Shown here: in pieces, positions 1-56,405 of the stretch
Layout of the letters: every line of letters starts with the position of its first letter
How positions within the stretch are numbered: position 1 is the stretch's first letter
Assembly: GCA_038883435.1 (NCBI GenBank)
Contig: JAVZMD010000001.1
Span: 9,411-65,815, forward strand
From: Thermoproteota archaeon
Lineage (GTDB): Archaea; Thermoproteota; EX4484-205; JAAOZP01
Length of the DNA: 56,405 nt
Direction of reading: 5' to 3'
Program-made: the position numbers and the translations under genes
The notes under the pieces: generated by a model
What the model was told of the DNA's origin: nothing
The model's database searches: none
The model's input: the letters and a program-made list of their open reading frames with translations, nothing else

Positions 1-350
1 ATAGCCAGAACTATTTCCCCAACCCTAAGCGAGTCCGAGTCGCCGAGCTCAGCTGGCTTGAAACCTGATTCCTCAACCTTTATTAGCGCTATGTCTAGAC
101 TAGGATCGGCACCCACAACCCGCCCCTCCGTCATCAACCCTTCAGAGAAGGAGGCATGAATATGGTCTGAACCTCTAACCACATGATAGTTCGTCAGGAA
201 AAGACCATCCTCGTCTACAACTATGCCTGATCCGACGCCGTGTACTGGGAAAGCGTAGAAGAAGAATTCGTAAACAATTTTAACAGTGCTCACGTTCACA
301 ATGCTTGGCTTAACCTTTTCAACAGCCTTAACAATTTCTTCACTAAGCAA
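1..350 (-). CDS. Trypsin-like serine protease (HtrA/DegP family), N-terminal part; gene runs off the left edge
   Basis: Not in the ORF track because it is edge-truncated. My minus-strand translation reads ...SIVNVSTVKIVYEFFFYAFPVHGVGSGIVVDEDGLFLTNYHVVRGSDHIHASFSEGLMTEGRVVGADPSLDIALIKVEESGFKPAELGDSDSLRVGEIVLA. It shows S1C-type catalytic His (TNYHVV) and Asp (DIALIKV) contexts and GDSDxLRVGE. There is no in-frame ATG, so the start is tentatively TTG at 348-350. Confidence 0.7.
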   Translation of the reverse strand, partial: MLSEEIVKAVEKVKPSIVNVSTVKIVYEFFFYAFPVHGVGSGIVVDEDGLFLTNYHVVRGSDHIHASFSEGLMTEGRVVGADPSLDIALIKVEESGFKPAELGDSDSLRVGEIVLA

Positions 351-432
351 ACTGCTAAGAGATGTGAAAAAACATGTTTATATATGTTTTCTAATAAGTT
401 TATTTCTCACCTTTACTTTTGAGAAATAGGGG

Positions 433-1599
433 TTGGAGATACTGAAGGCAAACATGGAGAAGGCTATAGAAGTACTAAGAAAAAAAGTTGGAGAAGCTGT
501 TTTAATACATCACGATGAGGCAGATGGAGTCTGCTCCGCCGCACTTGCTAAAGCCACCCTTGAAAAGATGGGTTACATGGTTAAGACAATATGTTTAGAT
601 AAGCTTTTCCCAGAGGTTCTTGAAAAAATATTGTCCAGCCATAGGGTTACTGTTTTCACCGATATTGGCTCAGCCCAAGTTAGGAGGATAGAAGGGCTTA
701 TTGAAGCGGATAGTATAGCGGTTATTATCGACCATCATGATACCGAGCCGGCAGTTAAAGATAACGTGTTTAACATTAACCCTGAACTCTATGGGTATAT
801 GGGGGAGAAGGATGCTTCAGCCTCCACGGTGGCATACCTGTTTGCTAAGACCGTAGATGAAGAACTCAGTAAACTTGCATACTTGGCTGTAGTAGGTTCC
901 GTAGAAGTACCTGGAGAGCCTTCTGGGTTGAATAAGCTTGCTCTGGACGATGCTTTGATGAAAGGTATTGTGGAAAAGTCCGGTAAGGAGTTTAAGGTGA
1001 CTATCGAGGGTTTCATGCTTTCAAGGACAAGGGTTTCTCAGATACTTACCATACTCGCCTCAGTAGGATACTACAGGGGTGGTGTTGAAAAGGCTTTGGA
1101 TTCTTGCATTAAAGGGTTTACACCTGAAGTCTTAAAATTCTCTGAAGTATTAGAAGAAGAGAGGAAGAGGGCTAATAAGGCATTGTTAGCAATCTTAGCT
1201 AGGAAGGGGTTGGGTAAAACGGAGAACGTTCAATGGTTCGACTCCGGAGAGTTCTTCAAGGGCATGGGTAGTAAAGTCTTGGGGGGATTCACATCCTACT
1301 TAAGCTATCGGAACCTGGTTGATAACGATAAGTATCTTATCGGATTTATGAAAATATCGAGAGAAGTACCTGGCTACGGATTGCTTAAAAAAGACTATGT
1401 TAAGGTTTCGTCAAGAGCCCCCTCGGAATTAAGAAAGATGATAGAGGAAGGAGTTAAACCACCTTTGTCAAAAATACTTCCAGAGGCTTGCAGTAGACAC
1501 GGTGGCTTTGGCGATGGTCATAGCGTAGCAGCCTCGGGAATCATACCAGTAGGAGCAGAGAGGGAGTTTATTGAAACATTCAACGAACTAGTTGATTGA
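433..1599 (+). CDS. DHH/DHHA1-family phosphoesterase (RecJ/NrnA-like)
   Basis: Motifs HHDEADGVCS (DHH motif I/II region), VIIDHHD (DHH motif III) and C-terminal GGFGDGHSVAASG (DHHA1 GGGH-type motif). The track start is TTG; an ATG at 454 (MEKAIEVL) is an alternative. Confidence 0.75.
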   Translation: MEILKANMEKAIEVLRKKVGEAVLIHHDEADGVCSAALAKATLEKMGYMVKTICLDKLFPEVLEKILSSHRVTVFTDIGSAQVRRIEGLIEADSIAVIIDHHDTEPAVKDNVFNINPELYGYMGEKDASASTVAYLFAKTVDEELSKLAYLAVVGSVEVPGEPSGLNKLALDDALMKGIVEKSGKEFKVTIEGFMLSRTRVSQILTILASVGYYRGGVEKALDSCIKGFTPEVLKFSEVLEEERKRANKALLAILARKGLGKTENVQWFDSGEFFKGMGSKVLGGFTSYLSYRNLVDNDKYLIGFMKISREVPGYGLLKKDYVKVSSRAPSELRKMIEEGVKPPLSKILPEACSRHGGFGDGHSVAASGIIPVGAEREFIETFNELVD

Positions 1600-1673
1600 A
1601 TCCTGACATAAGAATTTTTAAAACACTAGAAAACAAAAAGTTTAAGTTTATGTTTAACATGTTTTTTCTGAAA

Positions 1674-1730
1674 ATGGCCACGAAGAAGAAATCAAAGAAG
1701 AGTAAGGCCAAGAAGAGTAAGAAGTGCTAA
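1674..1730 (+). CDS. Candidate 18-aa lysine/serine-rich basic micropeptide (MATKKKSKKSKAKKSKKC)
   Basis: ATG at 1674 and TAA at 1728-1730, read by me. The A/T-rich TATA-like tttaagttta at 1641-1650 lies about 25-30 nt upstream, a leaderless geometry. T-tracts (ctttttca...ctctttttttatc) follow immediately downstream. It lies in a 200-nt gap between convergent genes. The sequence is low complexity, so it could be chance. Confidence 0.2.
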   Translation: MATKKKSKKSKAKKSKKC

Positions 1731-1799
1731 GGCTTTTTCACTTCCCCTCTTTTTTTATCTTATATTTTTGTGAATTAATTGGAAACGAAATTAAAATCT

Positions 1800-2459
1800 C
1801 TAACGTGAAATAGTGTGCATAATACTTGCGGCGAAGCTAGCAAGATGTACTAAGGGCAGGCTTACCGTCCCGGCTCCTTGCGTCCTTCTCTTCTTAATCG
1901 CTGAACGTAGCTCCTCTAGGCTTAAGGCGTCTGCCAGAGTATATGCTCTTCCAATCTCCCCCATGGTGTGAGCATCGCTACCGCCAACCTCTGCTTTCCC
2001 AAGACTTCTAGCAAGCTTCAGGGCTTTTTCATTTTGCTTTTTAAGAAAGTTTCTAGCGTTTACTACTTCAATTCCCTCTAGTAACTCGTAGACTTTCTTA
2101 CTTGTACTACCGTGAAGCCTTGGGAATCCGAATGGGTGAGCTGCTATCAAGACACCGTCTTGCGACTTAACCATGTCATGTACTTCGAAAGGATCCTTAG
2201 CGTTAACAGGCTCCTGTATGAATAGGGCTAGGAGGTCCCCTGTATTAGTCCTTATTTCCATGCCTGGTATTATAAGTATGCTGCTCGTCTCAACTTTCCT
2301 ATGGGCTCCAAAAACGTCATGGTCTGTAATGGCAACTCCCTTCAACCCTCTTGACTCAGCTATTTTCGGTAGCAACCTAGGGTCTATCAACGAGTCCTTA
2401 GAGAAGAAAGTATGTACATGAAGATCAAACCTTAGCATTCTCACAAATTTTCCAAACAA
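1800..2459 (-). CDS. PHP-domain metal-dependent phosphoesterase
   Basis: N-terminal [13 protein letters not shown] (PHP motif HxH), ITDHD, AAHPF and GGSDAH motifs spaced along 219 aa. Confidence 0.7.
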
Positions 2460-2499
2460 GCTTCCTAATACGTCTTTACGTCACGGGGAAAACTTTATC

Positions 2500-3096
2500 T
2501 TGAACCTTTCTGCGGAATCTTTTTTCAACAGACTGAGAATGGAAGGATTTAGTTTCGTCCCAAGGGAGGTTTTCTTCACGAAAGGTGTTGGCGTTCATAG
2601 GGAAAGACTCGCATCCTTCGAAATAGCCTTGAGAGATGCTGGCATTGCACAGTTTAACCTTGTCCCTATATCAAGCATAATCCCCCCCGGCTGCAAGGTT
2701 ATAGGCAGAGAGGAGGGGTTGAGCAAGCTTAAGCCGGGGCAGATAATATTCGTCGTCTTGGCGAGGAATGAAACGAACGAGCCAAACAGGCTCATAGCTG
2801 CCTCAATCGGCATGGCTAAGCCGCTTGACGATGAGAGCTACGGTTACTTGAGCGAGCACCATTCCTTCGGTCAGACTGAGAAGAAAGCCGGGGACTACGC
2901 TGAGGATCTTGCAGCATTCATGCTAGCCTCTACACTGGGCGTCCCCTTCGATATAGATAAGAGCTGGGATGAGCAGAAGGAGATATGGAAGATAAGCGGT
3001 AAGAGGGTTAAGACGATGAGCATAACCCAGTCTGCAGTAGGTAACAAGGATGGTCTTTGGACTACTGTTGTTGCTGCGGCAGTCTTCATACCTTAA
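2500..3096 (+). CDS. pdaD: Pyruvoyl-dependent arginine decarboxylase proenzyme
   Basis: The conserved self-cleavage region [13 protein letters not shown] (Ser-Ser site) and overall length fit the PdaD family. The true start may be the internal ATG ([13 protein letters not shown]) rather than TTG at 2500. Confidence 0.85.
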
Positions 3097-3157
3097 TCAT
3101 CGAATTCCTTTCCCTCTCCCGCTTTTTCTACATCCCCTTCAGCTTTTAGTATGAGAA

Positions 3158-3835
3158 TTAGAAGGGCAGCGGGAAAATGCTTCCAAAGAGGATTGTTAAA
3201 ACATAACCCGGCAATAGAAATGAAATTAAGGGTGTTTCCTGCTTGAAGAAGGAAGCCCTACTATTCTCATTCTTCCTAATCACCACGAGATTTAAAGAGA
3301 CATTACTATCTGGTGAATGCTTTCCTACTTTTCTTTTCCCCCAGTTTCCTGAAGCAAGTTCATAAATCGTTTTTAATAGGACTAGGAAGAGCATTATTAG
3401 CTCCGTGTTCCAGAGCATTGTGAGACCAAAGTCAGGGAATAGCCTTATGATGAAAAAGCCTCCTAAAATAGGCTCTGTAGTTGAAATATGGGTGAGGCTT
3501 AGACTAATAATTACTATGACATCGCCCAGCTCGTAGAGGTGAAGAAAATAAGGTAAGAGTAGGATTACTAGAGTAATCACAAGTCTTACAATGATGCCTA
3601 CTGCTCTTGGCGATGTCGCTAATTCGACTCCGAGAAAGACAATGCCCATTATAATCATCGGGAACCATGCTGAGGCGTTAAGCTCCCTATGTCTCAAATC
3701 CTGTAAGGCAGCATTGGACAAGAGTACTATCGGAAGGATGGTTCTGAGAAGCCTAAAGGCTTCGAAACCGTGTTCCCATAGGACTATTTGAATCATAACC
3801 ATACTCATTGATGCTACTTTGCTTAAAGCCTCCAC
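3158..3835 (-). CDS. Polytopic membrane protein, divergent A24 (PibD/FlaK-type) aspartic peptidase paralogue
   Basis: LQDLRHRELNASAW parallels FQDVKKREIDNRVW of the locus peptidase at 11254-12036 (first catalytic Asp context). The second motif is degenerate (ELGDVIV versus GGADAK). The C-terminal ISFLLPGYVLTILFG parallels TSFLIPLQVLILLG. The start is probably an internal Met because the track start overlaps the divergent speB start. Confidence 0.45.
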   Translation of the reverse strand: MEALSKVASMSMVMIQIVLWEHGFEAFRLLRTILPIVLLSNAALQDLRHRELNASAWFPMIIMGIVFLGVELATSPRAVGIIVRLVITLVILLLPYFLHLYELGDVIVIISLSLTHISTTEPILGGFFIIRLFPDFGLTMLWNTELIMLFLVLLKTIYELASGNWGKRKVGKHSPDSNVSLNLVVIRKNENSRASFFKQETPLISFLLPGYVLTILFGSIFPLPF

Positions 3836-4760
3836 TGAGAAACTTTATTTAGAGCAGGCTTGTCTGAAAATTAGCTTGAACGAGGCTAGACTCTACTTGG
3901 TCGAAAACCCATATTGTTTCTCCGGAATAAGACATAATTACGAGGAATCGTGGTTTTCAGTGGTGGGTGTGCCGTTCGACGGCACAACCTCGTTCAGACC
4001 CGGCTCAAGATTCGGACCGTCAAGCATAAGGCTTTTCTCAACAGAAGCCGAGACTATAAGCCTAGAAGACTGTATCGATTTAGAAAAGATACCCGTATCA
4101 GATTTAGGGGATGTTGCAGTAACCTTCAGTGTAGAAGAAGTTTTGAATAGGGTAGAGATTGTTTGCAGAGAGTTACATGGAGACTCCAAGATTCCAGTAT
4201 TATTAGGCGGGGAGCATACCGTAACGCTCGGTGCTGTTAGAGCTTTAAAGCCTGATCTCCTCGTTTGTTTCGATGCCCACTTCGACTATAGAGACGAGTA
4301 TCCACAAGGAGTAAAGGTCAGTCATGCTACGGTTATGAGAAGAATAAGCGAGGGTTTTTGCAGAGTTGTTCACGTCGGCGTCAGGGCGACGTGCAGAGAG
4401 GAAGTAGAATACGCTCGCAATAGGGTGTTCTTAAATTCAAAACAAGTATTAGAGGATTTTTCAAAAACCTCTGAAGAATTAAAAAACATAGTAGAAGGAG
4501 CAGGAAACCTGTATGTTAGCATCGACCTTGACGTACTCGACCCTGCTTACGCGCCTGGTGTAGGCAATCCTGAGGCATGCGGGCTCTCCACCCGCATGCT
4601 ACTTAACCTCTTAGAAAACTCCATAACCGATAAGCTAGTCGGCATGGACCTGGTTGAACTAAATCCTCTACTGGACTTCGGGGGGTCTTCAACGGCAGCT
4701 GCAGTGAGAATACTTTTCCAAGCTATCGCTAAAACAGCCAGGAGAAAGGGTCTCGTCTAA
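3819..4760 (+). CDS. speB: Agmatinase (arginase/ureohydrolase family)
   Basis: Motifs GGEHTVTLG, FDAHFDYRD and SIDLDVLDPAYAPGVGNPE are Mn-binding signatures of the arginase fold. The gene lies near pdaD. The start is uncertain (TTG at 3819). Confidence 0.85.
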   Translation: MLKASTEKLYLEQACLKISLNEARLYLVENPYCFSGIRHNYEESWFSVVGVPFDGTTSFRPGSRFGPSSIRLFSTEAETISLEDCIDLEKIPVSDLGDVAVTFSVEEVLNRVEIVCRELHGDSKIPVLLGGEHTVTLGAVRALKPDLLVCFDAHFDYRDEYPQGVKVSHATVMRRISEGFCRVVHVGVRATCREEVEYARNRVFLNSKQVLEDFSKTSEELKNIVEGAGNLYVSIDLDVLDPAYAPGVGNPEACGLSTRMLLNLLENSITDKLVGMDLVELNPLLDFGGSSTAAAVRILFQAIAKTARRKGLV

Positions 4761-5362
4761 ACCTGCTTCCTCTGCAAGTACCAGCGTTCAGCCCCTTCTC
4801 TCATCTTCTTCTCCGCTTCTTCTAAGGTAGAAGGCGGTGGAGTTACCATAGGCTCCCCAGGCTCCCAGTTTGCAGGAGCTAATAGCCCAGATTTAACACT
4901 GGTCTGGAAGGCTTTCAAAACCCTAGCAAGCTCTTTAACATTCCTGCCTACTTCAGGAGGATAATGGGCTTCAAACCTTAACACGCCAGCCGGATCCACT
5001 AGGAATACGCTTCTTGAAACATTTCCGTTAGCGTCTAAAGCACCGTACGAGCTCAATATCCTATTATCCGGGTCTGCCACGACTGGAACCAGTATTTTCA
5101 AACCATACTTCTCCTCCACATCCCTTATCCAAGCAATATGGCTCTGAAGATTTCCAGAGCATATTGAGAAGACCTCCGCTCCCATCTTCTTGAAATCGTC
5201 CATACGCTGCGACAACGATATGATCTCAGTGGTGCAAACAGGATTAAAACCTGAAGGATGCGTCAAAAGCAGTACCCATTTCTCTTTTAAAGCGGAGAGC
5301 TTAACCCTGCCCTTTGTCGTAGGTGCTTCGAAATCGGGAGCTGGCTCACCTAACCTAGTCAT
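4757..5362 (-). CDS. Peroxiredoxin (Prx6/1-Cys-type thioredoxin peroxidase fold)
   Basis: FTHPSGFNPVCTTE active-site context (PVCTTE) and a typical archaeal Prx length of about 200 aa. Confidence 0.9.
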   Translation of the reverse strand: MTRLGEPAPDFEAPTTKGRVKLSALKEKWVLLLTHPSGFNPVCTTEIISLSQRMDDFKKMGAEVFSICSGNLQSHIAWIRDVEEKYGLKILVPVVADPDNRILSSYGALDANGNVSRSVFLVDPAGVLRFEAHYPPEVGRNVKELARVLKAFQTSVKSGLLAPANWEPGEPMVTPPPSTLEEAEKKMREGAERWYLQRKQV

Positions 5363-5601
5363 CCCGACTGTTTAAAAGCCTAGGAGTTTTAAATACTTTT
5401 ACTAGCCCTCTCTAGAAGCCCCCTCGTAAGTCATGGTAGATTTACCATTCTAATGGTTCAGCATATCAAAAGTCCGTATAACCTTAATAGGCCATGCACA
5501 TAAAAATTGAAATCGAAACTTTGCCTAGACAGCTGATGAAGAGAGGTCTAAAAGAGAAAATAATAAAACATCAATATCATTAATTGCTTTAGGGTTTTAG
5601 T

Positions 5602-8055
5602 TTAAAGAAAGCCCGCATAAGTCTTCTTGTAAATTTCCCCCAATTCAAGCTTCTTAACGTCCCTCTTGTACTTCACCCTGTCGCCAACAGTCCCAGGCTT
5701 AAGCCTACTCCACTCCTCAAGGCTAACAGAGAACACCCTCTGAACATTATCCCTGTAGAGCTCGGGGAGAACGTTGAAAGTACAGAACGGGACAACATTC
5801 GGCTCAGGAGTAACATAGTGGACACCGCAATGCATAACCCTCTCAACATCGTAATTATACGGATCCATAAAATGCATCATGCCAAGATAGAGGAACTTGT
5901 AGTGGAATATGCTTAATGCGCCGTAGCTTCTTCTGAGGATGATGTTGGTGAGTATTTTTCCGAGGTTGAGGTCTTTGGGCTGTTTCTCCTTGTCTATGAA
6001 GCTGCCTAGTTTTCGGATTAGCTCAAGCATTACGAGGTATCTGCTTCTACCCTTCTCCATCTCGGCTGTTTTCTCCCTCAAGTATTCTGAAAGGCTTTCT
6101 ACGTCGACGAATCTAGTTATGGGTACAAACCTCATTCCACCGTTGCTTCTATCAAGGTAAACATAAGTGGCCATTCCGCAGGCGGGGTGAATAGGCATAT
6201 GCCACCTTTCCTTCCCCTTTGTCAGCTTCTCCAGGAACATTGTTAAGACTAGGGTGAATGGAACAGGATACCAAGCGTCTCTGCCTATTTCCCCATTGGT
6301 TTGATCTTCTAAAAGTCTAATCACGTCGGGTATTGTTATCCTATGCTTCTCTCTCTCACTCCTTGGCATCTGGCCTACGAGGGAAACTGGTTGGAAGTTA
6401 ACTCCTCTGACAATGTCGCTGTTAACTGCTGCGAACCTGACTATCTTACCCAGTTCCTGAGTATTCCAACCGTTTATGACTGTTGGCACTAGGACTACGC
6501 TAGTCATACCTGCTTTCCTGAAAGCTTCGAAGATGTATGGTATTTCCCAATGGTTTTTCACGTTTATCTTAGGGTCGAGGCCGTCGAAGCTAAGGTAGAC
6601 AGTGTTGACACCAGCCTCCCTCAACCTTCTGGCTAGGTCTACACCACCATCCAATGCGAAGAAGATTCCGTGAGTGTTTAATTGAATATGCGTGAAGCCC
6701 TCTTCCTTGGTTATCCTGACTATGTCAACAAGATCGTCTCTCATCAAGGGCTCGCCGCCAGTAAGCTGAATCGCCTTAGCACCATAGGGATACTGCTTCC
6801 TCAAATGCTTCATCATCATCCTATACTGCTCCAACGTGGGCTCATACACGTAACCAGATTTTTCAGCAAAAAAGAAACAGTTGCTCACTAGAAAACCGTC
6901 TGAAGCTACAAACGAGTGGCTATCGCTTTCCACTTCCAAATCATATACGTAACCGGTATAGTGCTCCTCCTCTATAGATTCTACAGTATCCAAGTAGAAG
7001 TCGCCGAGCTTCAATACTTTAGCTTCCTTCCTTTCCCCGATATAGTCAAGCCTATACTTACCAGGAGGATAGAGATCATAGAAGTGTTTTAAAGGCATTG
7101 AACCATGATGCTTCCAATTATAAACAACGTTTCCATGCTTCCTCCTTAACAAGAGGACATTAATATTCTCCACACCTCTAACGTAGACTTTCTCCTTGTC
7201 CTCTTCTGGAAGTGTTTTAAACTCTTCCAAAAGGTCGACTTCTCTAAGGCTGTTATCACTATTAAAATTCCAGAGTAGTATGAGCTCGCTTCTTCCATCA
7301 AGCTCATCAGCCCGCTTCTTCTTTATCTCACCGTTCTCGTTAACAAAGACCATATGCTCCGGTGTTAGTCTAATCTCGCGCCCAGTTCGTGTCCTAATCC
7401 TTAAAACCCTCCTATCATACTTCCTCCTGAACACTTTTCTAACCCTCGTCCACTCTGCCCTCCCTCCACTGAAAGTTAGAACATGCAAATCATCGGGAAT
7501 AGCGTATTCCCCAGAAAGCCCTCCGATCTCAGCCCTGTGGTTAAAAACGAGGTTTTTTGAAGCTTCTTCAAAGCTTTCCAGCTTTATTCCTCTACTCGTC
7601 TTGAATAAAACTTCCTCATCTCCTGGAAGACAATACCAGCAACTGAAGTTACACCTGTTCGTTACGACAACGTTGGCTAGTGCTGTTTGAGTAGTATGTA
7701 TGGAGCATATGCCGCATGAAAATGGACAAGGATTCTCAAGCTGCTTGTAAGCATATTTCACCCTCGTAGGGGGGGCTTCGAACCTCATCGCTCTCCTATA
7801 CATTTCAGCATCCCCCCAGTAGAGGTCTTCAACCTCACCGTGTTCAGGACAGGTCTTCCTTATCCAGACTTTGCCTTCCTTCTCGTATACAACTGCCGGT
7901 AGTAGCCTGTAGCACTCGGGGCAGACTGACAAGGTATTCCTTACGAGAACCTCCTCATTCCTCAACTCCGGCTTGGGGCCGCCTATCGCTATATTCCTCC
8001 CAGCAACTTCTACAGTTTTCTCATTTAACTCCTGCTGGTTCACATCCATTAGCAC
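5602..8055 (-). CDS. Radical SAM enzyme (COG1964-type, N-terminal Cys-rich rubredoxin-like motif) interrupted by an intein
   Basis: N-terminal CPECYR...CPEHG and NPCPFSCGICSIH, then the radical SAM motif NRCNFSCWY|C...|CFFFAEKSG split by the intein. Removing residues 142-392 restores CNFSCWYCFF (CxxxCxxC). The mature size would be 566 aa. Confidence 0.85.
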   Translation of the reverse strand: MLMDVNQQELNEKTVEVAGRNIAIGGPKPELRNEEVLVRNTLSVCPECYRLLPAVVYEKEGKVWIRKTCPEHGEVEDLYWGDAEMYRRAMRFEAPPTRVKYAYKQLENPCPFSCGICSIHTTQTALANVVVTNRCNFSCWYCLPGDEEVLFKTSRGIKLESFEEASKNLVFNHRAEIGGLSGEYAIPDDLHVLTFSGGRAEWTRVRKVFRRKYDRRVLRIRTRTGREIRLTPEHMVFVNENGEIKKKRADELDGRSELILLWNFNSDNSLREVDLLEEFKTLPEEDKEKVYVRGVENINVLLLRRKHGNVVYNWKHHGSMPLKHFYDLYPPGKYRLDYIGERKEAKVLKLGDFYLDTVESIEEEHYTGYVYDLEVESDSHSFVASDGFLVSNCFFFAEKSGYVYEPTLEQYRMMMKHLRKQYPYGAKAIQLTGGEPLMRDDLVDIVRITKEEGFTHIQLNTHGIFFALDGGVDLARRLREAGVNTVYLSFDGLDPKINVKNHWEIPYIFEAFRKAGMTSVVLVPTVINGWNTQELGKIVRFAAVNSDIVRGVNFQPVSLVGQMPRSEREKHRITIPDVIRLLEDQTNGEIGRDAWYPVPFTLVLTMFLEKLTKGKERWHMPIHPACGMATYVYLDRSNGGMRFVPITRFVDVESLSEYLREKTAEMEKGRSRYLVMLELIRKLGSFIDKEKQPKDLNLGKILTNIILRRSYGALSIFHYKFLYLGMMHFMDPYNYDVERVMHCGVHYVTPEPNVVPFCTFNVLPELYRDNVQRVFSVSLEEWSRLKPGTVGDRVKYKRDVKKLELGEIYKKTYAGFL
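6880..7632 (-). mobile_element. Mini-intein (251 aa) inside the radical SAM cluster-binding motif
   Basis: Block A CLPGDEEVLF (Cys1 is residue 142), block B RLTPEHMVF (TxxH), blocks F/G YVYDLEVESDSHSFVASDGFLVSN followed by +1 Cys (CFFF). I saw no LAGLIDADG or HNH endonuclease motifs. Coordinates are computed from residue numbers and checked against codons gtt(6880-6882)=Asn and aca(6877-6879)=Cys on the minus strand. Confidence 0.85.
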
Positions 8056-8100
8056 CTGAAAGTGTTAGAAGAACATTATAAAGTTTCTCCGAAGCGTCAT

Positions 8101-9426
8101 TCAGACTATCGTTGACTCATAAAACACCTGTTTTCCCTTTCCAACCTTCTTTATTAAACCAACCTTTTCAAGTTTAGATAAGTATCGTCTTATGCTTCTC
8201 TCAGAGAGCTTTAGGAGGAGCTCACAATCCTTCCTACTAACTGTTCTCCTACTCTTTATGAAATCGAAAAGCATCTTTTCGTTCTCGTTTAACTCCGATT
8301 CGAGAGATTTTAAGCTCCTTATCCATGTTTTGAAAAAACCCTTGCTTTGAGAAAATTCTGGATTTGGAAGCCCAGCGTTTCTAAGCAGTTTTATCATCTT
8401 GAGGGTTCCTGAACCCCATTCTTCGAAGTAACCCATGTAGAAGAACACTCGCGAAATCAACGGGTTCCTGGGGATTGAAGGGTGCTCCTTGCTCAAGTCT
8501 TCAATCTCTAAGGGTGGTGGGAGCTCCCCGGGGTTTTCGACAATAATCCCGAAATCGCCGATTTTAACTGAAATTGGCGAGTTTGAAAAATAGTCACGGT
8601 GAAGCACAGCATTAACCAAAGCCTCCCTTACTGCTTCAAGAGGATATTCCCAAGTTTCAACTCTCTCAAGGCCTCTAACCAAATATCCTTTCCCTATGTG
8701 TTTCTGTACGAACTCCATTGCTTCTTCAACTTGTCTTTGAATGGGGCCTTCAATTACAGCTTCATCCAAAGCCTCTTCATTCTTAAAATACCCGATTTTA
8801 ATTACCGCCTGAGGGAAATGAGACGAGCACTCTTCCGAAAAAAGTAGGACTGCGCCATTCCTAAGCTTCCCCCTATCCATAAGATTCAGTTTTTTAAGGA
8901 CGATAGTTGGCTCTGTGCTCTCAATCCTCATCCCTCTTCTTTCTCCAGCTTTCTTCAAAAAGTCTTCAATAAGCCTATTGCTTATTTCACATTCTCCTTC
9001 AAAGATTATAGAATCGAAAGAAACTTTATGCGAAACCAATTCTAGAATACCGTCTCTGTCAAGTCTTCTCGTAACCTTTTCCTTCCTTATGTAGCAAGCT
9101 CCGCGATAGAAATACGGCTTATTGAATCCTTCTTTAACATCAATCTTCAACACAAGTTTTCCTTGATGAGAAACTATCTGGAAATCAGGATATACTTTAG
9201 GCTCGATAAGCTGGTTAATGGAATTCTCAAAATCCTCTATTTCACCCTTTCTTAAATCCACTCCAATTACATTGCCTGAGTCATCAACACCAACAAGTAT
9301 CGTTCCACCGCGAGTATTAGAAAAAGCAGTTATAGTTTTCAGTATCTCGTCTTTTTCAGCCAGGCTTTTCTTGAACTCTAATTCAACGCCTTCTCCAGCT
9401 CTAATTAGGTCTTCTACTCCGGACAA
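8101..9426 (-). CDS. Schlafen/AlbA_2 domain - HATPase_c_4-like - C-terminal wHTH protein (COG2865-type putative transcriptional regulator)
   Basis: N-terminal GEGVELEFKKSL...ILKTITAFSNTRGGTILVGVDDSGNVIGV is typical of the AlbA_2 (divergent AAA/Schlafen) domain. The middle region has REALVNAVLHRDY. The C-terminal end has a wHTH-like segment RKDCELLLKLSERSIRRYLSKLEKVGLIKKVGKG. TTG start at 9426. Confidence 0.7.
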   Translation of the reverse strand: MSGVEDLIRAGEGVELEFKKSLAEKDEILKTITAFSNTRGGTILVGVDDSGNVIGVDLRKGEIEDFENSINQLIEPKVYPDFQIVSHQGKLVLKIDVKEGFNKPYFYRGACYIRKEKVTRRLDRDGILELVSHKVSFDSIIFEGECEISNRLIEDFLKKAGERRGMRIESTEPTIVLKKLNLMDRGKLRNGAVLLFSEECSSHFPQAVIKIGYFKNEEALDEAVIEGPIQRQVEEAMEFVQKHIGKGYLVRGLERVETWEYPLEAVREALVNAVLHRDYFSNSPISVKIGDFGIIVENPGELPPPLEIEDLSKEHPSIPRNPLISRVFFYMGYFEEWGSGTLKMIKLLRNAGLPNPEFSQSKGFFKTWIRSLKSLESELNENEKMLFDFIKSRRTVSRKDCELLLKLSERSIRRYLSKLEKVGLIKKVGKGKQVFYESTIV

Positions 9427-9494
9427 TTCCGGACACTGTCCACATAATTCATAAGTTTACTTATAAACATTCCGGACAATTCCGGACACTGTCC
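9418..9494. promoter_or_regulatory. Two identical 24-nt direct repeats (tccggacaattccggacactgtcc) bracketing a TATA-like box; candidate operator pair
   Basis: Copy 1 is at 9418-9441 and copy 2 at 9471-9494, with starts 53 nt apart. Each contains 2x TCCGGACA and the palindrome GGACAcTGTCC; copy 2 extends to CCGGACAcTGTCCGG. The 29-nt A/T-rich spacer reads tttataag on the minus strand (9460-9467), about 38 nt upstream of the TTG start at 9426. Confidence 0.5.
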
Positions 9495-10021
9495 GGCAAG
9501 TTCAATTCCTTTAAAATGATTTTTGGAAGACTATCCCTGTTCTCGAATGTTACGACATAGGTTTTAACACCTGCTTTAGACAATATGCTTTTGCAAAAAG
9601 AATCTTGAGAAGCCTTGTAGTGTATTGTTGCAATGGTCTTCTTTGGAGAGGAGAATACTCTGGAAACAGCTGTTTTGAAAGAATTGGAGTAGAGCTCCAT
9701 CGGCCCTATCTCATCGATGATAACAACCTCATCGCTACTCAGAGCGTTTTCAATAGCTTTAACGCCGACTCTCTCAATCTCAGCAAGGTTAACGCCGTAC
9801 TTCCCTACTCTGAGACCAGAAGTGTAGTTGATACTCGCCATAAGACCTTTCAAGCCTGTTTTCAAATCCTCAATTACAAACCCTGTTCTAACACCGCCCT
9901 CCCTAACCTCATAGGTTATCATACCCCCTACCGAGACATTTCTGCTTTTGAGGATATTGAAAATCTTGGAGACAATGGTTGTCTTGCCTATGCCCGGCCT
10001 CCCGGTTATAAGGATCTTCAA
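9461..10021 (-). CDS. THEP1-type nucleoside-triphosphatase
   Basis: MKILITGRPGIGKTT Walker A at the extreme N-terminus, VVIIDEIGPMEL Walker B, and about 180 aa length, all characteristic of the archaeal NTPase THEP1 family. The last 11 codons (PDSVRNCPECL) are encoded by repeat copy 2. Confidence 0.8.
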   Translation of the reverse strand: MKILITGRPGIGKTTIVSKIFNILKSRNVSVGGMITYEVREGGVRTGFVIEDLKTGLKGLMASINYTSGLRVGKYGVNLAEIERVGVKAIENALSSDEVVIIDEIGPMELYSNSFKTAVSRVFSSPKKTIATIHYKASQDSFCKSILSKAGVKTYVVTFENRDSLPKIILKELNLPDSVRNCPECL

Positions 10022-10025
10022 AAAG

Positions 10026-10625
10026 CTAGACCTCCAGTAACATCCCCTTTGGGCCAGGGTTTACGACAAGCGTGTTTCCAATTCTATCTGATAAGCCTGC
10101 TCTCTCATGAACATGGCCACATAGGCAGAGCAATGGAGACTCTTCTTCTATGAACCTCCTAAGCTCAACAGAGCCGATGTGCTCACCAGAGTGAGTAAGG
10201 TCTAGAGCAGTGTTGAAAGGCGGACTGTGGGATAGGAGGATAAGGTTCCTAGAGCCCTTGAAACCGGAGAGTATCTTCCTGAAACCGTCTTCATCCATTT
10301 CAAAGGGGGTTTTGAAAGGAGTGTAGAGACTCCCACCGACACCGGCGAAAGTAAATCCTTTAAATTCGACCTTCCTTCCATGGACAAAGATAAGCCCCTT
10401 GGCAATAGCCTTCTTCCCCAATTCTTCAGGAGACTCATTATTCCCAGGTATTATCATCACATGATCGTTTAGACTCCTAAGGCTTTCCAAAGCAACATCC
10501 AAGCCCCTGTTGAAAACAGTGATGTCGCCAAGGCAGATGGCGGCGTCGACATCTCTAGATTTTTGAAAAGCTTCTTCAAGTAAGTTGAGCTTCAAGTGCA
10601 AGTCTGAGCATGCGAACAGCCTCAA
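10026..10625 (-). CDS. Calcineurin-like metallophosphoesterase
   Basis: Motifs SDLH, GDITVF (GD), IPGNNE (GNHE-like), LLSHSPP and CGHVHE, in canonical order. Confidence 0.75.
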   Translation of the reverse strand: MRLFACSDLHLKLNLLEEAFQKSRDVDAAICLGDITVFNRGLDVALESLRSLNDHVMIIPGNNESPEELGKKAIAKGLIFVHGRKVEFKGFTFAGVGGSLYTPFKTPFEMDEDGFRKILSGFKGSRNLILLSHSPPFNTALDLTHSGEHIGSVELRRFIEEESPLLCLCGHVHERAGLSDRIGNTLVVNPGPKGMLLEV

Positions 10626-10681
10626 ACCATAGGGTTCTTCCTAAAACTCGCTTTTATGCTTTTAACATCGGGCAAGAATAC

Positions 10682-11170
10682 CTAAGGAAGTTGAACAGTC
10701 ATTTTATAATCGATATTGTTTGAAGAACGGAAGCTCAGGCTAATAGTCACACCGCTTGTTAAAACCCCTCCCCCGCATGAAGCACCCAATGGGAGCGTGA
10801 GGTCTACGTCGACATTCACGCCAGTATTCAATGGTATGGGAAAACTGTTTCCAGACTCGCCGTTTTCAGAAACCCAAGAGAGAAAAGCCCCCTCTATATC
10901 TTCAAGCGGGACATTGTTTACTAGAACAGTACTGACTCGAGCTAATGATCCTCCAATATTTTTCAAACGTGTCCTTATTTTGAACGATCCTCCTTCCAAA
11001 CTGCATCCCTGTAAGCCTGCTTCTATCTTCTCATAGCTCGCAAACGATCCTACTAAACCAGTTACCCACAGCATGACGGCTATCGCAATAGCTATCCCAA
11101 CAGCCGTTATGATTACTGCCGTGATAACTGGGCTTATTCCTCTTTTATTACTTAAAGGGGTAGGGGGCAA
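10682..11170 (-). CDS. Archaeal type IV pilin (class III signal peptide, pilin paralogue 1)
   Basis: N-terminus ...NKRG|ISPVITAVIITAVGIAIAIAVMLWVTGLVG is the archaeal pilin/flagellin N-terminal domain pattern. It is 162 aa with a beta-rich C-terminal part. The N-terminal 45 aa are near-identical to 13811-14287. Confidence 0.8.
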   Translation of the reverse strand: MPPTPLSNKRGISPVITAVIITAVGIAIAIAVMLWVTGLVGSFASYEKIEAGLQGCSLEGGSFKIRTRLKNIGGSLARVSTVLVNNVPLEDIEGAFLSWVSENGESGNSFPIPLNTGVNVDVDLTLPLGASCGGGVLTSGVTISLSFRSSNNIDYKMTVQLP

Positions 11171-11253
11171 ACTTAGTATAAGGGTAGAGTAAAAAGGTTT
11201 TAAATTTTTTTAACATGAATAAAGCAATCTTGTTAATAGTTAATTAAATGACA

Positions 11254-12036
11254 TTATCTTCCAAGTATGACTCTAACTATTACAAGTGCTAGTTGCAAGA
11301 GAATATCTCCGTATACTAGGCGTATAGCAAGGCCGAGCAATATTAAAACTTGAAGTGGTATTAGGAAGCTGGTGAAAACGTAATCCTCATCCTTAAAGCC
11401 CCTAACAGCCCCCTCCCTGAAATCTTCAATGAACACTATCCTTCTAACACCGCGTCTACTATACTTCTCAGCCAGTACAAACTTAGAAGGGTTTGAACGG
11501 CAATGCGAGAACCTTATCTTCATCAACAGGAATAATGCGAAAAACCTCCGATGAAGTCCCTCTTCTTCCAATCCCTTAAAAAGCTCAACACCCCTTATCT
11601 TCATGGAAATATTCCAGAGGAAGTTGAAAACAGGGAATATCAGGCTAAGTATTAAAGCATTGTTTAAAGCGGAAAGCGGTTCGGTAAGCCTCCCCATGCT
11701 AAGCTCAACCATGAAGCCAGTTATGGAAGTAGGATACATTATGCTTAGGCATATCAATGATTTTGCGTCGGCACCGCCGAAGGCGCCTGCGAAAGCACCA
11801 AGATAGTATAAAGCTATGAAAAGCGCCGATTGCACCCCTGCAAACAGGGCCCAGCCTAAAATATCAACAAACCCTTCTAAAACCCCGGCTAGGTTTATGA
11901 ACAGGGCTAAGGCTATGAACACCATCCAAACACGGTTATCTATCTCCCTCTTCTTAACATCTTGAAAAGAGCTTATTGAAAGGAGAATTATTGAAACTAC
12001 GCTCCTAGCGTAGTAAAGCGTATACTCGTCAAGCAA
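11254..12036 (-). CDS. A24-family prepilin/preflagellin peptidase (PibD/FlaK-like)
   Basis: Polytopic membrane protein with SSFQDVKKREIDN (first Asp) and AFGGADAKSL (GxGD-type second Asp). The TTG start lies 1 nt after the ATPase stop, consistent with translational coupling. Confidence 0.8.
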   Translation of the reverse strand: MLDEYTLYYARSVVSIILLSISSFQDVKKREIDNRVWMVFIALALFINLAGVLEGFVDILGWALFAGVQSALFIALYYLGAFAGAFGGADAKSLICLSIMYPTSITGFMVELSMGRLTEPLSALNNALILSLIFPVFNFLWNISMKIRGVELFKGLEEEGLHRRFFALFLLMKIRFSHCRSNPSKFVLAEKYSRRGVRRIVFIEDFREGAVRGFKDEDYVFTSFLIPLQVLILLGLAIRLVYGDILLQLALVIVRVILGR

Positions 12037-12037
12037 T

Positions 12038-13663
12038 TCATCTCAGTTTAGACAGGACCTCAGCTCTCTTAACGTGGAACTCCGTGACCACTCTGGCCAC
12101 GTCCCTGAAGTGAGTAATATTGTTAGCCATCATCCACCTTATAACGCTCTCCCTAACCTGAAGCTCCCTGACATACCAGTCTGGAGGCATGCCTGATTTA
12201 CGGCAGATATTCGGAAGGTGAACGGACTTGCTGAAGTCGATTTCGAAAGTGTCTTCAACAGGGTTCCATGATGCCACGTTTATCCTATTGCCCTCAGGGT
12301 CAAGCTCCCAGACCTGCCTAACCCTCCTTCCAAACGGCACACCCGCCTTCTTAGGCAAGACAACCCTCTCGACGAGGACTGCAACGTTCATCAGCGGGAT
12401 ATAGGATTCAGCGATGTTCATCGGCGGGCTCGTCATCCTTTTGATAGCGTACTCGATGTTCTCTGCGTGTACTGTACTCAAGCCACCGTGGCCAGTAGCC
12501 ATCGCCTGGAACATGACGAATGCTTCAGCACCCCTGATCTCGCCGACGATCAGGTAGTCAGGCCTGTATCTCAGAGAGGTCTTGACGAGGTCGAACATTG
12601 TTATCTCACCTATCTTAGACGTTCCAAGGCCATAGCTCTCCCTAGTGACGAACTGAACCCAGTTATCGTGCGGTATATTAAGCTCAGCCGTCTCCTCTAC
12701 GGTAACTATCTTGAGACCGGGTCTGAAAAGATTGGTTAAAGCATTCAGGAAAGAAGTCTTACCAGCACCCGTACCGCCTATGATTATGATCGTAAGCCTA
12801 TTATCAAGGATGAACCAGAAGTATGCTGCGAGAGCAGGGCTTAACGAACCCAGGTTGATAAGGTCGATGACGCTGAAAGGCTCCTCCCTGAACTTCCTGA
12901 TGGTGAACGTTGAGCCGAAGGTAGAGACCTCGTCACCATAGGTTGCGGCAAGCCTGTGCTTACCAGGCAGCATAGCGTCAACAATCGGGAATGCTGCACT
13001 AATATGCTTCCCAGCAAAATGCGCCAGCTTAATTATGAAATCGTTGAAATACCCCTTGTCCATTATCTTAAGATTGGACGGTAAGCTCTCATACCTCTTA
13101 TGCCAGACGTAAATAGGCTTGTTAACACCATCACAGGAAATGTCCTCAATATTCTTATCCTCGATAATTGGGTTTATAGGGCCGTAGCCTATGAGGTCCC
13201 TCCTAATGTAGTACTCTATCTTCTGAATAGACTCTTGGTTGAGAGAGCCTAGAACCCCCTTATACTTCTTCATAAGCCTCCTAGCCTCTTCGAAAACATG
13301 CCTCCTAGCTTCAACAGACATGTCCTCAGGCGGGCGGAGCTCCCTGCTGAGAATATCCTGAAGCTTCTCGAAAGCACTCTTCTCCTGCTTAGTCAAAGTA
13401 ATCTCGTCGATGAAATAACCCTTCTGACCACCCCTGCCAGGTATGGGCGCTATAACAATCTTAACGAAAGGCTCCTCAATCCAGTAGACGTCTACGAAGT
13501 CGACACCAGTGGGGAGAGGCTCGAGAACATATTCGACAACCTCCCTCTCCTCCTTCTTCTTTTTCTTCTCCTCAGGCTTAGCCTCTTTCACAGGAGGCGG
13601 GACAGTCTTAGCCTCAGCCACAGCGGGATTAGACTTGTTCTCCTCGGCCTTCGCAGAGCTCAT
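12038..13663 (-). CDS. Type II/IV secretion-family ATPase (FlaI/PilB/VirB11-like pilus assembly ATPase)
   Basis: Walker A IIIGGTGAGKTSFLNAL, Asp box/Walker B PDYLIVGEIRGAEA, His box MATGHGGLSTVHA. It has a Lys/Glu-rich low-complexity N-terminal extension (PEEKKKKKEERE). Confidence 0.9.
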   Translation of the reverse strand: MSSAKAEENKSNPAVAEAKTVPPPVKEAKPEEKKKKKEEREVVEYVLEPLPTGVDFVDVYWIEEPFVKIVIAPIPGRGGQKGYFIDEITLTKQEKSAFEKLQDILSRELRPPEDMSVEARRHVFEEARRLMKKYKGVLGSLNQESIQKIEYYIRRDLIGYGPINPIIEDKNIEDISCDGVNKPIYVWHKRYESLPSNLKIMDKGYFNDFIIKLAHFAGKHISAAFPIVDAMLPGKHRLAATYGDEVSTFGSTFTIRKFREEPFSVIDLINLGSLSPALAAYFWFILDNRLTIIIIGGTGAGKTSFLNALTNLFRPGLKIVTVEETAELNIPHDNWVQFVTRESYGLGTSKIGEITMFDLVKTSLRYRPDYLIVGEIRGAEAFVMFQAMATGHGGLSTVHAENIEYAIKRMTSPPMNIAESYIPLMNVAVLVERVVLPKKAGVPFGRRVRQVWELDPEGNRINVASWNPVEDTFEIDFSKSVHLPNICRKSGMPPDWYVRELQVRESVIRWMMANNITHFRDVARVVTEFHVKRAEVLSKLR

Positions 13664-13810
13664 TCAAAGACTTTAAACACAGGCAGGGCTTATAAAGTTT
13701 GTCAACAAAACCGGGTTAAAACTGAAAATAGTTTACGGGTTGAAACATCGTTAAATAATAAACAGTAAAATGATGTTTTTAAAATAAAAAAAAACAGGGG
13801 AAACAGGAGC

Positions 13811-14287
13811 CTAAGGCAGAACCACGCTGGTGAAGTATTCTTTCCCACCGGTCGAGTGGAGCTTAATAGTCACAGTTACGCCTGCGTTAAGAGTCTGGCT
13901 GCCTGAGCTAGCACCAGCGGTTATTGTTATATTTGCCTGTTTTTGTGTTCCAACAGGCGCGTCCCAATACTGGTTAGGAGGACTTATCGGAGGATCTGGT
14001 GTTATACCCTGCCATCCGTCAAAGGGAATATTGTTGATGAAAACATTGTCTATCTTGGCTGGTGTGGAGCCAGTGTTTATGTAGGTAATTCTAATTACCC
14101 ATCCTCCTCCTTGTTGTTGAGGATCGGCGTACGCGCTCCTTATCTCAACCTTCTCATAGCCCATGAATGCTCCAACCAATCCTGTCATCCATAGTGCTAC
14201 CGCTATGGCTATTGTTATGCCTACTGCGACGATGATTACTGTTGTGATAACTGGGCTTATACCCCTCCTGTCTTTCAGAAGCCTCAA
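13811..14287 (-). CDS. Archaeal type IV pilin (class III signal peptide, pilin paralogue 2)
   Basis: MRLLKDRRG|ISPVITTVIIVAVGITIAIAVALWMTGLVG, 158 aa. It ends ...TSVVLP, like the paralogue (...MTVQLP). TTG start preceded by gaggtga. Confidence 0.8.
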   Translation of the reverse strand: MRLLKDRRGISPVITTVIIVAVGITIAIAVALWMTGLVGAFMGYEKVEIRSAYADPQQQGGGWVIRITYINTGSTPAKIDNVFINNIPFDGWQGITPDPPISPPNQYWDAPVGTQKQANITITAGASSGSQTLNAGVTVTIKLHSTGGKEYFTSVVLP

Positions 14288-14659
14288 ACCATGTTCACCT
14301 CTCCGCGTGTTTTAACAAACGTTAAATTAGTATTTAAGTGTTTTTAATGCATGGAAAATACTTACGACGAACTATATACCTTCACTTTTTTCTTCCTGTT
14401 CACGACATTTTGTCTCGCAACGAATGCTGGAGAATGAGCAATTTTTCAGTTTAAATCTGTTTTTAAAAGTTTTTAAAGATTCAATTTTCCCATTTCATCC
14501 TGTTGTTTTTCTAATGATTAGAATTGTGAGTATCTGCACGCTTTCTGTTAACACTCGTCTTGTTTAAACCCTGCTTGTTCTAAAATGATTTTTACCATAT
14601 AATTGTTAATGAAAATTGAAAAAGAATATAAAGGGTTTCAAAGATTCTAATATTAAGGT
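14288..14659. promoter_or_regulatory. 372-nt A/T-rich divergent intergenic region between pilin (minus) and platform operon (plus); presumed bidirectional promoter region
   Basis: Seen in the sequence: no ORF of 60 aa or more, and many A/T-rich TATA-like strings (tttaaatc, tttttaaaag, tttaaag, aatataaag). Exact promoters are not assignable without transcript data. Confidence 0.4.
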
Positions 14660-16468
14660 TTGTCGCTTACCGGGTTTGCTACGATGATGTTCGGCTCCCT
14701 GGGGGATGCTGTTGCAAAGCTCTGCGGAGACCTTGAGGCGTCTGGCATAAGGCTCTACCCCCGGGCATACGGCTCTCTTGTTCTATTCGCAACATTCATG
14801 ACAATCATAGTCTCAGTCATCCTATCGAGTTTCTTCGTAGTCGGCTACACGTTCTTCTCCATAAGGCTGGGTATCTTCGGGGAGATTTTCATCATACCGG
14901 CTTTGATAATGAGCCTGCCTGCGATAGTTTTCCTCATAGGTATTGGTTGGCCTAGGATGAAGGTCTCAGGCATAAGCTCATCCCTCTCTTCAGAGGTTCC
15001 CTATGCTGCAGCGTATACCGCGGTGATGTCTACTGGAGGAATCTCACCCTATGCCAGCATTATGAGGCTTTCAAGGGTACCGTTGTTGCCGACTTTCTCT
15101 AAGACTGCGAAGCTGCTCGACCTGATGGTTAGAGGCTTGGGTTATGACCCTGTTACCGCTTTGGAGGAGATTGGTAAGAAGCTTCCCTCTAAGGATTTTA
15201 GGGAGCTCTTGCTGGGCTATGCTTCAACGCTTAAGACTGGTGGCGACGTTGTCCATTATTTGCTTCGAAGAACAGAGTTGCTTTTCCAAGAGAGGCTTGA
15301 GAACCTTAAGATGATAGGCGGCAGGCTTGGTCAGATAATGGAGGTATACATGGTTATAGCGCTCCTCCTACTACTCGGCATCTACACGATCTACGCTGTC
15401 CAACTCTCCGTCGGAGAACTTTTGGGTGGTGGTGGAGGCTTCTTCGGAAGCGTCTACGGCTTCATGCTTTTCAGCTACGTTTTCCTACCCTTCATCTCCC
15501 TCATCTTCCTCTGGATGATCGACGTTGTCCAACCTAAGTATCCGATGGAGGACAATTCTCCCTATGTTGTTTTCGCAGCCACGGGATTGCCGATACTTGC
15601 GATACTTGTTCCAAGCTTCTACCTCTCGTTCATCATGCCGGGCTTGAGGATAATCCCCGTCTTCGATATTCTAGCTAGAATAATGGAGAGATTGGTAACT
15701 CTCCTTGGTCTTGAAAAGGGCTACGAGCCCACTATCGGTCTTACGCTAACTCTCATGATAGCAACTATTCCAGCAATGGCTTACAGGATTGGGATAAGCA
15801 TTAGGGAGAAGGGTATGGATATTGGCTTCTCAGGCTTCTTGAGAGATCTTGTTGAAATCAGGAAGTCCGGCTTAAGCCCTGAGAAGTGTATAATCAACCT
15901 TTCAGAGAGGAACTACGGTAAGTTATCAAAGCATATTAAGACAATGGCTACTCAGATCTCCTGGGGCATAAGCCACTCTAAGATATACGAGACCTTCTCA
16001 AAGCATGTCAGGTCTTGGTTGACTAAGATAAGCATGTTCCTACTGTTGGACGCTATCGAGGTCGGTGGTGGAACACCTGAGACGCTTGAGACGCTTGCGC
16101 AATTCAACGAGTCTATTATACTCATGGAGAAGGAGAAGAGGAGCGAGCTTAAACCATTGCTCTCAATACCCTACATAGGGACTGGTGTATTGGTTATAAC
16201 GGTCATAGCCTTGTTAACATTTTTCAGATCCATGCTTCTAATGGCTGGCAGGTCCATGGCATTCGTCGACATATTGCACCTGCTATTGCCTCCTGTGATA
16301 ATCCACGTTTACATGATGGGCCTCGTAGGGGGTAAGATAGCCTACGGAGAGGTCTCTCAGGGCTTCCTCCACTCATTCCTCTTGCTAATCTTCACACTCG
16401 TCACGATAATCCTCTCGCCTTACTACTCTTTCGCACCTGTGCCAACGGGCGGGGGGACGATTGGTTAA
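14660..16468 (+). CDS. FlaJ/TadC/GspF-family polytopic platform protein of the type IV pilus-like machinery
   Basis: 602 aa with alternating clusters of TM helices and two cytoplasmic helical domains (a duplicated T2SSF-like architecture). It sits opposite the ATPase/peptidase arm. Confidence 0.85.
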   Translation: MSLTGFATMMFGSLGDAVAKLCGDLEASGIRLYPRAYGSLVLFATFMTIIVSVILSSFFVVGYTFFSIRLGIFGEIFIIPALIMSLPAIVFLIGIGWPRMKVSGISSSLSSEVPYAAAYTAVMSTGGISPYASIMRLSRVPLLPTFSKTAKLLDLMVRGLGYDPVTALEEIGKKLPSKDFRELLLGYASTLKTGGDVVHYLLRRTELLFQERLENLKMIGGRLGQIMEVYMVIALLLLLGIYTIYAVQLSVGELLGGGGGFFGSVYGFMLFSYVFLPFISLIFLWMIDVVQPKYPMEDNSPYVVFAATGLPILAILVPSFYLSFIMPGLRIIPVFDILARIMERLVTLLGLEKGYEPTIGLTLTLMIATIPAMAYRIGISIREKGMDIGFSGFLRDLVEIRKSGLSPEKCIINLSERNYGKLSKHIKTMATQISWGISHSKIYETFSKHVRSWLTKISMFLLLDAIEVGGGTPETLETLAQFNESIILMEKEKRSELKPLLSIPYIGTGVLVITVIALLTFFRSMLLMAGRSMAFVDILHLLLPPVIIHVYMMGLVGGKIAYGEVSQGFLHSFLLLIFTLVTIILSPYYSFAPVPTGGGTIG

Positions 16469-17234
16469 GCTAATAAAAGATGGTAGAGGAATATCCGACG
16501 CCATAGTGACAACCATACTTTTTGCTACGTTCATAACGATATGTGTTTCAGCGCTCTTCTACGCTCAGCTCAATCTCACTATACAGAGCGAGCAGGTGGA
16601 TTTGGAGAATGCTAAGAGGAGCATGATCAGCCTAGCCGATACTATTTCAAGTTTAGGCAAAAAGGGTCAGGCAGCGTACGTTAAACTATCTTCGAAAACC
16701 GGAGGACTATGGGTTACTAGAGAAAGTAGGATCAGGATAAGAATCGGAGGCGAAACCTACGAGTACGATCTCACGTTATTAAAGTTCAGGAGTAACGCCC
16801 CCTCCGGAGGATTCCAGGTCTTCAAGGGTCTTCAAAACTACAATCCGGCTGATTTTTTAATAGTCAGCCCCGACTCACCAGGCCCCTTGGGGTGGGTTTA
16901 CCTAAACCGCTCCTATGGAGCATGGATAATAGTCGACTTTGGAAGGGTTAGAATAGTGCCAACTGGAAAGATTAGCGTTCAGGGGAGTAACTACACGGTG
17001 GTTGACGTAACATACTTCAACATAGTTCCAGGGTCTTTCAGCGGAACAGACGTTTTCAACGTATGCGTGAAAGTAAGGGATGTTAAGGTTGAAACAATAT
17101 ATACTGCCCCATCTGCTAGGATAACTGTTGAAAGGGGAGTGTACAGTAAATCGTACGATATCCCTTATGAGAATGATGTTCAGGGGGCCATAGTTTTCCT
17201 AAACATTGTGGAGGTTGAGGTTTCAACGGGGTGA
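16461..17234 (+). CDS. Pilin-like protein with class III signal peptide, uncharacterised (paralogue A)
   Basis: MVKLIKDGRG|ISDAIVTTILFATFITICVSALFYAQLNLTIQSEQ. It overlaps the platform gene by 8 nt. It is clearly paralogous to 17240-18157 (blocks QLNLT[IM]QSEQ, ENAK, GAWII[VI]DFGRVR, YFNI, VEVS). Confidence 0.7.
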   Translation: MVKLIKDGRGISDAIVTTILFATFITICVSALFYAQLNLTIQSEQVDLENAKRSMISLADTISSLGKKGQAAYVKLSSKTGGLWVTRESRIRIRIGGETYEYDLTLLKFRSNAPSGGFQVFKGLQNYNPADFLIVSPDSPGPLGWVYLNRSYGAWIIVDFGRVRIVPTGKISVQGSNYTVVDVTYFNIVPGSFSGTDVFNVCVKVRDVKVETIYTAPSARITVERGVYSKSYDIPYENDVQGAIVFLNIVEVEVSTG

Positions 17235-17239
17235 CGTAA

Positions 17240-18157
17240 ATGCTTCCAGAATCAAGATTTTTATCAATTACATCTGATGGAAAAGGAGTATCTCAAGCAA
17301 TAACCACTGTAATACTCGTCATGGCAGTAATGTCAGTGAGCCTTGCAGCCTTCTTCTTTACTCAGTTAAACCTAACTATGCAAAGCGAGCAGGCTGAGTT
17401 TGAGAATGCTAAGGAGGCAATGGTTAATCTAGCTCGGATTATTGAAAATCTTGAGGAAGGAGATGCGCAATATCTCACTCTATCGATTAATAATGGTGGG
17501 CTAGAACTAACTAGAGGATTAGAAAATATTCGGATTACAATCTGGAGTGAAGATGATTTGAGCAAACCCCCTGTATCCTTGAATTTGGGTAAAGTTAACC
17601 TTATTAAAATAAGAGGTGGTGCAGGAGTCTCTGGACCATCTTTCCGTGTGTTAAAAGGAGATAGAAGTATTAATGATAAGAATACTCTCTTAAACAGATA
17701 TATTATTATCAGTCCTGACAATCCTAGTCCCATGGGTATAGTGTATCAGGAATGGGACAGGGGAGCTTGGATTATTATTGACTTTGGAAGAGTCAGAGCT
17801 ATGCCTTCTGGTACAATCCTCCAAACAGATAATGGGGAAAAATGGTATAGGGTCAGTACTGTCGATATAGTTTACTTCAACATAACATTTGGGGAAATCA
17901 GCAGTAGTGGTGGAACATATAACTTTCATGTGAGAATTAAGGATGTGAAAAGATATGATCCAGAAAAATTCCATTCCTCAACGGTAAATATTCATGTTGA
18001 AAGATGGTCTGAAGATGGTCTGATACACTACGAAAATAGATGGGAGTATGAATGGAGGCCAAGTGATTCTGATACTTCATCAAGTGATAATAGATGGAAT
18101 CTTTATTGGACTCTAGTTTACTTAACAGTAGTGAACGTGGAGGTCTCCGTGAGGTGA
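17240..18157 (+). CDS. Pilin-like protein with class III signal peptide, uncharacterised (paralogue B)
   Basis: ...TSDGKG|VSQAITTVILVMAVMSVSLAAFFFTQLNLTMQSEQ. The ATG lies 5 nt after the upstream stop and is preceded by ggggtga. 305 aa. Confidence 0.7.
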   Translation: MLPESRFLSITSDGKGVSQAITTVILVMAVMSVSLAAFFFTQLNLTMQSEQAEFENAKEAMVNLARIIENLEEGDAQYLTLSINNGGLELTRGLENIRITIWSEDDLSKPPVSLNLGKVNLIKIRGGAGVSGPSFRVLKGDRSINDKNTLLNRYIIISPDNPSPMGIVYQEWDRGAWIIIDFGRVRAMPSGTILQTDNGEKWYRVSTVDIVYFNITFGEISSSGGTYNFHVRIKDVKRYDPEKFHSSTVNIHVERWSEDGLIHYENRWEYEWRPSDSDTSSSDNRWNLYWTLVYLTVVNVEVSVR

Positions 18158-18162
18158 TTTGA

Positions 18163-18723
18163 ATGCCCTCTTCAGCCTTTGAAACAGCCATCTTGACGAC
18201 AGCCCTCTATGGTATAATGCTGATAGTCATAAACATGTTTTCAATAGTCTCTCAATGGGTCTTCATAGACTCGTTGAAGATAAGGCTCAATGAAATAGCC
18301 AACCAAGTTGCCTATGAGATAGCTGAAATATACTCAATGTGCGTACAGTCTAGGGAGGAGCTTGCGTTTTTCAAACCGATCGAAATACCCGTCTCCATAT
18401 CTGAACACGGTTATGCAATAGAGCTTAAGAAAATAGGGGAAGTATGGTATGTGGTTGTTTACTTAGAGGCCAATAGGGCGATAAACGCCTCATCGCCAAT
18501 ATGGGAGGACCCGGGTATTGCTGTTCACATTGGACCCAGGCTTATGGATGGGGATTCTTTTACAATCGTCAGGAACCATGGCCGATACACCATATACTAC
18601 GTTAAGGAAGATGGGGTCTTACATTCTGGAGTAAGTAAACCGGTCGTATGGGCCCGTAAATACAGGGCTGGAGACATGGTTGAAATCAGGGTGGGCCTAG
18701 GATGGCTAGTGGTAGGAGGCTGA
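18163..18723 (+). CDS. Uncharacterised protein with hydrophobic N-terminal helix (pilin-like accessory?)
   Basis: MPSSAFETAILTTALYGIMLIVINMFSIV. ATG preceded by gaggtgatttga, with a 5-nt gap to the upstream gene. I recognise no family. Confidence 0.55.
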   Translation: MPSSAFETAILTTALYGIMLIVINMFSIVSQWVFIDSLKIRLNEIANQVAYEIAEIYSMCVQSREELAFFKPIEIPVSISEHGYAIELKKIGEVWYVVVYLEANRAINASSPIWEDPGIAVHIGPRLMDGDSFTIVRNHGRYTIYYVKEDGVLHSGVSKPVVWARKYRAGDMVEIRVGLGWLVVGG

Positions 18724-18730
18724 TAGTAGA

Positions 18731-20020
18731 ATGCACGTGACCTTGGACAATGCTTTCGCCTTCTCCATCCTCGTACTCATACTCATAACCATCATGGGTT
18801 ATATTATCCCTTCAGCATACATGTCTTTCACAACAATTAAGGAACATCAGCTTGAGGAAGTTGCACAGTCAATAATGGACAAGATCCTATTCAGTCCGGG
18901 GGTTCCTGAGAACTGGGGAGATATAAACATAGTAAATTCGGAAAATGATCTGAAGGCCTTTGGCCTTCAGAAGGCAAACGGCTCATTATATGCGCTTGAT
19001 GTTGATAAGATTCTTAGAATAGCCTCAGTTAACACTACTACAAGTGTAACGTTGCCAAGCACCGTTAGAATAAGCCCAGATACCATAGCTAGGCTACTCG
19101 GCTTAGGTAATGAGTATGGCTTCAGCATAAGGGTAACGCCAGCGCTAAACATAAGTTTTGAAGTATTAGCTCTACACTGCATTAAGCAAACGGGTCATGA
19201 TTGTGTTTATTCCGTCCCAAGTAGGATAAGGGTTACTGTTAAGACTCCTGAGGGCAGGCCTGCAATAGGTGCTAATGTAACGGGGCTTTACATACTTACA
19301 ACCCTAGAGAAGGATCCTGGCAACCCTAACGATAGATTAGCCAATTTCACGTTTTTCTTCGTAAGGGATGTTACAGATTGGAAGGGTGAAGCCGAATTAG
19401 AATTCGAAAACCCATTGGAAGGTGTTAAAAATGAGAACAGGGATTTAAAAAACACGTGCACTAGCATGGTGGTTTACGTGGATTACCATGGTATTAGGGT
19501 TGTTAATTCTCATATTTTCCAAGACTACAGTGATTTCGATGATTTCCTTAACTCAATGATTATCGACAATTATCTGGTTTTAGAGTTCGATGATGCACCT
19601 ATTATTCCAAATGGTGCTAGGAAACTAAAGCATAGTGGAGTTAGAGTACCCGAGGTAGGGCTAGCAAATCCACCATACTATATCTACCTCAGTGAATTAA
19701 AAGACATAACGGAAATCCCTCAAGGCTCCGGAGACTCAGGATGGATAATAAACCATGGTAACTTTAGGATACGTGTTTACAATCTTTCAAAAATTGTTGA
19801 CGATAATGTGGTCCTAATAATGTTGCCAGTGAGCGTGCCCACTTCGGGGGGTGGACGCCGTTGGATTCTCGTCAACTTCTTCAGAGAACCCTCTAACGTT
19901 ATTTGTCAAAAGGGGGTTGCTTCCGGGAATATTAAGACTAGCGTATTGAGGAGGATGGTTAGGATCGGCTCTTTCCACTATATTGTTGAGGTTAGGGTTT
20001 GGAGGTGGGGTGAACGTTGA
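18731..20020 (+). CDS. Uncharacterised 429-aa protein with hydrophobic N-terminal helix; probable extracellular beta-rich protein
   Basis: MHVTLDNAFAFSILVLILITIMGYIIPSA. The internal segment RIRVTVKTPEGRPAIGANVTG resembles prealbumin/CarboxypepD_reg-like Ig folds. It carries several N-x-S/T sequons. ATG preceded by ggaggctgatagtaga. Confidence 0.55.
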   Translation: MHVTLDNAFAFSILVLILITIMGYIIPSAYMSFTTIKEHQLEEVAQSIMDKILFSPGVPENWGDINIVNSENDLKAFGLQKANGSLYALDVDKILRIASVNTTTSVTLPSTVRISPDTIARLLGLGNEYGFSIRVTPALNISFEVLALHCIKQTGHDCVYSVPSRIRVTVKTPEGRPAIGANVTGLYILTTLEKDPGNPNDRLANFTFFFVRDVTDWKGEAELEFENPLEGVKNENRDLKNTCTSMVVYVDYHGIRVVNSHIFQDYSDFDDFLNSMIIDNYLVLEFDDAPIIPNGARKLKHSGVRVPEVGLANPPYYIYLSELKDITEIPQGSGDSGWIINHGNFRIRVYNLSKIVDDNVVLIMLPVSVPTSGGGRRWILVNFFREPSNVICQKGVASGNIKTSVLRRMVRIGSFHYIVEVRVWRWGER

Positions 20021-20502
20021 ACAGTAAGGGTCAGATGAGGGTTGTTGAAGCGCTTTTGGCAAGCGGGATAATAGTTATAGCGATGATTATGACGATAAGC
20101 CTAACCAGAGCCCCTAATCCTTATAGTGCGAAGTCCAGGGTTGAGCTTGAGAAGTATTCTTACGATTTTCTGATGAGCCTGGCTGAGCAGGAGGTTTTCG
20201 ACAAGGTAATTTTTAAATCCGAGAATATTAGAGATGACTGGGAGGGTTTAATGAAAAACATGCTTAACGCTCTCCTGCCTCCCAACATCCTATATAACAT
20301 GACTGTTTATAACATGACTGAAGTAAGGATAGAGATTGGTGGAACCAATACTACTATTGTTGTACATAAACCGCTGGGGACTGTTTCAAACGCTTCGCCG
20401 GAGGATTTCAGGATTGCTGGAGAGGCTGCCGGTGCGGACATAACATATACAACAAGGAGGAGATGGGTATTGAAAATACACCTTGAGCTCGCCAGGAGGT
20501 GA
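20017..20502 (+). CDS. Small pilin-like protein with class III signal peptide, uncharacterised
   Basis: MNSKG|QMRVVEALLASGIIVIAMIMTISL. TTG start overlapping the upstream stop by 4 nt and preceded by ggaggtggggtga. 161 aa. Confidence 0.6.
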   Translation: MNSKGQMRVVEALLASGIIVIAMIMTISLTRAPNPYSAKSRVELEKYSYDFLMSLAEQEVFDKVIFKSENIRDDWEGLMKNMLNALLPPNILYNMTVYNMTEVRIEIGGTNTTIVVHKPLGTVSNASPEDFRIAGEAAGADITYTTRRRWVLKIHLELARR

Positions 20503-23500
20503 AAAGAATTTGCCTGAAAAAAATTATTGGGATAAGGGTCAAATAATACTCGTAATGTGCATGACGCTTGTTATAGTAATAATTTCCGTTGCTACAATAA
20601 TATACTTAACCTCAACTCACCACCTTTTCTTTAACTACAACCCCAGCAGAGAGATAATACTGAGCATAGATGCTGATTTCGAAAGAGCTTTGACAAGGAT
20701 TCTTGCAAACGCTACTATGCAATACAATAAGACAAGAACTGTTGATTCAGATGTGGATGAGATGGAGGAAGCTAGGTTATTAGCTAATAAAACATTTTCA
20801 TACTGGTTCTTAGCCACTCAAGCAGCATATTCAGGTAAGGGAGTAAATATTGAAGCTGATTGGATAGATGACGTAATACAGAGAGAGAAGGATATGCCAA
20901 TAAGAATCGGTTGGATCTCCAAACAAGGCCATCCTGGACAAATTAATCCTATTCCTGTTCAACATTATCCTACTAGAAGCCTTGAAAGTAAACTTGTAAA
21001 ATTATTCTGGTACAGGCCCAGTAGTATCTCTGCCATAGGCTCTAGGATTAAAATAGACTCCGTCATTAACGGAATAGTTGGATGGGAATCCACTCATATC
21101 GTCCTGCTAAACCTAACCATAACCTCAATATGGTCGGATGAGAGAAATGAACTTGTTTACTATAACGTGGTTGTTTTGAGGGAGAACGAGGAGCCTGTTA
21201 ATGACCTCAAGGAGGAGAGCTTCGAACTATACTGGTTCGACCCAACTACTCCGCCTGGAGTATTTTGGTGGAGGAGAGCCAAGGGAGATGAGATAACCGC
21301 AACATACAACGGTGGAGGTAATTATACGCTCACGCTTAAACCTAGATTTGCTAATGATCAAAGCGATAAGAAAAAGTTCTTTTGGAATTGGGGGGCTGAT
21401 AATAATTATGTGCCCGGCTACTACCGGTTTGTAATAGTCAGAGTCAAAGACAATAGGGACATTATCGTAGAGGCATATAGCTACTCCGGTATAGAATACG
21501 TAATACAGGAGAAAGCTGTTGAACCACATTATCCTAATAATCCCGCTAAGACAAAGGAGACATATGTCTTCGAGCTTCTTCCAAACGGGACTATGTATTG
21601 GTTTGAAGATAAGCTTATTTGTAGTTCTAAAGTCTGTCCAATACCTTTTCCTCCAGTTAAACAATTAAGAGTAAACGTTACAGTCAACTATGATGAGGAT
21701 ATTAGTAATTCTAGAAAACTTAGATTCATAGAAGCGCCTTACCAGGTTGAAATCTGGGACAACAGGTATCTCTGGCCGAGTAGCACTAATTTCTTAGGGT
21801 GGAGAAAAAGGTTTATGAATGGGAGCAAACTGGTCTTTGAAGTTACCTATCCGCCAGGATGCGCGAGACAAGCAGTAAGGGTATTTTGGGAGGATGATTG
21901 TGATGCGAAAATTCCAGAGTATAGGATTGAGATGAAGGTAATCGATGGGGTTGGGAGAATAGATACAGGATCAAAAACTTCTGCTAAAAATAGCTATATT
22001 ATATGGGTTCTTGTCGACAAGTTGAGGGCTCAGAACATTTTCGAACATCTCGATTGGTCGATAAGCTTTAGGGATAGGGCAAACGTGTCTCACGTCGAAT
22101 ACATTTTACCAGCGTATGATTCTTATTTATCAGATCATTACTATATTCCTATTAAATTCCCCGAAGATATGTGGAATATAGTCCCTGAACCAAAGGAGGA
22201 TCCTGAAAATCCCAATGTCAGAATCTCGAGAGCTCCAGTCAGGATTGTGTTATTCAGAAGGTCAGATAGAGTAGTTTACACTTCTCCACATCCGCAGCAA
22301 GGTAAGGAAGTATTGCCAAAGGAGCTCTATTATGAGGATATTATCTACATTCCGTATAATGTTTCATACTTCCTATACCGTATTAATGCGAGTTGGCTAA
22401 GAGACGTGAAAATAGAATACAGCTATCTTGTTTTCGCAGGCATAGTGGGAGGTTTTCCCGATAATGATGATATTCCACTGACACTAAGATGGTTTAAATG
22501 GGGGTCGTTGCTTAAACCAGATGGTACAGTAATCAATGGGACTTTCAATAATGAAATAAGGCCTAATGTAGGGTATTATATGCCTCACAGAGGCCATGTT
22601 TTAGGTCAGAAGTATGGAGACGGAAGTTACTCTTACTGGATAGCGTTGTATAATGAAAGCTGGGGCGCAGGCTTATTTGTCTCGCAACAATTTCTAGATA
22701 TGTTAGATCTTTATGGAAAAACGTATAAGAAAAGGGATAGAGAAACTGACCAGCTTTTCGTATGGACTAGAGACTTGGGTGCAAGTCGCTTTATGGAATA
22801 TGACGCAATAACTCTCGAGAGATATGGGGATTTTCAGCAGAGTGTAGAGATAAAACGTGATAAGACACCTAAGATAGAACTTAAATTCGCAGGCTTCATG
22901 CTTAGAGGAGGGGTGGCAGACGAAAACACAAAATATGATAATGATAATGATTGGAATGATGGTGGAAGAACTTATGCAAGGCCTTTTACTGTACTATATG
23001 ATTCTGCTGGTAGTGCCGGTATTTCAGATATTCAGCGTGAGGGCAGATCTGCTTTTGCCTATGATGATTTCTCAGAGAACCCGTTCTCCAACGGTAAGCT
23101 TATCACATCTAATCCAAATTATTGGACTTATGATCAGAACAATGGTTTAATAAGCGGAATAGCTCCAGATGGTTCCTTCACTACAGCCCATTTCTCTCAG
23201 AGCATTAAACCCGGAACTAGGACTGTTAACATACTTGCTAAGGAGAGACACATTACATCTGCCAGTGGCCAGTACTCAGGCTTAATGCTTTCAGAAGGGG
23301 TTTCTTCACAAAGTAGGTTCTACACTCTAAGCTTCTTCCGTACTACAAGAGGTACTAATAACAACTTTAGAAGACTCGGAATATTGAGGTATTCTCCACC
23401 TAACTCTTGGAATCTTATTAGTCAAACACCAAACTCTGTGAGCTTAAACCTAGGAGATAATGTATGGTTCATTTTCTACGGGAGTAGGACACTTCAAGGA

Positions 23501-24046
23501 ACTGGATGGGGTTCTATGGCATTAACAGTCTACGATTCTCAAGGTAATCCGATAAATGGTGCATCACTAAGTTGTACGGATACGAGTATTCCTAGTTTAA
23601 GTTCAGTGGGTCTTTGTATACGTGACGAAAATAGTGACAGTAATGGGAATACAATAAGAGCTGATTTCGACTTCTTCATAGCCTGTTCTGATGCCGATCC
23701 TCGAATAGTTACTGTTAAGAACGTCTGCTCAGGATACAGAGTTATCATTAGGGATAGATATGGCAACGTTGTAGCTCAGGCAACAGCTACTTCCGATACT
23801 GTAACACTAAATGTGATTAAAAATCCAGTAATTAGAAATGGATGCATTGAGATATTAAATAATCAAGGCAATCTGCTTTTCTCAAAAACTTTTGAAAATG
23901 ATTTTATTCTTGGAGGGGATGTTTATAGATGTATTCTAAGCGAAGCCCCACTAAATCCTGTCAAAGAATGCAATATGTACTATAGAATGTTTACATGTAG
24001 ATCACAAGATATGCCTGAGATAATAGATATCGGAGCAGCATATTAA
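20483..24046 (+). CDS. Giant (about 1,180 aa) pilin-like-N-terminus surface protein, uncharacterised; candidate tip adhesin
   Basis: ...EKNYWDKG|QIILVMCMTLVIVIISVATIIYL. The more likely start is TTG at 20510, 6 nt after ggaggtga and 7 nt after the upstream stop at 20500-20502. It carries at least a dozen N-x-S/T sequons. The C-terminal third is beta-rich, with the Ig-like segment VTVKNVCSGYRVIIRDRYGNVVAQATATSDTVTLNV. Confidence 0.65.
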   Translation: MSSPGGEKNLPEKNYWDKGQIILVMCMTLVIVIISVATIIYLTSTHHLFFNYNPSREIILSIDADFERALTRILANATMQYNKTRTVDSDVDEMEEARLLANKTFSYWFLATQAAYSGKGVNIEADWIDDVIQREKDMPIRIGWISKQGHPGQINPIPVQHYPTRSLESKLVKLFWYRPSSISAIGSRIKIDSVINGIVGWESTHIVLLNLTITSIWSDERNELVYYNVVVLRENEEPVNDLKEESFELYWFDPTTPPGVFWWRRAKGDEITATYNGGGNYTLTLKPRFANDQSDKKKFFWNWGADNNYVPGYYRFVIVRVKDNRDIIVEAYSYSGIEYVIQEKAVEPHYPNNPAKTKETYVFELLPNGTMYWFEDKLICSSKVCPIPFPPVKQLRVNVTVNYDEDISNSRKLRFIEAPYQVEIWDNRYLWPSSTNFLGWRKRFMNGSKLVFEVTYPPGCARQAVRVFWEDDCDAKIPEYRIEMKVIDGVGRIDTGSKTSAKNSYIIWVLVDKLRAQNIFEHLDWSISFRDRANVSHVEYILPAYDSYLSDHYYIPIKFPEDMWNIVPEPKEDPENPNVRISRAPVRIVLFRRSDRVVYTSPHPQQGKEVLPKELYYEDIIYIPYNVSYFLYRINASWLRDVKIEYSYLVFAGIVGGFPDNDDIPLTLRWFKWGSLLKPDGTVINGTFNNEIRPNVGYYMPHRGHVLGQKYGDGSYSYWIALYNESWGAGLFVSQQFLDMLDLYGKTYKKRDRETDQLFVWTRDLGASRFMEYDAITLERYGDFQQSVEIKRDKTPKIELKFAGFMLRGGVADENTKYDNDNDWNDGGRTYARPFTVLYDSAGSAGISDIQREGRSAFAYDDFSENPFSNGKLITSNPNYWTYDQNNGLISGIAPDGSFTTAHFSQSIKPGTRTVNILAKERHITSASGQYSGLMLSEGVSSQSRFYTLSFFRTTRGTNNNFRRLGILRYSPPNSWNLISQTPNSVSLNLGDNVWFIFYGSRTLQGTGWGSMALTVYDSQGNPINGASLSCTDTSIPSLSSVGLCIRDENSDSNGNTIRADFDFFIACSDADPRIVTVKNVCSGYRVIIRDRYGNVVAQATATSDTVTLNVIKNPVIRNGCIEILNNQGNLLFSKTFENDFILGGDVYRCILSEAPLNPVKECNMYYRMFTCRSQDMPEIIDIGAAY

Positions 24047-24494
24047 GCTTAAAGTATTGGCTTTACATTTGAATTAGCGAAGAAGCTGATTAATGTGAGT
24101 GGGTGAGTTTTAAACTATATGATCATGCTTAAGTTCTTATGGTAACTTTAAGTAAATGACGGCAGTAGAATTAGAAAGGCTTTGGAAATTGTGAGGATGA
24201 TTTCCTTGAGCTTGATAGGAAGCTGAGAAAAAGAGGATTTCAACAAACCCTTCAAATTCCATATGACGGATGAAAAGACGTTCGGTTTTTACTGTAAGTT
24301 CATCGGGGAATTAAGAGAAATTTAATCAAGCATACGCTAAACGTTTGAACAGGCTGCCTTAAACTTTCTAAGTCCAAGGACAAGGGTGATAACGCCCTTT
24401 ATTCACTAGCTTTTTGGGTCGATGATAAAAGTTTTATAAGACACAAAATGGGGGATGTAGAGCATCATCGTAAACTTTCCAAGGAGAAAAGGGG

Positions 24495-24809
24495 ATGCTG
24501 CTTTTGAAGAATATAAGGTACACGGTTGTTGGAGGCCTGGCGATTAAAGCCGTGGAGCAGGCCATAGAGGCACTGGCTTCTCTCGATGGTTTGCATTTCC
24601 ACACTAATCCTAGGAATGCACATGCCAATCGGATAATGTGGGTTAAGAAGAATTTTCCAGGGCTCTCGGGCTACGTGGACATGCTGTGGGGTGCGTATGG
24701 TACGCTTGGCTACGAGGGGGTTGATGGTGAGAGAGCTGGGAGAGTATTGGAGGCTATGGAGGCGATTCTAGATGGACTCGAAGAGGAGACTGGAATACGA
24801 TTTAAGTAG
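24495..24809 (+). CDS. Small alpha-helical protein, possible HEPN/PaREP1-like partner of the downstream nucleotidyltransferase
   Basis: 104 aa with a helical pattern (AIKAVEQAIEALASL...HTNPRNAHANR). Its 3' end overlaps the start of the nucleotidyltransferase ORF by 38 nt, a toxin-antitoxin-like arrangement. I could not find a canonical Rx4-6H motif. Confidence 0.3.
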   Translation: MLLLKNIRYTVVGGLAIKAVEQAIEALASLDGLHFHTNPRNAHANRIMWVKKNFPGLSGYVDMLWGAYGTLGYEGVDGERAGRVLEAMEAILDGLEEETGIRFK

Positions 24810-25415
24810 CTTGATCGAAGAGATTTCCTCTATCAGGGAGGTTATTGCGATAATACTTTTCGGAAGTAGGGCTAGGGGGATTACGACGAGTATTCTGACT
24901 ACGACCTGCTCGTGGTGTTCACGGATAGGGAGAGCATGTGGAGAAGGTGGAGCGAGCTTTTCCAGAAGGTTGGTAGCTTCAGTCTTCTGGTTCATCTGAT
25001 TCCGAAGAGTCTCAGCGAGTTTACCAGTAGTGAACCGACTTTCCTAGGAGAGGTCTTAAAGCATGGAAGACTGCTTTACTCCAAGTACCCGTTTCAATCT
25101 TCCCTAGTGCCTTTGAACCTTCAACGCGTGAAGATCATTGCATACAGCATGAGGAGGCTGAAGCAGGAGGATAAGATGAGACTCATCTATAGGCTTTACG
25201 GTAAGAAGGGGGATGAGAATAAAGGGCTCGTCAAGAAGCTACGTGGTCTAAAGGTCTGTGAAGGATGCATAATCATGCCTGAGGAGAATGCTGGAGCAGT
25301 CTTAGAGGCTTTGAGGAAGCAGGGGGTGGAAGTAAAATCCTTCGATGCTTACATTCCTAGAGACAAGTTGGAACTCGTGGAAAGCTGGTATGCTAAGCAT
25401 GTGGTTAAAAAGTAA
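24772..25415 (+). pseudogene. Minimal nucleotidyltransferase (MNT, Pol-beta superfamily) with about 100-aa C-terminal extension, split by a frameshift in a G5 run
   Basis: Frame 1 gives ...REVIAIILFGSRARG (the GSxxRG NTase motif), then nonsense. The next frame continues DYDEYSDYDLLVVFTDRES..., the expected acidic DxD continuation. The switch is at ggggg 24875-24879; six Gs would restore GSRARGDYDEYSDYDLLVVF. Confidence 0.7.
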
Positions 25416-25778
25416 CCGGCCGATTAGGGTTATTTATTCCCCATGACTTTTAAGTCCTTTTGACTATCTTTGCCCCCGACGTGTTTCAGACAGTTCTATC
25501 TAGAGAATCGGTTTAACCCATCTGCTCGTTTTTCTCAGCATCAGAAAAATCCTCATCATGAAAAATCGATTTCTCCTCTATGACTGTAGAAAGCACTTTA
25601 GATAACTTGCTTATGATAAGATCTGGCTCAGCAGCTTCAGGCTTGGCCTAGTTCTATTCCTTGTACTGTTACTATGTGTGCCTACAGGACCTCATTGCTT
25701 CAACATCGACTACATTGCGAAAATCCCTCTACCGCTCCTCCCTTCTCTGAATGGGCTGAATGATAAGGGAGTTATTTT

Positions 25779-25883
25779 TCACTCCATCCTTCTCAATGCG
25801 TATCTGTATATTAAGTCGGTGATTTTGTAAAGCCCGTTTTCATCCTTCATTATTCCAATTATAACCAGTTTGGAGAATAGGCT
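25779..25883 (-). pseudogene. Remnant encoding only the C-terminal wHTH tail of an archaeal ATPase (PF01637-like) paralogue
   Basis: My minus-strand translation is SLFSKLVIIGIMKDENGLYKITDLIYRYALRRME*, bounded upstream by a stop. It aligns with the tail of the pseudogene at 27162-27719 (LLSKLVKIGLVEKEK/NGLYKIAKPIYGHALRRTR*). Confidence 0.45.
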
Positions 25884-25895
25884 TCAGATCATTGA

Positions 25896-27146
25896 ATGAA
25901 AAAGTTTAAAAGTATAACCATGATTATACTTTTTATGATTATAGAAAGGCCGGAGGAAGCCAAGAGGATTAATGAGTTAAAGAAATGGATATTAGTTTAT
26001 GGGAGGAGGAAGACAGGGAAAACTTTCCTAGTCGCTAATTTTGTCAATTACGATGAATATTTTTTCGTGAAAACGAGCAAGAGTGCTTTAACGAAGGATG
26101 GGAAGTCTATAAGCTATGAGGCTTTTATAGAGGTCCTTAAGAGGGCTTTAGATGATGGTAAGACCGTTGTGGTAGATGAGTTTCATAGGCTGGGACAGGA
26201 TTTTTTGGACTTTCTCCATTATACTAATAAACGTGGTAAACTCATATTGATTTCCTCAACCCTATTTCTCTCCAAAAAGCTTGTTTCAACAAGGTCTCCT
26301 ATTCTAGGTCTGTTTGCTGAAGTGCCCATTGGGCTAATAAGTCTTAAAGATTGCTTGAAGGCTCTTGGAAAATATGGTTTCTCTAAGAAGGATAGAATGG
26401 AGCTTGCCATAATGCTTAGAGAACCTATTTCTATAGATTATTTCGATGAGAAGAAACCTGTGAGGGAAAATATAGCTCTCATTCTTTTAAGCTCTGTAAA
26501 GACTATCCCTGCTCTAGTTGGCGAGGTTTTTTACGAGGAGGAGAGGGAGCTATCTGCCATTTACGAGGGGGTTTTGAGAGCTGTAGCAAGTGGTAGATCT
26601 GTTTCAGGAGAGATAGCCAGTTATCTGTTTTCTAGGAGGTTGATTAAAAAAGATGATGCGAGCATAATCCAACCTTACTTGAACAACTTGACTTCACTAG
26701 GGCTGGTTAAAAGGATAGAGGTTTTAAACAAAAGGAAATATGTCTACAAGCTTACTTCCCCACTGTTAAGAATGTTCTTTTACGCTGATGAGAAGTATAA
26801 CATATCTGAAAGGAGGCTCAGCAATAGTGAGGCTTTGATGATAGTAGACGAGTTAATGCCTAGGATTATTGAGGATAGCATTAGAGAATTCTTTGCGGAA
26901 AAATACGGATTGCGTGAAAGCGTTTTGCAAGCTAAGGATTTCGATGTTGACGGTTGTCTTCTGAAGTTTAACAAGCCTGAGATTGTTTTAGAAGTCAAAT
27001 GGGGTAGAATCAACAGTACCGATGTAAGGAAAGCTGAGGAAAATTTAGGTAAAGTGCCGTCTAAAAGGAAGATACTCTTTGTTCCAGATAAGAGACTGGT
27101 TAAATCATCGAAGCTGGAAGTCTTAGATGTGGATGATGTTTTTTAA
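25896..27146 (+). CDS. Archaeal AAA+ ATPase (Arch_ATPase, PF01637-like) fused to a DUF234-type PD-(D/E)XK-like C-terminal domain
   Basis: Walker A VYGRRKTGKTFLV, Walker B VVVDEFHRL, internal wHTH-like NNLTSLGLVKRIE, and C-terminal FDVDGCLL...PEIVLEVKWG (D...E-x-K pattern). Spot GC count is low (20/60 at 26221-26280). Confidence 0.75.
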   Translation: MKKFKSITMIILFMIIERPEEAKRINELKKWILVYGRRKTGKTFLVANFVNYDEYFFVKTSKSALTKDGKSISYEAFIEVLKRALDDGKTVVVDEFHRLGQDFLDFLHYTNKRGKLILISSTLFLSKKLVSTRSPILGLFAEVPIGLISLKDCLKALGKYGFSKKDRMELAIMLREPISIDYFDEKKPVRENIALILLSSVKTIPALVGEVFYEEERELSAIYEGVLRAVASGRSVSGEIASYLFSRRLIKKDDASIIQPYLNNLTSLGLVKRIEVLNKRKYVYKLTSPLLRMFFYADEKYNISERRLSNSEALMIVDELMPRIIEDSIREFFAEKYGLRESVLQAKDFDVDGCLLKFNKPEIVLEVKWGRINSTDVRKAEENLGKVPSKRKILFVPDKRLVKSSKLEVLDVDDVF

Positions 27147-27161
27147 GAAGTGTATGAATGT

Positions 27162-27719
27162 TTACCTCGTTCTTCTCAACGCATGTCCGTATATTGGCTT
27201 TGCGATTTTATAGAGCCCGTTTTTCCTTCTCTACCAATCCGATTTTAACAAGTTTAGATAGTAGGGTTGAAAAGTCTATTCGAGACCCACTTAAGAGCTG
27301 AGCCTCATCAAAAGCCATTACTACTTTCTCGAGGAGTTCAGGCAGTAGGTTCCTAGACTTGCCCGCTGCTACTGAACTCTAAGACCAATTACTTCAACTC
27401 CTCTTATCTTCTTTAAAACTTTTAAGAAGCCTTTTTGCTTTGAGATGAATGCATTAAGCCCTTCTTCTAAGAGTGTTGCTAATTGCGCTCCCGGAATACG
27501 TTTTAGCCTCTCGAAAGAGCGTAGGTCAAATATCAAGCTTGGTTTACCCAGGCTGTTTAATACGGCTCTCAGCAAGGAGGTTTTCCCAAGCCTTCTGAGC
27601 CCGAGGATAAGTACAATAGCGCTACCCTTCTCTAGCGCATTTATTAAAGCCTTTACTTCTTTCTCCATAGTGTAAAGCTCTGAGAGGTTTGTTTTCGGTC
27701 TGTCTGAGAATAGCATCAC
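27162..27719 (-). pseudogene. Degraded archaeal ATPase (PF01637-like): premature stop, frameshifts and internal deletion
   Basis: The track ORF 27369-27719 gives an intact N-terminus with Walker A (ILGLRRLGKTSLL) and ends at TAG. A shifted frame then reads KSRNLLPELLEKVVMAFDEAQLLSGSRIDFSTLLSKLVKIGLVEKEKRAL*. That places Walker B (DEAQ) almost directly against the C-terminal wHTH, implying a large internal deletion. A further shift at an A5 run gives NGLYKIAKPIYGHALRRTR*. Confidence 0.65.
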
Positions 27720-27814
27720 TACTATTAGATAGCAGTACTGCTATTTAACACGCTATGCTGAATCCGAGATCGTTTAAGTAAAACGAGGGGAGTTGCTAGA
27801 CGAGTTATGGAGAC

Positions 27815-29566
27815 TTAGGCTTTCCTCCGGAGCGATTTGAGTATACTCGTAATAATGACGATTACTGCTAGGAAGATGATTATCGTAATCCACGGTTGCT
27901 CATACCATTTCTTCTCAGGCTCTATTACCGTTACTGACAGGGGAGCTTCTCTCACGTTTTCGCCATAGGTTGCTCTAATAGTTATAATATGTGTTCCTAC
28001 GGGCGCGTCTTCAGATGCCCTTAGTGTTAGAGTCGTGTAAATCGGCGGAACATCGGTATCTACGAGAAATCCGTAGGAGACTCCCTTCGGTACTCCTACA
28101 ATTGAGAGAGTGATTTTCTGACGGGGTTCTCCAGCAGTGCGTTCAACGTAAACGCTAATCTCTGTCGACTTCCCCTTTTGCAGAGTTATACTGCTTGGAA
28201 CCAGCGTCACCTGATAGTCGAAAGCTTCAGCGAATTCCGCTATCAAGCTCGCCGGCCCGCCTATCCAAATAGAAGTGGGATTGCTGAAACGATCATATGC
28301 CACGTTGTCTGCTACGATTGTTCTCCACATTTTAAACTCATACTTTGAATATGGGATTGCCGTTATGTTTACAACAGAGTATTCGTCAAACCAGTAGACC
28401 CCGGGTCTTGGGTCAGTTGTCCCCTTACCGGCTTCAGCCCCTATCTCAAGCCTGTACTGAACCCTGTAGGATGCTTCAATACAGCCACCGCCAAGAGGGA
28501 CTGTCAGGAAACCCATAGAGGAGTTTGAAAGACCGCTTACTGAATCAAGCCTGTAACGCCTATCTTCAACTGTAGATTCGACGAATTCAATCCACCTGTA
28601 TGCATGTGTCGAACCAGTTTCCCATGTGAAGCTTACTGGCAGCTGGTAAGCCCCGTAAGATTGGTTATCCACTATTAGGATTGAACGGGCTTTAGGAACT
28701 TCTCCTAGCCCGCTTGCCTTAAAAGTTACAACAGCCATTTGCAACCCGCCTCCGGAAGGCGACTGTTTCCCTTGGGCATACGTGGTGTAAAGCGTGTACA
28801 GGACATCGGTAACATAGTTTACCGCTAAGTTGATGGAATTTAGAACCCTCTCAACGAATACGGAGTTGTTCCAATCGTAGTTTCTATCCATCCAGACGCA
28901 TGTTAATCCTCTTCCAGAGTTGCCGAAGGTTGTATCATATGCTAGTCTTACAGTTGCTTCGTATGCTGTGATTATCTCCAATTCGCCGTCGAAGACCAGA
29001 TATCTACTCCACTCTGAATTGTAACTTGAAGTCTTAGAGTTCACATAATTCTCATAGTCGCTATGATGCTCTTCAGCACCCCAATCTGTTCCAGCGCCCA
29101 TAACATGACCGAATACAGCCATATCCACTATGTAATGAGTCATGGCTCCGGCATATTTCGCAGCTGAAGCAAAATCCCCAGAGAGCATAAGGGTCAATGC
29201 TTGATTGAAAGTTGCATTAGCCCGCCGCGCAGCTGAATCATCTACTAAAACCCCCTCTGCATTGAAGTATACGTGATGGAGGTTCGTGTCTCCTATTCCG
29301 TCTGGTGCTCTCCCATTATCCGGGAGCTCCGTCCCGTAAAGGTACCAGTTTAAGTTGCTGACCACCCATTGCCTAGCCTCGTTTGGAAGCCAATCTAACG
29401 CTTGCTCAGCTATCCAATCGTGAGTACCATACTTAGGGTTATCAGGGCTTGAGCTATATCCTCCATTGCCCCAAGCATAGCATGAAACCGCTAAATAGGA
29501 TTTTGTAATCAGAAGGAATGCTAGTATGGTAAGGATCTTTTTATTAAAATGGATTAGTTTTTTCAT
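27815..29566 (-). CDS. Secreted, C-terminally membrane-anchored protein with N-terminal zinc-dependent phospholipase C / P1-nuclease-superfamily-like domain
   Basis: Signal peptide (KKILTILAFLLITKSYLAVSCYAW), then WGNGGY...GTHDWIAEQALDWLP...NLHHVYF...THYIVDMAVFGH...EEHHSDYENY (W/H/D metal-ligand pattern). Beta-rich middle domains follow, then a C-terminal TM helix plus basic tail (WITIIIFLAVIVIITSILKSLRRKA). Confidence 0.5.
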   Translation of the reverse strand: MKKLIHFNKKILTILAFLLITKSYLAVSCYAWGNGGYSSSPDNPKYGTHDWIAEQALDWLPNEARQWVVSNLNWYLYGTELPDNGRAPDGIGDTNLHHVYFNAEGVLVDDSAARRANATFNQALTLMLSGDFASAAKYAGAMTHYIVDMAVFGHVMGAGTDWGAEEHHSDYENYVNSKTSSYNSEWSRYLVFDGELEIITAYEATVRLAYDTTFGNSGRGLTCVWMDRNYDWNNSVFVERVLNSINLAVNYVTDVLYTLYTTYAQGKQSPSGGGLQMAVVTFKASGLGEVPKARSILIVDNQSYGAYQLPVSFTWETGSTHAYRWIEFVESTVEDRRYRLDSVSGLSNSSMGFLTVPLGGGCIEASYRVQYRLEIGAEAGKGTTDPRPGVYWFDEYSVVNITAIPYSKYEFKMWRTIVADNVAYDRFSNPTSIWIGGPASLIAEFAEAFDYQVTLVPSSITLQKGKSTEISVYVERTAGEPRQKITLSIVGVPKGVSYGFLVDTDVPPIYTTLTLRASEDAPVGTHIITIRATYGENVREAPLSVTVIEPEKKWYEQPWITIIIFLAVIVIITSILKSLRRKA

Positions 29567-29799
29567 CCCTCACCCCTCTTATATCCTAAAATTATTGAAG
29601 GGAAGCATATAAATGGCACCGAGAAAGTTTCCCCAGTTCACTAATTTATGCTTTAAATCAAAGCATTTCGGTATTGAATATTAAGACGATTATATTCCGG
29701 GTAAAAACCTCCTTGAGTCATGGAGGAAATAAATGGCATTTTGGGTTGGAGGATTATCGTTATAAATATATCTGAGAAGACGGAGCCTATGATAAGTAC

Positions 29800-30450
29800 C
29801 TAGGATGTTTCTGAGACAATTCTGGGTGTGGCATCTTCCTTCCAGCTTAATACCCATATGCCACGTTCTCTGGCTAGTTTTACAGCAGCTGGGGTGGCGT
29901 AGTCTGCGTAGATGACTTTTACAATCTTTGGCCTAATCAATTCTGGTTTCATTCTCTTTAAGATTTCTATTTTCTCTTCCAATTCGTGTATTAGGTTTAT
30001 TCCAAGTCTTACTGTCGCCTCACCAATTATACAGATTTCATCCGTAGCACCATAAATGTTTATTTCCTTATCGCCAACGAATATCCTTCTTAATTCAACC
30101 TTTAAACCGAGCTCGTTTTCCAACCTATGCCTAATAACATAAAGCCCTTCTTCTTCAACCGATATTGTTAATCTGTCAAGGGTTGTTGCAATCCTATTTT
30201 GAGTTATACGTATGTCTCTAACCTCCTCCCACAGCTTCTCCTGCCCTTCCCACAGCTTGTTCTGCCCTTCTCTGAGTAGCTTAACCTCCTCCCACAGCTT
30301 CTCCTGCCCTTCCCACAGCTTGTTCTGCCCTTCTTCAAGTCTATCTAGCCTTTTCAAAATTTCTGACAATCCTAAGTAACCAGCTACGGTATAACGGAAT
30401 TCCCTATCCTTGTCCAGTAGTTCTATGAATTCTTCTTTCAGTTTACTCAT
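29800..30450 (-). CDS. Coiled-coil repeat protein (DUF3782-like N-terminal part) with C-terminal alpha/beta domain of restriction-endonuclease-like families
   Basis: Tandem heptad-like repeats EGQNKLWEGQEKLWEEV occur twice. The C-terminal KEINIYGATDEICIIGEATVRLG resembles the E-x-D...E-x-K region of PD-(D/E)XK-like crenarchaeal paralogue families, but the Lys position is Thr. This is a low-confidence family call. Confidence 0.45.
   Translation of the reverse strand: MSKLKEEFIELLDKDREFRYTVAGYLGLSEILKRLDRLEEGQNKLWEGQEKLWEEVKLLREGQNKLWEGQEKLWEEVRDIRITQNRIATTLDRLTISVEEEGLYVIRHRLENELGLKVELRRIFVGDKEINIYGATDEICIIGEATVRLGINLIHELEEKIEILKRMKPELIRPKIVKVIYADYATPAAVKLARERGIWVLSWKEDATPRIVSETS
30220..30333. 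repeat. Perfect 51-nt tandem duplication at 63-nt period inside CDS 29800-30450
   Basis: aacctcctcccacagcttctcctgcccttcccacagcttgttctgcccttc occurs at 30220-30270 and again at 30283-30333, verified base by base. Each copy contains two 21-nt sub-repeats (tcccacagctt[c/g]t[c/t]ctgccct). Confidence 0.95.
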
Positions 30451-30503
30451 CTCCTCTAAAATTCTACGGGAAAGTATTTAAGCATACCCGTTTTTTCCAA
30501 GTC

Positions 30504-31208
30504 TTAGAGCCCAGTGTCCCTCCTATTTCTATGGAGTATTATGAGGATTTCAGATAATTCGTTGACGATAAAATCCGGTTTGGCAACTTCCAACTCGAAC
30601 CTTGGCCTTACTCCTCTGAATACTGCTATCGTATATGTGCCTGCGAGCCTTCCTGCTTCAACATCTTCCGGCCTGTCTCCAACCATGGTAGCTTCAAAAG
30701 GTCTTAAGTTTAAAATCTCAATCGCCTTTAAAACGGGTTCGGGTGATGGCTTAGGGTTCTCGACATCGCCAGATGAGATTGCTACGTCGAAAAACTCTCT
30801 TATCTTAAAACTATTCAAATAATGCGGGAGCTCCTCCTTGCTAGTGTTTGAAACAACGCCTAACAGATATCCTCTATTTTTTAACTCGTTGAGGACTTTC
30901 AACGAATCTGGATACAGCCTGCCATGTTTAGGCATGTAATTATAAACCCATTCTCTAAACATTATTTTAGAGAATTCCTCAAGACTGGTCTCCAACCCGG
31001 TTTCTCTAAGAATAGTCTCAACTATCACCCTAGATGGTTTTCCAACTAGCTTAACGTTCTCATTAAAACTCCTCTCGGGGATACTGAATTCCCTAAGTAT
31101 ATTGTTAACCATATTGTGGAATGCCTCCATTGTGTTTACTAGAGTCCCGTCCAAATCGAATAAGACTGCTTTAACACTTTTCAACGATTCAATCACACCC
31201 CGTAGCAA
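30504..31208 (-). CDS. HAD-superfamily hydrolase (phosphoglycolate phosphatase/beta-PGM-like subfamily IA)
   Basis: Motif I AVLFDLDGTLV, motif II VVSNTS, motif III/IV KPSPEP...MVGDRPEDVEAG. Confidence 0.8.
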   Translation of the reverse strand: MLRGVIESLKSVKAVLFDLDGTLVNTMEAFHNMVNNILREFSIPERSFNENVKLVGKPSRVIVETILRETGLETSLEEFSKIMFREWVYNYMPKHGRLYPDSLKVLNELKNRGYLLGVVSNTSKEELPHYLNSFKIREFFDVAISSGDVENPKPSPEPVLKAIEILNLRPFEATMVGDRPEDVEAGRLAGTYTIAVFRGVRPRFELEVAKPDFIVNELSEILIILHRNRRDTGL

Positions 31209-31261
31209 AATCCTGTTTTATTAAAGTTATTCCTGTGTTTCTTGCTTTTCATTAAACGGTT

Positions 31262-31597
31262 TCATCCGGAAGAACTACACTCCCAGCATAGATCTCTTTC
31301 TTCATTCGTCCAGAAAACCCTGCCGCACTTCCTGCACGTGATTCTCTTTAAGCCTTTTGTCCAAGGACTTTCACACATCCTAAAGCTCCTATGCAAGGGG
31401 AATTCTATCGCTTTCCTGGGACAGAGCGGCATGCATGATACGCAGCCCTCGACGCAATTCTGAGGGTTTGCGACAAAGGCCTTCCCGCCTCTCAACGCGA
31501 AAACATTATGGGGACAGAAATCTATGCATTTGGGCTCTGACCCTTGACACCCGTCGCACCGGTCTGGAAAAACGATTGGGTACCATGTTGTAGTCAT
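31262..31597 (-). CDS. 4Fe-4S ferredoxin-domain protein with C-terminal zinc-ribbon
   Basis: CDGCQGSEPKCIDFCP and CVEGCVSCMPLCP cluster motifs, plus C-terminal CRKCGRVF...CWEC. Confidence 0.6.
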   Translation of the reverse strand: MTTTWYPIVFPDRCDGCQGSEPKCIDFCPHNVFALRGGKAFVANPQNCVEGCVSCMPLCPRKAIEFPLHRSFRMCESPWTKGLKRITCRKCGRVFWTNEERDLCWECSSSG

Positions 31598-31685
31598 TAA
31601 CGTCGATAAATAGCAGTTTTGATTTTTTAAGGCTTACTCGAGGAAATACATTTATTAATAGGCTCTATCCAGCCAGATAGGGCTG

Positions 31686-32519
31686 GTGAGAGAAATGAAG
31701 CCTGTTTCAACAGTTTCTAGCGTGGGGAAGAACGTTAGACTTAGGAGAATACTGAAAGACGGTAAGGCCGTCGTCCTAGCCATGGACCATGGTATTGAAC
31801 ATGGGCCAAAAGACTTCATAGAGCCTCACCTCGACCCGAATGTAATAATCGACAAGGTTGCCAAGGCTGGTGTCGACGCTATAATGCTTCCCAGGGGCTT
31901 GGCCAGGCTTACTTGGGAATCCTGGGCAAATAGGATTCCGTTGATCGTGAAGGTTACTGGAAAAACCTCGCTGAGGCCTAAGGAGAGGCAGTATACTCAA
32001 AACCTTATAGCAACAGTTGAAGATGCTGTCGCACTGGGCGCCGAGGCCGTTGCGGCAACGGTCTACTGGGGTGCTCCGGAAGAGGAGCAAATGCTCGAGC
32101 AGTTTACTGAGATAGCTGCTGCATGCGAGGTCTACGGAATGCCTCTTCTAAACTTGGCTTACCCGAGGGGGCCGCATATGCCTAATCAAAACGACGTCGA
32201 AATAGTCAGGTACGCTGCTAGAGCTGCTGCAGAAGTTGGCGCAGACCTGATAAAGACATACTGGACTGGTTCCGAGGAGACTTTTAGAGAAGTTGTTAAA
32301 GCCACCCCTGTGCCTATCCTAATGTCCGGTGGGGCCAAGACAGAAGAGCCAAGACAGTTCTTAGAGGTTACGAATCAGGTTATGAGAGCTGGTGGAAAGG
32401 GCGTCGTAGTCGGCAGGAATGTTTTCCAGAGGGAGAACGCTACAGAGATGGTCAAGGCCATAATGAAAATAGTACATGAAGATGCTACAGTAGACGAGGC
32501 AATGAAGCTCCTAAAGTAG
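31686..32519 (+). CDS. Class IA fructose-bisphosphate aldolase (DhnA/FbaB family; ADH synthase is the alternative in this family)
   Basis: VVLAMDHGIEHGPKDF and LIVKV (Schiff-base Lys region). It is about 277 aa, typical of the archaeal DhnA-type aldolase. Confidence 0.75.
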   Translation: MREMKPVSTVSSVGKNVRLRRILKDGKAVVLAMDHGIEHGPKDFIEPHLDPNVIIDKVAKAGVDAIMLPRGLARLTWESWANRIPLIVKVTGKTSLRPKERQYTQNLIATVEDAVALGAEAVAATVYWGAPEEEQMLEQFTEIAAACEVYGMPLLNLAYPRGPHMPNQNDVEIVRYAARAAAEVGADLIKTYWTGSEETFREVVKATPVPILMSGGAKTEEPRQFLEVTNQVMRAGGKGVVVGRNVFQRENATEMVKAIMKIVHEDATVDEAMKLLK

Positions 32520-32570
32520 ACTTTCCAAGTCTCTTTCAAATATTTTTAGTAATTTTTTCTCTATTGCAAC

Positions 32571-33521
32571 TCAGATTCTGGATAGCAGTACAACGCCACT
32601 CGGCTCGAACTCTCCCTTTTTCACATAGCCGGAGGCCTTAGAGACTTTCTCGGAGAATGAGACTATGTCGCTCATCCACGGCATCGCTTCTTTTGGAAGC
32701 CTAGACTGGCTTTCACCAACCCATTCGTAGGCTTTTACTTCAACGTAATCTGGCTTGGATACTTCCATTAGCCTAGAGTATTCCTCAGGATTGGAGTCGT
32801 TAAACCCTTTCACAACGGTTATCCTCAGTACACGTCTTGTTCCAATGAGACTTGGGAGGACCTCCAGCGTTTTAAAAAGCCTGCTCCAAGCATTTTTCAT
32901 CAACGGCCTCGCAATCCTTTTGAAAACTTCTTCGTTCGCAGCCTGAATGCTGACGTACAATTGGTCTGGAAGAGGACTAAGATTCTCAAGCACCTCGGGC
33001 ATGCTCCCGTTGGTAACAAGATATGTAACCATCCCCCTCTTCCTAGCCTCTTCTATCAGCTCACCCAGCTTAGGGTATAGGGTCGGCTCACCAGTAAGAC
33101 TAAAGGTTACCATAGTGGGATTAAGCGATTCTTCAAAAACCCTCCCGTCAACGAGGGGGTTTGACTTATAACCTGTGAGTAGGCTCCTCCTAAGCCTAAT
33201 TGCCTCATCGATGATGCACGATGGCTCATCGGCTTCAACCTCAACAGGATATTCCTGCCATGAGTACCCTGGCCTATCGCCTGAGTGTATCCTCCAGCAG
33301 TATGTGCACCTGTAGTTGCATCCTAGAAAGGGGGTCATTTGCATACACCTGTGGCTCTGAACATTACCGTACCAGAGCTCCTTGTAGCAAGCCATGCCCT
33401 TCGTAAGCCTCCTCCTAGTCCAGAAGCATATCTTTACTGCAGAGTGTTTCCCGATTATCCTGTATTGTTGTTTTTCAAGCAGACTTCTAACGTTTTGGGG
33501 AAGCACAGGTTTCATCCACAT
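32571..33521 (-). CDS. taw1: tRNA 4-demethylwyosine synthase (radical SAM, TYW1/Taw1)
   Basis: QQYRIIGKHSAVKICFWT..., the second-cluster Cys context, the radical SAM motif LGCNYRCTYCW, and LTGEPTLYP. Length and order match archaeal Taw1. Confidence 0.85.
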   Translation of the reverse strand: MWMKPVLPQNVRSLLEKQQYRIIGKHSAVKICFWTRRRLTKGMACYKELWYGNVQSHRCMQMTPFLGCNYRCTYCWRIHSGDRPGYSWQEYPVEVEADEPSCIIDEAIRLRRSLLTGYKSNPLVDGRVFEESLNPTMVTFSLTGEPTLYPKLGELIEEARKRGMVTYLVTNGSMPEVLENLSPLPDQLYVSIQAANEEVFKRIARPLMKNAWSRLFKTLEVLPSLIGTRRVLRITVVKGFNDSNPEEYSRLMEVSKPDYVEVKAYEWVGESQSRLPKEAMPWMSDIVSFSEKVSKASGYVKKGEFEPSGVVLLSRI

Positions 33522-33635
33522 TTTTTCTAATTAAAAAGTTTAGGAAAATCGAGGTATCAATATTGACCTGTGTAATTGTGACATAGTTTGTTGCCAAGGG
33601 GAAAATTTAAATACACATACGTGTATTTATTTACA

Positions 33636-33866
33636 ATGGGACATAAGACAATCACTATTTCAGACGAAGCCTATGAAGCACTATTTCGTCTTAAGCGGGA
33701 TAAAGAATCTTTTACAGATGTGATACTAAGACTAACAAAAGGTAAAGCTGGCGGGACCCTCTTAGAATACATAAGGTCACTAGAGCCTGATGAAGATTTC
33801 GCTAAGATAATGGAAGAAGTGGTTATGGAGAGGAGAAAAATCCGTCTGAGGACTCCTGAACTATAG
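33636..33866 (+). CDS. Antitoxin (UPF0330/VapB-like, ribbon-helix type) of the adjacent PIN toxin
   Basis: MGHKTITISDEAYEALFRLKRDKESFTDVILRL is typical of the small archaeal antitoxin family upstream of VapC. I prefer ATG 33636 to the track TTG start 33588. The TATA-like aaatttaaatac sits about 25 nt upstream, a leaderless geometry. Confidence 0.6.
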   Translation: MGHKTITISDEAYEALFRLKRDKESFTDVILRLTKGKAGGTLLEYIRSLEPDEDFAKIMEEVVMERRKIRLRTPEL

Positions 33867-33876
33867 GTGTTCTTGA

Positions 33877-34272
33877 ATGGTTTGTTTGGATACTAGTTTC
33901 ATAATTGCTCTCATAAGACGTGATCCCGCAGCCGAGAAGAAATTAGAAGAGTATATAAGGAATAATGCAAGAATATCTACAACATACATAACAGCATGCG
34001 AGCTGTTTAAGGGGGCTTACAGGTCGAAGAGAAAAGATGTAGAGGTTACAAAGGTTAGGGAGATACTTTCTCGATTGGAAATTTTGGATTTTTCAATAGA
34101 TGCTTGTGAGAGATATGGCAGGCTTGTAAACGATCTCGAACGTAAGGGAATGCCAATTGACGATTTGGATGCTATAATAGCCAGTCTTGCCTTAACCCAT
34201 AACGAGTCTTTGGTGACTGCTGATAAGGAGCATTTTGAAAGAGTTTCAGGATTGATTGTTGAATCATGGTGA
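33877..34272 (+). CDS. vapC: PIN-domain ribonuclease toxin VapC
   Basis: MVCLDTSFIIAL (first acidic residue), ...CELFKG..., DLDAIIASLAL, and LVTADKEHF (the canonical four acidic positions). 131 aa, 10 nt after the antitoxin. Confidence 0.85.
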   Translation: MVCLDTSFIIALIRRDPAAEKKLEEYIRNNARISTTYITACELFKGAYRSKRKDVEVTKVREILSRLEILDFSIDACERYGRLVNDLERKGMPIDDLDAIIASLALTHNESLVTADKEHFERVSGLIVESW

Positions 34273-34286
34273 TTTATAGACTGTGG

Positions 34287-34925
34287 TTATTTAATGTTTA
34301 ATATTATCGAGACTGCTTCACCAAGGCTTCTCACCGTAAACTCGGCATTACCGCATTTATTCCCTCTCCTCGAAACGAGTATGAACCTCATGCCTGCCTT
34401 ACTAGCAGACTCATAATCGAAGCAAGTATCTCCCACAGCAAAGCATTCCTCCGGCTTAACCCTTAGCAACTCTGCTGCCTTGAGGAAGACATCGGGTTCA
34501 GGCTTTCTCCTGGCAACTACGTCGGACCCGACGAGTACGTCAAACATATTTAAGATTCCAAGATTAAGCAAATACTGTTTTAATCTCCTGGATGTTTGAG
34601 AACTTGCAACCCCGGTTTTAATCCCATTGCTCCTAAGGAGGCTTAGAGAAGGCTTAGTATCGTCGAAGAGCCTCATCCGCGGAGCGTATTCGGACTCGTA
34701 AACCTGGTCCTTAAGCCGCCTGAGCTCAGCAGCCTTAGCCTCGTCCCCACCTGTTATTTTCAGGGATATCTCCGGGCCAGCTAGGCCAACATAATCCTCA
34801 ACCTCCTCCAGCTTTATGCTTATGTTCAACATGCTCGCAGCCTTAGCCCAAGCCTCTGCTAAGGGTCTGACAGTATCCACAAGAGTGCCGTCGAAATCGA
34901 AGACAACTGCTTTAACTCTATTCAA
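34287..34925 (-). CDS. HAD-superfamily hydrolase, subfamily IA
   Basis: AVVFDFDGTLVDT, GVASSQ, KPEPDVF...AVGDTCFDYESA. Confidence 0.8.
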   Translation of the reverse strand: MNRVKAVVFDFDGTLVDTVRPLAEAWAKAASMLNISIKLEEVEDYVGLAGPEISLKITGGDEAKAAELRRLKDQVYESEYAPRMRLFDDTKPSLSLLRSNGIKTGVASSQTSRRLKQYLLNLGILNMFDVLVGSDVVARRKPEPDVFLKAAELLRVKPEECFAVGDTCFDYESASKAGMRFILVSRRGNKCGNAEFTVRSLGEAVSIILNIK

Positions 34926-34949
34926 CTTAATCGTCTCAATATACTTGAG

Positions 34950-36050
34950 TTACCATTCCGTAAGCTTCCTAACCGTTTCAGCGTCAAGCCTCTTAACCAG
35001 TTCTATCACCAGCTTCACAGCATTATTAACATCGCTGAGACTTATTATCGAGGCCGCTGAATGAATATGCCTCGTCGGAACACCTATGACTAGACTCGGG
35101 CATCCCACTTTATGTATGTGTATCCTCCCGGCGTCAGTACCGCCTTTTGCAACCAGTGATAACTGATATGGTATATTGTTCTCTTCAGCAACTCTTATCG
35201 CAAGGTCTTTCAAAGCTTGATTGGGTATCATTGAAGCATCCATCGTAACTATACAGGGGCCCTTGCCCATCTTCGCCTGAGCCTGGCCAGCTGGTATACC
35301 GGGGACATCCCCGGCTATGTCAACCTCTAACACTATGGCTACGTCAGGGTCGACTAGGTTGGCGATCGTAGTAGCACCTCTTAAACCGACTTCTTCCATA
35401 ACCGTTGCCGAACCGTAGACAGTATTGGGATGCGGAATATTCTCTACTCTCAGCCTCCTAACAACCTCCATGGCTATCGCGGCACCAACCCTGTCATCGA
35501 AGGCCTTGCCCATAGCAACCTCCCCGTTTTTCATCAAGGTGAAGTTTGAATACGGTATGACTGGGTCTCCAATTCTAACACCCATGTTCTTAGCCTCGTC
35601 GAGTGATGATGCTCCTATGTCTATGAACATGTTATCCTTAGTTATCACTTTATTGGCTTCTTCAGGCGGAATGAGATGCGGCGGTTTAGCAGCTATAACT
35701 CCATGGAGATCCCCTTTCTGAGTCCTAACTATGACTCTGGTAGACAATAACACTTGGTCGAACCATCCTCCAAGTGGTGCGAAGCTTAGGAAGCCTTGTT
35801 CGTTCATTCCTGAGACGACGAAACCCACCTCATCAACGTGGCCGGCTAAGAGTACTCTAGGCCTTTCCGAACCGCCCTTTTTAATGAAGGCTAGGGAGCC
35901 GAGTTTATCAGACATTATCTCGTCAGCATAAGTCTGCATATAACTCCTAACCTTGAAGAGAACTTCCCTCTCGTAACCGGCTGGTCCAAAGGAGTTCGTA
36001 AGGTCTTCCAGTACCTTTACAATCCACTCTCCAGACAATGTTGGAAACAA
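34950..36050 (-). CDS. M42-family metallopeptidase (TET aminopeptidase/FrvX-like)
   Basis: GHVDEVGF, AFDDRVG, QEEVGLRGA-like MEEVGLRGA, VDIAGDVPG and RHIHS motifs in M42 order. Confidence 0.85.
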   Translation of the reverse strand: MFPTLSGEWIVKVLEDLTNSFGPAGYEREVLFKVRSYMQTYADEIMSDKLGSLAFIKKGGSERPRVLLAGHVDEVGFVVSGMNEQGFLSFAPLGGWFDQVLLSTRVIVRTQKGDLHGVIAAKPPHLIPPEEANKVITKDNMFIDIGASSLDEAKNMGVRIGDPVIPYSNFTLMKNGEVAMGKAFDDRVGAAIAMEVVRRLRVENIPHPNTVYGSATVMEEVGLRGATTIANLVDPDVAIVLEVDIAGDVPGIPAGQAQAKMGKGPCIVTMDASMIPNQALKDLAIRVAEENNIPYQLSLVAKGGTDAGRIHIHKVGCPSLVIGVPTRHIHSAASIISLSDVNNAVKLVIELVKRLDAETVRKLTEW

Positions 36051-36166
36051 TTTATTGAGGCTGAATAAAAACTTTGAGAATAGCCTTCATAGAGTTTTCC
36101 CACAATGTTTTTCAGGGAAAGATTAATATATTTACTAAGGGCGAATTTATAAAGGAGGTGGTTTGA

Positions 36167-36757
36167 ATGTCTGAAGACTGGTTTGACGAATGGTTTGAAA
36201 AACTCGAGAAGGATTTGAAGAGAATGATGCGGAGAGCATTTTCGTTCTCGCCTTTCGAAGAGGATTTCTTTGACTTTTTCAAGCGTATTGAAGGCGAATT
36301 CCCCAAAGAGCTGATAAGGGAAGAGAAGCTTCCAGACGGTAGCGTTAGGAGAGAGTACGGGCCATTCATATACGGCTATTCTGTAAGAATAGGACCTGAT
36401 GGAAAACCTGTGATAAGGGAATTTGGGAACGTTAAACGTAAGGTTTCTCCAGTTAAGCCGGTTGAGGTTAAGGAGTCTACTGAACCGCTTGTTGACGTAA
36501 TTACTGAGGAAGATAAGATTAAGGTTATAGCAGAAGTCCCTGGGGTGGATAAGCAGGATATTAAGCTGAACGTCGTTGGGAAAACACTGCACATAAGGGC
36601 AGAGTCGGAGAGGAGGAAGTATAGTAAAGATGTCGAGCTTCCCGAGGAAGTCGACCCTAAGACAGCTAAGGCAAGCTATAAAAACGGTATTCTCGAGGTC
36701 ACTCTGAACAAGATTAAGAGGGAAGAGAAGAAGGGCGAGGAAATACCAATAGAGTAG
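36167..36757 (+). CDS. Small heat-shock protein (Hsp20/alpha-crystallin domain) with extended N-terminal region
   Basis: ACD segment PLVDVITEEDKIKVIAEVPGVDKQDIKLNVVGKTLHIRAE...ASYKNGILEVTLNK. Confidence 0.8.
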   Translation: MSEDWFDEWFEKLEKDLKRMMRRAFSFSPFEEDFFDFFKRIEGEFPKELIREEKLPDGSVRREYGPFIYGYSVRIGPDGKPVIREFGNVKRKVSPVKPVEVKESTEPLVDVITEEDKIKVIAEVPGVDKQDIKLNVVGKTLHIRAESERRKYSKDVELPEEVDPKTAKASYKNGILEVTLNKIKREEKKGEEIPIE

Positions 36758-36760
36758 TCA

Positions 36761-37042
36761 ATGGTTCCAAATCTGGTGCTAGCCGGGACGCTATTAATCC
36801 TATTGGGCTTCATAATCATCTTCTTAACCATATTCCTAAGCTTCCTTCAGAGTATCAGGAAAAGTGGGCAAAGAGAGGTTAAGTCGGAGAAACACGGTGG
36901 TGCAGTTGTCATGATAGGCCCGATTCCAATAATCCTCGCCTCAGACCCTAAAACAGCTAGGATGTTGATTATTCTGGCAATAATACTGACCATTTTGCTT
37001 GCTGCAATAACTATTACATACGGGTTGATGAGGCTTGGATAG
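36761..37042 (+). CDS. Small membrane protein (DUF131/TIGR00304-like), paralogue 1
   Basis: Two TM helices flank GGAVVMIGPIPI. It is paralogous to the next ORF (GGALVVFIGPFFFG). Confidence 0.5.
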   Translation: MVPNLVLAGTLLILLGFIIIFLTIFLSFLQSIRKSGQREVKSEKHGGAVVMIGPIPIILASDPKTARMLIILAIILTILLAAITITYGLMRLG

Positions 37043-37304
37043 GCTTAGCATACTGTTCCTAATCGGCTTTCTGCTAATAATCATCGGCTTCATAACAGTT
37101 TTTCTAGCATCTATAACAGGTGATGTAGCTGGGGGAGGAGCACTGGTGGTTTTCATAGGTCCCTTTTTCTTTGGGACAGGGTTTGGAGAATACGCCCCAA
37201 TACTTATTTTAATAAGCGTAATGATTGCTATAGCAATGGTATTGATTACACTGCTCAGCGTCAGACGCTGGAAAATAGAAAGAAGAATGGAGGAAACTGA
37301 TTAA
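37035..37304 (+). CDS. Small membrane protein (DUF131/TIGR00304-like), paralogue 2
   Basis: Overlaps paralogue 1 by 8 nt and has the same TM-GGxxVxIGP-TM layout. Confidence 0.5.
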   Translation: MDRLSILFLIGFLLIIIGFITVFLASITGDVAGGGALVVFIGPFFFGTGFGEYAPILILISVMIAIAMVLITLLSVRRWKIERRMEETD

Positions 37305-37936
37305 TCCTCAGGCTCCATTACAACAGCTTTTTCGCCGACAATGCTCTTGAACCTCTCAGCATCGCTCTTGTCTCCGACTATTGCGCCGTAATGCATCGGT
37401 ATGAATATGCCAGTGCCTATGTCTATAGATGCTTGAGCCGCATCTTCAGCATTCATCGTATAGGTTCCACCAACCGGTAGTAACGAAATGTCCGGCTTAA
37501 TGTTAGCCATTTCAGGAATCCTATCAGTGTCTCCAGCATGGTATATCTTAACACCGCTTACTGTGACTACGTATCCCACTTTACCATCCAATTTAGGGTG
37601 GAAAGACTTACTAACATTGTAAGAGGGGACAGCGTCGATTCTAACTCCTGACAAATCTAAGCTGACGCCCGGCTTAACTATCTTATGCTCCATGTTTAGT
37701 GTTCTAAACTTTGCTTCACACTCCTTAGGGCCAACTATCACCGTACTTGGAGTAGATATCTTCTTAATATCGTCTACACTAAAATGGTCAAAATGATTGT
37801 GTGTAACAAGGATTATGTCAGCAGCTGAGCCGCCTTTAATCTTGTAAGGGTCTATGTAGATCGTCTTCCCCTCACCGACTATCCTGAAGCCAGCATGTCC
37901 CAGCCAATATATCTTCACACCCTTAACCTCTATCAA
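37301..37936 (-). CDS. Metallo-beta-lactamase-fold hydrolase (UPF0173-like)
   Basis: LVTHNHFDHF (HxHxDH motif), HAGDT, PMHY. 211 aa. Confidence 0.75.
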   Translation of the reverse strand: MIEVKGVKIYWLGHAGFRIVGEGKTIYIDPYKIKGGSAADIILVTHNHFDHFSVDDIKKISTPSTVIVGPKECEAKFRTLNMEHKIVKPGVSLDLSGVRIDAVPSYNVSKSFHPKLDGKVGYVVTVSGVKIYHAGDTDRIPEMANIKPDISLLPVGGTYTMNAEDAAQASIDIGTGIFIPMHYGAIVGDKSDAERFKSIVGEKAVVMEPED

Positions 37937-38045
37937 ACTGAAACTAAGTATTTCGAGAAGGGTTGGATATAAAGTTATGCCTTAACGGTTTAAAACAAAA
38001 ATTAGCAGTGCTTCTGTCTCAAAGTTAGATGGAAGTGAAGGATAA

Positions 38046-38276
38046 TTATTTTCCTGATTCTTTTTTACGCCGTAGGATTATCAACTCGTATACTCCAAAG
38101 AACCCTAGAACCAAACCTATGAGTGAAAGTGCATATACGAAGAAGCAGAAAACTATTGTCAACGAATCATCGAAAACAAAAACATTAATCGCCATAAGGA
38201 ATGAAAGGATAAAACTTAATAGCATGAGGAAAACTCCGAGTGTTGTTTTAAAGCGTGGCTCACCCAGTTTTCTCAT
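38046..38276 (-). CDS. Small two-TM membrane protein, uncharacterised
   Basis: 76 aa with two clear hydrophobic helices. The start overlaps the stop of the upstream ABC ATPase gene by 17 nt. I prefer it to the antisense ORF 38029-38280, which is hydrophilic low-complexity. Confidence 0.35.
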   Translation of the reverse strand: MRKLGEPRFKTTLGVFLMLLSFILSFLMAINVFVFDDSLTIVFCFFVYALSLIGLVLGFFGVYELIILRRKKESGK

Positions 38277-39243
38277 ATAACCAGCACTTCACATAATGGT
38301 TCTTATTAACCTCTAAGAAAGCAGGCTCCTTAATATCACATATTCCTTTCATGAAGTTTGGACACCTAGGGCTGAAACGGCATCCGGGGGGCGGATTAAT
38401 CAAATCCGGCGGTTCTCCTGAAGGCACCTCCTTAATGGAAAAACGGTTCGATGGATCAGGGTCAGGTATCACATTTAACAATGCTTTAGTGTAAGGATGC
38501 AACGGGTTTCTCAATATCTCTTTAGTATCTGCACATTCAATAACATGGGCAGCATACATGATGTAAATTTTTTCTGAGAAATATCGTGTTGTTGAAATAT
38601 CGTGTGTAATATAAATTATGCTTAACTCGTATTTTCTCTGAAGATCCTGTAAAAGCTTCAAGATTTCTATTCTTACTGAAACATCCAACATCGAAACCGG
38701 TTCATCTGCAATTATCAGCTTCGGTTCAAGAATGATCGCTCTGGCAATAACAAGTCTTTGCTGCTGTCCTCCACTAAGCATATGAGGATATTTTCTAATA
38801 AAGTCCTCAACAGGGGTTAATCTAACTTGCTCTAAAGCATTATGAATCCTCTTCTCCCTCTCACTCTTATCTTTAATGCCTTGAATTACCAAGGGTTCCT
38901 CCAAAATCCTTCTTACTGTCATGAACGGTGGTAATGCACCAAACGGGTCTTGTTCAACAAGACCCGTTTCCCTTCTATACCATCTTAACTCATTAGATTT
39001 CAAATGCGTTATGTCTTTGCCGTCAAAAAATATTTTTCCATCAGTTGGTTCATATAGACGGAGTATTGTTTTACCAAGCGTAGTTTTTCCACATCCGCTT
39101 TCGCCTACTACGGATATTGCTTCCCCCTTTCCGAGGCGCAGATCCACTCCGTCCACGGCCTTTATGTAAACCCGGCTGAAAAACCCTTTCCTAACTGGAA
39201 AATACTTTTTTAACCCTTCAATATTCAACAATGCTTCTCTCAT
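38260..39243 (-). CDS. Opp/Dpp-type ABC transporter ATP-binding protein (OppF-like)
   Basis: Walker A GESGCGKTT, signature LSGGQQQR, Walker B LIIADEP, and the C-terminal oligopeptide-ABC extension with CRFSPRCP. Confidence 0.9.
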   Translation of the reverse strand: MREALLNIEGLKKYFPVRKGFFSRVYIKAVDGVDLRLGKGEAISVVGESGCGKTTLGKTILRLYEPTDGKIFFDGKDITHLKSNELRWYRRETGLVEQDPFGALPPFMTVRRILEEPLVIQGIKDKSEREKRIHNALEQVRLTPVEDFIRKYPHMLSGGQQQRLVIARAIILEPKLIIADEPVSMLDVSVRIEILKLLQDLQRKYELSIIYITHDISTTRYFSEKIYIMYAAHVIECADTKEILRNPLHPYTKALLNVIPDPDPSNRFSIKEVPSGEPPDLINPPPGCRFSPRCPNFMKGICDIKEPAFLEVNKNHYVKCWLYEKTG

Positions 39244-39247
39244 AGTG

Positions 39248-40210
39248 TTAACCCCTCACGTGTAGCCAACACCTTACGTAGAAATCTTTCTCCAAGAATG
39301 TTATAGGAGGATCTTCGACGCATTTGTCGAACCTCCATGGACATCTTTCTCTAAACCGGCATCCTTTAGGGGGGTTCAGGAGGCTCGGTGGGGAGCCAGG
39401 TATGGGGTCGAGCTTCTTATCTACTCTGAGTGTAGGAACGCTTTCCATAAGTTTTCGAGAGTAAGGGTGAGCAGGATCATTGTAAAACTTTTCTGCACTG
39501 TTGAATTCGACGATTTGCCCAGCATACATCACCGCAACCCTGTCTGCCAGCTCACTCGAAAGGCCTACGTCATGTGTTATGAAAATCATACTTGGGTTAT
39601 ACTCCTTCTTAATTTTCTTCATCAGATTCATGATGTTGGCTTGTGTCAACACGTCTAGAGAGGAGGTAGGTTCATCAAGAAGCATTAACTCTGGTTTAAC
39701 CATAAGGGACATTGCTATTATAACTCTCTGCCTCATTCCGCCGCTCAACTCGAAAGGGTAGCGATTCAAAAATTCCTCGCTTATTCCAAGTCCCCGCAGT
39801 GTTTTTGCAGCTATTTCTAAGGCTTCTCTCTTACTGGCCTTGTTTTTTACGACAAGTGGTTCAATCATCTGATCACCTATCTTAAGAACATCGTTCAGCG
39901 AGTTTAAAGCTGCCTGAGGAATATATGTAATCTTAACCCATCTTATTTCCTTCTCGAATATTTTCTCATCGAGTTCCATCAGGTTTATGCCGTCCAGTAA
40001 AAAGATGCCTTTATACACAGACACGTTTCTAGGCAGTACTCTTATCAGTGATTTAGCTAGTGAACTCTTTCCACATCCAGATTCCCCTATTACTGCAATA
40101 GTCTCTCCCTTTTCTAAGGAGAATGAAACATTATCGACTGCTTTAACCTCGCCCTTCGTAGTCCTATAATACATCACGAAATCCCTTATATCAAGGTGTT
40201 TTCCATCCAT
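39248..40210 (-). CDS. Opp/Dpp-type ABC transporter ATP-binding protein (OppD-like)
   Basis: GESGCGKSS, LSGGMRQR, LMLLDEPTSSLD, C-terminal CRFRERCP. I moved the start to the internal ATG (MDGKHLDIRD) at 40210, which abuts the permease stop at 40215. The track start 40294 would overlap by 80 nt. Confidence 0.9.
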   Translation of the reverse strand: MDGKHLDIRDFVMYYRTTKGEVKAVDNVSFSLEKGETIAVIGESGCGKSSLAKSLIRVLPRNVSVYKGIFLLDGINLMELDEKIFEKEIRWVKITYIPQAALNSLNDVLKIGDQMIEPLVVKNKASKREALEIAAKTLRGLGISEEFLNRYPFELSGGMRQRVIIAMSLMVKPELMLLDEPTSSLDVLTQANIMNLMKKIKKEYNPSMIFITHDVGLSSELADRVAVMYAGQIVEFNSAEKFYNDPAHPYSRKLMESVPTLRVDKKLDPIPGSPPSLLNPPKGCRFRERCPWRFDKCVEDPPITFLEKDFYVRCWLHVRG

Positions 40211-40214
40211 TAAA

Positions 40215-41633
40215 CTACATCTCCTTAAGCTTAGGGTTGAATATCCTGTCAAGCGTGAAGCCCAATAGAGCAAAGCCCATGCATGTAATCGCAAGCATGA
40301 CGGACGGTTCTAAGACCCAGTAGTATAAACCCTTATAGAGAGCACCATACCTAAATGCATCCTCGATTATTTTTCCCCATGTAGGTGTTAACGGGTCACC
40401 CACGCCTAGTAGGGCCAACACAGCTTCTAGGAACACGAAGTCTGGAACTGAAAGAACTATTGATGGAATAAGCGTAGGTAAAATCTTTGGTATCAGGTAT
40501 CGAGTTACGATTCTAAAGTTTCCAGCACCATAAGCTTTAGCAGCCTCAACATATGGAAATTCCCTCACCTGCAGGAATACAGCTCTATATGTTTTAATAC
40601 TGGCACCAAAGATGCTTAATGCAATAACGGCCAGCAGTAAGGTAAGGAGAGACGGTCTGAAGAATGTAGCTATCATTACCATCGTTGGTAAAAAGGGCAG
40701 TATCATGAAGATTTCTGTAACCCTCTGTATGGAAACATCTACATATCCCCTAAACCATGCACTAATAGCAGCAAAAATAATTTGTGAAAAAGCTATTACG
40801 AGTGATGCTGTTACACCAAATGCCAATGCAACCGGAGCGCCCCAGAGAAGAGCGATTCCGATGTCTCTTCTCAAATGGTCTGTTCCAGCCCAGCCGTAAA
40901 CCTTACCGTAAACATTCAGCTTTGCATCAAGATCAGCATCTGTTTCGAAAGTTACACCTTCTATCCATAATTTGTAGACGCCCTTCATGACTTTAACAGT
41001 ATCAGAATTAAGTATACTCTCATCTTCAACTGCAAACAGGGAGACTAAAACAGGTATATCGTATTTTATAGGCTTATTTAGTTTCCGCGAAATACTATTT
41101 TTAAGTTCGTTAGCTAACCCATAGTCCACAGAGATATAATAGTTCTCCTCCTGAGATATGGAGAGTGTTTTTAGAACAATATCTTCACCGTTTGGTTTAA
41201 CCCAATGTATTGTTAAATGCGGTGATGAAACATTAAATCTTGCCTTGAAAAATAGATTCAGCTCACTCGGGAACTCATCATACTCATAGTTAAATGAGAA
41301 CTCGATTCTAATAACACTAACTTTCCCAATTGCTGGAATGATTGCTTTGGAGACGCCTGCCTTAGGTTTCTCAGTACTTAAGATTATTGTCTCGGGCAGT
41401 TTTTTAACTGAAAAAATATTTACCCAAGAGGGCAGTGCGTTGCGCGGATTATCCAGCCAGTATTTTTCGCCGCTTCTCCAGAGCTCAACAGCTGTATCAT
41501 AAGGTAGAGCAATAAACGTATATATAGATATAATTATTAGTATCAGTATGATTAATAATCCAATTAAAGCCGATTTATAGACAAACAGTTGCTTAACCGC
41601 TTCCCTAATTTTATGCGATTCCAATTTCACCAC
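40215..41633 (-). CDS. Opp/Dpp-type ABC transporter permease (OppC-like) with large extracytoplasmic loop
   Basis: N-terminal TM helix, about 200-aa loop, then a six-TM BPD_transp_1 core with the EAA-like VEAAKAYGAGNFRIV. Confidence 0.85.
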   Translation of the reverse strand: MVKLESHKIREAVKQLFVYKSALIGLLIILILIIISIYTFIALPYDTAVELWRSGEKYWLDNPRNALPSWVNIFSVKKLPETIILSTEKPKAGVSKAIIPAIGKVSVIRIEFSFNYEYDEFPSELNLFFKARFNVSSPHLTIHWVKPNGEDIVLKTLSISQEENYYISVDYGLANELKNSISRKLNKPIKYDIPVLVSLFAVEDESILNSDTVKVMKGVYKLWIEGVTFETDADLDAKLNVYGKVYGWAGTDHLRRDIGIALLWGAPVALAFGVTASLVIAFSQIIFAAISAWFRGYVDVSIQRVTEIFMILPFLPTMVMIATFFRPSLLTLLLAVIALSIFGASIKTYRAVFLQVREFPYVEAAKAYGAGNFRIVTRYLIPKILPTLIPSIVLSVPDFVFLEAVLALLGVGDPLTPTWGKIIEDAFRYGALYKGLYYWVLEPSVMLAITCMGFALLGFTLDRIFNPKLKEM

Positions 41634-42699
41634 CTTCAGCTCTAATTCGCGGGTCTAGAACCCCATACATAGATTCCAGTATGAAAAGCGTTATAGCTAA
41701 TAAGTAGGCATATATCACTACAATCCCAACTATTACAGGTCCGTCAAACGCATTCGTAGCAGCGTTTAGCAAGCTACCTATACCAGGCCAAGAGAAAACT
41801 GTTTCCGTGATGATTGCACCCATCCAAGAGCTGATCAGCATTAGTGAAAAATCTGTTATAATAGACGGCAATACTGTCCTAAGAACATATCTCCTCTGAA
41901 TAACAGATTCAGGCAAACCCTTAGCCTTAGCAAGATCAATGTAATCCTCGCTTGCGAACATTAAGAAGAATGTTCTTCTTGAGTAAACGTTTATGAACGT
42001 GTATGCCATAAGCCAAGATAAGGTCGGTAGAATCATGTGTTTTAAAACGCTTAACGCGTATTCGAATCTGTCAGATGGAGGAGGCACATCAACCATACCA
42101 CCATATGGCAGTATCCTAAGAAATGATGCGAATATGAGTATCATAAATATTCCGTAGAACCATCCGGGTAGCGATGAGAGCGGTACAAGCATGGTGACAA
42201 TCCTGTCTAGGAGGCTGCCGTGCTTTCTCGAGAGAGATAAGCCTCCGATTAGACCAGTGAAGAACAATATGATGTTTATTGTTGTGAACAGCAGTATGGT
42301 AGGTGGCAGCCTCTCCGCAATAATTAGTCGGACACTCCTAGAACCGCTCTCACTACTTAAAAACAATGCTCTACCCAGATCCAAAGTCAAAGCATCCTTC
42401 CAGTAGTTGAAACTTCTGTATATGAATGGTTGGTCAAAGCCTAGTCTTCTCAGCTCATTATTATAAATCTCCTCAACCAGATTCCTGTATTGGGTTTCGT
42501 TTAAATACTTAAAGGCAGGGTTCTGACGTACGCTTTGAGAAACATACATGTATACCTCACTCTTAATTATCTGATCCACGTAGCCTCCCATGTTGGCAAT
42601 CAGAACAGTAGCATAAACAGCAACCAGTACTGAGAAGAGAAGGAGTGCCCCCCGCTTAAGCATATGCCTTATAAATGCCGGAATTCTCATCGTGGCCAT
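41611..42699 (-). CDS. Opp/Dpp-type ABC transporter permease (OppB-like)
   Basis: BPD_transp_1 core with EDYIDLAKAKGLPESVIQRRYVLR (EAA loop). Confidence 0.85.
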   Translation of the reverse strand: MATMRIPAFIRHMLKRGALLLFSVLVAVYATVLIANMGGYVDQIIKSEVYMYVSQSVRQNPAFKYLNETQYRNLVEEIYNNELRRLGFDQPFIYRSFNYWKDALTLDLGRALFLSSESGSRSVRLIIAERLPPTILLFTTINIILFFTGLIGGLSLSRKHGSLLDRIVTMLVPLSSLPGWFYGIFMILIFASFLRILPYGGMVDVPPPSDRFEYALSVLKHMILPTLSWLMAYTFINVYSRRTFFLMFASEDYIDLAKAKGLPESVIQRRYVLRTVLPSIITDFSLMLISSWMGAIITETVFSWPGIGSLLNAATNAFDGPVIVGIVVIYAYLLAITLFILESMYGVLDPRIRAEGGEIGIA

Positions 42700-42732
42700 A
42701 AAGGAGAAAAAAGGAGAATAAAAAGATAGCGG

Positions 42733-45429
42733 TTACTTCCTTCTAATTATAAATGGCAACGCTAATGCAACTACGGCGATTACTATGGCTACGATGGCGA
42801 TTGTCATTAATGTGTTTATAGTGCTGTTTAGCGAATTGACTGAAGTCTTTAATTCATTGATGGTTGACTGTAAGCCAGATATTTTAGCCTCATAGTCTGC
42901 CTTGGTTTTAGCCAGTTCACTGGCGACATATCCAGTTATACCTATGGCGACACTTGTTCCTTTTGCAGACATAGGCATTCCTACGAGTTTCGACACTGCG
43001 ATGGCGGATATACTTACCGTGGCCACAGGTACACTCTCAGAGGTTAATTTGGAAGTGTCTTCAGCAGTAAGCTTGATCCTCCACTCGCCGTCCCTAACAG
43101 GTTCTGCTACACCTACTAGAGTTGAAACGGGACTCTTAATGATGTATTTCACATACTGAATATTATCCACCGCATAAGGCTTTCCTTCGAATGTTACTGA
43201 AACGGGGATTTCAGCAGGTGAACCAGGCGTGATTGCAGGTATTGAAGCTAATCCGACTTCTGGGATCGCTGGTTTTGAAAACATTAGCCACTTATCAGCA
43301 TCATCCGGAAATTCTCTGAATGCCTTTAACACGACTATCCTTGCAGTTGTATCAACTTTATCTATGTAGAATGGCCCTATGCCAACAAGGAAGTGGCCCT
43401 TAGCATTATACCAATTCTTTAGATTATTGTACCTTTCTAAAGCCTCGTTTTTGCTGACATACTTGCCCAAAACGTTTTCATATGGAATAAACTTTTCTGC
43501 AATAGCCTGATCCAAGTATTTCTTAAGTATGGGGATTGATGGACCCGCTATGTAGCTTGCCCATTCTACTTTGAGCAGATCAGCTTTATCCATTGTGAAA
43601 CACAGTTCATTATTTGCCTCTGCCAGCCAACCGATTGCAATAGTATGCCAGAGCCCTGGGCCATACGCGTAGTCCACGAAGAAAGCTCCTGCAGCTGTTG
43701 CCGCGATCCATTCAGCATCTAGGTACACAGCATCGGAATAGTATTCTATAACCAAGGGGTTCTCGCTCACGATCCTGAACCCTTTGAAGTATTCTCTAAA
43801 AGCTTCAAAGGCAGGAACAGCGGATTCGTCGTATACTGGGCTCTTAGGATTAGCCCTGTCGAAAGTAAGTATGTATGCAAAAACGATGTCTGCCAACGAT
43901 AGCTTACTACCATCATGCGCCTTCATATTGAACAAGTTTTCATCATAGTAAACAACGGTCTTTGTCTTAGCAGTTGTTCCTGCAGGTGCATAGACTATCT
44001 CCTGTTTTTCAGCATCCCAGTCATACCATGCGTCAGTCGGCACAGTTATGCTGTCTACAAAGTTTAGTGAAACCCAGTCCAGAGTAACTCCTACTGGCAG
44101 GCCTTTCAAAACATATACTTCTGCATTTTTGACTCTTTGAGGCCAGTATAGACCTGTGAAGGGATCAGGCATTACTGCAGGATCTGAGGTAGCCCTGTAA
44201 TACATTGAGTCATATATCCAGTTGCTTCCACCAACCGGGTTAACAGGGTCAATGAACATATCTGAGGAAGCAATCTTAACAGATCCCCCAACTGTATCAC
44301 TGTATCTGATTGTGTAAGGCCACAGCCTAGCGCCTGAGAAGCCAGCTGCTAAGTCATATGTTAGTGAAACATCCTTCCTAGCAGGCCAAGGTGCTACTTG
44401 GCTTACCAGCCACACTCTCACAGAGTCCTTCATTGAAAGCTTTAATGCTTTAACCATCATTTCATCTCTCTCTTGGATACTGGTAAACTCTCTGTTCCAC
44501 AGTTTACCGGCAACGGAGTCAAACTCCGGATCAGGCTTGTATGCTTGCCACAGCGGGTCACCTCGTCCTCTTGACGTGTAGAAATAGCCGAAATTATCTG
44601 ACTCATCTCTGGAGACAACGGTCGTAATCCATCCTGCAGTGTATAAGTGCCATAGACCATCTTCAGGATTGCTTCCTATCCATATTGGAGAAGCCTCCCT
44701 ACTCCTCTTATATTGCCGGTCTACAGTGAAGCCTAGTTTCTCAAGCTGAGAAGAAACATAGTCACCTATTGCCCTCCTTTGATCCTCTATCCTAATAATG
44801 AATATCAATTTAACGGGCTCACCCTTATAGTACCATTTGCCACCTCTCATCTCTGCACCCAGTTTAATCATTTCCTCGGTAATTACTGTCTTCGCTTTTT
44901 CGAAGTTGTAACTATACTCCTCCTCGATCTCTAAAACAGTGTCTGCGTACCTAGCGTAGTCTGGGAAGGCGGGTGTAAGAGTAGTGTACTTTGGCACAGC
45001 CATTCCAGCCATTATCTCGTCACATATGTATCTTCTGTCAACCAGCCAGTTAACGGCTTCCCTTATGCGAGGAACGGAGAACGGGTTCAGCTTCCCGTTT
45101 TTGAATTCAGGTCCTGAAGGGTTGAAAGTTATTTCAAAGTAAAGCCCGTAGGATGTTACATACCACAGACTTGGTGAAGCTTTTATTCTACTGAACAACT
45201 CTGGATCAGTTATATCCCTGAAGTATACTTGCATTTCATTCTTTAGAAGCATGTCGACAACCTTCGCCTCATCTTCCTCTACGAAGAAGTCTATCTCGTC
45301 GACCCAGGGGCCTTTGGGGATTTCTTGAGCCACTACATTGCTTATGGGAAGGCTTGCGAGCAAGAACATCAAAAGTGTTAAAGTCAAGACGGTGGCTTTT
45401 AGCTTTCTTATCTCAAACATGCTTATCAC
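42733..45429 (-). CDS. Family-5 (Opp/Dpp-type) extracellular solute-binding protein, 898 aa, with C-terminal membrane anchor
   Basis: Sec-type signal peptide, an SBP_bac_5-like body, a C-terminal coiled segment and a TM helix (MTIAIVAIVIAVVALALPFIIRRK). It heads the ABC operon. Confidence 0.8.
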   Translation of the reverse strand: MISMFEIRKLKATVLTLTLLMFLLASLPISNVVAQEIPKGPWVDEIDFFVEEDEAKVVDMLLKNEMQVYFRDITDPELFSRIKASPSLWYVTSYGLYFEITFNPSGPEFKNGKLNPFSVPRIREAVNWLVDRRYICDEIMAGMAVPKYTTLTPAFPDYARYADTVLEIEEEYSYNFEKAKTVITEEMIKLGAEMRGGKWYYKGEPVKLIFIIRIEDQRRAIGDYVSSQLEKLGFTVDRQYKRSREASPIWIGSNPEDGLWHLYTAGWITTVVSRDESDNFGYFYTSRGRGDPLWQAYKPDPEFDSVAGKLWNREFTSIQERDEMMVKALKLSMKDSVRVWLVSQVAPWPARKDVSLTYDLAAGFSGARLWPYTIRYSDTVGGSVKIASSDMFIDPVNPVGGSNWIYDSMYYRATSDPAVMPDPFTGLYWPQRVKNAEVYVLKGLPVGVTLDWVSLNFVDSITVPTDAWYDWDAEKQEIVYAPAGTTAKTKTVVYYDENLFNMKAHDGSKLSLADIVFAYILTFDRANPKSPVYDESAVPAFEAFREYFKGFRIVSENPLVIEYYSDAVYLDAEWIAATAAGAFFVDYAYGPGLWHTIAIGWLAEANNELCFTMDKADLLKVEWASYIAGPSIPILKKYLDQAIAEKFIPYENVLGKYVSKNEALERYNNLKNWYNAKGHFLVGIGPFYIDKVDTTARIVVLKAFREFPDDADKWLMFSKPAIPEVGLASIPAITPGSPAEIPVSVTFEGKPYAVDNIQYVKYIIKSPVSTLVGVAEPVRDGEWRIKLTAEDTSKLTSESVPVATVSISAIAVSKLVGMPMSAKGTSVAIGITGYVASELAKTKADYEAKISGLQSTINELKTSVNSLNSTINTLMTIAIVAIVIAVVALALPFIIRRK

Positions 45430-45494
45430 CGCATCAGATTGTTGCCCAGTTGTTCTTTATAAATATTTGTCTAAAGAAAATATGAGCTACTTTA

Positions 45495-46358
45495 CTACGT
45501 TTGAAAAAGTCTTATTCTTAATGCTTCAAGTTGATTAATTTCTTTTCCAATGTATTCTGCAGCAGTAAGTAGAGCAACGCTAAGTTTCTCAGCTTCTTCA
45601 AAAACACTGTTAAAATGCATCTCCCAATCTAAATCTCTCAACAAATGATGATCTAGAATTATTGTGGAGGGGAAAGCTTCTCTTAATACCTTCAAAGTGT
45701 TTTTCAAACTTAATTCTAATGCTTCAAGAGGATAGTTTACACCCAGCATGTATGTTGAGGGGCCGTCTAAGAAGATTATATCTGGCTTCTTATCTATCAC
45801 GAATTTTGTTTGAGAATCAAGTGGGAATCCTTGTACATCACTCGTGTAGAGAAGGCTCTGGTAAGAATCCTTGACCCTCAGCTCTACCACGTAGCCAAGC
45901 TGGTCGTCGGGCCCATGGGGAACAGGATGGGAGAATTCTAGGCTCGTCCCACCGAATAGATATTCCTTTCCATCCGCAGTCAAGACTTGTGCTGCAATGG
46001 GCTTGATTTTTTCAAGAAAGATCCTTGCCCTAGTCTTCTGGCTGAAGTTTATCATGTTCTCAGGATCCTTGACTATTATTATTCTCCCACCGTAGATCTC
46101 TTCTAGAAATCTCGTTGAACTATGATGGTCATAATGATAATGCGTTACTACGATGACTTCACAATCCTTCGCTGCTGAAGCTATTTTCTTCCAATACTCT
46201 TCGAGGAGCTCAAGCTCCTTCTGGTGTGGTGGGAGGCCATATCTGCGAGGTGCAACGGCTGCAGCCGGGTCGATAATTAGCTTAAGGTCTCTGGTTTCAA
46301 CCATTGTCGCCATGCTTCTTACACCCATCGAGTCGGAGCACAGGGGCTCTATCTTCAA
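45495..46358 (-). CDS. Metallo-beta-lactamase-fold protein (UPF0282-like)
   Basis: VVTHYHYDHH motif. The 287-aa archaeal MBL architecture has a conserved N-terminal SDSMGVRSMAT. Confidence 0.7.
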   Translation of the reverse strand: MKIEPLCSDSMGVRSMATMVETRDLKLIIDPAAAVAPRRYGLPPHQKELELLEEYWKKIASAAKDCEVIVVTHYHYDHHSSTRFLEEIYGGRIIIVKDPENMINFSQKTRARIFLEKIKPIAAQVLTADGKEYLFGGTSLEFSHPVPHGPDDQLGYVVELRVKDSYQSLLYTSDVQGFPLDSQTKFVIDKKPDIIFLDGPSTYMLGVNYPLEALELSLKNTLKVLREAFPSTIILDHHLLRDLDWEMHFNSVFEEAEKLSVALLTAAEYIGKEINQLEALRIRLFQT

Positions 46359-46438
46359 CTGTATGTTCTGAATCTAGTTTATCGTGAAATAAAATTGTTT
46401 CTAAATAGAAGCTAGAGATGCCCTCTTATCAGTTTTAC

Positions 46439-46738
46439 CTACTCGATGCCCTTTATCCATTTCGAGAACTCTAGGGCTTTCTTTAAAATTCCCTTCTTAA
46501 CCAGTGAGCAGTAGACCTCTCTCCCTTTTTTAATGGTCTTAACTAAACCGGCGTTTTCAAGAATCCTTATATGGTATGATACGGTTGGTTGGGAAAGGTT
46601 GAATTTTTCAACTATGCTTGTTATCATCATGCTCTCGCTCTCTATTATGGAGAGTATTCTAAGCCGGGTTGGGTCTGCGAGAGCCTTAAACACTTTAGCT
46701 GCCTGCTTATATTCTTCATCCTCTTTTTTAACCGACAA
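46439..46738 (-). CDS. ArsR/SmtB-family wHTH transcriptional regulator
   Basis: FKALADPTRLRILSII...LSQPTVSYHIRILENAGLV. Confidence 0.8.
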   Translation of the reverse strand: MSVKKEDEEYKQAAKVFKALADPTRLRILSIIESESMMITSIVEKFNLSQPTVSYHIRILENAGLVKTIKKGREVYCSLVKKGILKKALEFSKWIKGIE

Positions 46739-46870
46739 TCCTATGTCATTAATAAAATTCTAGAGATTAATATATAAATCTTTTGGAAGGGGTTTGACAA
46801 ATAAAAAAGCCGTTAAAAGTATTGTTTGAAAATAAAAGTCTTAAGTTAAATATATTTTCAAATCTATTTT

Positions 46871-48298
46871 TCAACCTCGGGCGATTTCGTCTATTAGCTT
46901 GCCATCATGATCGTAAAGCTGAATCTTAATTGGCATTTCTCCTATAGCATGTGTTGCACAACTGAGACAAGGATCTAGAGCGCGTACAACGGCCTCAACC
47001 CTATTAAGCATCCCCTCGTTAAGCTTTTTCCCATTTACATATTTCTTAGCAACCTGGATTACAGCCTTATTAAAAGCAATATTGTTATTTACAGTTGCGA
47101 TTATTAGGTTGATCCATGTTATTCTCCCCTGCTCATCAACTTTGTAATGATGGAATAATGTTCCTCTTGGCGCCTCAATAACTCCAATGCCTTCCCTCCT
47201 GTTTAAAAAGGCCTTTGCTTGAACATTAGTATCTAGGATATCTGGATCTTCAAGTAATTCTCTAACCTTCTCGATGCAGAAGACAATTTCTATTAGACGT
47301 GCATAGTGATACATGAAGGTATTTTGAACGACACCATTCTTACCAAGCTTCTTGAACTCTTTAAGGAGACTGTCTGCTTTTTCTGTTCCGCAATGTGAAG
47401 CATTATTCAGCCTAGCTAATGGGCCTACTCTATATGCTCCATCGGGATAACCCACGTTCTTCAAATATGGGAACTTCATGTATGACCAGTCTTCAACAGC
47501 CTCGCCGATGTATTCGAAATATTTAGAAGGATCCAGTTGGTCTGCAACTATTTTACCATCAGGACTTAGGATCCTTATGTTACCATCGTAGTGCTCGAGC
47601 CCACCATTGCTTGTCACTAGGCTCATGTAATACGTTGGAAAGTCGCCGAAGTCTTTCATGTCGTTCTTGAAGCTCTCAATATTTTTCCTGAAAAGCTCAA
47701 TACTATTTAGAGCAATTTCAATAGCCTTGGGTACGTCGGCAAGTATCTTATCAGCCTTATCTTTCGATAATGGGGTTTTAACCCCACCTGGTACTATCCA
47801 ATCGCTTGAATGTATCCTTCTTCCAGAGAGGGCTTCGATTATGCCTTGTCCAAACTTCCTAAGCCATACTCCCTGTTTAGCAATCTCAGGATATTTCTCG
47901 GCAAGCCCAAGGATATTTCTCTTGGAGGGTTCAGAATCCATGCCGAGTAGAAAATCTGGAGAGGAGAGGTAGAAGAAGCTTAACGCGTGCGACTGTATTA
48001 TCTGACCCATATGCATAAGCCTGCGGAGAAGCTCTGCGGCACGTGGTATTTCCACCGCGACAAGTTCGTCGCAAGCCTTTGCTGAAGCAAGCAGGTGGCT
48101 TACCGGACATATACCGCATATCCTGGACGTTATCCCGGGCATCTCGTAAAAGGGTCTGCCCTCGCAGAATTTCTCAAAACCTCTGAAATCTGTCACGTGG
48201 AAACGCGCGTCTTTAACAGCATCTTTCTCATCCAAATATATGGTTATCTTAGCATGTCCCTCTATCCTCGTCACAGGGTTTACAATTATTTCCCTCAT
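46871..48298 (-). CDS. hoxH: [NiFe] hydrogenase large subunit, NAD(P)-linked bidirectional (HoxH-like, group 3d-like)
   Basis: N-terminal VTRIEGH, L1 RICGICPVSH, C-terminal DPCLSCATH followed by a 23-aa extension (protease substrate). Operon context with NuoE/F/G-like diaphorase genes. Confidence 0.85.
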   Translation of the reverse strand: MREIIVNPVTRIEGHAKITIYLDEKDAVKDARFHVTDFRGFEKFCEGRPFYEMPGITSRICGICPVSHLLASAKACDELVAVEIPRAAELLRRLMHMGQIIQSHALSFFYLSSPDFLLGMDSEPSKRNILGLAEKYPEIAKQGVWLRKFGQGIIEALSGRRIHSSDWIVPGGVKTPLSKDKADKILADVPKAIEIALNSIELFRKNIESFKNDMKDFGDFPTYYMSLVTSNGGLEHYDGNIRILSPDGKIVADQLDPSKYFEYIGEAVEDWSYMKFPYLKNVGYPDGAYRVGPLARLNNASHCGTEKADSLLKEFKKLGKNGVVQNTFMYHYARLIEIVFCIEKVRELLEDPDILDTNVQAKAFLNRREGIGVIEAPRGTLFHHYKVDEQGRITWINLIIATVNNNIAFNKAVIQVAKKYVNGKKLNEGMLNRVEAVVRALDPCLSCATHAIGEMPIKIQLYDHDGKLIDEIARG

Positions 48299-48313
48299 CT
48301 CTCAAAACCTCCT

Positions 48314-48859
48314 CTAACCATATTTGAACTTCCCCTCTAAAACAGGGGTCCTACCTTCCAATAATTCATTTAACACATGGTTTATCAAGCCTGCGGACGG
48401 TGGACAGCCCGGTATGTAAAAATCTACTTTAACTGCCTCGTTTAATGCAAGGGCTTTTTCGATAAGTCTAGGAACTTGTGAGGGGGCTTTTTGATTGATT
48501 GCGGCGTTATCAACATAGGCTCTTCTCAAAATCTCTCCGCTACTATTGTTTAAAACATTTCTCAAAGCCGTAACGTTACCATTTACGGCACAGTCTCCAA
48601 AAGCCACAAGTATCTTAGTTTTCTTTCTGATTTCCTTCAATAATTCTAGCTGCTCTTCGTTTCCAACTGCCCCTTCAACAAGCGTTATGTCAACGTTCTC
48701 GGGGAAATCCTTAATGTCCGCGATGGGACTGTAGACAAGCTCAATCCTATCCGCAAGTTCTAATAGTTTTTCATCTTGATCTAGGAACGACATGTGGCAA
48801 CCTGAGCAGCCGCTTAACCAGACTGTTGCAAGCCTTACCTTAGCCAACCGTCTTCTCAC
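48314..48859 (-). CDS. hoxY: [NiFe] hydrogenase small subunit (HoxY-like)
   Basis: VWLSGCSGCHMSF proximal-cluster motif, GDCA, PGCPP. Short (181 aa), as in group 3 small subunits. Confidence 0.85.
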   Translation of the reverse strand: MRRRLAKVRLATVWLSGCSGCHMSFLDQDEKLLELADRIELVYSPIADIKDFPENVDITLVEGAVGNEEQLELLKEIRKKTKILVAFGDCAVNGNVTALRNVLNNSSGEILRRAYVDNAAINQKAPSQVPRLIEKALALNEAVKVDFYIPGCPPSAGLINHVLNELLEGRTPVLEGKFKYG

Positions 48860-49544
48860 CTCTTCTATTAACTATGAATGAAGCGAGTTCTTTCCTCTTA
48901 GCTTCTGAATGCGGCTTGCCCTTAACGTATAATGAGCCCACTGGGCAGACAGAAGAGCATTTTCCACAAGATGTGCACGACTCGGCAAAGCCCCATTTAT
49001 CGTCGAGGTCGAAAATCACTTTAGAGTTCTTTCCTCTGAGCATGAGGTCTATAGTGTGCACGCCCTCAACCTCGTCGCAAACCCTTACGCAACGCGTGCA
49101 AAGTATGCATCTATTGGGGTCGTAGGCAAACCTCTCATGCGTAAGGTCTAATTCGTAATTGGTCCACTCCCTTTCAACCCTGAGATGGTCAACCCCAAGC
49201 TCGGTTGCAAGCTGCTGGAGTTCGCAGCTCCCATTGGCTACGCAGACCGAGCAGACATGCGGCCTCTCTGAGAGTAGTAGTTCTATAGCCCATTTTCGAT
49301 ATCGTCTAAGCCTCTCCGAGTTGATAATAACTTCCATGCCTTCTGCGACTGGTGTAACACAGGAAGCGAATATCCTTGGAGAGCCCTTTATCTCGACGAC
49401 GCAGACCCTGCATCCTCCGAATGATGAAACACCCTCAAGATAGCATAGTGCTGGGATGTATATGTTGTTTTCCCTAGCGATCTTAAGTATGGTGTCACCT
49501 TCCTTAGCAACAACCTTCTTACCGTCTATTGTAAGCTCTATCAT
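48840..49544 (-). CDS. hoxU: Diaphorase Fe-S subunit (HoxU/NuoG N-terminal-like; 2Fe-2S plus 4Fe-4S clusters)
   Basis: MIELTIDGKKVVAKEGDTIL...CYLEGVSSFGGCRVC (2Fe-2S), HPHVCSVC-type and CILCTRCVRVC, CTSCGKCSSVCP. I moved the start to ATG 49544 (MIELTIDG), 1 nt from the hoxF stop. The track start overlaps hoxF by 77 nt. Confidence 0.8.
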   Translation of the reverse strand: MIELTIDGKKVVAKEGDTILKIARENNIYIPALCYLEGVSSFGGCRVCVVEIKGSPRIFASCVTPVAEGMEVIINSERLRRYRKWAIELLLSERPHVCSVCVANGSCELQQLATELGVDHLRVEREWTNYELDLTHERFAYDPNRCILCTRCVRVCDEVEGVHTIDLMLRGKNSKVIFDLDDKWGFAESCTSCGKCSSVCPVGSLYVKGKPHSEAKRKELASFIVNRRGEKTVG

Positions 49545-49545
49545 T

Positions 49546-51198
49546 TTACTCAACTCCCGCTCCTCCCCTATTCTTAAAACACTTTCCCGCACTACACTTT
49601 TTCTCAACGATATGTGCAACATACTCGTCTCTGAAGTACTTTAGCGTAGTAAGCGTTGGATTAGGTGCTGTCTGGCCTAGGCCGCATAAGCTGGCTTCTT
49701 TAATGAATTCACAAAGCTCCTCTAATTTCTGAAAATCATCTGCAGTGCCTTCTCCTCGAGTAAAGCCGTCGAGAATCTTGTAAAGCTTGTAAAGTCCTAC
49801 TCTACAGGGTACGCATTTTCCACATGATTCATCTACACAGAATTCCGTGAAGAACTTTGCTGTGTCAACCATGCAGGAAGTATCGTCTAGAACAACTATT
49901 CCCCCGGAGCCCATTATTGCACCAACCTTAGTTAGAGACTCGTAGTCTATAGGAAGGTCTAAGAGCTGCTCCGGCAGAAAGCCTCCGGAGGGACCGCCGA
50001 CTTGAACTGCCTTAAACCTTCTGCCTGGTGGAACACCTCCTCCTATTTCAAAAACAACCTCTCTAAGTGTTATTCCCATCGGGACCTCGATTAGTCCTGG
50101 GTTGTTAACCTTGCCCGTTAGAGAAAAACACTTAGTGCCAGTGCAGTTCTTAGCCCCTATGCTTGCGAACCATTCACTGCCCTTAAGCAATATTACTGGA
50201 ACATTTGCAAGTGTTTCAACATTGTTTATCAAAGTCGGCTTACCCCATAGTCCTGATTGCGCCGGATAGGGTGGTCTAGGTCTAGGCATTGCCCTACGTC
50301 CTTCGATTGAGGCAAGTATCGCTGTTTCCTCACCTGCTACGAATGCTCCAGCTCCGAGTCTAAGCTCGATGTCGAAGCTAAAGGTTGTTTCGAAAATCTT
50401 TTCTCCCAGGAGGCCCATCGACCTTGCTGCTTCAATAGCTTTCTTCAAAGTCTCAACCGCCAGGGGGTATTCACTACGAACGTAGATGTAGCCCTTGCTC
50501 GCGCCTACAGCGTAAGCGGCTATAGTCATCCCCTCTATTATTGCATGCGGGTCTGCTTCTGCCAGAGTGCGGTTTGCAAAAACACCTGGGTCGCCCTCAT
50601 CGAGGTTAGCTATAACGTATTTCGGAGAGCCTGTTGCCCTTGCAACATATCTCCATTTAAGCCCAGTTAGGAATCCTGCTCCACCCCTCCCCTTCAAACC
50701 ACTTAAAGCAACCTCCTCTATCACACCTTCCGGAGTCATTCTCGTTAAAGCCTTTAAAAGAGCGTAATAACCGCCTACAGCAATATAATCCTCTATTCTT
50801 AAAGGGTCTATCTTACCAGCGTTCCTTAAAACTATCCTAAGCTGCTTTTTGAAATATGCCTCATTGCCATATAGCATGCTTTTAACAGGCCTGCCGTTAA
50901 CAACATGCTCCTTAACTATCTCCCTAACCTTATCTGGAGTTACATTCTGATACAGATAGTCGCCAGGTTCAACCAAGACTGCGGGGGCTATGGAGCATGT
51001 TCCTATACAGCCCGTCCTAGCTACGTAGCATTCTTCCTCAACTCCAAACTCCTTTACAGCATCCTTGAAAGCACTGAGTACTTTTAGAGCTCCGAAAGGC
51101 ATGCAGCCACTTGAGCAGCAGACGTTTATCCTATACCTGTAGGACTTCCGTATCTCTGTCTCTTTCTGGGCTAGGCTACGTAATTCATCTGGCTTCAT
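49546..51198 (-). CDS. hoxF: Diaphorase NAD(P)H/FMN subunit (HoxF/NuoF-like) with N-terminal thioredoxin-like 2Fe-2S domain
   Basis: GRGGAGFLTGLKW (FMN), NLDEGDPG, ESCGKCVPCR (N3 cluster). The N-terminal about 100 aa carry CCSSGC...CIGTC, as in HndC/HydB-type fusions. Confidence 0.85.
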   Translation of the reverse strand: MKPDELRSLAQKETEIRKSYRYRINVCCSSGCMPFGALKVLSAFKDAVKEFGVEEECYVARTGCIGTCSIAPAVLVEPGDYLYQNVTPDKVREIVKEHVVNGRPVKSMLYGNEAYFKKQLRIVLRNAGKIDPLRIEDYIAVGGYYALLKALTRMTPEGVIEEVALSGLKGRGGAGFLTGLKWRYVARATGSPKYVIANLDEGDPGVFANRTLAEADPHAIIEGMTIAAYAVGASKGYIYVRSEYPLAVETLKKAIEAARSMGLLGEKIFETTFSFDIELRLGAGAFVAGEETAILASIEGRRAMPRPRPPYPAQSGLWGKPTLINNVETLANVPVILLKGSEWFASIGAKNCTGTKCFSLTGKVNNPGLIEVPMGITLREVVFEIGGGVPPGRRFKAVQVGGPSGGFLPEQLLDLPIDYESLTKVGAIMGSGGIVVLDDTSCMVDTAKFFTEFCVDESCGKCVPCRVGLYKLYKILDGFTRGEGTADDFQKLEELCEFIKEASLCGLGQTAPNPTLTTLKYFRDEYVAHIVEKKCSAGKCFKNRGGAGVE

Positions 51199-51703
51199 CC
51201 TTCTCAGCCTCCATAACGGATCTGATCTTCTTCAAAACCTCTTCTGGCGTGGCCTTCCCAACCGTTTCCCCATCGACAATCGCATTTGGCGCCATTGCGC
51301 ATGCTCCTATGCACCTGGTTACGAAGAGAGACAGTTTCCCATCGGCAGTTGTTCCACCTCTTTTAATGTTAAACTCCTTCTCTATTGCTGAAACGAGGTC
51401 TTCAGCACCCTTAACATAACAAGCTGTACCCATGCATACCGTGACAACATGTGTACCGGGCTTCTTCAACTTGAAAAGATTGTAGAAAGTCGCCACGCCG
51501 TAAACATGGCTAGGAGGCAAGCGTAGAAGCTTAGAAATATGGGTTAAGAGGTCTCTGTCTAAATAACCATAGAGCTCTTGAGCTGTATGAAGTATTTCAA
51601 GCAGAGCATCCTTCTTATACTGATGTTTCTTGATCGCTGCTTCAAGAAGCATTAAACGCCTGTCTACCTTTAAACCGGTTTGCTGAGCCGCAACATCAGG
51701 CAT
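51185..51703 (-). CDS. hoxE: Diaphorase 2Fe-2S subunit (HoxE/NuoE-like)
   Basis: VCMGTACYVKG...RCIGACAMAP four-Cys thioredoxin-like ferredoxin pattern. 14-nt overlap with hoxF. Confidence 0.8.
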   Translation of the reverse strand: MPDVAAQQTGLKVDRRLMLLEAAIKKHQYKKDALLEILHTAQELYGYLDRDLLTHISKLLRLPPSHVYGVATFYNLFKLKKPGTHVVTVCMGTACYVKGAEDLVSAIEKEFNIKRGGTTADGKLSLFVTRCIGACAMAPNAIVDGETVGKATPEEVLKKIRSVMEAEKDEAR

Positions 51704-51832
51704 TTCACAGCCCTCAGACCCATGAGTTAATCGTATTTAAGAATTTGCTTTCCATATTCCTTAAAGCAGGGCTCCAGGCTCAAGTACAAAAGGTTTATAA
51801 AAAAGACGGTTGCGACTCTTTGGGGCTGGAAA
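51704..51832. promoter_or_regulatory. 129-nt divergent promoter region between the two hydrogenase operons
   Basis: tttataaaaa at 51794-51803 lies about 35 nt upstream of the hydB ATG (51833). ttaaatac on the minus strand (about 51733-51740) lies about 33 nt upstream of the hoxE ATG (51703). Confidence 0.5.
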
Positions 51833-52861
51833 ATGGCATTTGTATTGAAGAAGGAAGAGCTCTCCCACTTTTCTAGACATTTAATATCCAAAGGCTATAG
51901 CCTCTTCGCACCCGTTAAGGGAGAATATCGAAATACCTTCAAGAAGATAGGTGAGAACCATGTCGAGGAGGTTTCACTGGATTATGTCAGAACCACAATG
52001 CCTCCTTTAAAAACTCTCTTAATACCTCCTAAGGAAACAATGCTGAGGATTAGAAACGGGAAAATCGAGGAAGTGCTTCCCGATCCCGAGGACAAGACTG
52101 CAGTACTTGGTGTCCACCCTTGCGATGTTAACGCAATGAGCCTGCTTGAAAGAGTATACATGGATCGCCCTGAGGATCCTTACTTCAAAGCCAGGAGGAA
52201 AAACCTCCTTATAATAGCTTTAAACTGTAAGAATGCAGATGAATATTGTTTCTGCACGTCTCTGGGAACAGGTCCTTCTTTGGAAGAGAGTTTCGACATT
52301 CTCCTCACCGACTTAGGCGATAAGTTTCTTATGGAGGTTGGTTCGAGAAAGGGCTCTGAACTCGTAGGAGACTTCTACATGCCAAAAGCTTCGAGCACAG
52401 ACCTTGTGGAAAAGGATGAGACAATAAGAAGAGTAAAGGGGATGATAAGGAGGCACGTTAACACTGCGGGGCTCCAAAGGATAATGAATGGGGCGCTCTA
52501 CAACCCCGTTTGGAACGAGCTTTCAGGCAAATGCACTGGTTGCGGGGCCTGCAACATGGTCTGCCCAACATGCTTCTGCTTTAACGTTGTTGACGAGCCT
52601 GAGCTGGATTCAGGCAGCATTTTAAGGTCGAGGACATGGGACGGTTGCCTCCTCTGGGAATATGCCGAAGTAGCACTCGGTGGGAACTTTAGGAGGGACC
52701 TTTCCGCTAGGATAAGGCAATTCGTGAATCATAAGATGAACTATTGGTTGAACCAGTATGGTGCGTTAGGATGCGTAGGCTGCGGTAGATGCATAGAGCA
52801 GTGCCCGGCGAAGATAGATATTACTAATATAGTTGCTAGATTAAGAGGTGAGTTGTTATGA
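51833..52861 (+). CDS. hydB: Sulfhydrogenase beta subunit (AsrA-like 4Fe-4S protein)
   Basis: CTGCGACNMVCPTCFC and CVGCGRCIEQCP motifs. First gene of a B-G-D-A order operon, as in Pyrococcus sulfhydrogenase. Confidence 0.8.
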   Translation: MAFVLKKEELSHFSRHLISKGYSLFAPVKGEYRNTFKKIGENHVEEVSLDYVRTTMPPLKTLLIPPKETMLRIRNGKIEEVLPDPEDKTAVLGVHPCDVNAMSLLERVYMDRPEDPYFKARRKNLLIIALNCKNADEYCFCTSLGTGPSLEESFDILLTDLGDKFLMEVGSRKGSELVGDFYMPKASSTDLVEKDETIRRVKGMIRRHVNTAGLQRIMNGALYNPVWNELSGKCTGCGACNMVCPTCFCFNVVDEPELDSGSILRSRTWDGCLLWEYAEVALGGNFRRDLSARIRQFVNHKMNYWLNQYGALGCVGCGRCIEQCPAKIDITNIVARLRGELL

Positions 52862-53697
52862 ATGCTGAATTTGAAAATCCGTACGTGCCTGCTTTCGCAA
52901 AGGTAATAGATGTTAGAGACGAAAACTCTACGACTAAGACTTTCAGACTAAAAATGGTAAACGGTGAAGCATTGAGATTCAGACCGGGGCAGTTCGACAT
53001 AATCTCCTACTTCGGCGTCGGGGAATCTGCATTCTCAATCTCTTCAAGCCCTGAGGAGAAGGATGTTTTCGAAAACACTGTCAGGAGAGTTGGTAGAGTG
53101 ACTACTGCGCTCTTCAACGTTAAACCAGGTGACACGCTTGGGGTAAGAGGCCCATACGGCAAGCCCTGGCCCCTTGAGAAATTGGTGGGGAACGACCTTA
53201 TACTCATAGCCGGAGGGATGGGGCTGGCACCATTAAGACCAGTGATACACTACATTGCTAGGCATAGGGATCTTTACGGTGCTGTCGACATTCTTTACGG
53301 AGCCAGGACGCCGGGAGACATGATATACACTTACGAGTTTGAATCCTGGAGGAATATTCCAAATACACGTCTCTACTTGACTGTTGACTACGTTCCACCG
53401 AATGTAAAGTGGGAGCATGATGTAGGTGTTGTAACAGAGCTATTGAAATATGTGAAGCCGAGAATGCGTTACACTAACGTTTTTGTCTGCGGCCCAGAGA
53501 TCATGATGAAATTCACCTCCCAATTATTACTTAGAATGGGATTCTATCCTTCAGAAGTATTCCTATCCCTAGAAAGAAGGATGAAGTGTGGAATCGGGAA
53601 GTGTGGTCATTGCCAGATAGGCTACAGGTATGTTTGTAAAGATGGCCCGGTGTTTAACCTAGAGGAGATAGGGCTTCTTCCGGATGTTATTGAATGA
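52858..53697 (+). CDS. hydG: Sulfhydrogenase gamma subunit (FAD/NAD(P)-binding, AsrB-like, C-terminal 2Fe-2S)
   Basis: RPGQF...S (FAD binding), LIAGGMGLAPLR (NAD binding), C-terminal CGIGKCGHCQIG. 4-nt overlaps on both sides. Confidence 0.8.
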   Translation: MNAEFENPYVPAFAKVIDVRDENSTTKTFRLKMVNGEALRFRPGQFDIISYFGVGESAFSISSSPEEKDVFENTVRRVGRVTTALFNVKPGDTLGVRGPYGKPWPLEKLVGNDLILIAGGMGLAPLRPVIHYIARHRDLYGAVDILYGARTPGDMIYTYEFESWRNIPNTRLYLTVDYVPPNVKWEHDVGVVTELLKYVKPRMRYTNVFVCGPEIMMKFTSQLLLRMGFYPSEVFLSLERRMKCGIGKCGHCQIGYRYVCKDGPVFNLEEIGLLPDVIE

Positions 53698-54461
53698 GGT
53701 GTTTAAAAATGGTTGATAAGTTAAAGGTTGGCGTTTTCAAACTGGCTTCATGCTCAGGATGCCAAATGGTTCTAGTACACCTGGAGGAAAGCCTGCTTGA
53801 AGTTCTGAAGCACGTTGAATTAAAATACTTCAGGATGGTTAGCGACGATGATCTTCCGAACGAGCCTCTCGACGTGGCTCTGGTTGAGGGAGCTGTTACT
53901 AACGAGGAGGAGGCGACCATGGTTAAGAAGATAAGGAAGTTTTCAAAGTTCCTGATAGCAGTAGGGGCGTGTGCAGCCACGGGCGGGTTGAACGCGATTA
54001 AGAACGTCATTCCAGAAGGCGAGGTTGAGAGTACAGTGTACCCCTACCCGGAGTATGTTAAGTCTGGAAAAGCCTTTGGCCTTAGCGAATACGTTAACGT
54101 GGATGCATGCCTCTACGGGTGTCCAATAGACAAGAGGGAATTGGTTAATACGGTGATGTCGCTTGCTCTACGCGTCCCACCTTATATACCTGGTCTTACA
54201 GTCTGCATGGAGTGTAAGATGAACGGTAATGAATGCATATTCCTAACCAGGGGGGAGCCATGCCTCGGGCCAGTTACTACGGGTGGCTGCGGTGCTTTAT
54301 GCCCCTCAAACAGTGTAGCATGCGAGGGATGCAGAGGCATCTTGAAGGGGACTAATCCGAAGGGCTTAGAACTAGCTTGGGCCAGTTCTGGGGTTAACCC
54401 AGACCTAATCCGTCTGAAGCTTAGAAAATACCACGATGCCTACCAGGTTTTAGGAAGGTGA
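53694..54461 (+). CDS. hydD: Sulfhydrogenase delta subunit ([NiFe] small subunit, group 3b)
   Basis: FKLASCSGCQM proximal-cluster motif, GACA, and further Cys clusters CMECKMNGNECIF / GGCGALCPS. Confidence 0.8.
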   Translation: MRCLKMVDKLKVGVFKLASCSGCQMVLVHLEESLLEVLKHVELKYFRMVSDDDLPNEPLDVALVEGAVTNEEEATMVKKIRKFSKFLIAVGACAATGGLNAIKNVIPEGEVESTVYPYPEYVKSGKAFGLSEYVNVDACLYGCPIDKRELVNTVMSLALRVPPYIPGLTVCMECKMNGNECIFLTRGEPCLGPVTTGGCGALCPSNSVACEGCRGILKGTNPKGLELAWASSGVNPDLIRLKLRKYHDAYQVLGR

Positions 54462-54467
54462 TTACTG

Positions 54468-55754
54468 ATGGTTGACAGGACCATAGTTTACGATTACATA
54501 AGCAGGGTTGAGGGACAGGGCTCGTTGGAGGTTACTGTTTCAAACGGCAAAGTGAAGGATGCGAGGCTAGAGATATTCGAGGCCCCCAGGTTCTTCGAAG
54601 CGTTTCTGAAAGGCAGGAAGGCTCTTGAACTCCCCGAGTTAACCTCTAGAATATGCGGCATATGTCCAATCGCCCACGCTATAACGGCGGCGAAGGCGGT
54701 TGAGAATGCCCTTGAAATATCCTTAGATGAGAGGACCATAGCGTTAAGGAAAGCACTAGCCCTCTCAGGGATGATGCAGAGCCACGCTCTCCACATATAC
54801 TTCTTAGCAGCACCTGATTTCCTCGGCTATCCTAGTGCAATCGCCGCCTCCAAGAGCCTTCTAGATGTTGTAAGCAGAGGATTCAGGCTTAAGAGGATAG
54901 CCAACATGGTTTCAGAATACATAGGTGGGAGGGCAGTGCATCCTGTTACGCTTACAGTAGGGGGTTTCACGAGAAGCCCACCCGGTGAAAAGCTCGACGG
55001 GATTGTTAAAGCCTTGGACTCTGCTATTCCAGATGCTTTAGAAACGGTTAACCTTGTTTCAGGATTTAAATACCCTGAGTTTGAGCCAGACCACGTTAAC
55101 ATTGCGCTCTCAGATAATGACGGTTATGCAATAACGGAGGGTTCTGCCAGAACTAATTCAGGAGAATACTTCAATGGCAATGATTACAGGAAATACGTAA
55201 GCGAAGAGCAAGTTCCATACTCAAATACTAAAAGGTCCATGTTTAAAGGCAACACTCCTTTTGAAGTAGGTCCTATTGCACGGTTCAACATTAACTATGA
55301 TTCATTATGCGATAGGGCTAAGGAAGCCGCTGAAAAAGTCGGCTTAAAACCTCCCGTTAAAAACCCGTTTAAATCCACGATCGTCAGAGCCATAGAGATA
55401 ATCCAAGCGATAGAGGAGATGAGGAACATATTGAAAGACGGTGTAAAAGTTCCACCGCCTCGTAAAATCAAATTACGTCAGGGCATTGGAGCAGCTTTAA
55501 CAGAGGCGCCTCGTGGACTATTATACCACTCCTACGTTATCGATAGGGACGGTAATGTTTCTAAAGCAGATATAGTCACTCCCACCGCTCATAATTCTTG
55601 GAGGATAGAGAGGGATGTCTTCGAGATAGTGCCTTCAGTTGTGGATTTAGACGACAATTCTCTACGTGGCCTCTTAGGAATGCTTGTAAGAGCTTACGAC
55701 CCCTGCATATCCTGCTCAGTCCATGCCTTCACTGTAAGGCTTATCAGGAAATAG
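54468..55754 (+). CDS. hydA: Sulfhydrogenase alpha subunit ([NiFe] large subunit, group 3b)
   Basis: ISRVEGQ, RICGICPIAH, and C-terminal DPCISCSVH followed by a 9-aa tail. Confidence 0.85.
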   Translation: MVDRTIVYDYISRVEGQGSLEVTVSNGKVKDARLEIFEAPRFFEAFLKGRKALELPELTSRICGICPIAHAITAAKAVENALEISLDERTIALRKALALSGMMQSHALHIYFLAAPDFLGYPSAIAASKSLLDVVSRGFRLKRIANMVSEYIGGRAVHPVTLTVGGFTRSPPGEKLDGIVKALDSAIPDALETVNLVSGFKYPEFEPDHVNIALSDNDGYAITEGSARTNSGEYFNGNDYRKYVSEEQVPYSNTKRSMFKGNTPFEVGPIARFNINYDSLCDRAKEAAEKVGLKPPVKNPFKSTIVRAIEIIQAIEEMRNILKDGVKVPPPRKIKLRQGIGAALTEAPRGLLYHSYVIDRDGNVSKADIVTPTAHNSWRIERDVFEIVPSVVDLDDNSLRGLLGMLVRAYDPCISCSVHAFTVRLIRK

Positions 55755-55765
55755 GTAAGCTGGTT

Positions 55766-56284
55766 TCAATCAACCGCCTCTTTCAAAACACCCGAGCTTA
55801 CTGCAGCCTTAAGTATAGCTTTAACCACTTCATCAACCTTCTTAAGACACTCGTCTGAAACTTTTTCTCCGAAATCGAATTTTTCAACGCCTATTCCGAG
55901 GATTTTTATACTCGTCTCTAAGGGTTTCCCAAAGGCTTCTAGAAGCAGTGGAATAGGTATGTAGTGTGTGGAAGTGGGTACGTGAGACTCTAGGTCTGCC
56001 GGGTCTAGAATAGCTAATCTCCCTCCATCAGGGAAAGCATCTACGATTAAAAGATGCGAAGGCCTCTTCTCAAAAGCATAATCAATACATGTTTCAATCG
56101 AAACACCGCATTCAACAGCTTCGAATTTTTCACTGTTGAAACGTTTCAGGGTCCTGGCTACGAGTAGACCTGCAGCATCATCGCTTCTAAACTCATTGCC
56201 GAGACCTAAAATGATGAAGCGCTTCACGTCAATCAACCATTTTTCAAGAAAAACCCGTACCTCCTCGATTGAATAATAAGCCAC
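55766..56284 (-). CDS. [NiFe] hydrogenase maturation endopeptidase (HycI/HoxW/FrhD family)
   Basis: ILGLGNEFRSDDAAG (GxGNxxxxDDxxG) and a downstream His context (STHYIP). Convergent with hydA. Confidence 0.8.
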   Translation of the reverse strand: MAYYSIEEVRVFLEKWLIDVKRFIILGLGNEFRSDDAAGLLVARTLKRFNSEKFEAVECGVSIETCIDYAFEKRPSHLLIVDAFPDGGRLAILDPADLESHVPTSTHYIPIPLLLEAFGKPLETSIKILGIGVEKFDFGEKVSDECLKKVDEVVKAILKAAVSSGVLKEAVD

Positions 56285-56405
56285 GCTTAAGTTTTCTACT
56301 TTTGGCTTAAAATATTTTCTGAAACGCTTATAGGATGGGAGGTTTGGACAAAGGGATTAAGGGTAAAAGATATATACGTTCTTACGATCTTCTGATTGAT
56401 AGAGT

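Follow-up and report, generated by a model that had tools for sequence, protein, structure and literature searches.

A conserved pilin-like cassette in a Thermoproteota type IV pilus locus is the counterpart of a haloarchaeal gene set

The 56,405-nucleotide stretch of DNA analysed here (the window), from a Brockarchaeota-like Thermoproteota genome, contains an entire archaeal type IV pilus (TFF) locus, in which the right arm is a single operon that encodes the platform protein followed by pilin-like proteins of five families, in the order platform, A, A', B, C, D, E. This cassette is the hot-spring counterpart of one already catalogued in salt-loving archaea rather than a new kind of system, and comparative analysis gives about an even chance (probability roughly 0.5) that it forms a minor-pilin priming and tip complex which displays a swappable adhesin. 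The original prediction of a minor-pilin or tip module stands insofar as the accessory set of pilin-like genes that it recognised in a type IV pilus locus is real and conserved, but the system itself had already been predicted. Comparative genomics placed 'minor pilin sets' and adhesins 3' of the platform gene in Thermoproteota and Bathyarchaeota loci (Makarova et al., 2016; PMC4858521), the same prediction was made more recently (Sivabalasarma and Albers, 2026; bioRxiv 10.64898/2026.04.22.720090), and such loci are known as subsystem 4A (PMC4858521; bioRxiv 10.64898/2026.04.22.720090). The cassette is therefore of a known, experimentally uncharacterised kind; the literature consulted reports no experiments on its individual proteins. 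The proposal that it is undescribed is also countered by the mapping of its five families onto the haloarchaeal DUF7287/7288/7261/7266/7289 cassette, by the adhesion phenotypes of the core ATPase and platform in loci of this haloarchaeal type, and by a seven-gene co-transcript shown for one of them.

The core pilus machine

The two arms of the locus diverge from an AT-rich intergenic region (14288-14659) that presumably holds promoters for both. Within it, an ATATAAA box (14626-14632) precedes by ~31 nt the TTG codon (14660) that starts the platform gene, and this first gene of the right arm has no ribosome-binding site. The platform protein (14660-16468, + strand; 602 aa) is a multi-pass membrane protein of the TadC/PilC/FlaJ family (Pfam T2SSF, E 4.4e-22), with scores as UpsF, BasF or ArlJ that fall far under the respective cut-offs.

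The opposite arm encodes, all on the - strand, a 541-aa pilus assembly ATPase (12038-13663; Pfam T2SSE, E 2.5e-36), a 260-aa class III signal (prepilin) peptidase (11254-12036; Pfam Peptidase_A24, E 2.8e-9, 37.8 bits, cut-off 26.5) and two PilA-like type IV pilins that are candidate major pilins. The ATPase scores under the equivalog cut-offs as an archaellum FlaI (356 bits, cut-off 550) and as a BasE (228 bits, cut-off 1000). The peptidase is a multi-pass membrane protein whose gene adjoins that of the ATPase in relatives too. In the 162-aa pilin (10682-11170) a hydrophobic helix comes after the RG|IS class III motif; this protein matches UpsA and arch_flag_Nterm weakly and below cut-off, and keeps its position in three relatives. 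The 158-aa pilin (13811-14287), with the N-terminus RRG|ISPVITTVIIVAVGI, has weak matches to Pilin_N, UpsA and arch_flag_Nterm, is conserved in ~12 loci, and aligns with haloarchaeal PilA-like pilins at 92.8% probability (hhalign).

The cassette and its five protein families

All six ORFs predicted on the + strand after the platform gene (16461-24046) were found, with products (P1 to P6) of 257, 305, 186, 429, 161 and 1187 or 1178 aa. The two sizes of P6, which ends at 24046, reflect starts at 20483 and 20510, respectively; the latter, a TTG, has a ribosome-binding site and matches the start of a 100% identical NCBI protein (P0001, 1178 aa). With this start the junctions are -8, +5, +5, +7, -4 and +7 nt, and GGAGG/GAGGTGA-type motifs lie upstream of P2-P6. 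Junctions of -8 to +7 nt together with internal ribosome-binding sites would fit stoichiometric co-expression, and the operon ends with P6, as the next + strand ORF begins 450 nt past its stop.

P1 and P2 are paralogues, so that the six genes encode only five families: A (P1/P2), B (P3), C (P4), D (P5) and E (P6). As had been proposed, each product has a hydrophobic N-terminus, which is its single such segment in a Kyte-Doolittle scan, and the K/R-G motif noted in P1, P2, P5 and P6 is conserved throughout their families, so that the [KR]G| class III signal is kept family-wide in A, D and E. The 'xxAFxxxIL' N-terminus thought to be shared by P3 and P4 is lost in distant members; what is conserved is that families B and C are leaderless throughout. 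None of the six products reaches any curated family threshold in profile searches, in keeping with the earlier failure to recognise a characterised family. N-glycosylation sequons are not significantly enriched in the cassette products, so they give no independent sign of surface exposure.

Family A is represented by P1 (16461-17234, +; 257 aa), a pilin-like, DUF7289/arCOG02911-like protein with a family-conserved GRG|IS motif, and by P2 (17240-18157, +; 305 aa), which is 40% identical to P1 and shares its AWII(V/I)DFGRVR motif. Most relatives examined have one copy, of either P1 or P2 type, and a few have both; a search of 1.84 billion representatives with the family profile recovers 241 clusters (50% identity). 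The family aligns with a locus-derived haloarchaeal DUF7289 alignment of 3-4 sequences (92.7% probability, E 4e-7, 179 columns; hhalign), P2 weakly matches Pfam DUF7289 (E 3e-3), and the family N-terminus aligns with the PilA-like pilins of the same locus at 95.8% (hhalign).

The leaderless families are B and C. P3 (18163-18723, +; 186 aa) is a pilin-like, DUF7266-like protein whose N-terminus, MPSSAFETAILTT, is kept among close relatives; the K/R-G motif is absent from every member of family B, and the P3 ORF cannot be extended upstream. Beyond the helix, the family aligns with the haloarchaeal DUF7266 alignment (83% probability, E 9e-6; hhalign), and a Marsarchaeota member matches Pfam DUF7266 (E 4.5e-3). 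P4 (18731-20020, +; 429 aa), tentatively DUF7287-like, is modelled by AlphaFold2 (pLDDT 76.6, pTM 0.76) as a helix (residues 5-54) followed by beta-sandwich domains, for which Foldseek returns only weak macroglobulin/Ig-like matches and no enzyme fold. Its 42 homologues are all annotated as hypothetical, a class III motif is never present in family C, its ORF is likewise not extendable upstream, and alignment with haloarchaeal DUF7287 (26% probability; hhalign) covers only a 21-column C-terminal motif. P5 (20017-20502, +; 161 aa) of family D is pilin-like, with a conserved class III motif, [KR]G|QMR(V/I)VE, and is probably DUF7288-like: 7 of 14 family members match Pfam DUF7288 weakly (best E 1.4e-3), and the haloarchaeal DUF7288 comparison gives 41% probability (E 3e-4; hhalign).

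In its AlphaFold2 model (mean pLDDT 86.1), the large protein of family E combines a pilin-like N-terminus with a core rich in beta strands and a concanavalin-A-like lectin domain. The conserved N-terminal module of P6 (20510-21259, +) comprises the class III signal (KG|Q, with a near-invariant Q11), a long helix, a helical region and a first beta domain, with modelled helices at residues 7-41, 45-73 and 84-108; a 264-aa family member from the sediment metagenome locus L033 consists of this module alone. Similarity to DUF7261 is tentative (22% probability over 113 columns by hhalign; E 0.04 for the L034 member against Pfam DUF7261). The central core (21260-22984, +; ~residues 251-825) is common to both size classes in the family alignment A1, long and ~740 aa, and is modelled with high confidence as all-beta. 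It has no match among Pfam and PDB sequences; a propeller-like region is hinted at by the long alignments that Foldseek gives with GH43 enzymes and sialidases.

The C-terminal insertion of P6 (22985-23956, +; ~residues 826-1149, approximate boundaries), which is missing in the ~740-aa variants, includes in the model a concanavalin-A-like lectin beta-sandwich. Its Foldseek matches include legume lectins and a lectin-like inhibitor (TMt 0.56-0.68, rmsd ~5 A), GH43 enzymes (which have a ConA-like domain at the C-terminus), YwfG, the Staphylococcus epidermidis Aap lectin domain and LamG/ConA phage fibre proteins, and the P6 orthologue at locus L001 matches Pfam GH43_C2 over the whole profile (E 0.047). 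This putative lectin assignment is based on fold similarity. A conserved C-terminal helix-strand with a YYRMF motif (23957-24046, +) follows, and includes the stop codon that ends the operon; Y1157, M1160, F1161 and P1169 are at least 90% conserved, short variants included. The C-terminal part of family E varies among relatives: the 264-aa member lacks it, the ~740-aa variants have a shorter one, and elsewhere InlB B-repeats (E 9e-20) take its place.

Conservation across genomes

Conservation of the gene set beside a type IV pilus core is borne out by ~20 independent loci with the platform-A-B-C-D-E order, found in ~20 metagenome-assembled genomes at identities down to 27-30% and in hosts that include Brockarchaeota, Bathyarchaeia-like archaea and Methanomethylicia, so the arrangement exceeds chance. 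The order also occurs in the far more distant sediment metagenome loci L033 and L034. In addition, the cassette travels as a unit without the ATPase and platform genes, in Marsarchaeota (L029, L031), where A-E occur together with no adjoining platform gene, and on a Salinigranum plasmid (L040), where the haloarchaeal cassette includes a PKD fusion and a VWA protein.

Proposed role and alternatives

In the proposed mechanism, the A-E proteins would form one stoichiometric complex at the platform, joined via their N-terminal helices. The locus's own peptidase would cleave A, D and E; B and C would be synthesised leaderless, beginning at the position where a mature pilin begins, and so would require no cutting. 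The complex would prime filament assembly and end at the pilus tip, where the large E subunit would present an adhesion part that can be exchanged. Here this part would be the concanavalin-A-like lectin domain, so the pilus would be expected to bind glycans or polysaccharide. Against a tip complex, B and C, being leaderless, might be retained in the membrane rather than enter the filament.

Such retention is central to a different proposal, that some or all cassette proteins, especially B and C, remain membrane-anchored as a pseudo-periplasmic scaffold between the platform and the S-layer, comparable in function to ArlF/ArlG of the archaellum or PilMNOP of bacteria, with E associated with the cell surface or S-layer and not a filament subunit. 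The missing leader of B and C in all lineages examined and the C model, in which a long helix carries stacked Ig/macroglobulin-like sandwiches typical of spacers, agree with this, as do the comparison to the archaellum accessory set and the frequency of S-layer-like proteins in these loci (Makarova et al., PMC4858521). However, A, D and E keep the canonical class III signal that marks clients of the pilus assembly pathway, haloarchaeal B and C homologues have class III-like leaders, profile and Foldseek searches found no similarity to ArlF/G or PilN/O, and E has no C-terminal membrane anchor in a Kyte-Doolittle scan; an envelope collar is quite unlikely. In a further alternative, the cassette would decorate no long pilus but would use the same platform and ATPase to build a pseudopilus or surface raft that is short and cell-bound. 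Its lectin-bearing E would keep polysaccharide near the cell for degradation and uptake, much as the class III-signal sugar-binding proteins of Sulfolobus act with BasEF. E does have a carbohydrate-binding-type fold (best matches, the ConA-like domains of GH43 xylosidases and lectins), the cassette is separable from core genes, as bindosome substrates are, and Brockarchaeota are described as plant polysaccharide degraders, which also counts for such a device. That TFF machineries are 'functionalised' to scavenge substrates has been put forward (Sivabalasarma and Albers). This bindosome-like reading is nevertheless unlikely: the cassette and its neighbours include neither an ABC transporter nor a solute-binding protein fold, BasE and BasF scores are far under cut-offs, and the locus has two conserved PilA-like major pilins. 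Moreover, the C-terminal part of E does not have the fold of a periplasmic binding protein, and its replacement by InlB-type repeats or its absence in relatives is more consistent with general adhesion than with a specific nutrient.

A distinct, thicker filament, built by the same ATPase and platform with A or E as its major subunit and the rest as its minor subunits, is very unlikely. This view draws on arCOG03926, which we suspect to be E-like and whose members include a 959-aa A. fulgidus protein; it was proposed as the major pilin, not a tip protein, of a homologous-looking euryarchaeal PilB4-type set (Makarova et al., PMC4858521). The L029 and L031 cassettes have no nearby PilA genes, and A is duplicated, as major pilins often are. 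Yet a 1,178-aa subunit with a dispensable or swapped C-terminal part is atypical for a shaft, the same locus has two conserved ~160-aa PilA-like pilins, and arCOG02911, suspected to be A-like, was called a minor pilin (Makarova et al., PMC4858521).

Comparison with known systems

Profile comparisons pair the families one-to-one with the haloarchaeal cassette 3' of pilB-pilC (A with DUF7289, B with DUF7266, C with DUF7287, D with DUF7288 and E with DUF7261), and Pfam's own profiles give the same pairing for A, B, D and E. Homology is robust for A and B and tentative for C, D and E, whose matches are no stronger than hhalign controls with N-terminal helices alone (10-36% probability). The haloarchaeal B and C counterparts have [DE]R[AG]| leaders immediately N-terminal to the aligned position, unlike B and C here. 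In Hbt. salinarum, pil-2 is a co-transcript of seven genes in which 3 of 5 accessory ORFs encode predicted prepilins (PMC4292770), deletion of pilB1-C1 in Hfx. volcanii lowers adhesion (PMC6491452), and piliation of M. maripaludis requires minor pilins (bioRxiv preprint). Profile and Foldseek searches detected no sequence or fold similarity between cassette products and bacterial minor pilins or PilY1; the analogy drawn originally, to a set of minor pilins with a large adhesin at the tip, agrees with the anatomy of the cassette, in which 3 of the 5 families have a class III signal and E has a lectin-like domain in a variable C-terminal part.

Architecture of the pilus locus

The genes that surround the cassette make up a complete type IV pilus core, and the locus is an archaeal TFF system. 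Its left arm encodes a 541-aa assembly ATPase of the T2SSE/FlaI type (12038-13663, minus strand; Pfam T2SSE, E 2.5e-36), a class III signal (prepilin) peptidase (11254-12036, minus strand; Pfam Peptidase_A24, E 2.8e-9, above cut-off) and two pilins, 158 and 162 aa long, that resemble PilA/UpsA and weakly match TIGR02537 and Pilin_N. The right arm begins with the gene for a polytopic platform protein of the T2SSF/TadC/FlaJ type (14660-16468, plus strand; Pfam T2SSF, E 4.4e-22), which is followed by the cassette (16461-24046, plus strand).

The six ORFs said to follow the platform gene (P1 to P6) were found exactly as the original prediction described them, with junction spacings of -8, +5, +5, +7, -4 and, when P6 starts at TTG 20510, +7 nt, GGAGG/GAGGTGA-type ribosome-binding motifs upstream of P2-P6, and exactly one N-terminal hydrophobic segment in every product. 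The P6 start at 20510 has a ribosome-binding site and agrees with a 100% identical 1178-aa NCBI protein; the exact sequence of the 1187-aa product of the other start was not on record when contigs encoding that protein were looked up. Enrichment in sequons, taken as a sign of surface exposure, was not significant in P1-P6, with the weak exception of P5.

The TTG start of the platform gene (14660) lacks a ribosome-binding site and has an ATATAAA box (14626-14632) ~31 nt upstream, which, together with the sites on the internal cistrons, is the pattern expected when a thermoproteotal operon begins with a leaderless gene. The right arm would therefore consist of a leaderless first cistron and of internal cistrons that use ribosome-binding sites. 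A scan for bacterial-type promoters and terminators, which is not applicable to archaea, gave counts equal or close to those of shuffled sequence. P2, P4 and P6 are overlapped by antisense ORFs (17362-18191, 19814-20062 and 21227-21664, minus strand; 82-145 aa); because the overlapped plus-strand genes are strongly conserved, the antisense ORFs are taken as mechanical ORFs rather than genes.

In the left flank (8101-10625, minus strand) lie genes for a Schlafen AlbA_2/HATPase_c_4/HTH protein (441 aa), an NTPase_1 protein (186 aa) and a metallophosphoesterase (199 aa); the NTPase_1 and metallophosphoesterase genes are also kept beside the pilus locus in the related loci L001 and L002. The right flank (24495-27146, plus strand) holds two small ORFs without a Pfam match and an AAA_14 ATPase gene (416 aa); HEPN, nucleotidyltransferase, AAA_14 and PIN genes occupy the equivalent position in L002, so this flank looks like a variable toxin-antitoxin or defense-type region. 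The orthologous pilus ATPase of L002 (1082-4174, minus strand) and its equivalent in another related locus, L014, is 1030 aa long and carries an intein inserted in the T2SSE domain (Pfam Intein_splicing, with a faint LAGLIDADG_3 match), whereas the window ATPase is without one.

Five protein families in a conserved order

All six genes originally described as pilin-like are real, but they represent only five families, P1 and P2 being paralogs (40% identity); these are called here A (P1 and P2), B (P3), C (P4), D (P5) and E (P6). Comparison of the five by hhalign found similarity only in the N-terminal helix, and no recent paralogs besides P1 and P2. Pfam and NCBIfam searches returned nothing above threshold for any of the six products, in keeping with the initial failure to recognize a family among them, and PDB sequence searches with the E and C profiles found no relative.

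A word-indexed search of 5.8 billion proteins gave 33 homologs of P6, all annotated as hypothetical and all from metagenome-assembled genomes of Thermoproteota, Brockarchaeota or Methanomethylicia, and scanning GTDB with one genome for each species gave 24 loci. Word-indexed homolog searches (21-42 proteins) underestimated family size: when the family-A profile was compared exhaustively by HMMER with 1.84 billion cluster representatives, at least 241 clusters matched at E <= 1e-3 (166 at E <= 1e-10), one of the 241 being labeled Bathyarchaeota. Two distant family-A members from sediment metagenomes lie directly after a T2SSF gene and are followed by B, C, D and E, which were recognized by the family HMMs at E 1e-26 to 1e-68.

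The gene set also holds together in other genomes. In a BLAST survey of synteny across all fetched loci, the order platform-A-B-C-D-E was seen in every locus long enough to judge, except L026 and L027, and it persists down to 27-30% identity; the divergent ATPase-peptidase-pilin arm is likewise kept in the closest relatives. Most relatives have one A copy, of either the P1 or the P2 type, and a few have two. In L026, the survey recognized nothing A-like in the interval from the platform gene to B; in L027 (9950-13032), an A-like gene stands after E and not before B. The relative order in L027 is that of the haloarchaeal cassette and of the Archaeoglobus fulgidus set that Makarova et al. tabulated. 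No ATPase gene was recognized within the 4.3 kb that precede the platform gene in L003 and L004.

Stand-alone cassettes, with no ATPase or platform gene nearby, occur in L029 (8524-14756; Marsarchaeota group 1), in L031 (6382-13543), which is from another lineage than L029, and in L040 (5486-12624), a Salinigranum marinum plasmid. The L029 cassette has housekeeping genes as neighbors (LysRS, AdoMet synthetase, pyrimidine biosynthesis). The finding of the cassette alone in L029 and L031 indicates that it is a discrete module separable from the assembly core, and suggests that a stand-alone cassette works in trans with a core encoded elsewhere.

Class III signals and leaderless proteins

The K/R-G motif noted in four of the products proved to be a family trait. 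The [KR]G↓ signal (arrow, cleavage site) followed by a helix is present in both PilA-like pilins and in P1, P2, P5 and P6, and [KR]G↓(V/I/L/Q) is kept in families A, D and E across all lineages. In addition, the family-A N-terminus matches that of the locus's own PilA-like pilins with an hhalign probability of 95.8%.

A class III motif is absent from all members of families B and C. The listed start of each B and C ORF is the first start codon past an in-frame stop, so these ORFs are not extendable upstream; the lack of both motif and extension indicates that B and C are leaderless, whereas most haloarchaeal B-like and C-like proteins have [DE]R[AG]↓ leaders. P3 (starting at 18163) and P4 (starting at 18731) place a Met and a few polar residues at the position that matches the haloarchaeal mature +1 residue. 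Judged by sequence, P3 and P4 would be 'leaderless pilins' with no need of a prepilin peptidase.

A subunit with a predicted lectin domain

The AlphaFold2 model of P6, a confident one (pLDDT 86.1, pTM 0.71), has three N-terminal helices (residues 7-41, 45-73 and 84-108), and its remainder is all-beta. Foldseek matched this model to legume lectins and a lectin-like inhibitor in the PDB (TMt 0.56-0.68, rmsd about 5 Å), and also to the L-type lectin domains of YwfG and Staphylococcus epidermidis Aap; in a viral structure library, the matches were LamG/ConA-type phage fiber and adhesin proteins. GH43 xylosidases gave the best Foldseek E-values, yet with TMq 0.14 and an rmsd of about 25 Å, and a Brockarchaeota ortholog of P6 weakly matched Pfam GH43_C2 across the whole profile (E 0.047). 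These matches are explained by the non-catalytic concanavalin-A-like C-terminal domain of GH43 enzymes. Assignment of P6 as a GH43 glycoside hydrolase was rejected, since this domain alone was matched, GH43_C2 was the sole weak Pfam match and no catalytic-domain match was found. Homology to PilY1 gained no support: there was no sequence signal, P6 had no Pfam match to the PilY1/PilC beta-propeller at E <= 0.1, and PilY1 was not among the 50 Foldseek matches listed. For P4, whose model (pLDDT 76.6) consists of a 50-residue helix followed by beta-sandwiches, Foldseek gave only weak matches, to macroglobulin/Ig-like domains.

The lectin region of P6 lies within a ~325-residue insertion that is missing from ~740-aa variants of E, and a C-terminal YYRMF helix-strand is kept in both size classes. 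In the related locus L033, E is only 264 aa long, and in the distant sediment locus L034 (12450-16061, plus strand) its C-terminal part consists of four InlB B-repeats (Flg_new_2, E 9e-20). These variants point to E as a conserved pilin-like N-terminal module that bears a variable adhesion part. A second giant Flg_new_2 protein (>2300 aa) is encoded just upstream on the opposite strand of L034 (1-3994, minus strand). On the S. marinum plasmid L040, the B-like (DUF7266-like) gene (7571-9616; 681 aa) is a fusion with a PKD-domain region and a VWA-domain protein of >760 aa (10341-12624) follows the DUF7289 gene, suggesting that an adhesin-type domain can sit on different cassette members in different lineages.

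Relationship to a haloarchaeal cassette

The first pointer to a relationship outside these lineages came from weak Pfam matches of A to DUF7289 and of D to DUF7288. Haloarchaeal plasmid loci were reached by tblastn with the ATPase; a tblastn search of plasmids with one family-A member gave no match. The platform gene of the Halobaculum halophilum and Haloferax mediterranei plasmid loci precedes five coupled genes, which Pfam assigns to DUF7287, DUF7288, DUF7261 (sub-threshold), DUF7266 and DUF7289. Five coupled pilin-like families directly downstream of the platform gene are thus common to the window and the haloarchaeal loci L036 and L037.

Profile-profile comparison by hhalign, using extended alignments, gave a different best partner for each of the five families. 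Family A matched DUF7289 (probability 92.7%, E 4e-7) over 179 columns that reach beyond the N-terminal helix, B matched DUF7266 (83%, E 9e-6) over 58 columns after the helix, D matched DUF7288 (41%, E 3e-4; 64 columns), the N-terminus of E matched DUF7261 (22%, E 1e-3; 113 columns) and C matched DUF7287 (26%, E 7e-4) over 21 columns that form a C-terminal motif. Because helix-only controls reached probabilities of 10-36%, comparable to those of C, D and E, we treat A and B as homologs of DUF7289 and DUF7266, D as a probable homolog of DUF7288, and C and E as tentative relatives of DUF7287 and DUF7261. The mapping gains weight from the one-to-one pattern and the common C-D-E sub-order. Pfam models independently linked B of L029 to DUF7266 (E 4.5e-3) and E of L034 to DUF7261 (E 0.04); no window protein reached the gathering score of its DUF (best 17.5-22 bits against cut-offs of 27-27.6), and family C had no match.

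The two cassettes differ in gene order, which is C-D-E-B-A in haloarchaea and A-B-C-D-E in the window. In addition, family C is twice as large here as DUF7287, and E has 1,178 aa with a lectin insertion as opposed to ~320 aa for DUF7261 proteins. Both have an A-like family prone to duplication, and the haloarchaeal cassette too can stand alone and bear adhesin-type domains.

The haloarchaeal DUF cassette appears to match the Halobacterium salinarum pil-2 and Haloferax volcanii pilB1-C1 loci, where the core belongs to clade 4C and the pilin set to clade 2. The pil-2 locus is a seven-gene co-transcript in which three of the five accessory ORFs are FlaFind-predicted prepilins (PMC4292770), and deletion of pilB1-C1 lowers adhesion of Hfx. 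volcanii (PMC6491452). Our literature searches found no paper on DUF7287-7289, no test of individual accessory proteins of these pilus loci and nothing relevant on Brockarchaeota pili. Should Thermoproteota and haloarchaea have the whole locus in common, and not the core alone, the model in the literature of a 'hybrid origin' of the clade 4C loci of haloarchaea would need revising.

Proposed function of the cassette

Shaft structures of archaeal type IV pili have been solved, but to our knowledge it is not known how these pili are started, capped or given binding specificity, and no archaeal tip complex has been seen. The cassette, which is compact and of fixed composition in this locus and ~240 family-A relatives, is the obvious candidate for such a role. 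Its proteins may form a stoichiometric minor-pilin complex, assembled at the platform via their N-terminal helices, that would prime the PilA filament and then cap it, so that E at the pilus tip would present a lectin-type adhesin. Anatomy, conservation and fold evidence make the minor-pilin complex the best-supported reading; that the proteins form a complex which primes the filament, sits at the pilus tip and binds glycans is our inference.

Other uses of the same proteins can be envisaged. The cassette might build a bindosome-like capture device instead of decorating a pilus, which we consider unlikely. Less likely still is a scaffold for membrane or S-layer anchoring, even though the leaderless B and C proteins would favor it, and we regard as improbable, and the least likely of these, a separate filament built from A or E.

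A more far-reaching reading, to which we assign a probability of roughly one in three, is that the cassette is the archaeal counterpart of the bacterial minor-pilin priming and tip complex. It would be an ancient mobile module of Halobacteria, probably Archaeoglobi, and many Thermoproteota lineages that pairs with different ATPase/platform cores, has two peptidase-bypassing 'leaderless pilins' in Thermoproteota, and uses E as a plug-in carrier for an adhesion domain, a lectin in this locus but InlB repeats or nothing at all in others.

The original finding is real and was well described, but the system is not an undescribed one: the cassette belongs among cassettes that are already catalogued and experimentally uncharacterized. 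The present analysis groups the six genes into five families, shows how widely the cassette occurs in Thermoproteota, and adds its proposed mapping onto haloarchaeal DUFs, the predicted leaderless B and C proteins and the modular, putatively lectin-bearing E subunit. Through the haloarchaeal link, the cassette becomes testable in Haloferax and Halobacterium, which are amenable to genetics. E varies in its C-terminal part, which may indicate how uncultured hot-spring and sediment archaea tune their attachment, here probably to glycans, and leaderless B and C proteins, if so used, would represent an unusual route into the pilus assembly pathway. If the cassette encodes only ordinary minor pilins, the value of these findings lies mainly in improving how several Pfam DUFs, and hundreds of archaeal proteins now called 'hypothetical', are annotated.

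Comparison with known type IV filament systems

Bacterial minor-pilin complexes, such as GspH-I-J-K of the T2SS and FimU-PilVWXE with PilY1 of type IVa pili, are credited with initiating assembly and capping the filament, and Streptococcus sanguinis PilC is an example of a modular lectin-bearing pilin. Like these tip sets, the cassette encodes together four or five low-abundance pilin-like proteins, one of which stands out by its size or by an adhesion or lectin module, and its accessory proteins are more numerous and larger than the major pilins. Unlike them, it has archaeal class III signals and two leaderless members, and its globular parts are beta-sandwiches as opposed to the alpha-beta pilin fold of bacteria. 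Pfam, NCBIfam and PDB-sequence searches gave no match that would make the cassette a member of the GspH/I/J/K, PilV/W/X or PilY1 families to which it was at first likened, and no pilin was among the Foldseek matches listed for P4 and P6, nor was PilY1 among those for P4.

Among archaeal systems, the Sulfolobales Aap, Ups and bindosome (Bas) systems and the archaellum share with the locus a core made up of an ATPase of the FlaI type, a platform of the TadC/FlaJ type, a peptidase of the PibD type and PilA-like pilins, but are without the five-family cassette. The locus is none of these, since every NCBIfam equivalog cut-off was missed (UpsF 73/400, BasF 56/1300, BasE 228/1000, UpsA 26/130, FlaI 356/550); an NCBIfam search of the locus also detected none of the signature accessory families UpsX, AapX, Bas pilins or ArlF/G/H/X. 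The Methanococcus maripaludis Epd system (system 1) is similar in that its pilus operon encodes adhesin-like components together with several minor pilins that have class III signals, and its minor-pilin genes are genetically required for normal piliation (bioRxiv 10.64898/2026.04.22.720090; PMC3875500). It differs in its ATPase clade, its two platform genes, its own peptidase EppA and its gene set and gene sizes, and no search detected similarity of Epd proteins to families A-E.

Minor-pilin sets with large adhesins were predicted in crenarchaeal clade 4 loci by Makarova et al. (2016; PMC4858521), who identified arCOG02911, a duplication-prone protein of 250-550 aa, as the signature minor pilin of euryarchaeal sets. 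Their A. fulgidus set, with products of 190, 171, 105, 959, 262 and 305 aa, the last two of which are arCOG02911 (PMC4858521), looks like C-D-x-E-A-A. Subsystem 4A, which is clade 4A of Makarova et al. and is described in Thermoproteota and Bathyarchaeota with accessory genes downstream of the platform gene and a PilY-like adhesin (Sivabalasarma and Albers, 2026; bioRxiv 10.64898/2026.04.22.720090), resembles the window and its relatives in taxonomic range, in the position of these genes and in having, besides a large adhesin, pilin-like components that cannot be traced to an origin and for which a role as a minor-pilin set is proposed. Subsystem 4A is defined by arCOGs (arCOG11238, arCOG06117 and an adhesin arCOG) and ATPase phylogeny, whereas the window is likened to it by description; two platform genes are reported for the minimal 4A system whereas the window has one, and the 4A adhesin is called remotely PilY-like whereas P6 gave no PilY1 signal in sequence or among the 50 Foldseek matches listed. 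Closest to the locus are the DUF cassette of haloarchaea and, going by its description, subsystem 4A.
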